Positions 1-64,000 of a stretch of DNA of 64,000 nucleotides are shown one piece after another. The notes below the pieces were generated by a model. It saw only the letters and a program-made list of their open reading frames with translations. It was not told where the DNA came from and searched no databases. This stretch comes from an uncultured Planctomycetota bacterium (GTDB lineage Bacteria; Planctomycetota; PLA2; JAEUHO01). Each line of letters opens with the position of its first letter. The stretch's first letter is position 1. The stretch spans positions 960,001-1,024,000 of the forward strand of contig CAVVXN010000005.1 of the NCBI GenBank assembly GCA_963752285.1. The letters run 5' to 3'. A program made the translations under genes and the position numbers.

Positions 1-1060
<1,060 letters not shown>

Positions 1061-1184
1061 GGGTCTCCGAGACGGGGGTCGCCGCGACCGCCCCGTGGCG
1101 GCGGCGAAGGCCTGGGGGTAGGAGGTCTTCTCGCCCGGGAGGGGTCCGTCCCCCCACCGGGCGCGTCGGCACCACCCCGTGTCC

Positions 1185-1880
1185 TCAGGCCGGCGGACTC
1201 GGGGGCGGCGCGACAGGAATCCTCGATCGTACATGGGCGAGGACCGCCGCGAGAACCTCGTCGGGGGTCATCCCGGTCGTGTCGAGACGGAAGGCGCCCT
1301 CCGCCGGGACCAGCGGCGCGACCGGCCGCTCCCGGTCCCGGCGGTCCCGGGCCTCGAGCGCGTCTCCGACGTCCCGAACGGCCGCGGGTTCCTCCGGGGC
1401 ACCGGGCCGTTCCTGCGCCAGCCGCCGTCTCGCCCGGACGGGGAGCCCCGCGTCGAGGAACACCTTCGCCACGGCGTCGGGGAAGACGACGGTCCCGATG
1501 TCGCGGCCCTCGACCACGGCCCGGCCGGCCCCGAGGGCCACCGCGCGCTGGATGCGCCCCACGATCGCGCGGACCGCCGGCGCGGCGGCCACCTCGGCGA
1601 CCCGGCTCGTGACGTCGCCCTCTCGGATCCGGCGCGTCACGTCCCGGCCGTCCAGGGTGACCACGCCCTCGTCGGACAGCTCGACGCGGATCGCCGAGGC
1701 GAGGCGCCCGAGGGCCGCCTCGTCCGCGGACGGGACCCCGCGCTCGAGGGCCGCGAGGGCCACGGCGCGGTAGAGGGCGCCCGAGTCCACGAAGCGCGCG
1801 CCGAGCGCCTCGGCGAGGCGACGGGCCAGGGTGGTCTTGCCGACGCCCGCCGGTCCGTCGATGGCCACCACCCAGCCCAA
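1185..1880 (-). CDS. cmk: cytidylate kinase
   Basis: VAIDGPAGVGKTT P-loop, DSGALYR, VVEGRDIGTVVFPDA, RDRRDRER.APL motifs; cmk-rpsA synteny. Confidence 0.96.
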   Translation of the reverse strand: MGWVVAIDGPAGVGKTTLARRLAEALGARFVDSGALYRAVALAALERGVPSADEAALGRLASAIRVELSDEGVVTLDGRDVTRRIREGDVTSRVAEVAAAPAVRAIVGRIQRAVALGAGRAVVEGRDIGTVVFPDAVAKVFLDAGLPVRARRRLAQERPGAPEEPAAVRDVGDALEARDRRDRERPVAPLVPAEGAFRLDTTGMTPDEVLAAVLAHVRSRIPVAPPPSPPA

Positions 1881-1881
1881 C

Positions 1882-2877
1882 TCAGCCCGCCCGTGCGCGT
1901 TTCGCGAAGGCCCAGGCGTCCGCCACGATGCGGTCGAGGTCGCTCGCGACCGGCGTCCACCCGAGCTCGGCCCTGGCGCGGCGCGGCTCGGCGACGAGCG
2001 ACGGGGGGTCGCCCTGGCGCCGCGCGCCGCGCACGTGGGGCACCTCGCGGCCGGTCACGACCCGGACCGCGGCGAGGACCTCCGCGACGGACGCGCCACG
2101 GCCGGTCCCGAGGTTCCACGCGCCGCCGCTCCCCCCCGACTCGAGTCGGTCGAGCGCGAGCACGTGGGCGGTCGCCAGGTCCGAGACGTGGACGTAGTCG
2201 CGCACGCACGTGCCGTCCGGCGTTTCGTAGTCGTAGCCGAACACGGTGAGCGGGCCCTCGCCGAGCGCCGCCGAGAGCGCGAGCGGGATCAGGTGCGTCT
2301 CCGGGTCGTGACGCTCGCCCAGCCCGTGTTCGGGCTCCGCGCCCGCGGCGTTGAAGTACCGCAGGGCCGCCGTCGGGACACCCGTCGCGAAGAGCGCGTC
2401 CTCGCACGCGACCTTCGACCGGCCGTACGGGTTGATCGGACGGCGCGGGTGGTCCTCCGGGATCGGGACGCGCGCGGGGGTCCCGTACACGGCGCAGGTG
2501 GACGAGAACACGAACGCCCGCACGCCCTCCGCGGCCGCCACGCTCGCGAGCACCTCGGTCTTGCCGCGGTTCCAGCGGTCGTAGAGGTCCGGATCGCGCA
2601 TCGACTCGCCGACCAGCGCCTTCGCCGCGAAGTGCACGACCGCCCCCACGTCGTGGTCCCGGACGACCGAGCGGACCGTCTCCGCGTCCCCCACGTCTCC
2701 CGGAACGAACCGGCCCCACTGAAGGTGCTCCCGGTGCCCCGTGGACAGGTCGTCGAGCACGACCACGTCCCGGCCTTCCTCGACGAGCCGGCGCACGACC
2801 GGCGGCCCGACGTATCCGGCCCCGCCCGTGACGAGCACCCCGCGTCGGGACGAGCTCCGCGTGTCGCCGGGGCTCAT
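1882..2877 (-). CDS. galE: UDP-glucose 4-epimerase
   Basis: C-terminal part of ORF 1882..4566, from ATG 2877: VLVTGGAGYVG, FSSTCAVYG, YGRSK, LRYFNAAGA, DGTCVRDYVHV. Confidence 0.93.
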   Translation of the reverse strand: MSPGDTRSSSRRGVLVTGGAGYVGPPVVRRLVEEGRDVVVLDDLSTGHREHLQWGRFVPGDVGDAETVRSVVRDHDVGAVVHFAAKALVGESMRDPDLYDRWNRGKTEVLASVAAAEGVRAFVFSSTCAVYGTPARVPIPEDHPRRPINPYGRSKVACEDALFATGVPTAALRYFNAAGAEPEHGLGERHDPETHLIPLALSAALGEGPLTVFGYDYETPDGTCVRDYVHVSDLATAHVLALDRLESGGSGGAWNLGTGRGASVAEVLAAVRVVTGREVPHVRGARRQGDPPSLVAEPRRARAELGWTPVASDLDRIVADAWAFAKRARAG

Positions 2878-4622
2878 CCGCCTCCGCCGGTCCGGGCGTC
2901 CCGAAGCGCCTTCACCCAGGCGTCCCACCACGTCTTCACGGCGCCGCGCATCCGGGGCAGGGTGTCGTCCTTCGCCAGATCGTCGTCCGCGATGCGCGGG
3001 AACTTCGCCCAGATCGACGTGGCGGGCGCCTCGGGCCCCTCGCGCTCCGCCCGGTGACGCATCACGCGGTACGCCGCGCGCGCGATGTCGGGCGAGGTGT
3101 CCATCGCGTCCTCGATGAGGTAGATCTCGGGGTACTCCTCGCCCTGGGTGTCGAGGTCGAGGATGCCCTTCAGCCGCTGGTGGATCCCGTCCGGGGCGGC
3201 GAGCCAGACCTGCCACGCCGCGCGCATGGCGGCGACGTCGGGCGCGGCGACCCAGACGTCGGGCCCGCCGCGCTCGTCGAGGCGGCCCGTGATCCCGATG
3301 AGCGCGGCGCGGGCCGCGTTCATCTCCTTCGTCTGCCCGGCGTCGGGCGGGTCGCCGAGCTTCGGCCCGAGGAAGTATCCGAGCAGGTAGATCACGCCGG
3401 AGGGCGTCTTGATCTCGCCGAGGGTCTCCGCCGCGAGCACGCGCACGTCCACGTCCGGATCGAGGAGGCCGCGGGCCACGATCTGCGCGAGGGCCGGGTT
3501 CTCGAGCCGACCCATGATCCGGAGCAGCCACTTGCGGCACGTCGGGTCGGGCTCGATCTCGGGGATCACGCGGCGCACGAGCGCGGCCGGGACCATCGGG
3601 ATCTTCGCGTCGTAGTACTCCTGGAGCGCCGCGCGACGCCGGGACGCGTCGGAGGCGTCCTGGCAGCGCTCGACGAGCTCCGCGAACGGGTCGCGCTGCC
3701 AGGTCTCGTCGTCCGGCGTCGCGGGCGCCGGCTCGCCGGGACGCTCGCCGGCCTGGAGGCGCCTCAGGAAGTCCTCCCACGCCGCGCGGCGCGGGTCGTC
3801 CTTGGGGAGCAGCGGCAGCGCCCGATCGAGGGCGCTCTGGAGCCCCTTCCAGTCGTGGAGCGCGTAGTAGGCCGCGACGAGGTGCTCGGCCGGCCCGAGG
3901 TCCTTCGGCTGCAGGCGCGCGAGGCTCTCGAACTCGTGGACGGCCTCCTTCAGGTCGCCGGTCAGCTGCGCCGCGCAGGCGTACAGCCAGCGCACGCGGG
4001 GATCGTCCGGCTGCCGGCCGCGGAGGAGGCGGAGCTCGCTGAGCGCGCCCGTCCAGTCCTGCTTCTGCATCCGGAGGACCGCGATGTGGTACCGGATCTC
4101 GAGGTCGCCGGGGTTCGCCGCGAGCAGGCCCTCGAGCGCGCGGAGGGCGCCGTCCCAGTCCTTGGCCTTCGACTTCACGTCGGCGAGGAGCTTCAACGCC
4201 TCGGGCTCCCGCGGGCTGGCGGCGAGGACCGCGGCGAGGTCCTCCTCCGCGGCCGGGCCCTGGCCGCGTTCGTTCTCCAGGATCGCGAGTCGGAGCCGCG
4301 CGAACCAGAAGCGGGGCTCGAGGCGGAGGGCCTCCCTCAGGTGACGCTCGGCCTCTTTCGGGTCGCCGTCGTAGTAGAGGGCGCGACCGAGGAGGAAGTG
4401 GTTCAACGCGCTCGGCTGGCGGTCGAGGCGGCTCGCGTACGTGCCGACCACCTGTCGCGTCGTGCCCCGGCGGCGCGCGGTGTCGAGAAGCCGCGTCTCC
4501 TCCTCGATCTCCTGCCGCGCCTGGGTCTCCCAGGGCTCCTCGGCCCGCGCGGCGCGCGCGGGCCACGCGGCGAGGAGGAGACCGAGCAGGAGGACCGGCT
4601 GGAGACGACGGATCACGCGCAT
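2874..4622 (-). CDS. exported TPR + HEAT repeat protein (paralog B)
   Basis: Signal-peptide-like N-terminus (LLLGLLLAAWPARAARA), TPR helices (FLLGRALYYDGDPKEAERHLREALRLEP), HEAT motif (LLDPDVDVRVLAAETLGEI); 4-nt overlap with galE. Confidence 0.85.
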   Translation of the reverse strand: MRVIRRLQPVLLLGLLLAAWPARAARAEEPWETQARQEIEEETRLLDTARRRGTTRQVVGTYASRLDRQPSALNHFLLGRALYYDGDPKEAERHLREALRLEPRFWFARLRLAILENERGQGPAAEEDLAAVLAASPREPEALKLLADVKSKAKDWDGALRALEGLLAANPGDLEIRYHIAVLRMQKQDWTGALSELRLLRGRQPDDPRVRWLYACAAQLTGDLKEAVHEFESLARLQPKDLGPAEHLVAAYYALHDWKGLQSALDRALPLLPKDDPRRAAWEDFLRRLQAGERPGEPAPATPDDETWQRDPFAELVERCQDASDASRRRAALQEYYDAKIPMVPAALVRRVIPEIEPDPTCRKWLLRIMGRLENPALAQIVARGLLDPDVDVRVLAAETLGEIKTPSGVIYLLGYFLGPKLGDPPDAGQTKEMNAARAALIGITGRLDERGGPDVWVAAPDVAAMRAAWQVWLAAPDGIHQRLKGILDLDTQGEEYPEIYLIEDAMDTSPDIARAAYRVMRHRAEREGPEAPATSIWAKFPRIADDDLAKDDTLPRMRGAVKTWWDAWVKALRDARTGGGG

Positions 4623-4644
4623 GGTCCCACCCTCGCGTCGAGCC

Positions 4645-6402
4645 TCACGGCCTCTGGCCGAGCCACGCGTCGAGGGCCGGCTTCGCGGCGAGGATCGCGT
4701 CCGCCTTGGCCCCGTGGGCGGGCGGGGCGGGACACGCGGCGAGCCACGTCCGGCGTGCGGCGCCGAGCAGCGCGTGGCCGCCGGGCTCTCCGCGCTGCGC
4801 GTCGTCCTGCTGGACGAGCCGCTTCGCCATCTCCGACATCGCGGTCCACGCCGCCCCGACGACGAACGCGTCGGTGTCCGCGAGGTACGGGAGGAGCACG
4901 CTCTCGGGGTCGAGGTCGCCGATCTCGGGGAACCGCTCGAGCGCCTGCACCTTCGCCTCGGCGCCGCCCGATCCGCTCCACCACGCCCGGAACGCCGCGC
5001 GCCGCGCGCCCTCGTCCGCGTCGTCGGGAACGGGCCACTGCGCCTTCGTCAGCTCCTGGATGCCGGCGCGCGCGGCGGAGGCGAGCCCCGCGTCGTCCCC
5101 GTCGGCGACGAGGCCCAGCGCGAGCACCGCGGCGCCGTGCGCGGCGGGACGCGTGCGCGCGAGGTCCACGAGCACGTCGGCCGCGATCGGGCGCACCTCC
5201 GGCGAGGGGTCGCGGAGCGAGTGGCGCACGAGGCCCACGAGCCCGAAGCCCCCGAACCGCCCGAGGATGCGGAGCGCGTACATGCGCGCCTCCGGGACGG
5301 GCTCCGTCTTCGGGGCCAGGCGGGCGATCACGGCCGTGAGGAGGTCCACTTCGGGTGCGTCGTCCCGCGCGTAGACGTACCGCAGCACCTGGAGGCGCCT
5401 GTCGGTCTCGAGGTTCGGCAGGATGACCGCCATCTGCGCGTCGGTCGGCGGCCCGTCCGTCTCGGCGCCGGAGGCCGAGATCGCCTGCTGCTTCCGGACC
5501 TCCTCGAGCGCGGCGGCGATCTGTTTCTTGCGTGCCGGGTCGCGCTCGAGGCGCGAGAGGCCCTCGAGCGCCCAGATGTAGCCCTCGAAGTCCACGACGT
5601 GCTGCTTCTCGCGCTGCTCGTCGAGACACCGGAGGAAGCCCGCGAGGTACGAGGCCTGGGCCGGGTCGGCCAGCGAGAGGCGGCGGTACGCTTCGCGCGC
5701 GTCGTCGTAGCGGCCGCGGCGCGTCCACACCTCCGCCCGGAGCGACTGGAAGGCCGGGTTGTTCGGCTCGCCCTGGAGGAGGGTGGCGACCTCCTTCTCC
5801 GCCTCGTCCAGGTGGTCCGTCTGGAGCAGCGCCTGGACCAGGTAGAAGCGCGCCTGGAGGTCCGAGGGGTCGCCGCCCACGATGCGCTCGAGGTACGAGA
5901 GCGCCTCCGCCGGCTTGTCTTCACGCAGCATGAGCATCGCGAGCTTTCGCTGCGCGGTGAGATAGCCCGGGTTCATCTGGATCGCTTGCCTCAGGTTGCG
6001 CTCCGCGGCCGCGGTGTCGGCCGGTTCCTGCTGCAGGTCGAGCATCGCGAGGTCTTGCGGCGCGAAGTAGCAGCGCGGCGCGAGGCGGAGGACCTCCGCG
6101 TACGTCCGACGCGCGGAGGCCACGTCGCCGGCGATCGCGTACGCGCGGGCCAGCAGGTACGTGCGCACGACCTTCTGGGCGCCGTCGGAGGGCCGGCCGG
6201 CGAGGAGCTTCGCGTCGCGCAGGATCGAGTCGGGCTGCCGCTGCTTCCGCTCGCGCTCCTGGCGCTCGATGCCCTGCTGGATGCCCTCTTCCCACGCCTC
6301 GCCGAGACCCGTGTCGGCCCGCGCCGGCACGACCGGCGCGAGCAGCGCGATCAGGACGAGGACGGCGAGGGCGGCGTGAGACCTGTGGCGCGAACGACGC
6401 AT
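4645..6402 (-). CDS. exported TPR + HEAT repeat protein (paralog A)
   Basis: Signal peptide (ALAVLVLIALLAPVVPARA-D), TPR repeats (YLLARAYAIAGDVASARRTYAEVLRLAP), HEAT motif (LRDPSPEVRPIAADVLVDL). Confidence 0.85.
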   Translation of the reverse strand: MRRSRHRSHAALAVLVLIALLAPVVPARADTGLGEAWEEGIQQGIERQERERKQRQPDSILRDAKLLAGRPSDGAQKVVRTYLLARAYAIAGDVASARRTYAEVLRLAPRCYFAPQDLAMLDLQQEPADTAAAERNLRQAIQMNPGYLTAQRKLAMLMLREDKPAEALSYLERIVGGDPSDLQARFYLVQALLQTDHLDEAEKEVATLLQGEPNNPAFQSLRAEVWTRRGRYDDAREAYRRLSLADPAQASYLAGFLRCLDEQREKQHVVDFEGYIWALEGLSRLERDPARKKQIAAALEEVRKQQAISASGAETDGPPTDAQMAVILPNLETDRRLQVLRYVYARDDAPEVDLLTAVIARLAPKTEPVPEARMYALRILGRFGGFGLVGLVRHSLRDPSPEVRPIAADVLVDLARTRPAAHGAAVLALGLVADGDDAGLASAARAGIQELTKAQWPVPDDADEGARRAAFRAWWSGSGGAEAKVQALERFPEIGDLDPESVLLPYLADTDAFVVGAAWTAMSEMAKRLVQQDDAQRGEPGGHALLGAARRTWLAACPAPPAHGAKADAILAAKPALDAWLGQRP

Positions 6403-6490
6403 GCCCGGCGATCCCTCCGGCGACGCGAAGGCGGGACATGCTACTAATGGGCGGAGCGCCCCGGGTTCGAAACCCGGCCGGTCCGCACCG

Positions 6491-7789
6491 CTACGCCGAA
6501 TCGGCGAGCGCCCGCCAGAATCCGGGGAGGGACTTGCCCACCGCGTCCGCGCCGCGGACCACCACCCCGCCGACGACCGCGCCGAGCGCGCCGAACGCGA
6601 GCGCGATGCGGTGGTCGCCGGCCGCGTCCACGACGCCGGACGAGAGGGGACCGCCCCGGACGACGAGGCCGTCCTCGGTCGGCTCCGCGGTCCCGCCGAG
6701 CGCGGTGATGGCCGCGGCCGTCGTGCGGCGGCGGTCCGACTCCTTGTGTCGCGCGTGCGCCACGCCGACGACGCGCGTCGTGCCCCGCGCCGTGGCCGCG
6801 AGCGCGCCCACGATCGGGAGCAGGTCGGGACGGTCGCCGAGGTCGATCGTGCCCGGCGCGTCGAGCGCGCCCGTGCCGGTCACCTCGATCTCGCCGCCGG
6901 CCGTCGTCTCGACGCGCGCGCCCATGCGGACGAGGAGCTCAGCCAGCGCGACGTCGGCCTGACGCGAGTCCGCGGGCAGACCCTCCACGACCACCGAGCC
7001 TCCCGTCCACGCGGCGAGCGCCCACCACACGACGGCGGACGACGCGTCGGCCTCGATCGCGATCCGCGCGGCGCGCGGCGCCTGCGACCCCACTTCGACG
7101 ACGCCGCCCGAGCCGTCGAGACCCGACGCCTCGACCTCGACGCCGAAGCGCCGAAGGAGTTCGATCGTCAGCTCGAGGTACGGCCGCGAGACCGGCCGGT
7201 CGAGGAGACGGAGAGAGACGCCGCCGATGCGGGGCGCCACGAGGAGGAGCGCCGAGACGAACTGGCTCGAGACGTCGGCGCAAAGGTCGAGCGCGCCGCC
7301 GCGAACGCCGCCCGCGACCACCCGCATCGCGCCGCTCCACCTCCGCACCACGTGCGCACCGAGCTTCGTGAGCGCGCGGCGGAGCGGTCGGTGCGGCCGG
7401 CGCAGCAGCGCCGGACGGCCCGTGACCAGCGTTCGCGCGCCGGGAGGCCGGAGGGTCGCGAGCGCCGTCGTGAAGCGGAACCCGGTCGCGCCGAGTCCGA
7501 GGTCGAGACGCATCCGCTCGCGCGAGCGACCGAGCGCGCCGTCCTGCCACGACCCGATCGTCCCGAGCGCGCGCGCGAGCCGGAGGACGTCCTCGCCGAC
7601 GGGCTCCGGTCCCGCGTCCACGACGACCGGGTCGTCGGCGAGTGCCGAGAGCGCGAGCGCCCGCTGATGGAGCGACTTCGACGCCGGTACGCGTCTTCGG
7701 CCCCCCACCGGGCCCCGCGCGCGCTCGACCGTCACCTCCACGAACGTGCCCCCGTCTCCCCCGCCGCCCGCCGCGTCACGCGGCGCCAC
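6491..7789 (-). CDS. aroA: 3-phosphoshikimate 1-carboxyvinyltransferase (EPSP synthase); exact start uncertain
   Basis: PASKSLHQRAL, SSQFVSALL, SRPYLELT, EADASSA, PDLLP, RHKESDR, DHRIALAF, KSLPGFW. Confidence 0.93.
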   Translation of the reverse strand: MAPRDAAGGGGDGGTFVEVTVERARGPVGGRRRVPASKSLHQRALALSALADDPVVVDAGPEPVGEDVLRLARALGTIGSWQDGALGRSRERMRLDLGLGATGFRFTTALATLRPPGARTLVTGRPALLRRPHRPLRRALTKLGAHVVRRWSGAMRVVAGGVRGGALDLCADVSSQFVSALLLVAPRIGGVSLRLLDRPVSRPYLELTIELLRRFGVEVEASGLDGSGGVVEVGSQAPRAARIAIEADASSAVVWWALAAWTGGSVVVEGLPADSRQADVALAELLVRMGARVETTAGGEIEVTGTGALDAPGTIDLGDRPDLLPIVGALAATARGTTRVVGVAHARHKESDRRRTTAAAITALGGTAEPTEDGLVVRGGPLSSGVVDAAGDHRIALAFGALGAVVGGVVVRGADAVGKSLPGFWRALADSA

Positions 7790-7866
7790 GCCGCCCCCGG
7801 GACGCGTGACTGCACGGCCGGGGACGGAGGCGGTATCATCCGCGCCTTCCCCGGGAGGAGCCGCAC

Positions 7867-8763
7867 ATGCCGCAGACCATCCTGGCCACCGAGCTCGCGG
7901 GGTTGAAGCTGCTCCACCGGGGGAAGGTACGCGACCTCTACGAGGTGGGCGAGCACCTCCTCATCGTCGCCACGGACCGGGTCAGCGCCTACGACGTGGT
8001 CCTCTCGCCCGGCATCCCCGACAAGGGCCGCGTCCTGACCAGTCTCTCCCGCTTCTGGTTCGAGACCTTGGAGGACGTCGTCCCCCACCACCTGGTCACC
8101 ACGGACGTCCCCGAGATGCCCGCCTCCACCCATCCGCACGCGTCCGTCCTCGCCGGACGGAGCATGCTCGTCCGCCGGCTTCGGATGTTCCCGGTCGAGT
8201 GCGTCGTGCGCGGCTACCTCACGGGGAGCGGCTGGCGGGACTACAAGCGCACGGGCGCCGTGTGCGGGCACCTCCTCCCCGCGTCCCTTCCCGAGAGCGC
8301 GCGGCTCGACCCGCCGCTCTTCACGCCCGCCACGAAGGCGACGACGGGCCACGACGAGAACATCGACGAGAATCGCATGGCCTCGATCGTCGGGCGCGAG
8401 ACCACGGACCGGCTCCGCGAGCTCTCGATCTCGATCTACGAGAAGGCGCGCGACCTCGCCGCGGCGCGGGGCATCCTGATCGCCGACACGAAGATGGAGT
8501 TCGGCGTGGACGCGCAGGGCCGCATCGTGCTGGGCGACGAGGTGCTCACCCCGGACTCCTCGCGCTTCTGGGACGCGACGCTCTACCAGGAGGGGCGCTC
8601 GCAGAAGCCCCTCGACAAGCAGCTCGTCCGCGACTGGCTCGACCGCCAGGGGTGGGACCACACCCCGCCCGCGCCGGCGCTTCCGGGTGACGTCGTCGCA
8701 CGCACCTCGGCCACGTACCGTGAGATCCACGAACGCCTCACCGGTCGTTCTCTGGGAGCCTGA
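7867..8763 (+). CDS. purC: SAICAR synthase
   Basis: GKVRDLYE, TDRVSAYD, ECVVRGYLTGSGW, ADTKMEFG, DEVLTPDSSRFW, DKQLVRDWL; GGAGG RBS. Confidence 0.97.
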   Translation: MPQTILATELAGLKLLHRGKVRDLYEVGEHLLIVATDRVSAYDVVLSPGIPDKGRVLTSLSRFWFETLEDVVPHHLVTTDVPEMPASTHPHASVLAGRSMLVRRLRMFPVECVVRGYLTGSGWRDYKRTGAVCGHLLPASLPESARLDPPLFTPATKATTGHDENIDENRMASIVGRETTDRLRELSISIYEKARDLAAARGILIADTKMEFGVDAQGRIVLGDEVLTPDSSRFWDATLYQEGRSQKPLDKQLVRDWLDRQGWDHTPPAPALPGDVVARTSATYREIHERLTGRSLGA

Positions 8764-8764
8764 C

Positions 8765-9370
8765 ATGTCGCGTCGCAGCGGTCACCGCCACCGGCCGCAT
8801 CCGCCGGAGACGCGCGTCCCCGCCCCCACGGAGCCGACGGGCGACGTCGAGGTGGATCTGCGTCGGCCCCTCGTGGGCGTCGTGATGGGCTCGGAGACGG
8901 ATCTGCCCGTCGTGCAGGTGTGTCTCGAGACGCTCGAGGACTTCGACATCCCGTACGAGGTGCGCATCCTCTCCGCGCACCGGACGCCCGAGCAGGCGCA
9001 CAGCTACGCGAGCACCGCCCGTCTGAACGGCCTGAAGGTCGTCATCGCCGCGTCGGGCGGCGCCGCGCACCTCGCCGGCGTGATGGCGAGCCTCACGACG
9101 ATCCCCGTGATCGGCATCCCCGTGCCCACCTCCTCGCTCGGCGGCGCGGACTCGCTCTACTCGACCGTCCAGATGCCGGCGGGCGTGCCCGTCGCGACCG
9201 TCTCGATCGGCGCCGACGGCGCCAAGAACGCCGCCCTCCTCGCCGCCGAGATCCTCGCGCTCTCCGACGAGGTGCTCCACGACCGGCTCCAGGGATTCCG
9301 CGCCGCCCTGCGCCGCTCGGTCGCGCAGACGAACGACGCGCTCCGCGAGCGGCTCGCGGGTCCGCGTTGA
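8765..9370 (+). CDS. purE: N5-CAIR mutase (class I PurE)
   Basis: VGVVMGSETD, SAHRTPE, GGAAHLAG, PVIGIP, STVQMPAGVPVATV, NAALLA; ATG immediately after the purC stop. Confidence 0.95.
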   Translation: MSRRSGHRHRPHPPETRVPAPTEPTGDVEVDLRRPLVGVVMGSETDLPVVQVCLETLEDFDIPYEVRILSAHRTPEQAHSYASTARLNGLKVVIAASGGAAHLAGVMASLTTIPVIGIPVPTSSLGGADSLYSTVQMPAGVPVATVSIGADGAKNAALLAAEILALSDEVLHDRLQGFRAALRRSVAQTNDALRERLAGPR

Positions 9371-10485
9371 CGGAAGGGACGGGCGACCTCCCGGAGCCCC
9401 CCGTCCGCGCGCTCGCGTGGATGGGCGACGACGCCTCCGGACACCTGCGGCTCCTCGACCAGACCCGTCTGCCCGCCGAGGAAGTCTGGCTCGACCGCGA
9501 CGACGACGAGGCGGTCGTGGACGACATCCGCCGCCTCGCGGTACGCGGCGCGCCCGCCATCGGGGTCGCGGGCGCCTACGCGCTCGTCCTGGCCGCGCGA
9601 CGCGGCCTCCGGGACGACTCCGACGCCCCGCGCTTCCGCGCACGCCTCCTCGAGCGCGCGGGACGCGTGGCCAGCGCGCGTCCGACGGCCGTCAACCTCT
9701 CCCGCGCGGTGGACGAGGTCCTCGCCGAAGCGCGGGCGCTGGAGCGGCCGCCCACGGAGGTGCCGGAGGCCGTGCTCGCCGCCGCCCGACGCCTGGAGCG
9801 CGGCGAGGCGGAGGCGTCGGCCGCGATCGCGCGCCACGGCGCCCGGTGGCTCGCGGGGCGTAGCCGCGTCCTCACGCACTGCAACGCCGGGGCGCTCGTG
9901 ACGCCCGGCCTCGGCACGGCGCTCGCTCCGCTCTACCTGCTCCACGCGCGGGGCGAACGCGTGTTCGTGTGGGTGGACGAGACGCGCCCGCTGCTCCAGG
10001 GGCTCCGACTCACGGCCTGGGAGCTTCGCCGCGCGGGCATCGACCACCGGGTGCTCGTGGACGGCGCCGCCGCGACGCTGCTCGGCCGCGGCGAGGTGGA
10101 CGCGGTGCTCGTGGGCGCGGACCGTGTTTGTCGAAACGGCGATGTCGTGAACAAGGTCGGCACGTACCCGCTGGCCCTGGCCGCGCGGCGTCACGGGGTC
10201 CCGTTCGGGGTCGCCGCGCCGATCTCCACCCTCGACCCCCTTACGGCGTCGGGCGCCGACGTCGAGATCGAGGAGCGGCCCGGGGACGAGGCCGTGTATC
10301 TCGGCTCCGGGACCGCGCCCGCGGGGGTCCGATCCTTCGCGCCGGCCTTCGACGTGACGCCGGCCGACCTCGTGTCGGCGCTCGTGACCGACCGGGGCGT
10401 CCTCGAGGCGCCCTCCGGACCCGCCCTCGGCGCCTGGATGGAGGCGGCCCGCCACCTTCAGTCCCCGCCCCGGGGAGGCCGATAG
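9367..10485 (+). CDS. mtnA: S-methyl-5-thioribose-1-phosphate isomerase
   Basis: LLDQTRLP, VRGAPAIG, RPTAVNL, THCNAGAL, DETRPLLQG, NKVGTY, PAFDVTP; TTG start overlapping the purE stop. Confidence 0.94.
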   Translation: MTEGTGDLPEPPVRALAWMGDDASGHLRLLDQTRLPAEEVWLDRDDDEAVVDDIRRLAVRGAPAIGVAGAYALVLAARRGLRDDSDAPRFRARLLERAGRVASARPTAVNLSRAVDEVLAEARALERPPTEVPEAVLAAARRLERGEAEASAAIARHGARWLAGRSRVLTHCNAGALVTPGLGTALAPLYLLHARGERVFVWVDETRPLLQGLRLTAWELRRAGIDHRVLVDGAAATLLGRGEVDAVLVGADRVCRNGDVVNKVGTYPLALAARRHGVPFGVAAPISTLDPLTASGADVEIEERPGDEAVYLGSGTAPAGVRSFAPAFDVTPADLVSALVTDRGVLEAPSGPALGAWMEAARHLQSPPRGGR

Positions 10486-10536
10486 GGCCCCCAAAAGAGC
10501 CGGAAGGGTCCGGCCGTCTCCACGGGTGGAAGCTCC

Positions 10537-13500
10537 ATGTCCCTCCAGGGCAGTCTCCGTCAGCTCGGCCTCGCCGACGTACTCCAGACCGCCCTGCAGG
10601 GTCGTCAGGGCAACCTGATCCTGCGGCGCGGGGCGACGCGCGCGGTCCTCCACGTCGCCACGGACCAGCTCCACCTCGTGGAGCCGGACCCCGTGGACCC
10701 CGACATCCTGCTCGAGGGCTTCGTACACCGCGGTCTCCTGCCGCGGCCGACCCTCGACGCGGAACGCGCGCGGGAACCGAACCCCGTCCTCCTCCTCGAC
10801 GCGCTCCTCGAGCGCGGGCTCGTCCCGTGGCACGACGTGGACGCCGTGCTCCGGGGCGCCGCGGAGGACGCCATCCTCGACCTGCTGACCTGGCAGGACG
10901 GCGAGTTCCGGTTCGAGGAGGGCGAGCCGCCTCCGGAACGCGCTGGGCTCGTGAGCCGGGTCGGCGTGGACATCGGGGGGATGCTGCTCCGCGCGGCGCA
11001 GCGTCTCGACGAGCACAACGCGATCGCCGAGGAGCTCGGCCTCGAGGCCCTGCTCTTCATCCCTCTCGACGCGCCGCCGCCCGTGGACTACGACGGCGAC
11101 CCCACGCCGACCGTGCACACGCTGCTCGACGGCCGGCGCGTCATCGACGAGGTCGCGATGCTCTGCGGCCTCACGCGGTTCGCCGTCCTACGCTCGGTGT
11201 TCGCGTGCGTGCGCGCCGGCGCCGCGCGCACCCCGACCCCGACGGAGCTCGCGCAGCAGGCGGAGTCGCGCGTCGAGGCCGGCCAGCTCAAGGTCGCGCG
11301 TGGCCTGCTGCTCCAGTGGGCCTCGCTCGCGCCGACGGACGAACAGCCCCTCCTCCGGCTCGCGGACCTCGCGAAGCGCCGCAAGAGCCCCGAGGAGCAG
11401 GCGGACGCCCTCCAGGCGTTGGGTCACCTCGTGTTGCGCGAGGGTCGCGCGTCCGAGGCGCAGAAGGTGTTCCGCGACCTCCTCCAGCTCCGCCCCGGCG
11501 ACGAGACCGCGCTGGCCTCGCTGCGCGCGGCGGCCGACAGCGCCGGCGACACGCAGCAGTACCGCCGCAGCACCCTCGAGCTCGCGCGCGCCGCGCTCGA
11601 CGCCGACGAGGCCGAGAAGGCGACCGAGCTCCTCGAGCCGCTCCTCCAGACGAGCGACGCGCCCGTGGCGGCCCGCGTGCTCCGGGCGCGCGCCTACGTC
11701 CGGCTGAAGGACCGCGACGCGGTCGTCCGGGAGGCGGAGGCCGCCGCCGACGCCCTGGGCACCCGCGCCCGCCGCAAGGAGGACAAGGAGGCTGCACGGT
11801 TCTTCCGCGACGCGATCGCGACCCTCGCGCCCGAACGGAGCGACCTGCTCCGCCGGTTCCGCAGCCTGACGGAGCGCGACCGCCAGCGCATGAAGCGCGT
11901 GGTCCTGCTCGGCTCCCTCCTCGCGATCGCCGCCACGGCGGGCATCGTGTTCCGCCCCGAGAGCGCCCCGCGCATGCTCAGCCGCATCGAGGCCGCGTGG
12001 GCCCAGGGACGCGCCGACGACGCCCAGCGGATCACCGCGCTGCTGGCCGACCGACACCCCGACTCGCCGGAGGCGGACCGCGCCTTCGAGCTCCAGCGGA
12101 AGTTCGTCGTCCACAAGACGCCCCAGATCGAGGACGTGCTCCCGCCCGGTGAGCGCGACGAGCTCGAGGGCTCCGTCCTCGCCGTTCAGAAGGCCATGCC
12201 CGACTTTCCCGACCTCACCTCGCGCCTCCGGCTCGGCACGCTCCACCAGATCCTGGAGCGCGCGGACGCCGCGGTGGTGCAGGACCGCACGCTGGACCGG
12301 CTGCAGACCGATCTGCTCCGGGCTCTCGACCGCGTCGAGCGCAACGTCCGGGCGCGCCGGGACGTCATCGCCCGCTCCTCCCTGCTGGCCACGAGCAGCG
12401 CGGTGGACGTCGAGATCCTCCGCACCTGGCTGCCGAAGGCCGAAGGGTTCATGAAGGACGGCTACTCGGACGACGTGGATGCCGGCCTCGAGATCCTGGC
12501 GAAGCTCGCGGCGATGCACGCCTCCGACCCGATCCAGTCCGCGCTGCGCGACCTCAGGAACTCGAACAAGCTGCTCGCCCAGTCCCTCGAGCAGTACGCG
12601 TCGGACATCCAGGCGTGCCGGCGCATGCTCACGCTGCGCGAGATCGAGGCGTCGTACGAGTATTGCCGCACGGACGCCGTCCGCCTGCTCACCAACGGGC
12701 AGCTCGACGACGCCGCGACCTGCTACGCCAGCCTCGAGGCGCTGCTCGCCAGGCTCGAGACCGACGAGGTCCTCCGGCCGCTCGTCACCGAGGTGACGAA
12801 GCGCCGGATCCCGCAGTTCCTGAAGGAGCGGCAGTCCGTCCTCGCCGAGATCCAGCGCGGCCTCGCCGGCGCGAAGGCGGCCGAGGATGCCGGCGACCTC
12901 CAGCGCGCGGTCGAGGCGTACAACGCCCTGGCCGAGAAGTTCTGGTTCGTGCGGTTCGAGAACGTCATCCGGCTCCCCGTCCAGATCCAGAGCGTGCCGA
13001 CCGCCGCCCACGTGTACCTGAACGGACGCGAGCAGGGCTCGACGCCCCTCGTCATGCGCTACCCCTGGGGCACCCAGAACACCGTGACGGTCGAGAAGCC
13101 CGGCTTCCGGCCCGAGACGCGCCTGCTCGGCACGAAGAAGGTGGACCCGTTCCCGATCCTCCTCGTGTCGATGCAGCCCATGCGGCGCTGGACCGTGCCC
13201 ATCTCTCCCACGGTCGGGACCTCCCCGGTCCCGCTCGGCGACGGTCTGGTCGTCTGCGAGAGGAGCGGCCGGCTGTCGATGCTCGACGGGCGCGACGGCC
13301 ACACGCTGTGGGCGCGCCAGGTGCGCAGCCTCGAGGGGACGCGGTACCGACCGGTCGTCACCCGGGACGAGATCCTCCTCCCGCTGCTCGACGGCACGCT
13401 GTACTTCCTCGAGTCGAAGGAAGGCCGCGTCGTCAGCCAGATCCAAACGGGCCGGCCGGCCGGGGACCCGACCGAGCTCGAAGACGTGGTGCTCCTGCCG

Positions 13501-14148
13501 ACCCTCGACGGGCGCCTCCTCGGGTTCCGGGGCGAGCGCAAGGCGTTCGAGGTGCCGTTCGGCGGTCGCCCCACGGCGGGGCTCGTGACCGCGCACGGCC
13601 GCGCGTGGGCCGGCCTCTCCGACGGAGCCGTGCTCCGCATCGACCGCCTCGGCGCCGCCGAGCGGATCCAGCTGCCGGGCCGCGACGCGGACGTCGTCGG
13701 CATCAGCGCGTACGACAAGGGGTTGCTCGTCGCGAAGGGCGACGGCGTCCTGGTCGCCCTCGACACGCAGGGCAAGGTCCTGTGGCACGCCGACAACCTC
13801 GGCGACCTCGCCGGTCAGCCGGCGCACGCCGGCGACGTGGCCGCCGTCGTGGACACCCGCGGTCGCGTCCTGCTCTTCTCGATCGACGCCGGGTCCGCGC
13901 GCGGCCAGGTCGATGCCGGCGGTCCCACGCAGGGCGGCCTGCTCGGGAGCGACGGGCTCCTCGTGACGCAGACGCAGGACGGCCGCCTGTGGATGTACGA
14001 CGTCCAGCGCGGGGTCGAGCGGGTGAACGTGCCGCTCAAGGGCGACACGCACTTCCCGCCGGTCCTGCTCTCGCCCCGCCTCCTCGCGGCGTCGGTCGAG
14101 GGCGAGCAGATCACGATCCTCGAGCTGCCCCCGGCGCCCCAGGACTGA
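10537..14148 (+). CDS. DUF4388/PatA-N - TPR - TM - PEGA - PQQ-like (BamB-type) beta-propeller protein
   Basis: N-term MSLQGSLRQLGLADVLQ...DLLTWQDGEFRFEEG (DUF4388-like), TPR-like helices, TM VVLLGSLLAIAATAGIVF, PEGA-like SVPTAAHVYLNGREQGSTP...EKPGF, repeated propeller blades (LDGRDGHTLW, LDTQGKVLW). Confidence 0.82.
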   Translation: MSLQGSLRQLGLADVLQTALQGRQGNLILRRGATRAVLHVATDQLHLVEPDPVDPDILLEGFVHRGLLPRPTLDAERAREPNPVLLLDALLERGLVPWHDVDAVLRGAAEDAILDLLTWQDGEFRFEEGEPPPERAGLVSRVGVDIGGMLLRAAQRLDEHNAIAEELGLEALLFIPLDAPPPVDYDGDPTPTVHTLLDGRRVIDEVAMLCGLTRFAVLRSVFACVRAGAARTPTPTELAQQAESRVEAGQLKVARGLLLQWASLAPTDEQPLLRLADLAKRRKSPEEQADALQALGHLVLREGRASEAQKVFRDLLQLRPGDETALASLRAAADSAGDTQQYRRSTLELARAALDADEAEKATELLEPLLQTSDAPVAARVLRARAYVRLKDRDAVVREAEAAADALGTRARRKEDKEAARFFRDAIATLAPERSDLLRRFRSLTERDRQRMKRVVLLGSLLAIAATAGIVFRPESAPRMLSRIEAAWAQGRADDAQRITALLADRHPDSPEADRAFELQRKFVVHKTPQIEDVLPPGERDELEGSVLAVQKAMPDFPDLTSRLRLGTLHQILERADAAVVQDRTLDRLQTDLLRALDRVERNVRARRDVIARSSLLATSSAVDVEILRTWLPKAEGFMKDGYSDDVDAGLEILAKLAAMHASDPIQSALRDLRNSNKLLAQSLEQYASDIQACRRMLTLREIEASYEYCRTDAVRLLTNGQLDDAATCYASLEALLARLETDEVLRPLVTEVTKRRIPQFLKERQSVLAEIQRGLAGAKAAEDAGDLQRAVEAYNALAEKFWFVRFENVIRLPVQIQSVPTAAHVYLNGREQGSTPLVMRYPWGTQNTVTVEKPGFRPETRLLGTKKVDPFPILLVSMQPMRRWTVPISPTVGTSPVPLGDGLVVCERSGRLSMLDGRDGHTLWARQVRSLEGTRYRPVVTRDEILLPLLDGTLYFLESKEGRVVSQIQTGRPAGDPTELEDVVLLPTLDGRLLGFRGERKAFEVPFGGRPTAGLVTAHGRAWAGLSDGAVLRIDRLGAAERIQLPGRDADVVGISAYDKGLLVAKGDGVLVALDTQGKVLWHADNLGDLAGQPAHAGDVAAVVDTRGRVLLFSIDAGSARGQVDAGGPTQGGLLGSDGLLVTQTQDGRLWMYDVQRGVERVNVPLKGDTHFPPVLLSPRLLAASVEGEQITILELPPAPQD

Positions 14149-14153
14149 GAGGA

Positions 14154-14183
14154 CCCGTCGGCCCCACCTCGGTCGCCGACGGG
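14154..14183 (+). terminator. GC-rich stem-loop after the DUF4388 gene (no U-tract)
   Basis: CCCGTCGGC-12nt-GCCGACGGG perfect 9-bp inverted repeat just after the stop codon. Confidence 0.35.
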
Positions 14184-14242
14184 CCGGGGTCGCGCCGGCG
14201 CGATCTCGCTCGACCCGCGTGCGGCGGCTACCCTGCGCCGCC

Positions 14243-15907
<1,665 letters not shown>

Positions 15908-16011
15908 CGGCTCCGCGACGGACGCGCGCGGACGGCGACGGCGAGCGTCCGACCTGTCCATCCGTGGCAATCTGGGGGAACATACGACCCTCGCCGCCAC
16001 GGAGACCCCGC

Positions 16012-17487
16012 ATGACCCAGGTGGACCTCGGCGCCCGCATCCCCAACAACGTGGGCTTGAAGGACGACCGCCGACTCCAGCGCGCGCTGGAGGCCTGGCA
16101 GCCGGGCTTCCTCTCGTGGTGGAAGGAGATGGGCCCCGAGGGGTTCCAGGCCGACCAGGTCTACCTCCGCACGGCGATCGACGTGGGCCGCGACGGCTGG
16201 GCCCACTTCGGGTACGTGAAGATGCCCGAGTACCGCTGGGGCATCTTCCTCGCCGACGCCGTGGAGGACCGGCGGATCCCGTGCGGCGACCTCTCCGGCC
16301 AGCCGGCGTGGCAGCAGGTGCCCGGCGAGCACCGGAACGCGCTCCGCCGGATCATCGTCACACAGGGCGACACGGAGCCCGCCAGCGTGGAGCAGCAGCG
16401 GCTGCTCGGCCGGACCGCGCCCAGCCTGTACGACCTGCGGAACCTGTTCCAGGTGAACGTCGAGGAAGGGCGCCACCTGTGGGCCATGGTCTACCTCCTC
16501 CACACGTACTTCGGCCGCGACGGACGCGAGGAGGCGGAGGACATGCTGCGCCGTCGCTCGGGCGACGCCGACTCGCCGCGCATCCTCGGGACGTTCAACG
16601 AGCCGATCGAGGACTGGCTCTCCTTCTTCATGTTCACGACGTTCACCGACCGCGACGGCAAGTGGCAGCTCCTCGCGCTGGCCGAGTCGGGGTTCGACGC
16701 CCTCTCCCGGACGACGCGCTTCATGCTCACGGAGGAGGCGCACCACATGTTCGTCGGCGAGACCGGCGTCGGGCGCGTGCTCCAGCGCACGGTAGACGTC
16801 ATGAACGAGCTCGGAACGGACGAGCCGGACCGCGTCCGCGCGCACGGCGCCGTGGACCTCCCGACGATCCAGCGGTACCTGAACCGCTGGTTCTCGTCGT
16901 CCGTGGACCTCTTCGGCGGCGAGCGCTCGTCGAACGCGGCGTCGTACTTCGCCGCGGGGCTGAAGGGGCGCTGGAAGGAGGAGACGCGCTTCGAGGACCA
17001 CCGGGCACTCGAGGGCGCGTACGCGTTGCCGGTGCTCGCGAGCGGCCGGATCACCAACGAGGAGGTCCCGCTCCGAAACGCCATGAACGAGATCCTGCGG
17101 GACGACTACGTGGACGACTGCGGCTTCGTCGTCGGTCGCTGGAACAAGGTCCTCGAGCGGGCGGGCCGGAGCGAGCGACTGACGCTCCCGAGCCGGCGCT
17201 TCCACCGGCTGGTGGGCATCTACGCCGGCGAGACGTTCGATCCCGAAGGGAACCCGGTCACGCCCGAGGCCTTCGCGGCGGGCCGGGACCGATGGCTCCC
17301 GAGCGACGCGGACCGCGCGTTCGTGCGCGGGCTCATGACGCCGGTCCTCGAGGCGGGGCACATCGCCTCCTGGATCGCCCCACCGCCGAAGGGCATCGAC
17401 GGCCACCCGTTCGAGTGGGCGTACGTGCGGTTCGACCGGTCGAGCGCCGGCGTCGCGCTCGGGGCCACCCCTTCGCCGACCTCCTGA
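16012..17487 (+). CDS. boxB: benzoyl-CoA 2,3-epoxidase subunit BoxB (diiron)
   Basis: IPNNVGL, YVKMPEYRWGIF, QGDTEPASVEQQR, NVEEGRH and EEAHH diiron ExxH motifs; GGAG RBS before ATG 16012. Confidence 0.96.
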   Translation: MTQVDLGARIPNNVGLKDDRRLQRALEAWQPGFLSWWKEMGPEGFQADQVYLRTAIDVGRDGWAHFGYVKMPEYRWGIFLADAVEDRRIPCGDLSGQPAWQQVPGEHRNALRRIIVTQGDTEPASVEQQRLLGRTAPSLYDLRNLFQVNVEEGRHLWAMVYLLHTYFGRDGREEAEDMLRRRSGDADSPRILGTFNEPIEDWLSFFMFTTFTDRDGKWQLLALAESGFDALSRTTRFMLTEEAHHMFVGETGVGRVLQRTVDVMNELGTDEPDRVRAHGAVDLPTIQRYLNRWFSSSVDLFGGERSSNAASYFAAGLKGRWKEETRFEDHRALEGAYALPVLASGRITNEEVPLRNAMNEILRDDYVDDCGFVVGRWNKVLERAGRSERLTLPSRRFHRLVGIYAGETFDPEGNPVTPEAFAAGRDRWLPSDADRAFVRGLMTPVLEAGHIASWIAPPPKGIDGHPFEWAYVRFDRSSAGVALGATPSPTS

Positions 17488-17524
17488 CGCACGCGCGCCC
17501 GCGCCGCGGGATGCCGTCCCTCGA

Positions 17525-17893
17525 TCAGGACGTCGGCCGTCCGGTCGCGTCCACGCCGGGCCTCGTCGAGGGGCAGTGCCCGCGCAGCCACTCGAAGGTG
17601 TAGATGCCCGTCGCGTGGCCGTCCGAGAGCTCGAACCGGAGCGCGTACGCCCCCACCGCGCTCGCGCCGCGGACCTGGACGCCCTCCACCTGCGACCACG
17701 CCGGCGGCTCCACCTCGCCCGGGGCGTGGCCGCGGCATCCCGCGCACGGGCAGACGAGCCTCAGGTACGCGCCGTCGTAGCGGCTCACGTGCCCGTCCTG
17801 CCACCGGATCTCGAGGAGGCTCCGCGCCGGGTCGAGCCGGATCGCGGTGGGCTGGCTCGCGGCCGCGTCGCGCTTCGGCTCGCTCGCATCCAT
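17525..17893 (-). CDS. DUF971 / GBBH-like N-terminal domain protein
   Basis: LEIRWQDGH, LRLVCPCAGCRG, VGAYALRFELSDGHATGIYTFEWLR. Confidence 0.88.
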   Translation of the reverse strand: MDASEPKRDAAASQPTAIRLDPARSLLEIRWQDGHVSRYDGAYLRLVCPCAGCRGHAPGEVEPPAWSQVEGVQVRGASAVGAYALRFELSDGHATGIYTFEWLRGHCPSTRPGVDATGRPTS

Positions 17894-17936
17894 GCTCGGC
17901 TCCGGACGGGGCGGGCGATCAGAGTACCTTCCTCCG

Positions 17937-19424
17937 GTGGCGCCCCCTCCCATCGTCCCCGTGCCGCTGCCCGAGGCGCGCTGGCCGTCCCGGGACGAGG
18001 CGCGCGCGTCGCGCCTGTACTCGCCGGTGCGGCTGGGCCCTCTGCCCGTCGCGACGCGCACGTGGGTTCCCGCGATGGTCCCGTGGCGCGCAACGGAAGA
18101 GGGGTACGTCACCGAGCGAAACCTCGCGTGGTACGAACGGTTCGCCGCGGGCCGCCCCGGCGTGTTGGTCGCGGAGGCCACCGGCATCCGCGACGTCGCG
18201 AGCGGTCCCCTGCTCCGGGTGAGCCACGATCGCTTCCTCCCGGGCCTCCGCGACCTGGTCGGGGTCGTGCGCCGGGCGAGCGCCGGCGAGACACGGTTCC
18301 TGCTCCAGGTCATCGACTTCCTCCAGGTCCGCCGGCGGCCCCCGCCGGAGCGGTTCTTCGGGCGGTACCTGCGGGTGACCGACGCCCACCGGGGACGGAT
18401 CGCGGAGCGGACCGCCGACGAGGCCTGGCGCGACGCCCCCGAGGACGCGGTCCGCGCCTGGCTGCTCGCCGCGGCGGACCCGGAGCGCGATGCGGTCCTC
18501 ACGCCCCGCGAGCGGGAGTCGCTCCGCTTCGGGTACCGCGAGCGCGTGACCGACGTGGACCTCGCCCACGTCCGCGATCTCCCCCGTACGCTCCCGGGAC
18601 GCTTCGCGGACGCCGCGGAGCGCGCGCTCTCGGCCGGCTTCGACGGCGTCGAGCTCCACTTCGCACACGCGTACACCATGGCCTCGTTCCTGAGCCGCAC
18701 GAACACGAGGCGCGACGGGTACGGAACCGACCGCGCGGGGCGCGTCCGACTGGCGCTCGAGGTGATCGCCGCGGTCCGCGCGCGCGTGGGACCGGGCGCG
18801 TGCGTGGGGACGCGATTCCTCGGCGACGACGTGGTCGAGGGCGGATCGCGCATCGACGACGCGTGCGCGTTCGCCGTGCGCTTCGCCGACGCGGGCCTCG
18901 ACTTCCTCTCCGTCTCGAAGGGCGGGCGCTTCGAGGACGCCAAGCAGCCGCGCGTCGGCGAGGCGGTCTACCCGTACACGGGCCCGAGCGGCGCGGAGTG
19001 CATGCCCACCGTCCGCATCGACGCGCGCGGTCCCTTCGGACGAAACGTGCACCTCGCGTCGCGCATCCGCGAGGCCGTGCGCCAGGCCGGGTTCTCGACG
19101 CCCGTCGTCGCGGCGGGCGGCGTCGCGACCTTCCGGCAGGCGGAGGCGATCCTCCGCGACGGCCACGCGGACCTCGTCGCGGCCGCGCGGCAGTCGCTCG
19201 CCGACCCCGACTGGTGGCTGAAGGTGCGCGAGGGGCGGGGCGACGAGGTCCGCCGGTGCGTGTTCACGAACTACTGCGAGGGCCTCGACCAACGGCACCG
19301 CGAGGTGACCTGCAAGCTCTGGGACAAGGTCTTCCTCCCCGGCGAGGAGGAGGTCCCGCGCGCCGCGGACGGTCGCCGACGGCTGCTCCCGCCGCCCTGG
19401 CCGCGTCAGCGCGGCCAGATGTAG
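17937..19424 (+). CDS. NADH:flavin oxidoreductase (old yellow enzyme family) with C-terminal Cys motif; start approximate
   Basis: PAMVPWRA, AGFDGVELHFAHAYTMASFLS, RRDGYG, VAAGG, ARQSLADPDW, C-terminal CVFTNYCEGLDQRHREVTC. Confidence 0.9.
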   Translation: MAPPPIVPVPLPEARWPSRDEARASRLYSPVRLGPLPVATRTWVPAMVPWRATEEGYVTERNLAWYERFAAGRPGVLVAEATGIRDVASGPLLRVSHDRFLPGLRDLVGVVRRASAGETRFLLQVIDFLQVRRRPPPERFFGRYLRVTDAHRGRIAERTADEAWRDAPEDAVRAWLLAAADPERDAVLTPRERESLRFGYRERVTDVDLAHVRDLPRTLPGRFADAAERALSAGFDGVELHFAHAYTMASFLSRTNTRRDGYGTDRAGRVRLALEVIAAVRARVGPGACVGTRFLGDDVVEGGSRIDDACAFAVRFADAGLDFLSVSKGGRFEDAKQPRVGEAVYPYTGPSGAECMPTVRIDARGPFGRNVHLASRIREAVRQAGFSTPVVAAGGVATFRQAEAILRDGHADLVAAARQSLADPDWWLKVREGRGDEVRRCVFTNYCEGLDQRHREVTCKLWDKVFLPGEEEVPRAADGRRRLLPPPWPRQRGQM

Positions 19425-21094
19425 ACGGGCGCGGCCGTGAGCGGGAGGGAGAGGATCCCGTCCGGCGCCTCGCGGGGGGTCACGACGGGCGCTTCCGCGC
19501 TCGTCTGGACCGGCTCGGTCGCGTACGTGCCCGGCGGGACGTGGACGACGACGTCCACCGGCGGGAGCGCGCGGACCGGGTCGCCCGCCCACGTCGCGCG
19601 GTCCGGGTCGAGGAACACGAGCCCGACCCACGCGGGGTGGTCGGGGCCGCCGGGCGTGACGCGGACGGCCTCGGCGTCGCCCGACGCCTCGAGGCGCGCG
19701 GGGTCGCCCGCCACCCCGAGCCGCGCCCGCGCCTGCGCGAGCGCGTAGAAGGGCGCGCGCGGCGTCCCGTCCCCGTGCACGAACACGGCGAGCGTCTCCG
19801 TGTCGTCCCGACCGCCCTCGACGGCCGCGCCGAGCACGACGCGGTCGGCGCCGGCGAGGCGCGCCGTCACGAGCGCGCGGGCCACGTCGTAGGCCCGCCC
19901 GCGCCCGAGCCAACGGCGCGCGGCGTCGTGGTCGGCGTGCCCCGCCTGGCGGGCGGTCGCGAGCCAGCGCGCGCGGCGGCGGGTCTCGTCGGGACCGGGG
20001 CCGGAGAGGACGGAGCCCGGCGGAGGTCCCTCCACCAGCGCAGCGGGGGTCGGCGCGAGCCAGAGCTCGGTCTCTTCCCGGCCACCGAGGTCGAGGAACG
20101 AGCGCACGGCCGCGAGGTCCAGGGCGAGCTCCGCGAGACGGCGCGGGGCGCGGACCTGGACGACGTCGTACACGTGCGACAGGACGAGGCTCTCGAGCGA
20201 GAACGAGAGGCGGCGCGCCGCGAGGAACCGCGTCGGCGCGGGCTGGTCGGCGACGCTTTGGCGCGCCTCCGCGAGGAACGCGTCCACCTCGCGCGCGGGG
20301 ATCCGGCCCAGGCCGCCGAGGTCCACCCCGCCGTGCACGACCCGGGCGCCCGTCCACGCGCGGCGTGCGCCGATCTCCGCGTGGTGGAGCAGCCGTACGT
20401 AGTCGGCCATCTCTCCGGTGAAGCGCGCGGGCGACGTCGGTCCGTCGAGGACGGCGTACCAGCGGACGGGGCCCGCGAGCCCCTCCAGGTCGTCCTGGCC
20501 GTCGTCGTCGTAGCGCTCGACGACCGCCGCGACGAAGTCCTCCCACGCCTGCCAGAGCCCGGGCGAGGGGGGGCGGGGTCCCGAGCCGTCGGACACCGCG
20601 GGCCCGGCGTCCGACGCGCCGAGGGCGTCCACGGCCGCGTGCGCGAACGGCGAGAGCGGGTCGTCGGGGGGGTCCCACGGCCGCGCGCAGTCGAGGACGA
20701 GGACGAGCTCGAGCCCCGCCCGCTGGGCCCGAAGGACCGCCGAATCCAGGTCCGACCAGTCGTGCAGCTGGGTGCCGTTCGCGAACGGCCGTCGGGGCAC
20801 GAGGCGTCCCCACGAGACCGGGCGGGTCCGCGCGAGGAGCGGCCCGACCCCTCGGAAGGGGGCGAGGCGCGTCTCCAGGTCGGGCGCGTCCACCTGGACG
20901 TCGTCCACGCCGAACCAGGGCCCGCCCTCGACCCGGCCGGGACGCGGCGGCCGCTCCTCCCCGCCCGCCCGGCTCGTCCCCGGAGCCGCGACGCCGAGGA
21001 GCAGGACCGCGAAGAGGACGCCGGCGCCCCGGGGCGCCCCCCCACGCCCGACGCGGGGGGCGGACGGGCGGGAAGGGGCGGCGCGCCGAGGCAT
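19406..21094 (-). CDS. secreted GH-A-fold (GH39/GH5-like) protein, catalytic residues apparently degenerate
   Basis: Signal peptide (VLFAVLLLGVAAPG), DWSDLDSAVLRAQRAGLELVLVL, WEDFVAAVVERYDDDGQDD, ADYVRLL, RAPFYAL resemble GH-A TIM-barrel segments. Confidence 0.6.
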   Translation of the reverse strand: MPRRAAPSRPSAPRVGRGGAPRGAGVLFAVLLLGVAAPGTSRAGGEERPPRPGRVEGGPWFGVDDVQVDAPDLETRLAPFRGVGPLLARTRPVSWGRLVPRRPFANGTQLHDWSDLDSAVLRAQRAGLELVLVLDCARPWDPPDDPLSPFAHAAVDALGASDAGPAVSDGSGPRPPSPGLWQAWEDFVAAVVERYDDDGQDDLEGLAGPVRWYAVLDGPTSPARFTGEMADYVRLLHHAEIGARRAWTGARVVHGGVDLGGLGRIPAREVDAFLAEARQSVADQPAPTRFLAARRLSFSLESLVLSHVYDVVQVRAPRRLAELALDLAAVRSFLDLGGREETELWLAPTPAALVEGPPPGSVLSGPGPDETRRRARWLATARQAGHADHDAARRWLGRGRAYDVARALVTARLAGADRVVLGAAVEGGRDDTETLAVFVHGDGTPRAPFYALAQARARLGVAGDPARLEASGDAEAVRVTPGGPDHPAWVGLVFLDPDRATWAGDPVRALPPVDVVVHVPPGTYATEPVQTSAEAPVVTPREAPDGILSLPLTAAPVYIWPR

Positions 21095-21132
21095 GGTCTC
21101 GGATCGTACCCGCCCGCGACCCGCCTTCGCGT

Positions 21133-22359
21133 ATGCTCGCCGCCGTGACGGGAAGCCGGCGACGAGGGTTCCGCGGCGTCCTCGGGTCGGAATCCCTCCG
21201 GATCTACGGGGACAACGCGCTTCGCCTCGCGGCGCTCCTCCTGCTCGTGGGGCCACGGCACACCGAGGCGGCCCAGCAGCAGGCGACGACCGGCGCGACG
21301 CTCGCGTACGCGGTGCCCTGGATCCTGCTCTCGGTCTTCGCGGGTCTCCTCGCCGACCGCTGGAGCAAGGGCGACGTGTTGCGGGGCCTCAAGCTCGCGG
21401 AGGCGGGCGTCATGGTCCTGGCCGCCGTGGCGCTCCAGTTCGCGGAGCCCGTCGCCCTGTACGCGGTGGTGACCCTGGTGGGGACGACCAGCGCGCTCGC
21501 GAGCCCCGCCAAGTTCGGCGCGCTCCCCGAGCTCCTGCCGCCCGAGGCGCTCGCGCGCGGGAACGGGGTCCTCCTCCTCTTCACCTACGTCGCGATGATC
21601 CTCGGAACGGCGTCGGGCGGGGTCTTCCTCGACGTCTTCGAGGGCCGACGCTGGGTGATCGGCGCGCTCCTCGCGCTGCTCGCCCTGGTCGGCTGGCGCT
21701 TCGCGCGGAGCATCCCGCTCGTTCCCGCGGCCGGCGTGGAGGGCGGCTTCGGCGAGACCGTGCGCGCCGGCCTCGGCGCGATCCGGCACAACGCGCGGCT
21801 CCGTCTCGGGCTCCTCGGGAACGTCTGGTACTGGGCGCTCGCGACGCTCGTCCTCCAGGACCTGATCGTGTACGCGAAGAGCGCGCTGGACCTCGGCTCG
21901 AACGGCGTCACGAGCGGGCTCGTCGCCGTCCTCGCGCTGGGCGTGGGCGCGGGCGGTCTCCTCGCGGGTCTCGCGAGCCGGGGACGGACGCGCCTCGGCC
22001 AGATCCCGCTGGGCGGGCTCGTCATGACGGCGGCCTCGCTCGGCCTCGGTCTGGTCCACCCGGCGCTCGGGTCCTCCCTCCTCCTCCTCGTGGTCCTCGG
22101 CCTCGGCGCCGGCGTCTTCTCGGTCCCGATCGCCGCCCTGATCCAGGCCGAAGCCCCCGCCGCCGCGCGCGGCGCGGTGCTCGCCATGATGAACCTGATC
22201 ATCTTCGCCGGCATCGGCCTCGGGAGCGTCGCCGCCTGGGGCCTCGCCGAGTCGGGGCTCGCGAGCACCGACATCTTCCTCGTGACGGCGGCCGTGACCG
22301 GCCTCGGCTCGGCGTTCGCGGCGCTGCGCGGTCCCCGGCTCCTCCGGCGGGTCCTCTGA
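21133..22359 (+). CDS. MFS transporter, LplT/Aas-associated type
   Basis: Multiple hydrophobic helices; DNALR, PWILLSVFAGLLADRWSK, SPAKFGALPELL, ARGNG, VPIAALIQ. Confidence 0.85.
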   Translation: MLAAVTGSRRRGFRGVLGSESLRIYGDNALRLAALLLLVGPRHTEAAQQQATTGATLAYAVPWILLSVFAGLLADRWSKGDVLRGLKLAEAGVMVLAAVALQFAEPVALYAVVTLVGTTSALASPAKFGALPELLPPEALARGNGVLLLFTYVAMILGTASGGVFLDVFEGRRWVIGALLALLALVGWRFARSIPLVPAAGVEGGFGETVRAGLGAIRHNARLRLGLLGNVWYWALATLVLQDLIVYAKSALDLGSNGVTSGLVAVLALGVGAGGLLAGLASRGRTRLGQIPLGGLVMTAASLGLGLVHPALGSSLLLLVVLGLGAGVFSVPIAALIQAEAPAAARGAVLAMMNLIIFAGIGLGSVAAWGLAESGLASTDIFLVTAAVTGLGSAFAALRGPRLLRRVL

Positions 22360-22407
22360 TGCCCCCGGGTGGCGCGGACCGTCCCCCCGGTCGGAGAAGA
22401 TCGAGGC

Positions 22408-23436
22408 ATGACCCGCGACCCGCGCGCCTTCCTGGTCCTCCCCGTCGCGCATCCGAAGGGCTGCCGGTCCTACGTGGTGATCGACCCTCCGAGTCGCGAG
22501 GCGGCGGTCGTGGACCCGCTGCTCGACCGCGTGTCCGAGGTGCAGCGCCTGCTCTCGGAGCACGGCGCGACGCTCCGGTGGATCGTGGACACGCACAGCC
22601 ACGCGGACCACCTCTCCGGCGCCGCGGCCCTCGCCGAACGAACCGGCGCCGAGATCGTGATGCACCCCGACGCGCCCTCCGAGATCGCGACCGTCCGGCC
22701 GGTGGACGGCGCGAGCCTCCCGTTGGGCGAGCGAGCCCTCCTCGTGCACCACGCGCCCGGGAACACGCCGGACGGCCTCGTGGTGGAGGCGCCGGGCGCG
22801 TTCTTCACGGGCGATGTCCTCCTGATCGGAACGGTCGGCCTGCGCGACGCCCCCGGCGCGGACGCGGAGGCGTGGTTCGCTACGCTCGGCCGCCTCTTCC
22901 GCGGCCGGGACGAGACCACGGTGATCCACCCCGGCCACGACGACATGGGCCGCACGCAGAGCACGCTCAAGCACGAGCGCACGGGCAACGCGTGGCTCCG
23001 CGCCGACGACATGGACGCGTTCCGCGAGCGGTACCGCGCGGACGACCGCCCCCCGCACCCGGAGGCCGCCGAGCGCCTCGAGGCGAACCGACGCGGGCTC
23101 ACGAAGCTCCCCCGCGACCTCGACGCGGCGGCCGGATTCGTGGACCCGGCGCACGCCACCGAGGCGGCGCTGAGGCGGGCGGCCCCGTGGGCGCCGCCCG
23201 CGCCCCGGCCCGCCCGCGCGTCGGGCGTGGCCGAGGGCGTCTACCTCGTCGCCGGAGGCGTCGTCGTCTCCGCGACGCTCCTCGGCTGGCTCGTCCACCC
23301 GCTCTTCCACGGGCTCTCCGCCGCGGCGGGCATCGCGCTCGTGGCCCTCGCGCTCGCCCGTCCGTCGGGACGCCGCCGCCGGGGCGACGATCCCGGGCTC
23401 TACTACGAGGGTCCGGCCAAGAAGACCCTCGGGTAG
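22408..23436 (+). CDS. MBL-fold protein (persulfide dioxygenase/ETHE1-like) with C-terminal membrane (DUF2892/YgaP-like) helices
   Basis: GCRSYVV, AAVVDP, DTHSHADHLSG, FTGDVLLIG, IHPGHD, STLKHERTGN; two C-terminal TM segments. Confidence 0.8.
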   Translation: MTRDPRAFLVLPVAHPKGCRSYVVIDPPSREAAVVDPLLDRVSEVQRLLSEHGATLRWIVDTHSHADHLSGAAALAERTGAEIVMHPDAPSEIATVRPVDGASLPLGERALLVHHAPGNTPDGLVVEAPGAFFTGDVLLIGTVGLRDAPGADAEAWFATLGRLFRGRDETTVIHPGHDDMGRTQSTLKHERTGNAWLRADDMDAFRERYRADDRPPHPEAAERLEANRRGLTKLPRDLDAAAGFVDPAHATEAALRRAAPWAPPAPRPARASGVAEGVYLVAGGVVVSATLLGWLVHPLFHGLSAAAGIALVALALARPSGRRRRGDDPGLYYEGPAKKTLG

Positions 23437-23525
23437 CCGTCTCGAACGCCGTGCTCGCCGCGCTTGCCCCACGTCGCGGGGGGCCTCGGCGGGGGTACGC
23501 TCGACGGACCACCGGAGTGCCCTCC

Positions 23526-24782
23526 ATGTCCGAAGCGAAGGACCGCCCCCTCGACGACGACCTCGAACGCGAGATCGAGGAGGCGCTCGGCGAGACCTCG
23601 CTGCTGGGCGTGGACCGGGCCCGGCGTCCGGCCCCGCCCCCGGCGCGGCCCCCGGGCGCCGACGCGAGCCGCGAGCCCGCGCCGCACGCCTTCGCCGACG
23701 CCACGGTCGCGGGCGTCGGGGCGGAGGACGTGTTCGTCGAGTTCGGACCGCGCGCCCAGGGCGTGGTGCCCGCCGAGCACTTCGCGACGCCCCCGACGAC
23801 CGGGGAGACGGTCCGCGTCTGGGTCGAGCGCTTCGACCCGAAGGAAGGCCTCTGGCTCTGCACGCTCAAGCGCGCGCTCCACGCCGCGGCCGGCTGGGAC
23901 ACCGTCGAGGTCGGCTCCGTGGTGAACGCGATCCCGCGCGCGGTGAACAAGGGCGGCCTCGACGTCCAGGTCGGCCACCTCACCGGATTCCTGCCCGCGT
24001 CGCACGCCGCCCTCGAGCGGATCGAGGACCTCTCGGTCCTCATCGGACAGTCGATGCCCGTCGAGGTGATCGAGTCCGACCCGGAGCGGCGGCGGCTCGT
24101 GGTCTCGCGCCGCGCGGTCCTCGCGCGCCAGCGCGACGAGCGCCGCGCCGAGGCGGTGGAGCTGTTGAGCGAGGGCCAGGTCGTCCACGGCCACGTGACG
24201 CGCGTCGAGAGATACGGCGCGTTCGTGGACGTCGGTGGCGTCGAGGGCCTCGTCCACGTGAGCCAGATGTCGTGGGTGCGCGTGGAGGACCCCACGACGG
24301 TCGTGAAGCCCGGCGACGAGGTGGACGTGCAGGTGCTCGGCGTCGAGGAGGAGGGGAAACGCATCCGCCTCGGCATGAAGCAGCTCCTCGAGGACCCGTG
24401 GATGCGCTTCACGGCCGAGCACCCGCCCGGCTCGGTCGTACCGGGCACCGTGACGCGCCTCCAGAGCTACGGCGCCTTCGTGCGCGTCGCCGAGGGCATC
24501 GAGGGCCTCGCGCACGTGAGTCAGCTCTCGCCCTCGCCCGTGGGGTCGCCCCGCGAGGTGGTGCGCATCGGTCAGGAGGTCTCCGTGCGCGTGGTGGACG
24601 TGGACGTCGAGCGGCGACGCATCGGGCTCTCCCTGCTGACGGAGCGCGGCGACCGCCTGACGGACGACGTCGCCGACACGGCCACGATCCGCGAGGTGCT
24701 CGACCGCGCGCGCTCGTCCGAGCCCGAGCCGACGCTCGGCGACATCCTGAAGAAGGCGCTGGGCGGTCGTGGCGGATCGTGA
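23526..24782 (+). CDS. S1 RNA-binding repeat protein (RpsA paralog, about 4 S1 domains)
   Basis: NKGGLDV..GFLPASH, RRRLVVSRRAVL, YGAFVDVGGVEGLVHVSQMSW, YGAFVRVAEGIEGLAHVSQL, C-terminal TLGDILKKAL; GGAG RBS. Confidence 0.9.
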   Translation: MSEAKDRPLDDDLEREIEEALGETSLLGVDRARRPAPPPARPPGADASREPAPHAFADATVAGVGAEDVFVEFGPRAQGVVPAEHFATPPTTGETVRVWVERFDPKEGLWLCTLKRALHAAAGWDTVEVGSVVNAIPRAVNKGGLDVQVGHLTGFLPASHAALERIEDLSVLIGQSMPVEVIESDPERRRLVVSRRAVLARQRDERRAEAVELLSEGQVVHGHVTRVERYGAFVDVGGVEGLVHVSQMSWVRVEDPTTVVKPGDEVDVQVLGVEEEGKRIRLGMKQLLEDPWMRFTAEHPPGSVVPGTVTRLQSYGAFVRVAEGIEGLAHVSQLSPSPVGSPREVVRIGQEVSVRVVDVDVERRRIGLSLLTERGDRLTDDVADTATIREVLDRARSSEPEPTLGDILKKALGGRGGS

Positions 24783-25443
24783 CGGCGCGGCGCCGTCCGG
24801 CGGCGCGCGGATCCTCGCGGGCGGCGACTTCCACCTCGGACCGCTGTGCCACGCGTTCGAGCGGTGCCTCGCAGGCGACGTGCTCCCGATCTTCCTCGGC
24901 GACCTCGTGAACCGCCCGCGCGAGGACGCGGGCGCCTTCCACGCGCTCGTCGCGCGGTGGGCCGAGGCGAACCCGGACCTCGTCGTGGTGCCGGGAAACC
25001 ACGATCCCGCCGACGCCGGCCCGTGGGAGGGCGTGCGGGTCCACGAGCGTCGCGGGCTCACGATTCTGGCCCTGCCGGTGATCCCGATCCTCTACAAGAT
25101 CCCCTCGTGGACCCACGAGCACTCCGAGGCGACGATCGCGCGGATGGTCGAGCCGTTCCGCGGGGGGACGTTCGACGTGGTCGCGTCGCACGCCCCGCCG
25201 TGGGGCGTCCTCGACCGCGTGCTCGGCGGGCGCCACGTGGGGAGCCGCGCGCTCCTCGACCTCGCCCACGAGATCGACTTCGGGATCTGGCTCTGCGGCC
25301 ACGCGCACGAGGGGTCGGGCCGCGAGAGCCGGATCGACGGACGCCCCGTGGTGAACGCGGCCCGCACGATCGTCGAGCGCACGGCGCCCGTGGTCGTCCG
25401 CCGACCCCGGGCGGAGCGGGCGAGCGCCCGCCCGCGGGAGTGA
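24769..25443 (+). CDS. calcineurin-like metallophosphoesterase
   Basis: GDFH, GDLVN, PGNHD, SHAPP, CGHAHE motifs in canonical order. Confidence 0.85.
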   Translation: MADRDGAAPSGGARILAGGDFHLGPLCHAFERCLAGDVLPIFLGDLVNRPREDAGAFHALVARWAEANPDLVVVPGNHDPADAGPWEGVRVHERRGLTILALPVIPILYKIPSWTHEHSEATIARMVEPFRGGTFDVVASHAPPWGVLDRVLGGRHVGSRALLDLAHEIDFGIWLCGHAHEGSGRESRIDGRPVVNAARTIVERTAPVVVRRPRAERASARPRE

Positions 25444-25458
25444 GCCGCCACGGCCGGG

Positions 25459-26907
25459 TCAGCGCCGCGGGTCGGCGAGACGGTGCTGGTGCGCGCCCGG
25501 CGCGCGGGGACGGCGCGGCGGGTGGAGCTCGAACGCGTGCCCCGCGCGGCGCGGCGCCGGGCCGAGCGCGCGCCAGTCGCGCACCGGGTCCTCCTCGAAG
25601 AAGTGGCGCTCCCGACCGAAGGCGGGGACCAGGTCGTCGAGCCAGGTCGCGTCGGCGTCGTAGCGGGCGAAGAACGGCCGACCCGCCCAGGAGGGGTTCC
25701 GCGCCTGGAGGAAGCGGAGGCAGAACACCTTCTCGCCGTGGACCTGCGAGACGCCGTCCACGACGACCTTCCCGGGCTCGGCCGACATGGCGGGCCCGCG
25801 CGCCGTCCGACCGAGGCCCGACACGGCGTTCCTCGCCCCGCGATAGATCTCGTGCGCGCGCGCGAGGGGCAGGTGGTAGTAGCGCTTCGCGCCGGTGTCG
25901 CGCTCCACGAACATGTAGTAGGGCACGCAGCCGAGCCGGACCTGCTCCCGCCAGAGCCGCGCCCAGACCTGGGGGTCGTCGTTCACGTGGCGGATCACGG
26001 GCGCCTGCGTGCGCACGACGGCGCCGGCGTCGCGAAGCCGGCGGATCGCCCGCCGCGCGATCTCGGGCTCGAGCTCCCGCGGATGAGAACCGTGCGCCAT
26101 GATCGCGACATGACGGCCGTTCTCGACCACGCGCTCGATCAGTCGAAGGAGGTCGTCCGCGTCGCGGTCCGTCACGAAGCGGTGCGGCCAGTACGCGAGC
26201 GCCTTCGTCCCGATGCGGACGTTTTGGACGTGCGCGAGCTCGTCCGAGAGCAGCGGCTCGATCCACCGGGCGAGGACCCGCGTGGAGAGGATCATCGGGT
26301 CGCCGCCCGTCAGCAGGACGTCCGTCGCCTCCGGGTGCCGGGCCAGGTACGCGGCCAGGAGCGCGGGATCGCGACACGCCTGCTTCAGATCCTCGATCCC
26401 GACGAACTGCGCCCAGCGGAAGCAGTATCCGCAGTACGCGTGACACGTCTGCGCGGCCGCCGGGAACACGAGCACCGTCTCGCGGTACTTGTGCTGCAGC
26501 CCCGCGAGCGGCTGGCCGTCGAGCGTGGGGACGTTCCGCTCGAGCTGCGCCCCCGGATGCGGGTTCAGCGCCCGGCGCACGCCGTCCGCCGCCTCGCGGA
26601 CCTCCCCCGGCGGGGCGCCCCGATCGACGAGCGTCGCGATCCGGTCGTACGCGTCGGGCTCCAGCATGTCGCGGTGCGGGAAGACGAGCCGGTACATCGG
26701 GTCGTCGGGCGCGCGCGACCAGTCGATCAGGTGCTCGAGGACGTAGTCGTTCACGCGGAACGGCAGGACGCTCGCCACGACCCGGATGTCCCGTCTCACC
26801 TCCTCGCCGAGACGCTCCACGACCGGCAGGTCGGCGAGGCGCGGGCCCGTGTGCACCACGGGCCGGGGGAACGACGAGCGAGGTCCGAGAGCGTGGGTCG
26901 GCGGCAT
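25459..26907 (-). CDS. KamA-family radical SAM 2,3-aminomutase
   Basis: LQHKYRETVLVFP, CHAYCGYCFR (CxxxCxxC), DVLLTGGDPM, RIGTK, PYYMFVERDTG, GPAMSAEPGKV (putative PLP Lys). Confidence 0.9.
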   Translation of the reverse strand: MPPTHALGPRSSFPRPVVHTGPRLADLPVVERLGEEVRRDIRVVASVLPFRVNDYVLEHLIDWSRAPDDPMYRLVFPHRDMLEPDAYDRIATLVDRGAPPGEVREAADGVRRALNPHPGAQLERNVPTLDGQPLAGLQHKYRETVLVFPAAAQTCHAYCGYCFRWAQFVGIEDLKQACRDPALLAAYLARHPEATDVLLTGGDPMILSTRVLARWIEPLLSDELAHVQNVRIGTKALAYWPHRFVTDRDADDLLRLIERVVENGRHVAIMAHGSHPRELEPEIARRAIRRLRDAGAVVRTQAPVIRHVNDDPQVWARLWREQVRLGCVPYYMFVERDTGAKRYYHLPLARAHEIYRGARNAVSGLGRTARGPAMSAEPGKVVVDGVSQVHGEKVFCLRFLQARNPSWAGRPFFARYDADATWLDDLVPAFGRERHFFEEDPVRDWRALGPAPRRAGHAFELHPPRRPRAPGAHQHRLADPRR

Positions 26908-27116
26908 CGAGACTCCGGTCGGGGCGAGGGATCCAGCGGGGAAGACCCCGTGCGGGGCCGGGTCGCGCCGATCGCGGAGGACCGCGCCGACGCGGGCGAC
27001 GCACGCGTCGAGGGGCCGACGAGGTCGCGAGACCGATCCCCGCCCGCGTCCCGTCGTCGTTTGGCCACCGCGCCGCCGGGAAGGCGACGCGCGACCGTCT
27101 CGACGCGCGCTCGCGG

Positions 27117-27145
27117 ATGCTACCCGCAGACGCGGCTGCGCACAA
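27117..27145 (-). promoter_or_regulatory. putative sigma70 promoter upstream of the KamA-like gene
   Basis: Minus strand TTGTGC-17nt-TAGCAT just downstream of the sdaA stop. Confidence 0.45.
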
Positions 27146-27160
27146 CCCACCGGCCGCCCG

Positions 27161-28543
27161 TCAGCACTCGGGAAGACTCACGGCGAGCCCTCCCTCGGCG
27201 GTCTCCTTGTACTCGCGGCGCATGTCGTCGCCCGTGCGCTTCATCACGCGGATCACGCGGTCGAGCGAGATGAGCGGCTGCACGGACGCGTGCAGCGCGA
27301 GCTCCGCCGCGCTCCACACCTTGGCCACGCCCATCGCGTTCCGCTCGATGCACGGCGCCTGAACGAGTCCCTTCAGCGGATCGCACGTGAGCCCGAGGTT
27401 GTGCTCGATCGCGATCTCCGCGGCGACCTCGCACTGGATCGGGCCGCCGCCGAGGATCTCGCAGAGCGCGGCCGACGCCATGGCGGTCGCGCTGCCGACC
27501 TCGCCCTGACAGCCGATCTCCGCACCGGAGAGGCTCGCGTGCGTCTTGATGATGAGCCCGATCACCCCCGCGGTCGCGAGCGCGCGCCGGATGCGCGGCG
27601 GGTCGAGTCCGAGCCGGTCGGCCGCCTCGACGAGCACGGCGGGCACGATTCCGGCGGCGCCGTTCGTCGGCGCCGTGACCACGCGGCCGCCCGCGGCGTT
27701 CTCCTCGTTCACGGCGAGGGCGTAGGCCTGGGCGCGCGCGATGTGCGCGTACCCCGTGTCCACACGCCCCTCACGGACGCGTTCGTACAGGTCCGCGGCG
27801 CGACGCTTCATACCGATCCCACCGGGCAGCTCGCCCCGCCGGCCGAGACCCCGGCGAATCGAGGCGCGCATCGCACCCCACACGAGGTCGAGGCCTTCGG
27901 CCGTCTCGCCGGGCACGACGTCCCATCGCGACTCGTTCTCGAGCACGAGGTCGCCGAAGCCGAGGCCCGTCTCCCGCGCCCTCGCGAGGAGCGAGCGGCC
28001 GTCGTAGAACTCGTGCACCGGAGGGACCGGGGCGTCGCCCGCGAAATCGCCGCGGGTACCCGTCCCGTCCCGGACGAATCCGCCCCCGGTGGAGCACCAG
28101 GTCTCCTCGAGGAGGAGTCGTCCCTCCGCGTCGAGCGCGCGGACCACGAGCGTGTTCGGATGCGGGAGGACCTCGTCCCTCGTCTCGGAGAACGAGAGGA
28201 ACCGGACGTCGTCCGGGTGCACGCGGACCTCGCCGGCGCCCCACGGCACGCGGGGGTCGGCCGCGAGCGTCTCGGAGAGCGCGAGCAGCGCGTCCACGTC
28301 GCAGGTGTCGGGCGCCCAGCCGAGCAGCCCGGCGAGCACGGCCCGGTCCGTGCCGTGCCCGCGCCCCGTGGCCGCGAGCGAGCCCTTGAGCGCCACGTCG
28401 AGGCGTGCGGGGACGATGCCCTCGGCGATCGCGCGCTCGCGGAACATCGCCGCGGCCCGCATCGGACCGACGGTGTGACTGGACGAGGGCCCGGGTCCGA
28501 TGCGGTACAGCTCGAGGAGGCGCGTCGTGATCGGCGGCGGCAT
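27161..28543 (-). CDS. sdaA: L-serine ammonia-lyase (Fe-S, single chain)
   Basis: IGPGPSSSHTVGPM, GSLAATGRGHGTD, STGGGF, EENAAGGRVVTAPTNGAAG, GCQGEVG, EHNLGLTCDP, PCIERN. Confidence 0.96.
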   Translation of the reverse strand: MPPPITTRLLELYRIGPGPSSSHTVGPMRAAAMFRERAIAEGIVPARLDVALKGSLAATGRGHGTDRAVLAGLLGWAPDTCDVDALLALSETLAADPRVPWGAGEVRVHPDDVRFLSFSETRDEVLPHPNTLVVRALDAEGRLLLEETWCSTGGGFVRDGTGTRGDFAGDAPVPPVHEFYDGRSLLARARETGLGFGDLVLENESRWDVVPGETAEGLDLVWGAMRASIRRGLGRRGELPGGIGMKRRAADLYERVREGRVDTGYAHIARAQAYALAVNEENAAGGRVVTAPTNGAAGIVPAVLVEAADRLGLDPPRIRRALATAGVIGLIIKTHASLSGAEIGCQGEVGSATAMASAALCEILGGGPIQCEVAAEIAIEHNLGLTCDPLKGLVQAPCIERNAMGVAKVWSAAELALHASVQPLISLDRVIRVMKRTGDDMRREYKETAEGGLAVSLPEC

Positions 28544-28547
28544 CCCC

Positions 28548-29378
28548 TCATGATCCCTCGGCCGAGGGGGAGACCCCGCCGAGGAGGCAGAGCGCGATGG
28601 CCGCCGCGGCGGCGACGTTCAGCGAGTCCACCGAGGGGTCGATCGGGATCCGCGCGCAGCGTGGCGCCCGCGCCAGCGCCTCGCGAGAGAGCCCGAGGCC
28701 CTCCGAGCCGAGGAGCAGCGCCCGCCGCGCGCCCAGGCCGGCCTGGACGTCCGCGATCGGGCGCGCGTCGGGCGCCGGGGTCAGGGCGACCACGTCGTAG
28801 CCGGCGTCCCGAAGGCGGTCGAGCGCGTCCGGCCACGGGACGGCGTCGGCGTACGGCAGCCGGAGCGCCGTCCCGAGCGAGGTCCTCAGCGCCTTCCGGT
28901 AGAGCGGGTGGGCGCAGCCCGGCGCGAGGAGCACGCACGTCGCGCCGAACGCCAGCGCGCTCCGGAAGATCGCCCCCACGTTGTCCGGGTCGGTGACGCC
29001 CTCGAGGACGACGACGAGCCGCGGCCCCGGCGCGAGCGCCCGCGGCCACGCGTCGGTCGTGGTCGGCAGGCGGGCGAGGCCTACGCAGCCCTGGTGGAAG
29101 CGGACGCCCGCGATCCCCGCGATCGTGGACGGCGCGTCCACGACCAGCACGTCGGCCCCCGCGGGGACCCTCGCGAGGGTCTCGCCGAGCCACGCGCGCG
29201 CCGGGGGTGTCAGCAGCAGGGCGACGAGCGCCTCCGGCCGCTCGCGAAGCAGCCGCGCGACCGTGCGCCGCCCCTCCGCCACGAAGAGGCCCTGGCGCCG
29301 GACGAGCGCCGGATCCGTCACGGTCCGGAACGGGTCCAGCCGCGGGTCGTCCGGGTCGAGGATCGGCGTCTCGACCAT
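28548..29378 (-). CDS. SpoU/TrmH-family RNA methyltransferase
   Basis: FVAEG, VVLEGVTDPDNVGAIFRSA, LLGSEGLGL, IPIDPSVDSLNVAAAAAI. Confidence 0.92.
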   Translation of the reverse strand: MVETPILDPDDPRLDPFRTVTDPALVRRQGLFVAEGRRTVARLLRERPEALVALLLTPPARAWLGETLARVPAGADVLVVDAPSTIAGIAGVRFHQGCVGLARLPTTTDAWPRALAPGPRLVVVLEGVTDPDNVGAIFRSALAFGATCVLLAPGCAHPLYRKALRTSLGTALRLPYADAVPWPDALDRLRDAGYDVVALTPAPDARPIADVQAGLGARRALLLGSEGLGLSREALARAPRCARIPIDPSVDSLNVAAAAAIALCLLGGVSPSAEGS

Positions 29379-29401
29379 GCCGGCCGCGCGGCGCTCGCGC
29401 C

Positions 29402-32308
29402 TCAGACCGACGCGCCGGCCCACGTCTCCACGGGCGGACAGGTGCAGACGAGGTTCTTGTCGCCGTAGACCCCGTCGATGCGTGCGACGGGCGGCCAGAA
29501 CTTCTGGTCGCGCATCCACGGGACCGGGAACGCCGCCTGCTCGCGCGAGTACGGGTGCGACCACGCGTCCGCCGTGACCCGCCGCGACGTGTGCGGCGCG
29601 TTCTTGAGCGGGTTGTCGTCCCTGTCCATCTCGCCCCGTTCGATGGCGTCGATCTCGCCGCGAATCGCGATGAGCGCGTCGCAGAGCCGGTCGAGCTCGG
29701 CCTTCGGCTCGCTCTCGGTCGGCTCGACCATGAGCGTCTCGTGGACCGGGAACGAGACGGTCGGCGCGTGGAACCCGTAGTCCATGAGCCGCTTCGCCAC
29801 GTCCTCCACCGTGACGCCCGCGTCGTGCTTCAGGTGCCGCATGTCGAGGATGAACTCGTGCGCGACCATTCCACGCGCGCCGCGGTACAGGATCGGGAAG
29901 TACGACGAGAGGCGCTTCGCCATGTAGTTGGCGTTCAGGATGGCGACCTCCGTCGCGCGCCGGAGCCCGTCGGCCCCCATCAGCCGCACGTAGACCCACG
30001 GGATCGGCAGGATCCCCGGGCTTCCCCACGGCGCCGCCGCCACCGGGCCGATCGCCTCCCGCCCGCCCGTCGGGACGACGGGGTGGCCGGGGAGGAACGG
30101 CGCGAGGTGTTCGGCGACCCCGATGGGGCCCATGCCCGGCCCGCCGCCGCCGTGCGGGATGCAGAACGTCTTGTGCAGGTTCAGGTGGCACACGTCCGCG
30201 CCGTAGTCGGCGGGCCGACAGATGCCGACCTGGGCGTTCATGTTGGCGCCGTCGAGGTATACCTGCCCGCCCGCGTCGTGGACGATCCTCGTGATCTCGC
30301 GGATGTCCTCCTCGAACACGCCGTGGGTGGACGGGTAGGTCACCATGATCGCGGAGAGGCGCTCCCGGTGCTCGGCCGCCTTCTTCGCGAGGTCCGCGAC
30401 GTCCACGTTCCCGTGCGCGTCGCACGCGACGACCACGACCTTCATGCCGGCCATCACCGCGCTCGCCGGGTTCGTGCCGTGCGCGGACTGCGGGATGAGG
30501 CACACGTCGCGGTGGCCCTCGCCCTGGTGCGCCTGGTAGGCGCGGATCACCAGCATCCCCGTGTACTCGCCCTGCGCGCCCGCGTTGGGCTGGAGCGAGA
30601 CGGCGGTGAACCCGGTGATCTCGGCGAGCCAGCGCTCGAGGTCCTCCCGGATCCGCCGGTAGCCCTGGGCCTGTTCCACGGGCGCGAACGGGTGGATCGA
30701 GGCGAACGCCGGCCATGTGATCGGGAGCATCTCGGCCGTCGCGTTGAGCTTCATCGTGCACGAGCCGAGCGGGATCATGGACGTGGTGAGCGACAGGTCG
30801 CGTCCCTGGAGGCGGTGCACGTAGCGCAGGAACTCGTGCTCCGACCGGCAGACGGCGAAGCACCCGTGGCGGAGCGGCGGCGAGGTGCGCGCGAACGGCG
30901 CGGGCCACGCCGGCTCGGCCTCGTCGGCGAGGTCGTCGAGCGTCGGGGACGCGCCGGAGCCCACGGCGAAGACCGCGATCAGGTCCTCGAGGTCGGGAGC
31001 GAGCACCGTCTCGTCGAGCGACACGCCGACGGCGCCGTCGTCGTAGCGCCGGAGGTTGATCTTGCGCGCGCGGGCCTCGGCCAGCACGGCCTCGCGACGC
31101 GCGGCGTCCATCTCGACCTTCAGCGTGTCGAAGAACGGCTCGTCGCCGATCGCGTAGCCGAGGCGGGTCAGCGCCGCGGCGAGGAGACCCGTGACGCGGC
31201 GGACGCGCGCGGCGATCCGGACGAGGCCGTCGGGGCCGTGGTAGACCGCGTACATCGCCGCCATGATCGCGAGCAGGACCTGCGCGGTGCAGATGTTGCT
31301 CGTCGCCTTGTCGCGGCGGATGTGCTGCTCCCGGGTCTGTAGCGCGAGCCGGAGCGCGGCGCCACCGTCCTGGTCGATCGACACGCCGACGAGGCGACCC
31401 GGCATCTGACGCTTGTACGCGTCCCGCGTGGCGAGGAACGCCGCGTGGGGCCCGCCGTACCCCATCGGGACCCCGAAGCGCTGGGTGCTCCCCACCGCGA
31501 CGTCCGCGCCCCACGCGCCGGGGGGCTCGAGCAGGACGAGCGCGAGCGGGTCGGTGACGCACACGACGAGCGCGCCCACCGCGTGCGCCTTCTCGACGAG
31601 CGACCGGTGGTCGCGGATGCGGCCGTCGGTGTCGGGGTACGCGACGAGGACCCCGACCGTGTCCGAGGACGGCTCCCACGACCGGGGGTCCCCCACCCGG
31701 ACGTCGATCCCGACCGCCTTCGCGCGCGTCTCGACCACGGCGATGGTCTGCGGGTGGCAGCCGCGGTCCACGAGGAACTCGTGCCCGGTCGCGCGCCGGT
31801 TCACCGCGAAGCAGAGGTGCATGGCCTCGGCCGCCGCCGTTCCCTCGTCGAGCAGGCTCGCGTTCGCGACGGGGAGGTCGGTGAGCTCGCTCACCATCGT
31901 CTGGAACGCGAGCAGGGCCTCGAGCCGGCCCTGGGAGATCTCCGCCTGGTAGGGCGTGTACTGCGTGTACCAACCGGGGTTCTCGAGGATGTTCCGCTGG
32001 ACGACCGGCGGCGTGATCGTGCCGTGGTAGCCGAGCCCGATGTACGACCGCCAGACCTCGTTCTGGTCCGCGATGCCCCGGATCTCGCAGAGGACCTCCC
32101 ACTCCGACGCGGCGGGCGGGAGGTCGAGGGGTCGCTCCAGCCGGATCGAACGCGGCACGGTGCGGTCCACGAGCTCGTCGAGGGAGGCGAGCCCGAGGAG
32201 GTCCAACATCTGTCGGACCTCGTCGGCTCCGGGGCCGACGTGGCGTCGAAGGAAGCGGTCTGTCGGGGCGAGGGAGGCGTCGAGACGCGAGGCGGTGGTC
32301 GTCGTCAT
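29402..32308 (-). CDS. gcvP: glycine dehydrogenase (P-protein)
   Basis: [71 protein letters not shown]. Confidence 0.98.
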
Positions 32309-32552
32309 GGCGGGGTTTGGGGACCTCGGCGAGGCCGCGCGGATCGACTCGCGCGCGGCCCTCGGTTGGGTGTCGGAGCGTCATTCTGCCCGCGCTCGCC
32401 CAGGCGCCCCCAGATTCGCGCGGGCGCCGCGCGACGGGCCTTTGGGCCGGCGGTCGGTCCCGCGCGGCGCGTGACCGCGGGGCGCGGTACCCTCGGCCGC
32501 GTCCCGTCGGGCAGGGATCCCGCGGGCCGGCCGGGCGAGGCGAGGACGAGCG

Positions 32553-33047
32553 ATGAGCGGACGGGCCGAGACCGAGACCGGAGCCGGCGAGCGGAGCCTC
32601 CAGGAGCGATTCGCGCCCGAGAACCGCTGCTTCGGCTGCGGCCCGGCGAACGAGAGGGGCCTCCGGATCCGGAGCTTCGAGGAGGGCGACGAGCTCGTGG
32701 CGACGTGGCGCGCGTCCCCGCACCACGAGGCCTGGGACGGGACCGTGAACGGCGGCATCGTGAGCACGCTCCTCGACTGCCACGGCAACTGGACCGCGGC
32801 CTGGCACCTCAAGCAGCGCCGCGGAACCGATGTGCTGCCCTCGACCGTGACGGCGGAGCTTCACGTGAAGCTCCTGAGGCCCACGCCGTCCCGGGAGCCG
32901 TTGACGCTCCGGGCGAAGGTCGTCGAGTCCACGGACGACCGCGCGGTGGTCGAGGCGCGGATCGAGGCGGGGGGCAAGGTGACCGCGACGTGCCGGGGCG
33001 TGTTCGCGTCGGTGGAGCCGGGACACCCTGCGTACCACCGCTGGTGA
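32553..33047 (+). CDS. PaaI/hotdog-fold thioesterase
   Basis: CFGCGPANERGL, NGGIVSTLLDCH, VTAELHVKLLRPTP, HPAYHRW. Confidence 0.88.
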   Translation: MSGRAETETGAGERSLQERFAPENRCFGCGPANERGLRIRSFEEGDELVATWRASPHHEAWDGTVNGGIVSTLLDCHGNWTAAWHLKQRRGTDVLPSTVTAELHVKLLRPTPSREPLTLRAKVVESTDDRAVVEARIEAGGKVTATCRGVFASVEPGHPAYHRW

Positions 33048-33177
33048 GAGGTCGGGGCTCCGACGCGGCCCCCGACCACGAGCACGGGCCCGAGAGCGAG
33101 CACGCGCCCACGTCCCGGTGCCCGTGACCCCGTCCTGCGACGCGGGTAGTCTGTATCGCCCTCGAGGGAGTCCCGAC

Positions 33178-35442
33178 GTGCGGATCGCGTGCATCGGCGG
33201 CGGACCGGCCGCGCTCTACTTCGCGCTCCTGATGAAGAAGGCCCGGTCCGACGTGGACGTGACCGTCTTCGAGCGCAACCGCGCGGACGACACCTTCGGG
33301 TGGGGCGTCGTGTTCTCCGAAGAGACGCTCGGGAACATCCAGGCGGCGGACCCCATCTCGTACGCGGCGATCGCCGACCGCTTCGTGACCTGGGACGACA
33401 TCGACACGTACTTCCGGGGCGAGAAGGTCACCAGCACCGGGCACGGGTTCTGCGGGCTGGCGCGCGTCACGATGCTCCAGATCCTCCAGGCGCGCTGTCG
33501 GGAGCTGGGCGTAGACCTCGTCTTCGAACACGAGGTCGGGGACCTCGAGCCCCTGCTCGGGCACGACCTCGTCCTGGCCGCGGACGGGGTGAACAGCCGC
33601 GTCCGCGACCACGTCGCGGAGCACGTCCGCCCGCGCATCGAGTGGGGCGCGTGCCGGTTCGCGTGGCTCGGGACGACCCGTCCCCTCGACGCTTTTACGT
33701 TCGTGTTCCGCGAGAACGAGCACGGTCTCTTCGTCGTCCACGCGTACCCCTTCGAGCCCGGGCGGAGCACCTTCATCGTGGAGTGCCACGAGACGACGTG
33801 GCGCCGCGCCGGCCTCGATCGCGCGACCGAGGACGAGACCGTCCGCTACATGGCGGCCCTCTTCGAGGACCACCTGGACGGGCATCCCCTGCTCACGAAC
33901 CGCTCGATCTGGCGCTCCTTCCCCACGGTGACGAACGAGCGCTGGCACCACGGGAACGTCGTCCTCGTCGGCGACGCGGCGCACACCGCCCACTTCTCGA
34001 TCGGGTCCGGAACGAAGCTGGCGATGGAGGACTCCATCGCGCTCGTGGACGCGCTCCTCCGGCACGACCTCCGCGTGCCGGCGGCCCTCGCCGCGTACGA
34101 GGAGGCTCGTCACGTGGACGTCCTCAAGCTGCAAAAGGCGGCCCGTACGAGCCAGGCGTGGTTCGAGAACGCCAGCCGCTACCAAGGACAGAACCCGCTC
34201 GCCTTCGCGTTCAACCTCATGACGCGCTCCCAGCGCATCACGTACGAGAACCTCGCGGCGCGGGACCCGGACCTCGTCGAGCGCGTGACCGAGTGGTTCG
34301 GCGCCACGCACGGCGGACCGCGCCGCGCGGACGGTCGCGCCGCGCCCCCGATGTTCGCCCCCTTCGAGGCGCGGGGCGTACGCCTCGAGAACCGGGTGGT
34401 CGTGTCTCCCATGTGCCAGTACCGGGCCGTGGACGGCCGGGTGGGAGACTGGCACCTCGTCCACCTCGGCTCGTTCGCCCGCGGCGGCCCCGGGCTCGTC
34501 TTCACCGAGATGACGGACGTCTCGCCCGAGGCGAGGATCTCCCTCGGATGCGCCGGCATCTGGTCGGACGAGCACGTCGCCGCGTGGCGGCGCGTGGTCG
34601 AGTTCGTGCACGCCGAGAGCCCGTCGAAGATCGGGCTCCAGCTGGGCCACGCCGGTCGGAAGGGGTCGTGCCGCCTGCCCTGGGAGGGCGGCGACCCGCT
34701 CTCGAACGGGAGCGCGTGGACGACGCTCGGTCCCTCCGCGCTCCCCTACGACGACGACGGGCCCGCGCCGCGGCCGATGACGCGCGACGACATGGACCGC
34801 ACGATCGGTCTCTACGAGGCGGCGACGCGCCGGGCCGTCGCGGCGGGCTTCGACGTGATCGAGGTCCACATGGCGCACGGATACCTCCTCTCGTCGTTCC
34901 TCTCGCCCGCGGCGAACCACCGCACGGACGCGTACGGCGGGACCCTCGAGAACCGCCTCCGGTTCCCGCTCGAGGTCCTGGCCGCCGTGCGTGCGTGCTG
35001 GCCGTCCGACCGGCCGCTCTTCGTCCGCATCTCGGCGACCGACTGGCTCGAGGACGAGCCGGGTACGACGCCAGCGGACGCGGTCGGGATCGCCCGCGCG
35101 CTCTACGCGAACGGCGCGGACGTCGTGGACGTCTCGAGCGGGGGCAACTCGCCGCGCTCGGCGCCGCGCTACGGTCGCATGTACCAGGTGCCTTTCGCGG
35201 AGCGGATCCGGTACGAGGCGCCGGGTCCCGTCATGGCCGTCGGCGGCATCCAGGGGTGGGACCACGTGAACACGGTCCTCGCGGCCGAACGCGCCGACCT
35301 CTGCGCCCTGGCCCGCCCCCACCTCGTCGATCCGCACCTGACGCTCCGAGCCGCCGTCCACTACGGCGTGGACGCGCACCCGTGGCCGCGCTCCTACCTC
35401 CCCGCCCGTCCGGCGCCGCGCGCGGACGTGCCCTCCTCGTGA
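33178..35442 (+). CDS. bifunctional salicylyl-CoA 5-hydroxylase / anthraniloyl-CoA monooxygenase-reductase
   Basis: N-terminal flavin monooxygenase (IGGGPAALY, DDTFGWGVVFS, GDAAHTAHFSIGSGTKLAMED) fused to an OYE domain (VVSPMCQY, HMAHGYLLSSFLSP, ARPHL). Confidence 0.93.
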   Translation: MRIACIGGGPAALYFALLMKKARSDVDVTVFERNRADDTFGWGVVFSEETLGNIQAADPISYAAIADRFVTWDDIDTYFRGEKVTSTGHGFCGLARVTMLQILQARCRELGVDLVFEHEVGDLEPLLGHDLVLAADGVNSRVRDHVAEHVRPRIEWGACRFAWLGTTRPLDAFTFVFRENEHGLFVVHAYPFEPGRSTFIVECHETTWRRAGLDRATEDETVRYMAALFEDHLDGHPLLTNRSIWRSFPTVTNERWHHGNVVLVGDAAHTAHFSIGSGTKLAMEDSIALVDALLRHDLRVPAALAAYEEARHVDVLKLQKAARTSQAWFENASRYQGQNPLAFAFNLMTRSQRITYENLAARDPDLVERVTEWFGATHGGPRRADGRAAPPMFAPFEARGVRLENRVVVSPMCQYRAVDGRVGDWHLVHLGSFARGGPGLVFTEMTDVSPEARISLGCAGIWSDEHVAAWRRVVEFVHAESPSKIGLQLGHAGRKGSCRLPWEGGDPLSNGSAWTTLGPSALPYDDDGPAPRPMTRDDMDRTIGLYEAATRRAVAAGFDVIEVHMAHGYLLSSFLSPAANHRTDAYGGTLENRLRFPLEVLAAVRACWPSDRPLFVRISATDWLEDEPGTTPADAVGIARALYANGADVVDVSSGGNSPRSAPRYGRMYQVPFAERIRYEAPGPVMAVGGIQGWDHVNTVLAAERADLCALARPHLVDPHLTLRAAVHYGVDAHPWPRSYLPARPAPRADVPSS

Positions 35443-36098
35443 GCGAACGCGGCGAGGAGATGGTCCGCCGCCAGCTCGAGGCCCACGGCATCGTCTCCGC
35501 GGCCGTGCTCGACGCCATGCGCCGCGTCCCCCGCGAGGCGTTCGTCCCCGCCGCCCTCCGGGCGAGCGCCTACGAGGACCGCGCGCTCCCGATCTCGTAC
35601 GGGCAGTCGATCTCGCAGCCGTTCGTCGTCGCCCGCATGGTGGAGGCGCTCGACCTCGCGCCTTCTGCCCGCGTGCTCGAGATCGGGACGGGCTCGGGAT
35701 ACGCCGCGGCGGTGCTCGCCGAGATCGCGGCCGAAGTGGTGACCGTCGAGCGCCTGGAGCCTCTCGCCACGGAGGCCCGCGAACGCCTCGCCGCCCTCGG
35801 CTACCGCAACGTGGAGGTCGTGGTGGGCGACGGTTCCGGCGGATGGCCCGCGCGGGCGCCCTACGACGGCATCCTCGTGTCGGCCGGCGCGCCGGCGCTG
35901 CCGACGAGCCTCGTCGGGGAGCTGGCCCCCGGCGGACGTCTGGTGATCCCCGTAGGAGCCCGGCCGGGCGAGCAGCGCCTGCTCGGCCTCGTGAAGGAGG
36001 AGGACGGGACCCTCCGGGAGGAGCGCCTGGGCGCCGTCCGGTTCGTGCCCCTGGTGGGCGACGAAGGTTGGCCGGACGACGCGGGCGCCGAGAGGTGA
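35439..36098 (+). CDS. pcm: protein-L-isoaspartate O-methyltransferase
   Basis: VPREAFVP, AYEDRALPI..GQSISQP, VLEIGTGSGYAAA, APYDGILV, GGRLVIP, VRFVPL; 4-nt overlap with the upstream stop. Confidence 0.95.
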   Translation: MSERGEEMVRRQLEAHGIVSAAVLDAMRRVPREAFVPAALRASAYEDRALPISYGQSISQPFVVARMVEALDLAPSARVLEIGTGSGYAAAVLAEIAAEVVTVERLEPLATEARERLAALGYRNVEVVVGDGSGGWPARAPYDGILVSAGAPALPTSLVGELAPGGRLVIPVGARPGEQRLLGLVKEEDGTLREERLGAVRFVPLVGDEGWPDDAGAER

Positions 36099-36264
36099 GG
36101 ACGCGGCCTCCGCCACGAGGACGGGTACGCGCCGGGTTCACGATCGGACGACGTCGGGACCTCGGGGGAGACGCGCGAGGCTCGGGCCACCCATCCGGCC
36201 CACGAGCGCGCGCTCGTGCTCGGGGGCCTGGCCCGCGTTCCCGCGGCGCACGGCGGTCGCGCGC

Positions 36265-37053
36265 TCACCGGCCCGGTCCCCGTCTCCTCCGCGCGAAGCG
36301 CAGCGCCGACCACGTCGCGTCCACGGACGCGATCTTGAAGTCCACGAGACCCGCGGCGAGGCCCATCTCGCGGACCACCGCCCCACCGAGGTCGGTCTCG
36401 ACCCCCGACGCCTTCTTCGGCCACGCGAACCACACCCCGCCGAGCTCCGTGCGTCTCGCGAGCACCGCGAGGCGACGCGCCAGGTCCGCGCGGGATCGGA
36501 CGAAGCAGACCACCAGGTCGGTCTTCGCCGTGAGCCGCGCCGTCATCGCCGCGCCGTGACCGTCGAGCCGGTCCGCGAAGCCGGACGGCGCCGCCAGGAG
36601 CGCGACCCGAAGGCCGTCCCTGAGCCCGAGCTTGGCGGCGAGGGGCCGCCCCGCGTACGCGTCCAGGACCGGAGCCGGCACCACCGGGTCGCTCGGCGGC
36701 CGGGCGATCGCCTTCTGGATCGCGCCCTTCGCGCCGCGCCAGGAGGCGTAGGTCGCGTCCGGGAGCCGGGCCCGAACGCCCCCGACCTTCTCGGCGTCGC
36801 CGCCCAAGAACACGAGCGGAAGCTCGCGGGTGGCGGCCGAGCGTCGTATCGAGAGTCCCATCTCGCGCCCGTGGGACGGGAGGCGGTCGAGGTCGATCAC
36901 GACGGCGTCGGGCCGGGCCGCGCGCACCTCCCGGAGCGCCGGGCTGCCGCGCGACCGCGCGGTGCGCACCTCGAAGCCGAGGCGTTCCAGCGCCGCGCGC
37001 GCGCGCGCCTCTTCGCGACCGTGGTGGATCAGCCATGCGACGGGCACGAGCAC
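36265..37053 (-). CDS. receiver-like domain fused to DUF3052-like domain; start approximate
   Basis: N-term PDAVVIDLDRLPSHGREMG..IRRSAATRELPLVFL (receiver-like); C-term YAGRPLAAKLG, GGVWFAWPKKASGVETDL, GLVDFKIASVDATWSALRF. Confidence 0.75.
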   Translation of the reverse strand: MLVPVAWLIHHGREEARARAALERLGFEVRTARSRGSPALREVRAARPDAVVIDLDRLPSHGREMGLSIRRSAATRELPLVFLGGDAEKVGGVRARLPDATYASWRGAKGAIQKAIARPPSDPVVPAPVLDAYAGRPLAAKLGLRDGLRVALLAAPSGFADRLDGHGAAMTARLTAKTDLVVCFVRSRADLARRLAVLARRTELGGVWFAWPKKASGVETDLGGAVVREMGLAAGLVDFKIASVDATWSALRFARRRRGPGR

Positions 37054-37181
37054 ATCGTACGCGCTCTTGCCTCCCAGACGGCCCGACGGTCGCTCCCGCC
37101 CGACGCCGCCGGCGGGGCCGGCCCGCCGCGCGTCCCGCGGCCCGCAGCGGGCGTGTCCGACCCCGCGGGCATAAGGGGCCG

Positions 37182-38477
37182 GTGCCGCGCTTCCTCGCCC
37201 GCCGCTATCTCGGCCGACGCATGCTCGTGCTCGCGGGCCTCGGCTTCGCCTCCGGTCTGCCGTCGAAGTACAAGACCCTCGGGGCGACGCTCCAGGCGTG
37301 GCTGTCCGACGCGAAGGTGGACATCGAGACGATCGGGCTCTTCGGGCTCGTCGGCCTTCCCTTCGCACTCAAGTTCCTCTGGGCGCCCCTCCTCGACCGC
37401 TACGTGCCGCCCTTCCTCGGTCGGCGGCGCGGGTGGCTGGTGGTCTTCCAGGGCGGGCTCGTGATCGCGCTCGCCCTGCTGGCGGTCTCGGGCCCCACCC
37501 GACCGGGCGCGGCGCTCGGGCCGCTGGCGGTCTCTGCCGTCGTGGTCGCGTTCCTCGCCGCGAGCCAGGACGTCGTGGCGGACGCGTATCGCACGGACCT
37601 CCTCGAGCGGGACGAACGCGCGGCCGGCGCGGCCATGTTCGTGAACGGATACCGGCTGGCGATGCTCGCGAGCGGCGGGGGCGCGTTGCTCCTCTCCACG
37701 GTGCTGCCCTGGCGCGTCGTCTACCTCCTCCTCGCGGTCTCGCTCGGGCTCGGGGTCGTCGCCGCGCTGGCCGCCCCCGAACCGCCCGGCGGCGACGAGC
37801 GACCGGCGACGCTGGGCGAGTCCCTCGTGATGCCGGGCGTGGACTTCGCGCGGCGTTACGGCCGGGGCGCGGTCTGGATCCTGCTCTTCGTCTTCCTGTT
37901 CAAGATCCCCGACGCCATGGCGGGCGCCATGACGACGCCGCTCCTGCTCGGCCCCGGCGGGCTCGGCTTCGACAAGGTCGAGGTCGCGTGGATCCGCGAG
38001 TGGCTCGGGCTCGGATTCGCCCTCGGCGGCGCCTGGCTGGGAGGACCCCTCGTGGCGCGCCTCGGGCTCGTTCGCTCGCTCTGGGTGCTCGGGTTCCTGC
38101 AGGCCGTCAGCAACCTCGGCTTCGCCCTGCTCTGCGGCGTCGGACGGAGCGCCCCCGCGCTGGCGGCGGTGGTCTCGGTCGAGAGCCTCTGCCAGGGGCT
38201 GACCGCGGCCGGCTTCGTGGCCTTCCTGATGGCCCTCTGCAACCGCCGCTACTCCGCCACGCAGTACGCGCTCCTCTCCGGGCTGATGGCGCTGACCGAC
38301 GTCCTGGTCGGTTCCGAGACGGGCTACCTCGTGGCGGGACTCGGATTTTCGGCCTTCTTCGTGGTGAGCGCCCTCGCCGGGCTGCCCGGGATGCTCCTCC
38401 TCCTCTGGATCCCGCGGCCCGACGCCCCCGCATCCGACGCCCCCGCACCCGACAGCCCCGCAACCGATGCCCCTTGA
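37182..38477 (+). CDS. ampG: AmpG-family muropeptide MFS permease
   Basis: LGFASGLP, LKFLWAPLLDRY, GRRRGW, ASQDVVADAYRTD, NGYR, YSATQYALLS. Confidence 0.9.
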   Translation: MPRFLARRYLGRRMLVLAGLGFASGLPSKYKTLGATLQAWLSDAKVDIETIGLFGLVGLPFALKFLWAPLLDRYVPPFLGRRRGWLVVFQGGLVIALALLAVSGPTRPGAALGPLAVSAVVVAFLAASQDVVADAYRTDLLERDERAAGAAMFVNGYRLAMLASGGGALLLSTVLPWRVVYLLLAVSLGLGVVAALAAPEPPGGDERPATLGESLVMPGVDFARRYGRGAVWILLFVFLFKIPDAMAGAMTTPLLLGPGGLGFDKVEVAWIREWLGLGFALGGAWLGGPLVARLGLVRSLWVLGFLQAVSNLGFALLCGVGRSAPALAAVVSVESLCQGLTAAGFVAFLMALCNRRYSATQYALLSGLMALTDVLVGSETGYLVAGLGFSAFFVVSALAGLPGMLLLLWIPRPDAPASDAPAPDSPATDAP

Positions 38478-38925
38478 GCGGCCGGCTCTCCTCGTCCTCC
38501 TCGTCCTCCTCGTGCTCGTCACGGGCGTCTGGCTCGGCCTCCGCCTCGCGCGCCGCGTCCTCCGCGCACGCGTCGCGCGCACGCGACGGCTCGGCCGCGC
38601 AGGCGAGGAGCGCGCGCTTCGGCTGCTCGCGCGCGCCGGCTACGAGATCCTCGGGCGCGAGGTCACGGCCGAGGGCCGGCTCCACGTGGACGGTCGCGAG
38701 CGCGCGTTCCTCGTCCGCGCCGACGCGATCGTCCGCCGCCGCCGCCGGACGTACGTCGCCGAGATGAAGGGCGGTCCCCGCGTCTCGCGCGTGACGCATC
38801 GAGAGACCCGCCGTCAGATGCTCGAGTACGCGCTCGTCTTCGACGTGGACGGCGTGCTCCTGGTCGATGCCGAGGGGGGCCAGGTCCACGAGATCTCGTT
38901 CCCCGACCTCCGCCCGGGACGCTGA
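38467..38925 (+). CDS. small membrane-anchored PD-(D/E)XK-like protein
   Basis: N-terminal TM (LLVLLVLLVLVTGVWLG), GEERA..LL..GYEI, RADAIV, VAEMKG, RQMLEY. Confidence 0.65.
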   Translation: MPLERPALLVLLVLLVLVTGVWLGLRLARRVLRARVARTRRLGRAGEERALRLLARAGYEILGREVTAEGRLHVDGRERAFLVRADAIVRRRRRTYVAEMKGGPRVSRVTHRETRRQMLEYALVFDVDGVLLVDAEGGQVHEISFPDLRPGR

Positions 38926-38933
38926 CGAGGTTC

Positions 38934-39737
38934 CTACTCGACGACGCGCGGGTCCAAGTCCACGCCCACGGGGCAGTGGTCGGAGCCGGCGACCTCGGGA
39001 TGGATGTGCGCCGCCGTCACGTATCTCGCGGCCGCGCGGCTCGCGAGCACGTAGTCGATCCGCCAGCCGACATTCCTCGCCCGGGCTCCCTGTCGCTGGC
39101 TCCACCACGTGTAGTGCCCGCCCTCAGGCGTGGTGCGGCGAAACGTGTCGATCCATCCCGAAGCGATCCAGCGGTCCAGCTCGGCGCGCTCCGCGGGCAA
39201 AAACCCGCTCGTCCCGACGTTCGCCCGCGGCCGCGCGAGGTCGTTCTCGCGATGCGCCGTGTTGAAGTCGCCGATCACCAGGACGCGCCGACCCCCACGA
39301 CGAAGCGTGTCGAGCCGTTCGTGAAGCGCCCGGTAGAAGTCGAGCTTGAACGGCACCCGGTCGTTCGAGCGGTCCTTCCCGCTGCCGTTCGGGAAGTAGA
39401 CGTTCGCCACGACGAGCCGTCCGAACCGGGCGAGCTGGAGCCGGCCCTCCCGGTCGAACCGCCCGCCGTCGAGCGCGAGGTCCACGGCGTCGGGCGCGCG
39501 CCGCGAAAAGAGCGCCACCCCGCTGTACCCGGCGCGCTCCGCCGGCGCGAAGCAAGCGTGCCAGCCCGGGGGCTCCCGCAGGTGCCCCGGCAGGTCCTCC
39601 GGGCGCGCCCGGACCTCCTGCAGACCCACGACCGTGGCGGCCGACGCCTCGAGCCACCGCGAGAAGCCCCGCGCCTCGCAGGCGCGGATTCCGTTCACGT
39701 TCCACGAGAGGACGCGCAGCGCGGGAGCTCGTGCCAT
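38934..39737 (-). CDS. xth: exodeoxyribonuclease III / AP endonuclease
   Basis: SWNVNGIRA, LQEVR, GYSGVA, NVYFPNG, GDFNTAH, YTWWSQR, GWRIDY, GSDHCPV. Confidence 0.96.
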   Translation of the reverse strand: MARAPALRVLSWNVNGIRACEARGFSRWLEASAATVVGLQEVRARPEDLPGHLREPPGWHACFAPAERAGYSGVALFSRRAPDAVDLALDGGRFDREGRLQLARFGRLVVANVYFPNGSGKDRSNDRVPFKLDFYRALHERLDTLRRGGRRVLVIGDFNTAHRENDLARPRANVGTSGFLPAERAELDRWIASGWIDTFRRTTPEGGHYTWWSQRQGARARNVGWRIDYVLASRAAARYVTAAHIHPEVAGSDHCPVGVDLDPRVVE

Positions 39738-39778
39738 GCCCGAACGGACTACCCGGCGTGGAGGATCGCGCCGGAGGG

Positions 39779-40114
39779 TCAGTGCCTCAGGTCTACGACG
39801 AGACGTCCCGACCCGAAGAGGCGGTCCCACTCCGCGGGCGAGATCGAGAGCGGCACCGGGAACGAGGCGTCGCCCGGGTGCGCGATGCCGGTCTTCGCGG
39901 CCTCGAGGGTCGCGAATCGCTTGTACGCGTTGTTCCGCTTGGCGGCGTTCGAGATCCGCCGTCCGCCCGCCGAGAGGCGCCAGTACGTGGTCTTCTCGAC
40001 CGGAGCGGGGGTCGTAGACGACCCACCGCCCCCGCCGCACCCCACCAGCGCGCCCAGCGTGAGCGCGCCCGCGCCCACGAGGAATCCACGGCGGGAGAGG
40101 TCCGACACGTCCAC
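39779..40114 (-). CDS. small Tat-exported lipoprotein
   Basis: SRRGFL twin-arginine motif, hydrophobic stretch, lipobox LVGC, Gly/Ser tether; GGAG 5 nt before GTG. Confidence 0.75.
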   Translation of the reverse strand: MDVSDLSRRGFLVGAGALTLGALVGCGGGGGSSTTPAPVEKTTYWRLSAGGRRISNAAKRNNAYKRFATLEAAKTGIAHPGDASFPVPLSISPAEWDRLFGSGRLVVDLRH

Positions 40115-40355
40115 GCGCACTCCAGGAGAGAAATGAATGGCGGAGGGAGGCTCCGGCCCTCCCCGCCGGTTCAACGTCACCGTCAGCCCGACTTTGCGAT
40201 GCGGCCTTACGCCGGAAGCAGACGTGCCTATCCCGGTCCGCCCGGGGCCTTATGTGGGAGCTTCGGTATGAAGGCTCGCTCACGCGACCTACCCGCCCCA
40301 CCTTTTCATTCGCCTGCCTTGTGGTGCTCCTTTCCGCATCCTTTCCGCGGCCACA

Positions 40356-40383
40356 TGAGAATCGATTTCAGAGTCGAAGTCAA
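40356..40383 (-). promoter_or_regulatory. candidate -35 box with adjacent palindromic operator
   Basis: Minus strand TTGACT followed by TGAAATCGATTCTCA (near-palindrome, core AATCGATT) in an AT-enriched intergenic stretch. Confidence 0.4.
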
Positions 40384-40398
40384 CGGGACTTCGGGCCC

Positions 40399-40441
40399 AA
40401 AACGAAGAGGCGGGGCCGGCCCTCAGCCGACCCCGCCTCTT
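40399..40441 (-). terminator. rho-independent terminator of the IPT/TIG gene
   Basis: AAGAGGCGGGG...CCCCGCCTCTT perfect 11-bp stem (extendable), followed on the minus strand by CGTTTT. Confidence 0.75.
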
Positions 40442-40479
40442 TCACGCGCTCCGGCGAGGGATCGCGCTCGAGCCGCGCG

Positions 40480-42219
40480 CTACGGGGGCCCCAGGAGCTC
40501 GGTCGAGTAGCCGCCGTTCCCGTTGGGGCGGAAGACCATGGAGTTCCCGAACAGGTTCGTCCCGCTGCTCCACTGCTGCCACGCGGCCTGTCCCGAAGAC
40601 CACGAAGGTTCCGACGACCAGTTCACGCCCACCTGGCTGTACGGGCTGCCCGGCGAGACGCCGACGGCGAGCGAGCTGTACCACGTGCTCGAGATCCAGA
40701 ACATCGCGAACTCGCCACTCGGCTTGATCTGCAACTGGGCGGTGACGGCCCCCCCGAGGTAGTACCAGTAGCAGTTCGAGAAGGTGAAGGTGAAGCGCGG
40801 CGGGTTCGCCGTCACCTTGTAGTAGGCGCCGGTGTAGTACGGCATCAGGTCCCATCCGACCAGCATGATGCAGGGGTAGGTCGAGAAGGTTCCGGAGTAG
40901 GAGGTGTGGATGCCGCCGAAGTCGATGTAGCCGTTGGCGTCGAGGTAGCCCTGCGACCAGTTGGTCCCGTAGAACGGGAAGTCGAACCCGAAGGACACGA
41001 GGCTCGAGTCGTCGTCGTAGAAGCTCGAGAGCAGGGTGCCGAAGCTCGTGTCGTACGTGGGCTTCCAGTGGTACGTGAAAGCGGCCAGCAGCGTGACGGT
41101 CCCGTGGGTGTTCGTGAGCGCCACGTCCACCGTCCCCTCGGACTGGCTCGGCGCATTGCAGGTGACCTGCGTGTCGTTCACGACGACGACGTTCGTGGCC
41201 TCGATGCTGCCGAACAAGATCGTCGGCGTGCCCGCGCCCACGTCCTGGAAGCCGCTCCCCGTCAGGGTGACCGGCGTCTCGACGTTCTCGAGGCCCTGGT
41301 TGGGGCTGATCGAGCTGAGGACGGGCGGCGGGAAGAACGTGAACGCGTCGGGGAGCGTGCTCTGGCCGTTCGTGTTCGACACGGCCACGGCCACGAGGCC
41401 CAGCGTCCCGCTCGGCGAGGTGACGCAGGTCAGGTGCTGGTCGTCGATGCGCGTGACGCTCGACGCCTGCTGCCCTCCGAACGTGACGCGGAGCACGCCT
41501 CCGGGGATCGTGAAGTAGTCGCCGGTGACCGTCACGAGCGTGCCGCCGTTGGCGCCGCCCGCGTTGGGGCTCACCGAGTAGACCTGCGGGATGGGCCCAC
41601 GGTACGTGAACGCGTCCGCGAGGCCCGCGGCCCCGTTGTGGTTCGTGACGATCACGTCCACGGGCTGCTCGAAGTAGACCTTCGGCGTGATGCACGTGAG
41701 GGTCGTGTCGTCCACGACCTGGAGGCCGGTCCCGGGGATGCCGCCGAACGTCGCGACGTTCTGGATGGGGTTGTTGTTGAGGAACCCCGTGCCGGTGAGG
41801 GTGACCAGGAGGCCTCCGTCGCGGCTCCCCTCCGTGGGGGTCAGGCTCGCGAGCGTCGGAGGCGGGTTGTACGTGAAACCGGACGCGAGCGACCCGCTGC
41901 CGGCGTTCTTCGTGACGCTCACCTCGACGGCTCCGGCCGCGTGGGGCGGCGTGGTGCACGTGATCGTCGTGTCGCTCTGCACGACGACCTGCGTCGCGGA
42001 CTCGCCTCCGATCTGGACGTCGGTGACGCCCAGGTCGTAGTTCACGAAGCCCGTCCCCTGGACGGTGATCTTGGTGCCACCACCGATCCCGCCCGTCGGC
42101 GGGTTCACGGCGGTCACGACCGGCGGCGCCTGCTGCTGTGTGCTGGAGCTCCCTCCGCCGCAGGCGGAGAGGCTGAGGGCGAGGAGGGCGACCGGGACAA
42201 TGACCCAGGAACCACGCAT
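40480..42219 (-). CDS. IPT/TIG-repeat surface lipoprotein with C-terminal nidogen-like domain
   Basis: Lipobox LSAC, four IPT/TIG repeats (PPVVTAVNPPTGGIGGGTKITVQGTGF...FTY), C-terminal FGFDFPFYGTNWSQGYLDANGYIDF. Confidence 0.88.
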   Translation of the reverse strand: MRGSWVIVPVALLALSLSACGGGSSSTQQQAPPVVTAVNPPTGGIGGGTKITVQGTGFVNYDLGVTDVQIGGESATQVVVQSDTTITCTTPPHAAGAVEVSVTKNAGSGSLASGFTYNPPPTLASLTPTEGSRDGGLLVTLTGTGFLNNNPIQNVATFGGIPGTGLQVVDDTTLTCITPKVYFEQPVDVIVTNHNGAAGLADAFTYRGPIPQVYSVSPNAGGANGGTLVTVTGDYFTIPGGVLRVTFGGQQASSVTRIDDQHLTCVTSPSGTLGLVAVAVSNTNGQSTLPDAFTFFPPPVLSSISPNQGLENVETPVTLTGSGFQDVGAGTPTILFGSIEATNVVVVNDTQVTCNAPSQSEGTVDVALTNTHGTVTLLAAFTYHWKPTYDTSFGTLLSSFYDDDSSLVSFGFDFPFYGTNWSQGYLDANGYIDFGGIHTSYSGTFSTYPCIMLVGWDLMPYYTGAYYKVTANPPRFTFTFSNCYWYYLGGAVTAQLQIKPSGEFAMFWISSTWYSSLAVGVSPGSPYSQVGVNWSSEPSWSSGQAAWQQWSSGTNLFGNSMVFRPNGNGGYSTELLGPP

Positions 42220-42417
42220 GCGTCCGTCTCCTAGCTCGGGCCGACCGGACCCCTCCCGGGGAACCGGCCCAGGGCGTGCTGCACACCGCGTACCCGCGGG
42301 GCGCACCCTACCGCGGGCCCCCCCCGGGGCGCAATATCCACGGGCAGCCCGCCGGACCGCGCGCGCCCCGCAGGGGCCGCGTTCCCCCCTAGCATGGACC
42401 CTCTCTCGGAACCGGTC

Positions 42418-43176
42418 ATGCGGCCCTCCACGGTGCTCCTCCTCCTCGCGGCGAACGTCGGGCTCGTCGCCCTCGGCCTGATCGCCTACGACGGCCTCCG
42501 GAGCGATCGAGCGAACCCGCTCGGCTCCCCGGCCGCCGCCACGCCCTCCGGCCCCCTGCGCCGCCTCGCCGACGGCCCCGAGCTCGAACCGGCGCCGGGC
42601 GCCCTCCCCGACGCCGTTAGGGCCCTGGAAACTCGGGTCGAGAGGCTCGAGGAGGGACTTGCCGCGCTCCGTCTGGCCGCGGACGAGGCCCGCCGAGGCG
42701 GCCCGCCCGGCGCCCCGGCTCCGGCTCCCGCCCCCGGCGGGTCCGTCCCCGCCGGCACCTCGTCGGATTCGGGGGTCGGCCCGGGCGACCCCGGCGCGCC
42801 GACCGAGTTCTCTCCCGAGGAGGTCCGTAAGTTCCGGGCGCTCGAGCAGCACGTCCACGACCTCGAGGATCAGGAACGAAAGGCCCATATCGCGGAGGAC
42901 TGGTACGCGAAGACGGGCGCCGACCTCGACCCGGACACGCGACACGAGGTGATCTCCGCCATCATGGAGTTCCGCCAGCGGACGATCGCTGCGATGGTCC
43001 AGACGAGCGAAACCGCACGCACCGAGGAGGAGCGCGCCCGCGCGATCGAGGACGCCCGGAAGGCGTACTGGGACCGGATCCGGCGGGCCGCTCCCTCCGA
43101 GCAGGCCGAGAAGATCCTCTCGGCGATCGGCCACTTTCCGGGCCTCGAGCGGTACGACGCCGGCTACCGGCGCTGA
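42418..43176 (+). CDS. hypothetical membrane-anchored coiled-coil protein
   Basis: N-terminal TM (VLLLLAANVGLVALGLIAY), heptad segment VRALETRVERLEEGLAAL, Pro-rich linker, helical C-terminus. Confidence 0.7.
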   Translation: MRPSTVLLLLAANVGLVALGLIAYDGLRSDRANPLGSPAAATPSGPLRRLADGPELEPAPGALPDAVRALETRVERLEEGLAALRLAADEARRGGPPGAPAPAPAPGGSVPAGTSSDSGVGPGDPGAPTEFSPEEVRKFRALEQHVHDLEDQERKAHIAEDWYAKTGADLDPDTRHEVISAIMEFRQRTIAAMVQTSETARTEEERARAIEDARKAYWDRIRRAAPSEQAEKILSAIGHFPGLERYDAGYRR

Positions 43177-43263
43177 GGAGGCGCGAATGACCCCCGAGTG
43201 ATGCCGGGATGAGGCGCCCGTGACCCCGCTTCGCGTATCGAAGGGGGCATCGGGAGGAGCCTC

Positions 43264-44598
43264 ATGCGAGACGCGCTCTTCGTCGTGGTCGTGTCGTCGT
43301 TCCTGCTCGTCGCCGCGCGCCGTGCGTCGAGCGCCGACGACGCCGGCCGGGTCGCGCCGGTCACGTTGCACGTGCTCGCGGTGCCGCGACGTCGCGTCGC
43401 CTCGGTCCGCCGGGCGCCCGGGTTCGCCCTCGACCGCGAGCAGGTGCTCGCCCTGCTCCAGGACGCGCGGCGCGATCCCGCCATCGAGGTGCTGGCGCTG
43501 CGGCGCGTCACGGCGCACCTCGGCGAGAGCGTGCGGATCGCGCTCGTGCGCCCGATCTCGTACATCGCGCGCTACGGCGTGGAGGAGCAGGGCGACGAGG
43601 TGATCGCCGACCCGATCGTCTCGACGGTCGAGGAGGGCGTCACGGGCGAGGCGACGCTCCGAGAGGACGCGGGCCTGCTCTCGTTTCACGGCCGGCTCGA
43701 CATCACGTCGGTCGCGCGCCCGATCCGAGAGCGCACGGTCCGGCCCGTGCCGCACGGCGCGCCCATGACGATCCAGGAGCCCCAGACGAGCACGGAGGTG
43801 ATGAGTTTCGCCTTGGAAGTCTCGTCGAACGGCTGGCTGCTCGTCGGCGGCGCCGGCGGCTTCGCGCCCGGTGCCGCACCGACCGACGACCGGGGCGACG
43901 AGCGAGAGGTCGTGCTCCTGGTCCACGTCGGCGAGGTCGGCCCCGCCGGGTCGGGCGGGGGCGAGGACGTCGCCGACGCCGTCGAGATCGAGACGCGCTT
44001 CCTCGACGTGCCCTCCGACGTCGCAGCCCACGCGCTCGGTCCCGTCCGCGCGGGCGGTTCGGCCGCGCTCGCCCCGCTCGACCGCGCCACCCGCGCGCTC
44101 CTCCTCGAGGCTCCGGGCGCACGCGTCCTCGCCGCGCCGCGCGTGACGGCGCTCGCGGGCCGTCCCGCCGAGGTGAGCGTGATCGCCGAGACCGCGTACG
44201 TCCGCGACTACGAGGTCCACGAAGGGAAGGACGGTGTGCGCGTCGTCTCGCCGGTGGTGGCCACGCTCCAAGACGGCTTCCGGCTCGTCGTCTCCGCCCG
44301 GCCGAAGGCCGGCGGCTCCGTGCTCGTCCACGCACACGCCACCTTCGCGTGGCTGCACCGGCCGATCCCCGAGAAGGAGGTCGAGGTGGCGGGCCGCGCC
44401 GTGCGGGTCCAGTGCCCCGAGCTCGAGATCCGCGGGGTCGAGGCGGACGGGACCGTGACGGACGGGGCCTGGGTCGTGCTCGGCGGCCTCGGCGCGACGG
44501 AACACGGCGAGGCCCTCGTCCTGGTCCGGGTCCGGCGGGTCGAGCTCTCGAGCGCCGGCGGGGCGCCGGCGCCCGGGCGGGGCGTCAGGCCCCGCTGA
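43264..44598 (+). CDS. exported protein with two tandem secretin-C-like domains
   Basis: Signal-like N-terminus, GGAGG RBS, two internal repeats resembling the secretin core ([19 protein letters not shown]...AYVRDYEV...PVVATLQDG...VQCPELE...DGAWVVLGG). Confidence 0.6.
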
Positions 44599-45160
44599 CC
44601 GACGCCTTCTCGATCACGACGCGCTCCGTCGGGCGGCCGCTCGGGCTCCCGCGCTTCTCCATCTGGGAGAGGACGTCCAAGCCCTCGACGACCTCGCCGA
44701 ACACGGTGTGCTTGCCGTCGAGCCAGGCCGTCGGCGCGAACGTGAGGAAGAACTGGCTGCCGTCGGTCCCCGGCCCGGCGTTCGCCATGCTGAGCCGGCC
44801 CGGCTGGTCGTGCTGCGCGGCCGGTGAGAACTCGCCCTCGTACTTGTAGCCGGGCCCGCCCGTGCCGGTCCCCTCCGGGCACCCGCCCTGCGCCATGAAG
44901 CCCGGGATCACACGGTGGAAGGTGAGCCCGTCGTAGAACCCGAGCCGGGTCAGGTAGATGGTGCTGGACACGTGCATGGGTGCGGCCTCGGGGAGGAGGC
45001 GGACCTTGATCGTCCCGAGGTTCGTCTCGAGGGTCCACGTCCAGGTCTTCCCCGACTCGAAGTCGGCCTTCGGCGGCTTGGGAAGGCGCGTGCGCCACCT
45101 CGCCTTCGAGGTGTCGATGCCCTGCTTCTCGATGAACGCGTCGATCGCTTGGAGCGTCAT
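44585..45160 (-). CDS. cyclophilin-type peptidyl-prolyl isomerase
   Basis: [57 protein letters not shown]. Confidence 0.95.
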
Positions 45161-45197
45161 GGGGAATCTTCCTTTCGGGGGAGGCGGGTTCGGCGGG

Positions 45198-46712
45198 TCA
45201 GGCGTCGTCCTGGCCGGGCTCCCAGCGGGCGAACCGCCAGCCGAGGAGCCGGACGAGCGCCGTCACCACGAGGAGGTGCACGCCGACCCCCACGAGCCCG
45301 GAGATCCAGATGCTCGACGTGATCCCGTACGCCACGGCGGCGACCGCGACGGCCGGCACGAGCGTCAAGAGGATCGCGAGCATCTGGAGCATCGACCAGA
45401 GAAAGCTCGCCTGCCGCGGGTCGCGGCCCAGGGTGAACGTCTCGATCAGCGCGAACACGCCGACGTCGAGGATCGGGAACGACGCGAGCGCGCCGAGGGT
45501 CGTGAGGGGGTCGAGGCGCTCCAATGCGGTGTACACGACGAGGACCGCGGCCTGGGCCGCGTAGACGAGCGTCGCCGGCACGGCCACCTGCGCGAGCGCC
45601 AACCGCACGGGGGAGAGCGGCAGGGTCTTCATCGACTCGAGGTGGTCGCGGAAGCCCCGGAAGCCGAGGGGGAGGTTCGCGACCAGCGGGAGGAATGCGA
45701 GGACCACGAGGATCGTCGTCGCGGAGCTGCCCCGGCGGCCCGACGCGAGGAGCACGACGAGCAGCACCACGACGAGGCCCACCACCATGCGCAGCCGGCG
45801 GCGCAGGAGCAGCGTGTTCAGCCACGCGACCGCCGCGGCGCCGGGGATCCCGCCCGCCGCCCGCCCGGGGCGTCCGGACGGCGCCTTGGCCGCCGCGAGC
45901 TGCCTCCGGCGGTCCGCGGCCGTGACGACCGTCGTCTCGACCACGTTGACCGGGAACGCGAGCACGAGCAAGAACGACACGGCGACCGAGACGCCGAGTC
46001 CGATGAGGGAGGGCAGCGCCGTGGCGAGGTCCGGCGCGACGGCCACGTGCCCCGCGGCGACGGCCGGGTAGAAGAGCACGGCCGCGGGCTTCGACGTGAT
46101 CACCTGCGAGAGCAGGGCGGTGACGTCGTCCGAGCCCGCGAGGCCGATGATCGCGATCGTCGCCGCGACGAGGAGGACCCCGATCACGACGATCCGCGAC
46201 AGGCGACGGAGCCGGCCGAAGAGGTGGTCCCCGATGCGCCCCGCGAGGAGCGTCGTGGCCGCTTGCAGGTGGGCCGCGACGGCGAGGCAGAGCACGGTGC
46301 CGAGGTAGGCCTGCCCGGGCCGGGGCAGACGGGCGGCGCCGAGGAACACGATGTAGAGCAGTCCGAGGACCAGGATCTGGCCGTACTGCCGCCCCAGGTG
46401 GTACGCGAGGATCTGTCGGCGACGGAAGGGGCCCGGCAGGACGTAGTCCATGTCGGCCGGGAGGAACCCGAGCCCGGGCTCCCCGATCCCCCCGAGCACG
46501 GCGAGGAGGAGGTAGAGGAGGAGCACCGCGACCAGGATGCCTTCCGCGCCCCCCGCACTCGCGCCCGGGGCCGCCATGCGGCCGCCGTACGCCATCGAGC
46601 CGAAGACCAAGATCAGCAGGGCGATCCCCGCGAGGCGGGTGGGCTTCCGGAAGACCCGCAGGATCGAGTTCTTCAGGCGGACGGCGAGCAGGTAGGCGAG
46701 CGCGCGGTCCAT
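45198..46712 (-). CDS. putative ABC exporter membrane subunit
   Basis: Many TM helices, [33 protein letters not shown]; translationally coupled to the ABC ATPase. Confidence 0.8.
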
Positions 46713-47563
46713 CAGCCGGTCGCGTCGCCCGCGTTCTCCGCCTCCTGCTGGGCGTCCGCACCCTCCGTGATCGCGAAGAAGGCCTCCTCGAACGACCCCT
46801 CCGTGCCCGGCGCCGCCGCCGCGCGGAGGTCGCCCACCGAGGCGAGCGCGACGCGCCGGCCCCCGTGGAGCACGAGCACCCGGTCGCAGAGCCGCTCGAC
46901 GAGGTCGAGCAGGTGCGACGAGACCACCACGGACGCCCCTTCGTTGGCGCGGCGGCGGATCGCGTCGCGGATCTGCCGGATGGCCTTCGGGTCGAGGCCC
47001 GTCAACGGCTCGTCCAGCACCAGCACCCGCGGTTCGCGCAGGAAGGCGCAGGCGAACGCGAGCTTCTGTCGCATGCCGCGCGAGAGCGTGCTTCCGAGCG
47101 CGTCGCGCTTCTCGGTGAGGTCGAGCTCCCGGAGCAGGTCCTCGGCGCGCGCGGCCCAGTCGGCCACGCGCCACGCGAGCGCGGTGAACCGGAGGTGCTC
47201 GAGCACGGTCACGTTGTCGAAGGGGTTCGGCGTGTCCGGCACGAACGCGAGCGCGCGCTTGGCGCGGATCGGGTCTCGAACCACGTCGTGACCGGCGACG
47301 AGGATCCGCCCGCCGCTCGGCCGGAGGATCCCCGCGAGCGCGCGGAGCGTCGTGGTCTTGCCCGCCCCGTTCGGCCCGACCAGGCCGAGGATCTCCCCCG
47401 CCGTGACGGAGAACGTGAGGTCGCGGACGGCGACCAGCTCGCCGTAGCGCTTCGAGAGGCCCTGGACGTCCAGGAGCACCGCCCGGGCCGCCTCGTCCGG
47501 CGCCCGGTCGTCCCCCGCGTCCGGTCCGCTCCCGGCCTCCGGTCCGGCGCTCCTCGGGTCCAC
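46712..47563 (-). CDS. ABC transporter ATP-binding protein
   Basis: GPNGAGKTT, LSRGMRQK, LVLDEPLTGLDP, SSH; AAGGAG RBS before GTG 47563. Confidence 0.95.
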   Translation of the reverse strand: MDPRSAGPEAGSGPDAGDDRAPDEAARAVLLDVQGLSKRYGELVAVRDLTFSVTAGEILGLVGPNGAGKTTTLRALAGILRPSGGRILVAGHDVVRDPIRAKRALAFVPDTPNPFDNVTVLEHLRFTALAWRVADWAARAEDLLRELDLTEKRDALGSTLSRGMRQKLAFACAFLREPRVLVLDEPLTGLDPKAIRQIRDAIRRRANEGASVVVSSHLLDLVERLCDRVLVLHGGRRVALASVGDLRAAAAPGTEGSFEEAFFAITEGADAQQEAENAGDATG

Positions 47564-47713
47564 GCGGCGATGCTCCTTCTTGCCTGCCGCCGGCCGGGGG
47601 AGCCGCGGCGGAGGAGGGGACACGCTACGGCCGCGCCCCGCCCCCCACCACCCCGTGCGCGACCTTCGAATCCACGAACGGAGACCGGTCGCGGCTCCGG
47701 GAATGGGGCGGGC

Positions 47714-49540
47714 TCAGACCTCGAGGCCGATCGCCCGCATGAGCGCGATCGCGTTGCTGCGCTCGACCACGCCGGGTCGCATGCGGTAGTCGAACGTGAC
47801 CCGGTCGCCCTCGAGCCGGTCCTCGAAGTGCACGTTCGCCATCCGGCCGTCCTCCTTCGCGATCGCGGCCAGCGCCAGGTCGTGGGTGGTGACGAGGCCG
47901 ATCGCGCCGCGGTCGAGGAGCGTGTGGAGCACGGCGGCGGCGCCGAGGCGCCGATCGTGCGAGTTCGTGCCCCCGAGCATCTCGTCGAGGAGGAAGAGCA
48001 CGGGGACCGACCCGCCCGCCGCGTCCACGACCTGCTTCAGGCGCGCGATCTCGGCGTAGAACCGCGACGCGCCCTCGGAGAGCGAGTCCTCGACGCGTAT
48101 GGCGGCGCCCACCGCGAGCGCCGTCACGCAAAGGGACGTCGCCCGCACGGGCGCGCCCGCGAGCGCGAGTACCACGTTCGTCCCCACGGTGCGGAGCAGC
48201 GTGCTCTTGCCCGACATGTTCGACCCGCTCACGAGGAGTCCCTGGGGCGCGTCCTCCCCCGGCGGCGCCGCGAGGCGCACGTCGTTGCGGATGTTCGTGG
48301 CGGCGGGGAGGAGGGGATGACCGATCCCGCGCGCCTCGAGACGCGGGCCCCCTGTGGCCTGTGACTCCTCCAGGACGGGGTAGGGGTCTTCGGGGTGCTC
48401 GTACGCGTACGCCGAGAGGGAGACGAGCGCCTCGAGCTCGCCGAGCGTGCGGATCCATTCGACGAGCGCGCCCCCGTTCGCGCGGCGCCAGGCCTCGATC
48501 CGCCACGCGAGGAGGGTTCCGATCGAGAACAGCCACGAGATGGGCAGGAAGATCTGGTTGCGCCTCGCGTCCACGTAGTCCATGAGGCGGACGAGACGCC
48601 GGACCTCCGCGGACGGAGAACGCCCCTCCCGTCCGAGCGCGGCGTAGAGGGCCTCCAGACGGCCGCCCGGGCCCGTGCCCTCCTCCAGGCCCTCCGACTC
48701 GAAGCGTTCGAGGAGGCGCATGGACAACGCGAGATCCTGCGCGGGCCGGTCGGCGGACTGGAGCACCGCGTCCACGCGCGCCCGGAAGGGGATCGCCACG
48801 GTCCCCTGGACGAGCGCGGCGACCAGGAAGGGGACCATCGGGCCCCCTGCGAACGCCCACCAGGAGAACGCCGCCGCCGTGATCGGCCCCAGGACGGCGA
48901 GCGCGCGGGGCACCGCGCGCCCCGCGAGCGCGAAGGGCGCCTCCGCCCACGCGCCGGCCGTCGCGCGGTCGAGCGCCGACGCGACCTCCTCCCCCGCGAG
49001 CGCGAGGTCCTCACGCAGGTCGAGCCGCGGCGCGAGACGCCGCACCGCCTCCTGGCGTGCGCGCGCGGCCGCGACGCCGTCCGGGGCGAGGAGCCATCCG
49101 GCGAGCGTCGTCTCGCCCGCGCGGGTCCGACAGGTGGAGAGGAGCTGAAACAGCGACGCCGTCCCGAAGAGGTCGAGATCGTCGGCGTACGGGTGATGTG
49201 GGGGGCGGAGTCCCTCGCCCGTCGCGCCGCCGCCCGCCCACCGGTCCTCGACGCGGTCGAGCCCGCGCTCGTAGAACCGCGCCGCCCGTTGCGCCTCGGC
49301 GTGCCGGGCCCGGAGCGAGCCGTGGACGAAGACGAGCGCCACGAACACGACGAGCGCGACCGCCGAGAAGAGGAGGGAGAGCACGTCCGCCGCCGCGAGG
49401 ATCGCGAGACCGAGGGCGACGGCGAACACCACGAGACGCGCCGTCCCGACGCGGGCGGCGGTCGCCGCCTCCGCGACCGAACGCGTCCGATGATGCGCCA
49501 GGCGGGAACGATAGACGTCGGCCGGGCCTGACTCCGCCAC
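47714..49540 (-). CDS. membrane-anchored MutS-related ATPase (MutS domain V only)
   Basis: Two N-terminal TM, YADDLDLFG..SLFQLL, GSNMSGKSTLLR, SRFYAEI, FLLDEMLGGTNS, LVTTHDL. Confidence 0.9.
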   Translation of the reverse strand: MAESGPADVYRSRLAHHRTRSVAEAATAARVGTARLVVFAVALGLAILAAADVLSLLFSAVALVVFVALVFVHGSLRARHAEAQRAARFYERGLDRVEDRWAGGGATGEGLRPPHHPYADDLDLFGTASLFQLLSTCRTRAGETTLAGWLLAPDGVAAARARQEAVRRLAPRLDLREDLALAGEEVASALDRATAGAWAEAPFALAGRAVPRALAVLGPITAAAFSWWAFAGGPMVPFLVAALVQGTVAIPFRARVDAVLQSADRPAQDLALSMRLLERFESEGLEEGTGPGGRLEALYAALGREGRSPSAEVRRLVRLMDYVDARRNQIFLPISWLFSIGTLLAWRIEAWRRANGGALVEWIRTLGELEALVSLSAYAYEHPEDPYPVLEESQATGGPRLEARGIGHPLLPAATNIRNDVRLAAPPGEDAPQGLLVSGSNMSGKSTLLRTVGTNVVLALAGAPVRATSLCVTALAVGAAIRVEDSLSEGASRFYAEIARLKQVVDAAGGSVPVLFLLDEMLGGTNSHDRRLGAAAVLHTLLDRGAIGLVTTHDLALAAIAKEDGRMANVHFEDRLEGDRVTFDYRMRPGVVERSNAIALMRAIGLEV

Positions 49541-49648
49541 GCGATCCTCCGGGTGTCCGATGAACGGCGCTCGGCCGCCCCTCCGAGGGGGCGCCTATAC
49601 TCCCCCGGTCGGCCGACCCACGGGGGTTCGGCCCGGGAGGCCCCCCCG

Positions 49649-50500
49649 ATGCATGTCCGCCCGTGTGCGTGCCGAGTCCCCGGACTCGCGGCCCTCCTCC
49701 TCCTGGCCGCGTGTGGCGGCGGCGGAGGCGGGTCGTCGGCGGCCCCGGTCCAGCTCATCACCTCGAACGTGGTCCAGGCCATGCCCGCGGGCTACCGCGC
49801 GGTCTTCGACGCCTCCGCGCGCGTCAGCGTCAGCACCGCGCCGGTGCCGATCGACCTGACCGGCACGTACACGCTCTCGAACGAGGGCACGACCGTCGTC
49901 TACCCGCTCGACACGAGCCGCTCGGGCACGAAGGTCAAGAGCGAGATCGAGCTCGTGGTCCCGCAGATCGTGCGGAACCAGTACCCCAGCCTCCCGGCGA
50001 CGGTGCTCTTGACGCTGCGGGAGTACGTCGAGTTCGCGAACGACGGTACGTGGTACGCGCTCGGCGGCGACGCCGAAGACCCCACCGCCGTGCCGCCGGT
50101 CACGCACGTCTCGTGGGCCGCCACGCCGACGGTGGACTTCGAGCCGACGATCTTCCCCGGCCAGACGGTCGACGTACCCGAGACCGACGTCCTGGCCGAC
50201 GACCTCGTGACGGTCCTCGCGTCGCGCAAGAGCACGCGGACGGTGGCCCTCGCCACCGAGGTGCTCGACACACCTCTCGGACGCCTGGAGTGCTACCGCT
50301 CGGACGTGATCGAGACGGTCCAGCCGAACGCCCCCGGCGCGCTCCCCGTCGAGGTCACGTACCGCCGCTGGGAGCGACCCGACCTCGGTCTGATCCAGCT
50401 CCACCTCGAGAACTACCAGGTGACGGTGACCTACCAGATGCAGCCGGTGACGATCACGGTCCAGCGGATGGACGCCTACCTGCGCTCCCTCGCGCCCTGA
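49649..50500 (+). CDS. hypothetical beta-rich lipoprotein
   Basis: Lipobox LAAC + GGGGGGSS tether; TEVLDTPLGRLECYR and WERPDLGLI C-terminal motifs; GGAGG RBS. Confidence 0.75.
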   Translation: MHVRPCACRVPGLAALLLLAACGGGGGGSSAAPVQLITSNVVQAMPAGYRAVFDASARVSVSTAPVPIDLTGTYTLSNEGTTVVYPLDTSRSGTKVKSEIELVVPQIVRNQYPSLPATVLLTLREYVEFANDGTWYALGGDAEDPTAVPPVTHVSWAATPTVDFEPTIFPGQTVDVPETDVLADDLVTVLASRKSTRTVALATEVLDTPLGRLECYRSDVIETVQPNAPGALPVEVTYRRWERPDLGLIQLHLENYQVTVTYQMQPVTITVQRMDAYLRSLAP

Positions 50501-50515
50501 CGAGGGTCGCGCCGG

Positions 50516-51772
50516 TCACGACTCGCTGGGCACGCCGAAGCGCGCGTGGTACCGGGCCGAGAGCCCCTCGACCTCGTCCTCCGCGAGCCCGAAGTCGGAC
50601 AGGGCGTAGCGGTGCACGCCGTGGCGGTGTCGCGGGTTCTCGGCGAGCCACCGCTCCATCCGGACCCGCATCGCGGCCGAGACGTCTCGTCCCGCCGCGG
50701 CCTGGACGCGCTCGACCACCTCGATGGGCCTCGCCACCAGGTCGGCGTAGAGCACCTCCACGACCCGCTGGCGGTCCCGCGCCTCGATCGGCTTCTCCAT
50801 CGCGTCCAGGACGCGCCGGCCGAGGCGCAGGGCCTGGCGGCCGAGCTCGAGGTCGTCCACCCGCGCCCCGACGAGGTGGCGCAGGAGCCGTACGAGGCTG
50901 CACGTGGAGGGGAGCACCTTCCGTGTGTCGCGGTGCGTGCGGACCACGATCGCGTCCGGATAGGCCTCGAGGAGCGCGGGGACCGACTGGAGGTGCGCCG
51001 GTGACTTGAGCAGCCAGCGCCCGCCGGGGCGGCTCCACTGCAGCACGCGGAGCTGGTCGGCGTGGAAGCGGTACGCATCCACGAACCGCGACGGCGGCTG
51101 GCCGTCGAGCCACTGCCGGTACGAGGGCACGTACGCGTAGAGGTGCCAAGCGGGCGACACGAACGTCCGCAGGAGCAGCGGGAGGCACTCCTCCGGCCCG
51201 GCGGCGGTGACCGCGTGGACCGACGGGAGCTCGGGCACGACGTCGAGGAGCATACGCACGTCGCGCGCGTGCTTCCGGGGTCTCGGGTCGCCGAAGAGAC
51301 CGCGCCGGGGCAACGGGTGGTACGCCTCCCAGCCGAGCAGAGGTCGCGCCTCCGGGTCCGCGGCGAGGAGGTTCTGGAGCAGCGTGGTGCCCGTGCGGGG
51401 GAAGCCCGCCACGAAGAGCGGCCGGTCGATCCGCTCCGCGGCGATCTCGGGGTTCGCGAGGACGAGGTCGCGGATCCGGAGACGGTTCTCGAGCGCGCGC
51501 GTCACCATGCCGCCCGCGACGAGGCGACCCAGCGGCGTCAGCCGCGCCTCCGCTTCGAGCGCGCGCGCGAGCACGGGGAGGGCCTCCACGACGGGCGCCT
51601 CGGCGAGGTCGTCGGCGGCGGCGTCCTGCACGCGCGCGCGGCGCCTCGCGCGGCGGAGCAGGCGGTCGGGGTCGAGCGCCGACCGGCCGAGCCCGACCCA
51701 GGCGCCCGCCCGGGCGGCGCGGCCCGCGAGACGGACGCCGGCGCGCGTGAGCGCGCCCCGTCGGGCGCTCAC
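50516..51772 (-). CDS. PAPS-dependent sulfotransferase (Sulfotransfer_3-like)
   Basis: 5'-PSB AGFPRTGTTLLQNLL, WLLKSPAHL, 3'-PB THRD...STCSL; GGAGG RBS in the 10 nt after the PKS stop. Confidence 0.92.
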   Translation of the reverse strand: MSARRGALTRAGVRLAGRAARAGAWVGLGRSALDPDRLLRRARRRARVQDAAADDLAEAPVVEALPVLARALEAEARLTPLGRLVAGGMVTRALENRLRIRDLVLANPEIAAERIDRPLFVAGFPRTGTTLLQNLLAADPEARPLLGWEAYHPLPRRGLFGDPRPRKHARDVRMLLDVVPELPSVHAVTAAGPEECLPLLLRTFVSPAWHLYAYVPSYRQWLDGQPPSRFVDAYRFHADQLRVLQWSRPGGRWLLKSPAHLQSVPALLEAYPDAIVVRTHRDTRKVLPSTCSLVRLLRHLVGARVDDLELGRQALRLGRRVLDAMEKPIEARDRQRVVEVLYADLVARPIEVVERVQAAAGRDVSAAMRVRMERWLAENPRHRHGVHRYALSDFGLAEDEVEGLSARYHARFGVPSES

Positions 51773-51782
51773 GGCGCCCTCC

Positions 51783-54700
51783 TCACGAGGCCCGCCCGGC
51801 CACGGCGGTCTCCGCGAGGGCCACGGCGAGGACGTGGCCCCTCGTCACCGAGGTCCGGACGCGGAGGTCCGCTCCGCCCTCGTGGCGCACGTCGAACGCG
51901 CCGTCCGGGCAGATCCGGACGGCCTCGTACGCCTTCGGCCGCCCGCGAAGGCCGGTGCCCCGGGCCTTCGCCGCGGCCTCCTTCGCGCACCAGAGTCGCG
52001 TCGCCCACGTCGGGTCGTCCGGGTGCCCTGCTTCGGCGAGGCGGCGCACCTCGTCCTCCGTCGCGAACGAAGCGACGTCGAGGTCCCGCGCGGCGTCCGC
52101 GCGCTCGAGGTCCACCCCCACCGGGCCGGACGCGGCCACCGCGACGGCCGCGTCCTCGGTGTGGGACAGCGACAGGTAGGGCGCCGGACCTCCCCCCGCC
52201 TCGCGGACGCGCGGCGCGCCCGCCTCGTCCGTTCCGATGGAGACGGCCGCCGGATGGAGCATGTCGTCCCGGCCCGCGCGCCGCGCCAGGAAGGCGCGGA
52301 GCGCGTCCTTGAGCGCCGCGCGCCCGAGGAGCCAGGCGCGACGCCGACGCGGCGTCGCGTCGAGCGCGCGCCATGCCGCCTCCTCGTCGGCGTGGAGGAC
52401 GTTTCGCGCGAGCCAGTCGGGCGGCAGGTCGCGCACCGCGTCGGCGTCGAGCCACACCACGACGTCGCCGGGATCGAGGCCGAGCGCGGTCGGGTCGCCC
52501 TCGACCGGCTCGGCCAGCAGGTGACGCCGCGGCGCGCGGTGGTTCTCGAGCAGACGTCGCGGCCAGCGGAACGCGGCGTCGCGCCACCCCCGCAGGCGGA
52601 ACCACACGTGGCCCTCGCCGTCCTCCACCTCGACGTCCGCGACGGTGCGCCGACGCTCCCAGTCGACCTCCCTGAGCTCCGCGCGCGCGGGGCACCGCGT
52701 GCCCGGCGCGGGGCTCGCGCGGTACAGCTCGACCCGGTCCACGGCCACCGGGAGCACGTAGCCCTCCTCTCCGTGGAACCACGACCCCACGAGCTGTCCC
52801 GCGCCGTCGAGCGTAACGGGGTCGAGCAGGAGGTGCGGGTCGGGCTCGCCGCGGAACAGCTCGTCCCGGCGCAGCACCTCGAGCGTCCCGGCGACGCCGC
52901 GCCCGCGGCGCTCCGTGAGCTCCGCGAGGCAGCGGAACCGTGGGCCGTGGAACAGCTCCCCGTCCTCGTAGAGGCGACGTGCCGTCGTGCCGAACGGCCG
53001 GTCGTCCGGGAAGCGCGTGAACGCGAACCGGACCGTCTCGCGGTAGCGCGTACCCAGGTGGACGTCGGCGCGCGCGACCCGATCGTCCCCCACGGACGCC
53101 TCCACGCGCACGACGGCCGCCTCGGCCGAGCGCCGCCGGACCTCGGCCCGGACCGCCACGCGCACCCGGTCCACGCCCTCGAACGCGATCCAGCGCCGGG
53201 CCCGCACGTCCTCGAGCGCCACGAGGCCGAGACCCGGCGCGAGGTGGACCGCGTGTTCCGACAGCATCTCCATGGTCATCGTGAGCGGGACGACGGGGAG
53301 ACACAGCGCGAGCGGCTTCTCGCCCCGCGCGTTCGAGAACACGTGGTCGGCGAGCCAGGGGTGCTCGGCGAGCGCGAGGTCCACGACGGTCTCGAGCCGC
53401 ACGCCCGGCTCGTGCGCCGTGACCCGTCCCACGAACGGCATCCGCCCGCGCGGCGCGCGCAGCTCCCTCGCGGCCGACGCGCGCGGGGCCTGCGGCGGGA
53501 CGGGGGGCGCCGGCGACGCGGCCAAGACCGGGGCCACCGCCTCCGCCTCGGTCTCCGGCGGTGCATCCGGCGCCTCGTGCATCGGAGGCCAGTAGAAGCT
53601 GAGGGGGACCGCGGCGCGCGGGGGCGACGCGGGGTCGCGCGGTCGGTCGAGGTCGATCGGCGCCGGGCGCCGCGCGGGGAAGAGCCCCGTCCGGTCGATC
53701 GCGAAGCCGTGCGCGAAGAGCTGGCCCGCGAGCGCCTGGATCTGCGTCAACGGCTCGCGGTGCGCCACGTCCATCGCCACGCAGACCACGTCGTCCCGGT
53801 CGAGCACGGAGCGGCTGTTCGCCGCCATCGTCCCCGACCCGATCTGCACGATGAAGCGCGCGCCCTCGTCGGCCATGCGTCGCATCGTCTGCCAAAAGCG
53901 GATGGGGCGCGACACGTTGGTGCGGAGCACGCGATCGACGTCGTCCGGGTCGCCACGGATCGGCGCTCCGAGCACCGCCGACCAGATCTCGATCCGCGCC
54001 GGACGAAGGCGCTCCAGCTTGCCGAGCGCCTTCGCGAACTCCGCCTCCACGTCGGCGAGGTGCGGCGTGTGGATGGGCGGGAACGGCAACGGCTGCGCGA
54101 GGATCCGCGCGCCACGGAGGGCTTCGGCGAGCGCGCGCACCGCCGTCTCGGGCCCTCCCACCACCTGGGTCGTCGGCGAGAGGTGGAGGCCGATCGACAC
54201 GCCCGGATGCGCGGCCAGGAAGGGGAGGAGCTCCTCCTCCGACGCCCCCACCATCGCGATGATGCCGGTGCCCTGGACGGGGAGCTGGATGTCGAACGCC
54301 TTCCAGAAGCCCGGCACGTGCTCCTCGAAGTCGGTCATCCCGGCGGCGAGCACCGCGGAGACGTCGCCGAGGCTCTGCCCGCACACCATGTCGGCCCGCA
54401 CACCGAGCGAGCAGAGGATCCGCCAGGCCGCCTCGTTGTTCGCGAGCATCCCCATGTGGGAGAGGCTCCGCGCGTCGGGGCGCGCGGGCGCCTCGGCCTC
54501 CGACGCCGACACGCGGGGCGGCGGCGCGAACCGCGCGAGGAGCGCCGCGCGCGTCTCGGCCGGCAGGTGCGGCGGCGGCACGAGGAGGAGGCTCGTCGGG
54601 ACGGGGTCCCCGGGGTTCCCGTCGCGCCGCTCCACGTGGTCGAAGACCTCGCGGGCCGCCGGGAAGTGGAGGCAGGTCTCGAGCAGGTGGCGCGGGAACT

Positions 54701-56561
54701 CGCCGACGAGGCCCGGGAACGCGAGGCCCGGGAACACGGCCGCGATCCGACCGCGCGGCCCGTCCACTCCCGTCGCCGGGTCCGAGACGTAGAGGAGATC
54801 GGCCTCCCGGGTCTCGAGCGCGCCGGACTCGATCGCGGCGACGAGCGCGTCGAGCCGCGGCTCGAGCGGCTCGGACGCGTCGTGCACGAACGCGAGCCGC
54901 GCGGCGTCCTGTGCGCGCGCCTCGCCCAGGGCGGCCCACGCGAGGTCCTCGAGCGTCGCCGCGCGCCGGTCGGCGCGCACGAACGCGAGGAGGCGCCGGA
55001 GCCGCGCCGCGACCGCCACGCGGTCGCGGCCCGAGAACAGGAGGACCTCCGTCGCGCGGCGGACGCGACTCTCGGGCGCGCGCGCGACGAGCACGGGTCC
55101 GCCGAGGGCCTCCTCCGACTCCGTGCGCCCGGCGCCGGGGACAACCACCCGCGTCGCGCGCGCGGGCACGGGCCGCGCCTCCTCCAGCACGACGTGCGCG
55201 TCGATGCCCCCGAAGCCGAAGGCGTCCACGCCCGCGCGGCGGGGCGCGGCCGGCGACTCGAGCCAGGGACGCGCGGCGCCGGGGACCCAGAACGACGTGT
55301 CGGCGAGCGCGGGGTGGGGCTGCTCGCAGTGGAGGCTCGGGTAGACCACCTTGTTCGAGAGCGAGAGCGCGGTCTTGATCAGCGCGGCCACGCCCGCGGC
55401 GGGCATCAGGTGGCCGATCATCGACTTCACGGAGCCCAGCGGGCGCGCCGGCACGCCGCCGCGCGGCGGACCGAACACACGGCGCAGCGTCTCCAGCTCG
55501 ACGTCGTCGCCCTCGCGCGTCCCCGTGCCGTGCGCCTCGACGAGCCCGATCGTCTCGGGATCGACGCCGGCGTCGTGGTACGCCCGCTCGAGCGCCCGCA
55601 CCTGTCCCCCCGCCGCGGGGGCGAGGACGCCGCGCTGGCGTCCGTCGCTCGCACTGCCGGCGCCCTTGACGATCGCCCACACCGGGTGGCGGCGGGCGAT
55701 CGCGTCGTCCAGGCGCTCGAGCACGACGGCGCCCGCGCCCTCGCCGATGAGCATGCCGTCCGCGCGCCGGTCGAACGGCCGGATGCGTTCGGAGGGCGAG
55801 ATCGCGAGGATCCGGTCGAAGAGCCACCAGAACGCCGGCACCTGCGTGAGGTTGACGCCCGCCGCGACGGCGATCTCCGCGCGCCCGTCGCGGAGCCGGA
55901 GCACGGCGGTCTCGAGGGCGAGGAGCGACGAAGCGCACGCGCCGTCCACCGTGAAGGCCGAGCCGCCGAGGTCCAGGCGGTTCGCCGCGCGGGACGGGAC
56001 GAGATTGGGGATGCTCGAGGCGAGCCCGTCCACGTCGTACGGAGGAAGCGTGCGGCGCAGGGCGGCGTCGATCCCGTCGAGGAGCTCCGGGCCGAGGCCC
56101 GGCGCGCGCGACGAGAGGAAGCGCGAGAAGCGGTCGATGCCCTCCGACCGCAGGAACACCTCCATCATCTTGTTGCTGGTGTAGCCGCCGCGCCCGACGA
56201 TCAGGTCGGTCGCGGCGCGCCGCGGGTCGTCGCGACCGACGCCGGCGTCTTCGAGCGCCCGCGCGACCACGTCGAGCAGCAGGAACTGGTCGGGATCGCC
56301 GTCCCGCGCGATCCTCGGCATGATGCCGTACCGCGCGCCGTCGAACCAGTGCGGCGTGTCGAGGAACCCGCCGCGGCGGAAGCGGATGTGCGCCTCGTGG
56401 TCCGAAGGGACCTCGTGGTTCTGCGCGCCGGGCCAGCGCTCCCGGGGGAGATCCCGGAGCGCGTCCACGCCGCGAGCCAGGTTGCTCGCGAACGTCGCGA
56501 GGTCCGGCGCGCCGGGGAACACGCACGCCATCCCGACGATCGCGACGTCCCTCTCGCTCAT
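51783..56561 (-). CDS. PUFA-synthase-like PKS subunit 2: KS-AT-DH-PPTase
   Basis: From ATG 56561 (4-nt overlap with the upstream stop): KS (DGACASS, EAHGTGT, KSMIGH), AT (GQSLG, PIHT), DH (HPWLADH...VVP, LDGAGQ), Sfp-type PPTase (LSLSH, VGVDLE, WCAKEAAAKARG). Confidence 0.92.
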   Translation of the reverse strand: MSERDVAIVGMACVFPGAPDLATFASNLARGVDALRDLPRERWPGAQNHEVPSDHEAHIRFRRGGFLDTPHWFDGARYGIMPRIARDGDPDQFLLLDVVARALEDAGVGRDDPRRAATDLIVGRGGYTSNKMMEVFLRSEGIDRFSRFLSSRAPGLGPELLDGIDAALRRTLPPYDVDGLASSIPNLVPSRAANRLDLGGSAFTVDGACASSLLALETAVLRLRDGRAEIAVAAGVNLTQVPAFWWLFDRILAISPSERIRPFDRRADGMLIGEGAGAVVLERLDDAIARRHPVWAIVKGAGSASDGRQRGVLAPAAGGQVRALERAYHDAGVDPETIGLVEAHGTGTREGDDVELETLRRVFGPPRGGVPARPLGSVKSMIGHLMPAAGVAALIKTALSLSNKVVYPSLHCEQPHPALADTSFWVPGAARPWLESPAAPRRAGVDAFGFGGIDAHVVLEEARPVPARATRVVVPGAGRTESEEALGGPVLVARAPESRVRRATEVLLFSGRDRVAVAARLRRLLAFVRADRRAATLEDLAWAALGEARAQDAARLAFVHDASEPLEPRLDALVAAIESGALETREADLLYVSDPATGVDGPRGRIAAVFPGLAFPGLVGEFPRHLLETCLHFPAAREVFDHVERRDGNPGDPVPTSLLLVPPPHLPAETRAALLARFAPPPRVSASEAEAPARPDARSLSHMGMLANNEAAWRILCSLGVRADMVCGQSLGDVSAVLAAGMTDFEEHVPGFWKAFDIQLPVQGTGIIAMVGASEEELLPFLAAHPGVSIGLHLSPTTQVVGGPETAVRALAEALRGARILAQPLPFPPIHTPHLADVEAEFAKALGKLERLRPARIEIWSAVLGAPIRGDPDDVDRVLRTNVSRPIRFWQTMRRMADEGARFIVQIGSGTMAANSRSVLDRDDVVCVAMDVAHREPLTQIQALAGQLFAHGFAIDRTGLFPARRPAPIDLDRPRDPASPPRAAVPLSFYWPPMHEAPDAPPETEAEAVAPVLAASPAPPVPPQAPRASAARELRAPRGRMPFVGRVTAHEPGVRLETVVDLALAEHPWLADHVFSNARGEKPLALCLPVVPLTMTMEMLSEHAVHLAPGLGLVALEDVRARRWIAFEGVDRVRVAVRAEVRRRSAEAAVVRVEASVGDDRVARADVHLGTRYRETVRFAFTRFPDDRPFGTTARRLYEDGELFHGPRFRCLAELTERRGRGVAGTLEVLRRDELFRGEPDPHLLLDPVTLDGAGQLVGSWFHGEEGYVLPVAVDRVELYRASPAPGTRCPARAELREVDWERRRTVADVEVEDGEGHVWFRLRGWRDAAFRWPRRLLENHRAPRRHLLAEPVEGDPTALGLDPGDVVVWLDADAVRDLPPDWLARNVLHADEEAAWRALDATPRRRRAWLLGRAALKDALRAFLARRAGRDDMLHPAAVSIGTDEAGAPRVREAGGGPAPYLSLSHTEDAAVAVAASGPVGVDLERADAARDLDVASFATEDEVRRLAEAGHPDDPTWATRLWCAKEAAAKARGTGLRGRPKAYEAVRICPDGAFDVRHEGGADLRVRTSVTRGHVLAVALAETAVAGRAS

Positions 56562-59500
56562 CGTCGCCCCGGGGTCGTGCCTCCGCGGGCGAGCGCGGGC
56601 GCGCCGACCGCCCACACCACCTCCGGTGACCGCTCCGTCGTTCGCCGGATCTCGTCGAGGAACGCCTCGCTCCCGTCCGCGGGGTCGATCAGCCCGATCC
56701 CCCGCTCCCGGTAGACGCGGCGGAGCCCGTCCGAGAGCATCCCGCCGTCCCACGGGCCCCAGTTGATCGCGACGACGCGCGCCGGCCAGCGCCGGTCGAG
56801 GTCGGCCGCGAGCTTGTTCAGGACCTCGTTGGCGGCGCTGTAGTCCGCCTGGCCCGCGTTCCCGAACCGGCCGGACACCGACGAGAAGAACGCGAGGAAG
56901 CGGAGCCGCTCGGGGTCGAGCCGCCGCGCGAGCACGAGCGCGGGCCGCACCTTCGTGTCGAACACCCGCGCGCAGGACGCGGCGGTCTTGTCCTCGATGC
57001 GCCGATCCTCGACCACGCCGGCGGCGTGGATCACGCCGTCGATCCGTCCGTGCCGCGCGTACACGTCGTCGATCAGGTTCCCGAACGCCTCGTCGTCGCG
57101 GACGTCGAGGGCGTGGTACTCGACCGCGGCGCCCGTGGCCTCGAGGGCCGCGAGGTTCGCGCGGACCTCGCGCTCCACCAGGACCCGTCGCGCCTCCGTC
57201 TCGATCGCCTCCGGCCGCGGCGGCGCGCCCGACGCGGCGGCACGGCGCGCCAGCGCCGCGCGAAGGGCGGCGCCGTCCCGCGCGCCGGCGAGGTCGGCCG
57301 GCTCGGCCGCCGGCCCCGGTCGGGGCGAGCGCCCGACGATCACGAGCAGCGCCCCGGACGCCGCGGCGAGACGCTTCAGCACCTCGGCGGTGATCCCGCG
57401 CGCGCCGCCCGTCACGAGCACGACCGACTCCGCGTCGAGGGGCAGCGCGGCGAGCGCGCCGGCGTCGCCGCCGGGGTGGCCGTCGCCATCCCCGTGGCCG
57501 TTGCCGTTCCCCGTGCCGTTCCCGGCCCCCGAGCCGTTCCCGTGCCCGCCGGCGGCGGCGAGGTCGAGACGCCAGCGGCCGGCGCGGTCGAGGCCCACCT
57601 CGACCAGGTCGTCCGTCGCGCCCGCCTCGGCGGCGAGCCGCGTCAGCACGATCTCGGCGTCGGCGTCGGGGTCGACGTCGATCGACTTCACCCGGACGCC
57701 GGGCCACTCCTTCGCCAGCGCCTTGAAGAAGCCGACGCTCGCCGCCTGCGCCACCGCGAGCGGGCGCCGGCCCCCGAGGCCGAAGCGACCGTCGAGCGCG
57801 GTGACGTTCAACAGCAGGGCGCCTCCGGCCTCCGCCGACGCCCGGAGGTCGGGGCCGAACGCCTGCCCCACGGTCAGCAGCTGCCGGAGGATCCGCGCCC
57901 CCGCGCCGGCCTCGTCCGTCGCGTCCCGCACCCTGGGATCGAGGCCCAGGAGGTTCACGAGGGCGCCGACGCGCCGTCCGCCGTCCGCGAGGACCGCGCG
58001 GAGGCGGTCCACCGCCGCGCGGTCCTCGAGGTCCACGGCGAAGCGACGCTCGTCGAGGCGTTCGAACCCGCGACCCGGCAGCACCTGCCACGCGGGGACC
58101 CCGGCGCTCCGGAGCCCGCTCCCGATCGCGCCGTACGCCTCGGGCCCGTCTCCGAGCACGAGCACGCCCGCGTCCGGCGCGAGCCCGAGTGTCGTCGGCT
58201 CGAGATCCGCCGGAGGAAGCGCGGCCTCGACGCTCTCGAGCACCCACCGCTCGACGGGACGGGCCGGCGGCGAAGCGACGGTCGCCGCCGACGGGGTGTC
58301 GGTGGTCGCCGTCGCGCTCCCGGACGGCGCGGCCCCGGACGGCGGGGCCGCGGGGGCGACGGACGCGCGGGCCGCGCGGGCGTTCGTGCCGTCGTCGGCC
58401 GGCGACGGCGGCACGTCGGCGCCGACCACCTCGCGCTGGTGCGCGTAGCGCTCGACGATCGCGCCTATCGTCTTGAGCCGCGTGAACTCGGCCAGCACCT
58501 CCTCCTCGTCCTGGTCGGGGTCGGCGAAGTAGCGGTGGTAGCGCTTCAAGGCCGAGAAGATCTCCATCAGCTTGATGGAGTCGATTCCGAGGCCCGCCTC
58601 GAGCGGCACGTCCGGGAGGAGCAGATCCTCCGGGTAGCCCGTGCGCCGGCTCACCTCGCGGAGCAGCTCCTGGTGGAACGTCTCGACCGAGGGCGCCTCG
58701 CCGGCCGCGGCCTCGCCCGTCACCGCGCGCGCGCCCCCGGCCGTGTCGCTCGCGGCGGGCGTGTCGGACGACACGTCGTTCCCTCGCGCCGCCCCCGGCC
58801 CGGGCGCGGACGGATCGGCGCCCCCGCCCCCGACCTCGGGCGACCCCGGCGACGCGAGCGGCTCGAGCGGCGCGAGGACCGGCGTCGGCACGACGCCGAG
58901 GAAGGCGGGCTCGGCGCCGGAGGCCCCCGCCTCCGCGGGCGGGCGGACCGGGGGGACCGAGCCCGACGGGGTCCCGTCGAGGAGCCGCGTCTGGAGCTCG
59001 ATCAGCCGCTCGAATACGCGCTGCTGCTCGCGCTGGAGGCCGATCCAGTCGCGGATCGTCCGCTGGACCTCGAGCGGGAGGGTCGCATCGCCCCGCGCGC
59101 CGCGGACCTCCGGTCCGAGCGGCCGTTCGATGGGCGCGGGCGTCGGGGACGGCGGCGGAGCGGGGGACGGATCGGGCTCGGGCATCGGCGGAGGGTCGCC
59201 GCTCTCGCCGTCCCGTCCACCCGCGCGCGGGGTGCGGGCGGGCGCGGGCACGACGGCACGCGCCTTGGGCGCGGACGCGGGCCCGTCCGCGGGCGACGCG
59301 CCCGGGGCCGCGGATCGCGCGGCCTCTCCGGCCCGGGGGGCGACGGGCGAGACGCCGCCCGGCTCCACGAGCACGTCGGTCGGCCGGACCCTCTCGGCCT
59401 CGCGGATCTCGCGCGTCACCTCCGAGAGCCCCCGCGACCCGAAGCCTCGGCGCGTGAAGAGCGGCGCGAGGTCCACCTCGAGCCCGATCGCGAACGCGCG

Positions 59501-62500
59501 CGCGAGGAGCCTCGCGAGGACGAGCCCTCCGGGCTCGCCGGGAAGGTCGAGCGGGAGGGTCACGTGCGGCCGCCCCTCGAGGATCCGGCGCACGAACCCG
59601 GAGAGGATCCCGCCGGGACCCGCCTCGACGAACACCCGCGCGCCCGCGTCGTGCATCGCGCGGACCTGCTCTACGAACCGCACGGGATGCGAGAGGTGAC
59701 GCCCCAGCAGCTCCTTCATCGCCACGACGTCGCGCGGGTACGGCTTGGCGGTCACGTTGCTGTGCACCGGGACCGCCGGCGGCCGCATCGCGACCTTCTC
59801 GAGCTCCGGCAGGATCGCCTTCGAGGCCTCCGTGACGAGCGCGGTGTGGAACGCGGCCGACACCGGGACACGCCGGGCCGCGAGCCCACGGGCCGCGAGA
59901 CGGGTGAGGCCCTCGTCCACCGCCGCGCGCGGGCCGGCCACGATCGTCTGGCGGGGCGCGTTCAGGTTCGCGATCTCGAGACCCAGATGCTCCTCGGCGA
60001 GGGCCGCCCGGACCTCGTCCTCGCCGGCCGCGACGGCGATCATCCCGCCCTCGCCCTCGGCGGCGACGTCGTGGACCGCGGCGCCGCGGAGCGCAGAGAC
60101 GACGAGCAGGTCGCGTCGCCCGTACGCGCCGGCGGCGTGGAGCGCGACGTACTCGCCGTACGAATGCCCGGCGGTGAAGGCGGGCCGGAGGCCGAACGTC
60201 GCGAGCACGTCGAGCGCGAAGAGCTCGACCGCGCCGAGCGCGGGCTGGGCGACGCGCGTGTCCTCGAGCTCCTCCCGCCGGCGGCGACGGTCGGCCTTCG
60301 TCCACGCCGGCTGCGGGAACACGTAGGCGGACAGCGGCACCGGCAGCAGGTCGCGCAGGAGGTGGTCGGCCTCCTCGAACACGCTCGTGTCGAACCCGGC
60401 GGTCGTGACGAGGTCGCCGAGCATGCCGATGCGCTGCGCGCCCTGGCCCGGGAACAGGAAGGCGACCTCCTTCGCGCGCGCCGGGGGCGCGTCCGAGAGC
60501 CAGGTCCCGCGCGCCTCGTCGAGGCCCGCCCCCGCGGCGAGCGCCTCACGCGCCCTCGCGAGCGCCGATCGGAGGTCCGAGAGCGAGGACGCCACGACGC
60601 CGAGCCGCGCCGCGTCGGGCCCGTCACGGTCGCGTGCGCGCTCGTCGGCGTGGACCGCGGCGGCCACGCGCGCGAGGGCGCCCTCGGGCAGGCCGGCCGT
60701 CTCGCCCTCGATCCTCGCGACCGCCTCCGCGAGGGCCTCGCGCGTCGGGCGCCCGATCGACACCACCTCGGCGTCGCGCGGCGCGAGGTCCCGCGTCGCG
60801 TCCGGGCAAAACGCGTCCTCGTACGCCTCCAGGACCACGTGGAAGTTCGTCCCCCCGAACCCGAACGCGCTGACGCCCGCGCGGCGCGCCGGGTGGCGCA
60901 CGTCGCGGATCCAGGGCCGCCGCTCGGTGTTCGCGTACACGCGGGAGCCCGCTTCGAGGAGACGCGGGTTCGGGCGCTCCACGTGGAGCGTGGGCGGCAG
61001 CGTGCGGTGCGAGAGCGCCAGCGCCGTCTTCACGAGGCCGGCGAGGCCCGCCGCGGTCTTCGCGTGGCCGATCTGCGACTTCACGGAGCCGATCGCACAC
61101 GTCGGACGCCCGGGACCGAGCACGGCCTGGAGCGACTCGATCTCGGCCGCGTCCCCCACCGCCGTGCCGGTCGCGTGGGCCTCGATCAGCTCGACGGTCG
61201 CCGGGTCCACACCGGCGTCCTCGTACGCACGACGCAGCGCGAGGACCTGCCCCGCGGGATGCGGCGCCGTCAGGCTCCGGTTCCGCCCGTCGCTCGAGGT
61301 CCCGATGCCCCGGATCACCGCGTACACGTCGTCGCCGTCGCGCTCCGCGTCCTCGAGGCGCTTCAGCACGACGGCCCCGACGCCCTCGCCGAGCACGATC
61401 CCGTCCGCGCCGGCGTCGAAGGGGCGCGGCACGTCCCCCGGCGTGAGTGCCTGGGTCTTCGCGAAGCCCATGAACGTGAACGCGTTGTTCGAGCCGTCGG
61501 CCGCGCCGACCACGACCACGTCGGCGACGCGTGACCGGAGCTGTCCCACGGCGGCGTGGAGCGCCGCCAGCGACGACGAGCACGCGGCGTCCACCACGTA
61601 GTTCGCACCCATGAGGTCGAGCCGGTTCGCGATGCGACCGGCGATCAGGTTGGGGAGCACGCCGGGGAACACGTCCTCGGTCCACGGGGGCAGGGCGGCC
61701 CGCACCGATTCGACCGCCCGCCGCCGCGCGTCGTCGCCGAGCGACGATGTGCGGAGGAGGAGCTGCTCGACCATCGTGCGGAACACGTACGAGATGCCCA
61801 GGTCGTGGATCCCGCTCGACCCGAAGATCACGCTCGTCCGCTCGCGCGGGAAGGGATGGCGGTCGAAGCCCGCGTCCTCGAGCGCGCGCCGCGCGGTCTC
61901 GAGCGCCAGGAGCTGCACGGGCTCGAGGTGCGTCACGGTCGCCGGCGGGATGCCGTAGCGCAGCGGGTCGAAGCGGATCGGCTCCAGGAACGCGCCCCGG
62001 CGCGCGTAGAGCCGGTCGGGCGCGCGACGGTCGGGGTCGTAGAAGAGGCTCGGGCTCCATCGCGACTCGGGCACGTCCCGGACCGCGTCCGCGCCCCGGA
62101 GCACGCACGCCCAGAACGAGGCGAGGTCGGGCGCGCCCGGGAAGCAGCACGCCATGCCCACGATCGCGATGCGCTCCCCGCCGCTGCGCCGGCGCGCGCC
62201 GACCGCGAGCGGCACGGCGTGCCGGTGCGTCCACTCGACCGCGCCGCGGGAGACCGCGTCGTGGAGCGCCGCCATCGACTGCCGGCCGTCGCGGAGCGTC
62301 GCGACGTCGCCGAGCATGAACATGCCCTCTCGCCGCTGTTCGGACGAGTCCACGCGCTCGAGCTCGCCCTCGAGGCGTTCGGCGCGGGACGCGAGGTCGT
62401 CGGCCTCCGCGTCGGCTCGCCCGCGGCGTCGGAGTCCCTTCGAGGCGACGCGGAGCCGCCCCACGTTCAGGATCTCCAGGTCCACCCGCACGTCCTCGGC

Positions 62501-64000
62501 CGAGCGGCCGGCCGCGAGGAGCGAGCGCCGGCGACTCCTGAACTCCTCCGCGAACGCCGTGTCGGCGCACCGGGAGGCGTGGCCGAGCCCCGAGCGAAGG
62601 AGCGTCGTCCTCCGGCAGGCGATCGCCTCTTCCTGGAACGCGGGTGAGATCGCGCCCGTCGCCACGGCCTCGGGGGTGAAGAGGTAGGCGGTCCCCAGGA
62701 GGACGCCGATCGCGACGCCCCGCTCCACGAGGCCCGCGGCGAGCGTCTGCACCATGCCCGCGGAGGCCGCGTCGTGGATGCCGCCCGCGAAGAGCACCCG
62801 GACGGTCGCGAGGTCCACGCCCGCGTCGCAGAGACGGTCGATCGCGCTCTGCCACAGCACGAAGCTCGACCGCGGCCCGACGTGGCCGCCGCACTCGCGC
62901 CCCTCGAGGACGAAGCGGCGCGCGCCCTCCACGAGGAACGCCTCGAGCAGGCCGGGCGACGGGACGTGCAGGTACGTCTCGATGCCCTCGGCCTCGAGCG
63001 CCGCGGCCTGCGCGGGCCGCCCGCCGGCGACGATCGCGAAGCGTGGTCGGATCTCGCGCACGACCCGGAGCTGCTCCTCACGGAGCTGCGGCGGGACGAA
63101 GCCCAGGATCCCGACGCCCCACGGCGACGCGCCGAGCTGGGAACGGGCGCCCTCGAGCATTCGCCGTACGGCGTCCTCGCGCAGGAGGGCGAGCGCGAAG
63201 AACGGGAGCGCGCCGTGCTCGGCGACCGCGCGCGCGAAGGCGGGCACGTCGCTGACGCGCGTCATGGGCCCCTGGACGACCGGGTACCGGGTCCCGTGGA
63301 CGCGGGCGAGCGTCGCGTCGGGCGCCAAGGCGCGCTGGGCGGGCGCGCGGTCCAGATGGTGCCGCACCTCGGCGCGGTACCGCTCGAGGATCCGCCCGAG
63401 CGTGCCCGCGGTCTTCGCGAGGCGCGCCGCGAAGGCGACGCCCTGTCCCATCGGGACGGGCCCGCCGGACTCCGGCGGTCGCTCGCGCCAGCGGGCGAGG
63501 ACGGCGCGCACCGCCTCGAGCCCGCCGGGCTCCGCGACCTCGAGCGCGGCGACCGCGTCGCGGTCCTCGTGCCGGAACAGCCGGACCGCGGCCCCCTCTT
63601 CCGCGAGCAGGACCGTCTCGGTCCCGTCGAGGGCCTCGAGGCGCCGGCGCTCCCGCGCGTCGAACGGCGCCTCCCGCGCGAGCCAGGTCTCCTCCGAGAG
63701 GACCACGCCCTCCGCGCCCCCGAGCCGGAGCGCGGCCGCGACGTCGGGGCCCGTGGCGCCGCGGACGAGGTAGGGCAGGCCCAGCCGCTCTCCCACGGCC
63801 TGCACGAAGAGGAACGTCGAGAGCGCGCCCGCCCGCCCCCCGGCCTCCTGGCCGACCAGGACGACGGTGTCGGGACGGGCGTCCCGGGCCGCACGCGCCT
63901 GATCGGGGTCGTACGCCTCGACGTACACGCGATCGGCGAGACGCCGGGCCTGCCGCACCGCCTCCGCCACACGCGCGGGGTCGCCGGAGAGACCGGCCAG
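56558..64000 (-). CDS. PUFA-synthase-like PKS subunit 1: pseudoER-ER(FabK/PfaD-like)-KS-AT-ACP-KR (5'-truncated by window edge)
   Basis: TIM-barrel ER (VQGPMTRVSD, EGRECGGHVG, FAGGIHD), KS (DAACSSS, EAHATGT, KSQIGH), AT (FPGQG, GHSYG, AFHT), one ACP (LGIDSIK), KR (TGGARGIT, YSAANE). Confidence 0.93.
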   Translation of the reverse strand: MAGLSGDPARVAEAVRQARRLADRVYVEAYDPDQARAARDARPDTVVLVGQEAGGRAGALSTFLFVQAVGERLGLPYLVRGATGPDVAAALRLGGAEGVVLSEETWLAREAPFDARERRRLEALDGTETVLLAEEGAAVRLFRHEDRDAVAALEVAEPGGLEAVRAVLARWRERPPESGGPVPMGQGVAFAARLAKTAGTLGRILERYRAEVRHHLDRAPAQRALAPDATLARVHGTRYPVVQGPMTRVSDVPAFARAVAEHGALPFFALALLREDAVRRMLEGARSQLGASPWGVGILGFVPPQLREEQLRVVREIRPRFAIVAGGRPAQAAALEAEGIETYLHVPSPGLLEAFLVEGARRFVLEGRECGGHVGPRSSFVLWQSAIDRLCDAGVDLATVRVLFAGGIHDAASAGMVQTLAAGLVERGVAIGVLLGTAYLFTPEAVATGAISPAFQEEAIACRRTTLLRSGLGHASRCADTAFAEEFRSRRRSLLAAGRSAEDVRVDLEILNVGRLRVASKGLRRRGRADAEADDLASRAERLEGELERVDSSEQRREGMFMLGDVATLRDGRQSMAALHDAVSRGAVEWTHRHAVPLAVGARRRSGGERIAIVGMACCFPGAPDLASFWACVLRGADAVRDVPESRWSPSLFYDPDRRAPDRLYARRGAFLEPIRFDPLRYGIPPATVTHLEPVQLLALETARRALEDAGFDRHPFPRERTSVIFGSSGIHDLGISYVFRTMVEQLLLRTSSLGDDARRRAVESVRAALPPWTEDVFPGVLPNLIAGRIANRLDLMGANYVVDAACSSSLAALHAAVGQLRSRVADVVVVGAADGSNNAFTFMGFAKTQALTPGDVPRPFDAGADGIVLGEGVGAVVLKRLEDAERDGDDVYAVIRGIGTSSDGRNRSLTAPHPAGQVLALRRAYEDAGVDPATVELIEAHATGTAVGDAAEIESLQAVLGPGRPTCAIGSVKSQIGHAKTAAGLAGLVKTALALSHRTLPPTLHVERPNPRLLEAGSRVYANTERRPWIRDVRHPARRAGVSAFGFGGTNFHVVLEAYEDAFCPDATRDLAPRDAEVVSIGRPTREALAEAVARIEGETAGLPEGALARVAAAVHADERARDRDGPDAARLGVVASSLSDLRSALARAREALAAGAGLDEARGTWLSDAPPARAKEVAFLFPGQGAQRIGMLGDLVTTAGFDTSVFEEADHLLRDLLPVPLSAYVFPQPAWTKADRRRRREELEDTRVAQPALGAVELFALDVLATFGLRPAFTAGHSYGEYVALHAAGAYGRRDLLVVSALRGAAVHDVAAEGEGGMIAVAAGEDEVRAALAEEHLGLEIANLNAPRQTIVAGPRAAVDEGLTRLAARGLAARRVPVSAAFHTALVTEASKAILPELEKVAMRPPAVPVHSNVTAKPYPRDVVAMKELLGRHLSHPVRFVEQVRAMHDAGARVFVEAGPGGILSGFVRRILEGRPHVTLPLDLPGEPGGLVLARLLARAFAIGLEVDLAPLFTRRGFGSRGLSEVTREIREAERVRPTDVLVEPGGVSPVAPRAGEAARSAAPGASPADGPASAPKARAVVPAPARTPRAGGRDGESGDPPPMPEPDPSPAPPPSPTPAPIERPLGPEVRGARGDATLPLEVQRTIRDWIGLQREQQRVFERLIELQTRLLDGTPSGSVPPVRPPAEAGASGAEPAFLGVVPTPVLAPLEPLASPGSPEVGGGGADPSAPGPGAARGNDVSSDTPAASDTAGGARAVTGEAAAGEAPSVETFHQELLREVSRRTGYPEDLLLPDVPLEAGLGIDSIKLMEIFSALKRYHRYFADPDQDEEEVLAEFTRLKTIGAIVERYAHQREVVGADVPPSPADDGTNARAARASVAPAAPPSGAAPSGSATATTDTPSAATVASPPARPVERWVLESVEAALPPADLEPTTLGLAPDAGVLVLGDGPEAYGAIGSGLRSAGVPAWQVLPGRGFERLDERRFAVDLEDRAAVDRLRAVLADGGRRVGALVNLLGLDPRVRDATDEAGAGARILRQLLTVGQAFGPDLRASAEAGGALLLNVTALDGRFGLGGRRPLAVAQAASVGFFKALAKEWPGVRVKSIDVDPDADAEIVLTRLAAEAGATDDLVEVGLDRAGRWRLDLAAAGGHGNGSGAGNGTGNGNGHGDGDGHPGGDAGALAALPLDAESVVLVTGGARGITAEVLKRLAAASGALLVIVGRSPRPGPAAEPADLAGARDGAALRAALARRAAASGAPPRPEAIETEARRVLVEREVRANLAALEATGAAVEYHALDVRDDEAFGNLIDDVYARHGRIDGVIHAAGVVEDRRIEDKTAASCARVFDTKVRPALVLARRLDPERLRFLAFFSSVSGRFGNAGQADYSAANEVLNKLAADLDRRWPARVVAINWGPWDGGMLSDGLRRVYRERGIGLIDPADGSEAFLDEIRRTTERSPEVVWAVGAPALARGGTTPGRR
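57470..57550 (-). repeat. low-complexity Gly-Asn/His repeat linker within the KR region
   Basis: GHGNGSGAGNGTGNGNGHGDGDGH encoded by repeated GGGAACGGC-like units. Confidence 0.6.

Follow-up and report, generated by a model that had tools for sequence, protein, structure and literature searches.

Three co-oriented genes lie on the minus strand at the end of the window, by which we mean the whole 64,000-nucleotide stretch of DNA that was analysed: two polyketide synthase genes, PKS1 (from 56558 to 64000 and beyond) and PKS2 (51783-56561), and a sulfotransferase gene, ST (50516-51772), encoding proteins of 2568, 1592 and 418 aa. PKS1 and PKS2 share a 4-nt ATGA overlap, and a 10-nt spacer with GGAGG separates PKS2 from ST, just as a preliminary description made from the sequence had it. 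That description had also proposed recovering the contig upstream, which completed PKS1: its start codon lies 264 nt past the window end, and the next gene is a divergent NAD-glutamate dehydrogenase (GDH). Since the PKS1 start has been located and the gene upstream is divergent, the operon consists of exactly three genes. GDH and a MutS-like gene are syntenic with the window block in a second genome (G001) too, and in nine other GDH-carrying genomes of the family the 1.5 kb upstream of GDH gave no PKS domain hit, where sequence covered that region. A promoter and terminator scan gave zero matches where about none were expected and is hence uninformative. The features are as follows.

56558..64000, minus strand: PKS1, with pseudo-ER, ER, KS, AT, ACP and KR; continues 264 nt past the window (Pfam, motifs, ArsA homology)
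63365..64000, minus strand: N-terminal pseudo-ER, in-window part, boundaries approximate (EAGGR against ECGGH of the active copy)
62291..63313, minus strand: FabK/PfaD-type enoyl reductase, His461 (PF03060, TIGR03151)
60821..62176, minus strand: KS1, Cys895-His-His intact (Pfam and motifs)
59579..60469, minus strand: AT1, malonyl type (PGQG, GHSYG, Arg1393, AFH)
58451..58672, minus strand: single ACP, GIDS Ser1896 (Pfam and motif)
56747..57424, minus strand: KR (GGARGI; YSAAN, Tyr2475)
51783..56561, minus strand: PKS2, KS-AT-DH-PPTase, 1592 aa (ORF and Pfam; ATGA overlap with PKS1)
55179..56555, minus strand: KS2, Cys209-His-His intact, not a CLF (motifs)
53826..54764, minus strand: AT2, PfaB-like, proposed off-loading domain (retains Ser730 and His831, without the malonyl Arg or PGQ)
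52587..53381, minus strand: PKS-type dehydratase, ArsD-like, His1073 and Asp1252 (Pfam and motifs)
51822..52424, minus strand: fused 4'-phosphopantetheinyl transferase (GVDLE, WCAKEAAAK)
51773..51782, minus strand: 10-nt spacer between PKS2 and ST, GGAGGGCGCC; its GGAGG lies 5 nt ahead of the ST start codon
50516..51772, minus strand: PAPS-dependent sulfotransferase, Stf1/Stf9 subfamily (GFPRTGTT, Arg126; Sulfotransfer_3)

A Pfam search recovered NMO/ER-KS-AT-ACP-KR in PKS1, KS-AT-PS-DH-ACPS in PKS2 and Sulfotransfer_3 in ST (E 8.9e-38), matching the domain sets first described ([ER-KS-AT-ACP-KR], [KS-AT-DH-PPTase] and a PAPS sulfotransferase), and all catalytic residues and motifs of the three proteins are in place. 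The ACP match was weak (E 7e-4, just under the cut-off), and the domain carries the GIDS motif. Neither a thioesterase nor a reductase family was matched by Pfam in the three-gene operon, in keeping with the reported lack of both as release domains, and the same search found no fatty acyl-AMP ligase. The synthase had further been called self-activating, which is consistent with the PPTase fused within PKS2 and its motifs; it carries LSLSH, fitting hShxH, the PPTase motif described for Types M-T (PMC3098273).

PKS1 aligns over its full length with ArsA of Azotobacter vinelandii (P0145; 44% identity across 2603 columns), and the two are collinear, with a tandem ER and one ACP. The N-terminal ER tandem of PKS1 is visible as an internal repeat (27% over 146 aa, E 1e-4), and its first copy is without the catalytic His; a His stands at this pseudo-ER motif in 1/120 homologs, while the active ER has ECGGH in 118/120. 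For the DH-PPTase half of PKS2, the homolog in ars-type loci is their DH-PPTase protein. With a full-length ArsA homolog and a DH-PPTase partner present, we consider it probable that the operon encodes a secondary lipid synthase of the ArsA family together with a sulfotransferase dedicated to tailoring its product. The ArsA/ArsD type I fatty acid synthase is described as making saturated C22-C26 chains (PMC3098273; PMC4824345; PMC6274091), and is the closest characterised relative; the iterative, fatty-acid-like synthesis proposed earlier is supported. Unlike A. vinelandii arsABCD (Type P), the operon has an active KS and a PfaB-like AT fused ahead of DH-PPTase, is followed by ST, and has no type III PKS between its arsA and arsD counterparts or elsewhere in its length; the single copy in the window genome is ~900 kb away.

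The synthase layout itself is not new, and the two-gene core has already been catalogued. Type M-like secondary lipid synthases were listed as uncharacterised (Shulse & Allen 2011), and fused pfaDA plus pfaBC-PPTase genes of Type M are described for Renibacterium, Frankia and S. avermitilis, as well as in Aquimarina and Flavobacterium clusters (PMC13291983; PMC3098273). Compared with the text description in PMC13291983, the operon has the same arrangement of two genes, with ER fused to PfaA and PPTase fused to PfaBC. The Streptomyces relatives mentioned earlier do exist, as proteins with the PKS2 domain set. PKS2 falls in a separate subclade of the tree, with a GQS-type AT2. Actinobacterial-type loci have an ACP, alpha/beta-hydrolases and a phosphodiesterase-family gene, whereas the GQS-type subclade is without these and is coupled to an ST of the Stf1/9 type. 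Literature searches by title or abstract start found no product name for the two-gene synthases, which agrees with the earlier statement that the products of related pairs are largely unassigned.

The missing release domain is probably AT2, judging from its motifs and distribution. Its catalytic Ser and His are invariant in 32/32 aligned homologs, and the loss of the malonyl Arg and PGQ is described as a PfaB feature (PMC12895367). Arg occupies the malonyl position in 158/158 first ATs, as against 1/48 GQS-type and 3/68 GHS-type second ATs. The PfaB/AT-like domains of PUFA synthases likewise keep the Ser-His dyad and have lost Arg, PGQ and the His of GHS, so that AT2 bears the marks of a PfaB-type terminal AT, although its motif is GQS where PfaB has GYS and the likeness is one of motifs; a fold search returned an ordinary AT fold and no match discriminating among ATs. 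Thioesterase activity has been demonstrated for a PfaB-like AT (PMC8003026); against this stands the argument that PfaB is mainly a transferase (PMC12895367). AT2 is kept where KS2 is dead (L069, L088 and L104) and where KS2 was undetected (L109, L111 and L113; G481 and G487). In 39 related loci, the KR-to-DH slot holds a type III PKS in 13 and an AT in 26, with no locus having both or neither; ArsB/C receive acyl chains straight from ArsA, according to a review. We infer an off-loading role for AT2 because it keeps Ser and His, has lost the malonyl Arg and resembles PfaB, and because AT and type III PKS are mutually exclusive.

ST combines a 5'-PSB motif with a full-length fold match to mycobacterial Stf1 (2zq5; sequence E 2.6e-40) and Stf9 (2z6v; 2.2e-48), with TM of 0.78 and 0.75, yet at ~30% structure-based identity. 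Its profile scored 377 bits on Stf1 and 343 on Stf9, against 38 on the Ols and 31 on the CurM sulfotransferase, for which TM was 0.29 and 0.31. Literature searches, made largely outside subscription journals, found no natural substrate of Stf1 or Stf9, and those on Rv3529c and sulfotransferase returned unrelated publications only. As to PAPS supply, an APS kinase was found in the window genome; cysD, at C2:63252-64180, reads there in broken frames and a Sat-type sulfurylase was not found, which count against a sulfation model. In G001, cysD is intact and above its cut-off.

The coupling of ST with the PKS is the new result here. The ST subfamily was observed in 7/7 sampled genomes with the GQS-type PKS2 subtype, and adjacent to it in four. 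Among the order and its relatives, PKS2 occurred in 2/61 relatives and ST in 3/40 order genomes, the shared ones being the window genome (G000) and G001. Across 401 genomes of the phylum, ST was adjacent in 3/3 PKS2 genomes versus 6/398 others (p 3.5e-4, congeners collapsed), and in f5, the sole family tested in depth, it was present in 5/5 PKS2 genomes versus 1/116 others, being unlinked to PKS2 in three of the five. Such p-values overstate the association because the sampled genomes are related to one another (a single genus accounts for three of the five in f5, and G413 is counted in both samples). The ST and KS trees agree for the window, G001, P0201/P0003, P0205/P0008 and L054. The placement of ST varies: it lies downstream in the window, as in G449 and L054, is divergent in G413, and comes after the exporter in L068. 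The functional coupling of ST with the PKS that had been claimed is supported, and the co-conservation suggested as a check on it was observed. Literature searches, again largely outside subscription journals, found no publication pairing hglE-KS or a secondary lipid synthase with a sulfotransferase, and a search on planctomycete sulfated lipids, sulfotransferases or polyketides found nothing relevant.

Metagenomes gave a wider view, in 42 dereplicated loci with at least 1.5 kb of downstream sequence each. A nearby ST was seen in only 8/42 (5 adjacent), two of the eight belonging to the window subfamily, so ST is not a universal PKS neighbour. The L027 genome assembly is without a window-type ST, and its contig stops just before the ST position of the matching L068; it was left out of the co-occurrence count for that reason. 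One locus came back when the genome collection was scanned with one query.

It is unlikely, on this evidence, that ST was picked up with the block as a passenger, acting on some other lipophilic alcohol while the synthase lipid stays unsulfated. The GDH and MutS-like neighbours are likewise syntenic in G001, G013, G460 and five further genomes of the phylum have ST but no PKS2, 34/42 metagenome loci have no ST nearby, and cysD appears broken in the window genome. However, co-occurrence extends to a second family even where the genes are unlinked, adjacency recurs in differing arrangements, and the ST and KS trees are congruent.

Slightly less probable still is that KS2 replaces the type III PKS, adding 2-3 unreduced units that cyclise to an alkylpyrone or alkylresorcinol whose enol or phenol ST would sulfate. 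Sulfated pyrones and alkylresorcinols exist (Cpz6/Cpz8, panosialins), KS2-AT2 and type III PKS share a slot in a mutually exclusive manner, KS2 is intact in 95/104 second-position rows, and four ars-type loci (L050, L055, L058 and L095) also have an ST. Their STs, however, are of another subfamily (23-29% identity), the KR lies in cis with the sole ACP, and on module decay it is AT2, not KS2, that is retained.

Release by sulfation through CurM/Ols logic, as raised in the preliminary description, is very unlikely because ST is of the Stf1/Stf9 type and the operon has no thioesterase. It would have ST sulfate the 3-hydroxyl of the ACP-bound chain, with AT2 hydrolysis and decarboxylative elimination giving a terminal olefin. 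As in CurM/Ols termination, a sulfotransferase stands at the end of a fatty-acid-like PKS, here directly after a synthase with no standard release domain, and AT2 might serve as the hydrolase. Yet ST is of a different family from the Ols and CurM enzymes by both profile and fold, is free-standing and often unlinked, and is accompanied by no fatty acyl-AMP ligase; a PfaB-like AT also offers an ordinary release. The "PUFA-synthase-like" label fares worst: the ER is of FabK/PfaD type and KS1 is related to PfaA (TIGR02813, 933.8 bits, under the 1010.1 cut-off), but a true polyunsaturated fatty acid synthase is scarcely credible because no FabA-type dehydratase/isomerase was found in the operon, KS2 is Cys-His-His and no CLF, and there is a single GIDS rather than tandem ACPs, while the closest characterised relative is described as making saturated C22-C26 chains (PMC3098273).

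For an ArsA-family synthase with a tailoring sulfotransferase, the reading we prefer, the PKS2 PPTase would activate the single ACP of PKS1 and AT1 would load malonyl, after which repeated cycles of KS1, KR, the PKS2 DH and ER would give a chain of ~C22-C26, saturated for the most part, by analogy with ArsA/ArsD. KS2 may then perform the last extension or extensions, with at least one hydroxyl escaping dehydration, the weakest step. AT2 would off-load the long acyl chain, either hydrolysing or transferring it, as PfaB-type ATs suggest, and ST, with PAPS as donor, would sulfate a hydroxyl on the freed lipid, or on its glycoside if an unlinked EryCIII/GT28-type glycosyltransferase takes part. 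The likeliest product, which we consider probable, is an O-sulfated long-chain hydroxy-lipid, possibly glycosylated; such an anionic amphiphile may belong to the cell envelope or be secreted as a surfactant. Of the earlier proposal of a hydroxylated long-chain lipid, the sulfation is thus favoured by ST coupling and the sulfation-driven release is not. With DH and ER both active, nothing observed compels a free hydroxyl, which counts against a sulfated hydroxy-lipid.

More tentatively, the GQS-type-AT subclade of the ArsA family, the Stf1/9-type ST and the EryCIII/GT28-type glycosyltransferase may form a planctomycete pathway to undescribed very-long-chain sulfo(glyco)lipids, the Azotobacter phenolic-lipid system being derived, with a type III PKS having replaced the KS-AT off-loading unit. 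If true, the two-gene synthases catalogued in 2011 would gain a first product, and the Stf1/9-type subfamily a first natural lipid substrate. Synthases of this kind are widely distributed, and since then they have been on record with no product named; the window operon is a minimal, self-activating three-gene version, and offers a practical way to the product because its sulfate tag would be easily seen by negative-mode mass spectrometry. It would also link the Stf1/9-type sulfotransferases to a class of substrate, test the PfaB-like AT as a general release step and explain the origin of the Azotobacter ars system. The glycosyltransferase was observed in 7/7 genomes with PKS2 and ST, and also in 24/116 other f5 and 6/38 other order genomes, and is unlinked to the operon in the window genome, where it lies at G000:C1:567355-568587; its link to the operon is weaker than that of ST. 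At other loci, glycosyltransferases and exporters occupy the same position as ST.

The three genes at 50516..64000 lie on the minus strand as the preliminary description had them, with an ATGA overlap between PKS1 and PKS2 and a 10-nt gap carrying GGAGG before the sulfotransferase gene (ST):

56558 to beyond the window end, minus strand: PKS1, 2568 aa, start 264 nt outside the window (from the genome sequence)
51783-56561, minus strand: PKS2, 1592 aa
50516-51772, minus strand: ST, 418 aa

A divergent glutamate dehydrogenase gene (GDH) faces the PKS1 start and a convergent lipoprotein-like gene lies 15 nt from the ST end, so the unit holds exactly three genes. The host is probably a planctomycete, to judge by how its close homologs are named. 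Pfam domains read ER-KS-AT-ACP-KR (PKS1), KS-AT-DH-PPTase (PKS2) and Sulfotransfer_3 (ST), with no thioesterase or reductase match in the three genes. Both KSs carry Cys-His-His by motif check, and the motifs of the PKS1 acyltransferase (AT1), ACP, KR, DH and PPTase are all intact. On the observed domain content, motifs and co-inheritance, we think it fairly likely that a self-primed synthase builds a long chain, saturated for the most part and carrying one or more hydroxyls, that the PKS2 acyltransferase (AT2) would release it, and that ST would then sulfate the chain or its glycoside; chain length, hydroxyl origin, release chemistry and ST substrate are what we infer.

PKS1 is 44% identical over 2603 columns to ArsA, a fatty acid synthase protein of Azotobacter vinelandii, and both have a tandem ER in which the catalytic His is missing from the first copy. 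Among homologs, this His is present in 1/120 first copies and 118/120 second copies. Because ERs of this type are described as functioning as dimers (PMC13311796), the dead first copy probably supplies the dimer partner. ArsA with the PPTase ArsD is described as producing C23-C25 fatty acids (PMC4824345), or C22-C26 (PMC3098273). The PKS1 and PKS2 layout matches, by its description, an uncharacterised Renibacterium synthase with fused pfaDA plus pfaBC with PPTase (PMC13291983), a layout listed as Type M (PMC3098273). The synthase core is thus of a catalogued kind with no product assigned, and the sulfotransferase coupling is the added feature. No link of a sulfotransferase to ArsA-type two-gene synthases was found in the running text of open-access literature.

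Full-length PKS2 occurs in at least 2 of 61 close-relative genomes, by a stricter first look, and ST in 3/40 genomes of the order; in one relative (G001) the three genes stand in the arrangement seen here. A scan of 401 phylum genomes with a DH-PPTase query and an ST profile gave 11 matches to the former, three over both domains, and 18 to the latter, nine above 280 bits. The co-conservation of ST with homologous PKS pairs, to which the preliminary description had looked, was borne out in two samples of related genomes, with G413 counted in both. ST adjoins the synthase in 3/3 phylum genomes with a both-domain match, versus 6/398 others (p 3.5e-4, congeners collapsed). Seven of 121 genomes of family f5 match, five with a long PKS2 whose AT2 motif is of GQS type; ST above 300 bits occurs in 5/5 of these versus 1/116 others, adjacent to the synthase in G449 and G413 and unlinked in three. 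The other two f5 matches, with a GHS-type AT, have no ST; weaker ST matches occur in 50/121. Branching in the ST tree follows that of the KS tree, and three close ST homologs lie on contigs of exactly the length of those carrying PKS homologs (314210, 14345 and 188200), an indirect sign of linkage.

The metagenome scan gave 72 loci, drawn from the top 80 among 301 confirmed stretches. After dereplication, 42 loci extend 1.5 kb or more downstream; eight of these have an ST near the synthase, adjacent in five. Six of the eight STs are of a second subfamily, which implies two or more separate recruitments of sulfotransferases. Against coupling stand the other 34 loci, which have no nearby ST, two genomes (G013 and G460) with ST and without PKS2, and the kinship of the sampled genomes. 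These observations, with the broken cysD frames of the window's genome (G000), favour ST as a passenger, which we consider improbable given its co-inheritance. The G000 cysD lies in at least three frames inside an island where broken frames are frequent, either assembly error or decay, and no Sat was found in G000; in G001, cysD is intact and APS kinases are present. The G000 cysN/cysC look fragmented too (cysD and cysN/cysC at G000:C2:63252-66053), and the island is a lower-GC polysaccharide region that also holds IS elements and other sulfotransferase genes that are split.

The Ser and His of AT2 are conserved in 32/32 aligned homologs, and its predicted structure folds as an AT (pLDDT 83). 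It lacks the malonyl-binding Arg and PGQ, its motif reading GQS; this Arg is present in 158/158 first ATs versus 4/116 second-position ATs at the same spacing, leaving out two rows lacking the motif. Loss of Arg and PGQ is among features reported for PfaB (PMC12895367), which AT2 resembles, judged from sequence, in combining these losses with Ser/His retention; a thraustochytrid AT of PfaB-like kind is described as a thioesterase (PMC8003026). Among 39 loci with visible KR and DH (not dereplicated), a type III PKS lies between the two in 13 and a second AT in 26 (23 with a KS match); none has both or neither. AT2 persists where KS2 decays, and the loci that have lost it all carry a type III PKS, an enzyme described as able to receive chains directly from ArsA (PMC6274091). 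These patterns suggest that AT2 off-loads the chain, in which case the absent thioesterase would need no sulfation-based release, an option the preliminary description had raised and which a PfaB-like AT2 would render unnecessary. A sulfated alkylpyrone or resorcinol is improbable, slightly more so than a passenger ST.

Stf9 and Stf1 were the only PDB sequence matches of ST at E<=0.001. A 116-sequence ST profile scored 377 bits for the better of the two and 343 for the other, and the ST model gave TM 0.78/0.75 to Stf1/Stf9. Values for Ols and CurM sulfotransferases were far lower (38/31 bits, TM 0.29/0.31), making a CurM/Ols-type olefin quite unlikely. The earlier PUFA-synthase-like reading is not supported, and a PUFA product is highly improbable. 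The operon does not encode a PUFA synthase: 0/4 genome FabA matches lie inside it, it has a single ACP and no CLF (KS2 is not one), and the TIGR02813 score stays below the cut-off.

An EryCIII/GT28-type glycosyltransferase lies beside ST in L068, G449 and one G413 locus, and a 37-38% homolog is unlinked at G000:C1:567355-568587. It occurs in the same three f1 family genomes as ST, and in 5/5 f5 PKS2 genomes but also 24/116 others; the association is suggestive only.

The 72 metagenome loci sort into three kinds:

Kind A: ArsA, type III PKS, DH-PPTase, ABC/LolA-like export, GT4
Kind B: synthase pair, often without ER, plus HlyD/ABC/FtsX exporter
Kind C: synthase pair accompanied by a further small ACP-like gene, alpha/beta-hydrolases, a gene of the phosphodiesterase family and a GT28-type enzyme

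A KS tree built with FastTree places the ars-type loci within the KS-AT loci (main-node supports 0.93-0.95, weak inside), and the dead-KS2 loci L069/70, L088 and L104 branch beside them with weak inner supports. A dead or split KS with intact AT motifs was found in PKS2 of L069:5404-9657, L088:7353-11695 and L104:7442-11689, possible intermediates toward the ars system; an ST is directly downstream in the latter two. Kind B synthases without ER domains (L027, L042, L061, L068, L074, L076, L133, L136, L138, L139) should yield chains with more double bonds or hydroxyls, barring an ER that works in trans; KR is often on a separate gene and the exporter mostly follows the synthase. L050, L055, L058 and L095 are complete ars-type clusters (ArsA, type III PKS, ArsD, exporter, GT4) ending in a second-subfamily sulfotransferase, and are candidates for sulfated alkylresorcinols or pyrones. 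In family f33, five genomes of low GC from this phylum match the PPTase part. Two of the five, with L045 (G184:C6) and L048 (G201:C3), have an ArsA-like pair with two ACPs, then an ACP-like gene, phosphodiesterase-family genes and a probable flippase, with two B12 radical SAM genes also following the pair in L048.

Elsewhere in G000, a stand-alone type III PKS (G000:C5:103179-109568) lies ~900 kb from the operon, near a flavin-dependent oxidoreductase and an MMPL-like membrane protein (judged by eye). A separate type II FAS-like cluster (G000:C5:1793649-1800974) has two FabF-like KSs, FabA/Z-like domains, a second PPTase and an SDR. G000 and G001 each have a gene of one fatty acid desaturase family 10-17 kb away from the operon, and in G013 such a gene directly follows ST (G000:C5:1040640-1041689; L022:414-1574; L044:11190-12308). 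Just past GDH, G001 has a second, unrelated sulfotransferase (L023:17170-18090), where G000 has a YdjM-family gene. Within the window, lipoprotein-like genes with a Cys-Gly-rich N-terminus lie at 40480-42330, 49553-50500 and 39779-40180, one with four IPT/TIG domains and the others without Pfam match. Positions 1-39000 hold ordinary genes for housekeeping and catabolism (rpsA, cmk, aroA, purC, TPR proteins, gcvP, serine dehydratase, enoyl-CoA hydratase and exonuclease III families).
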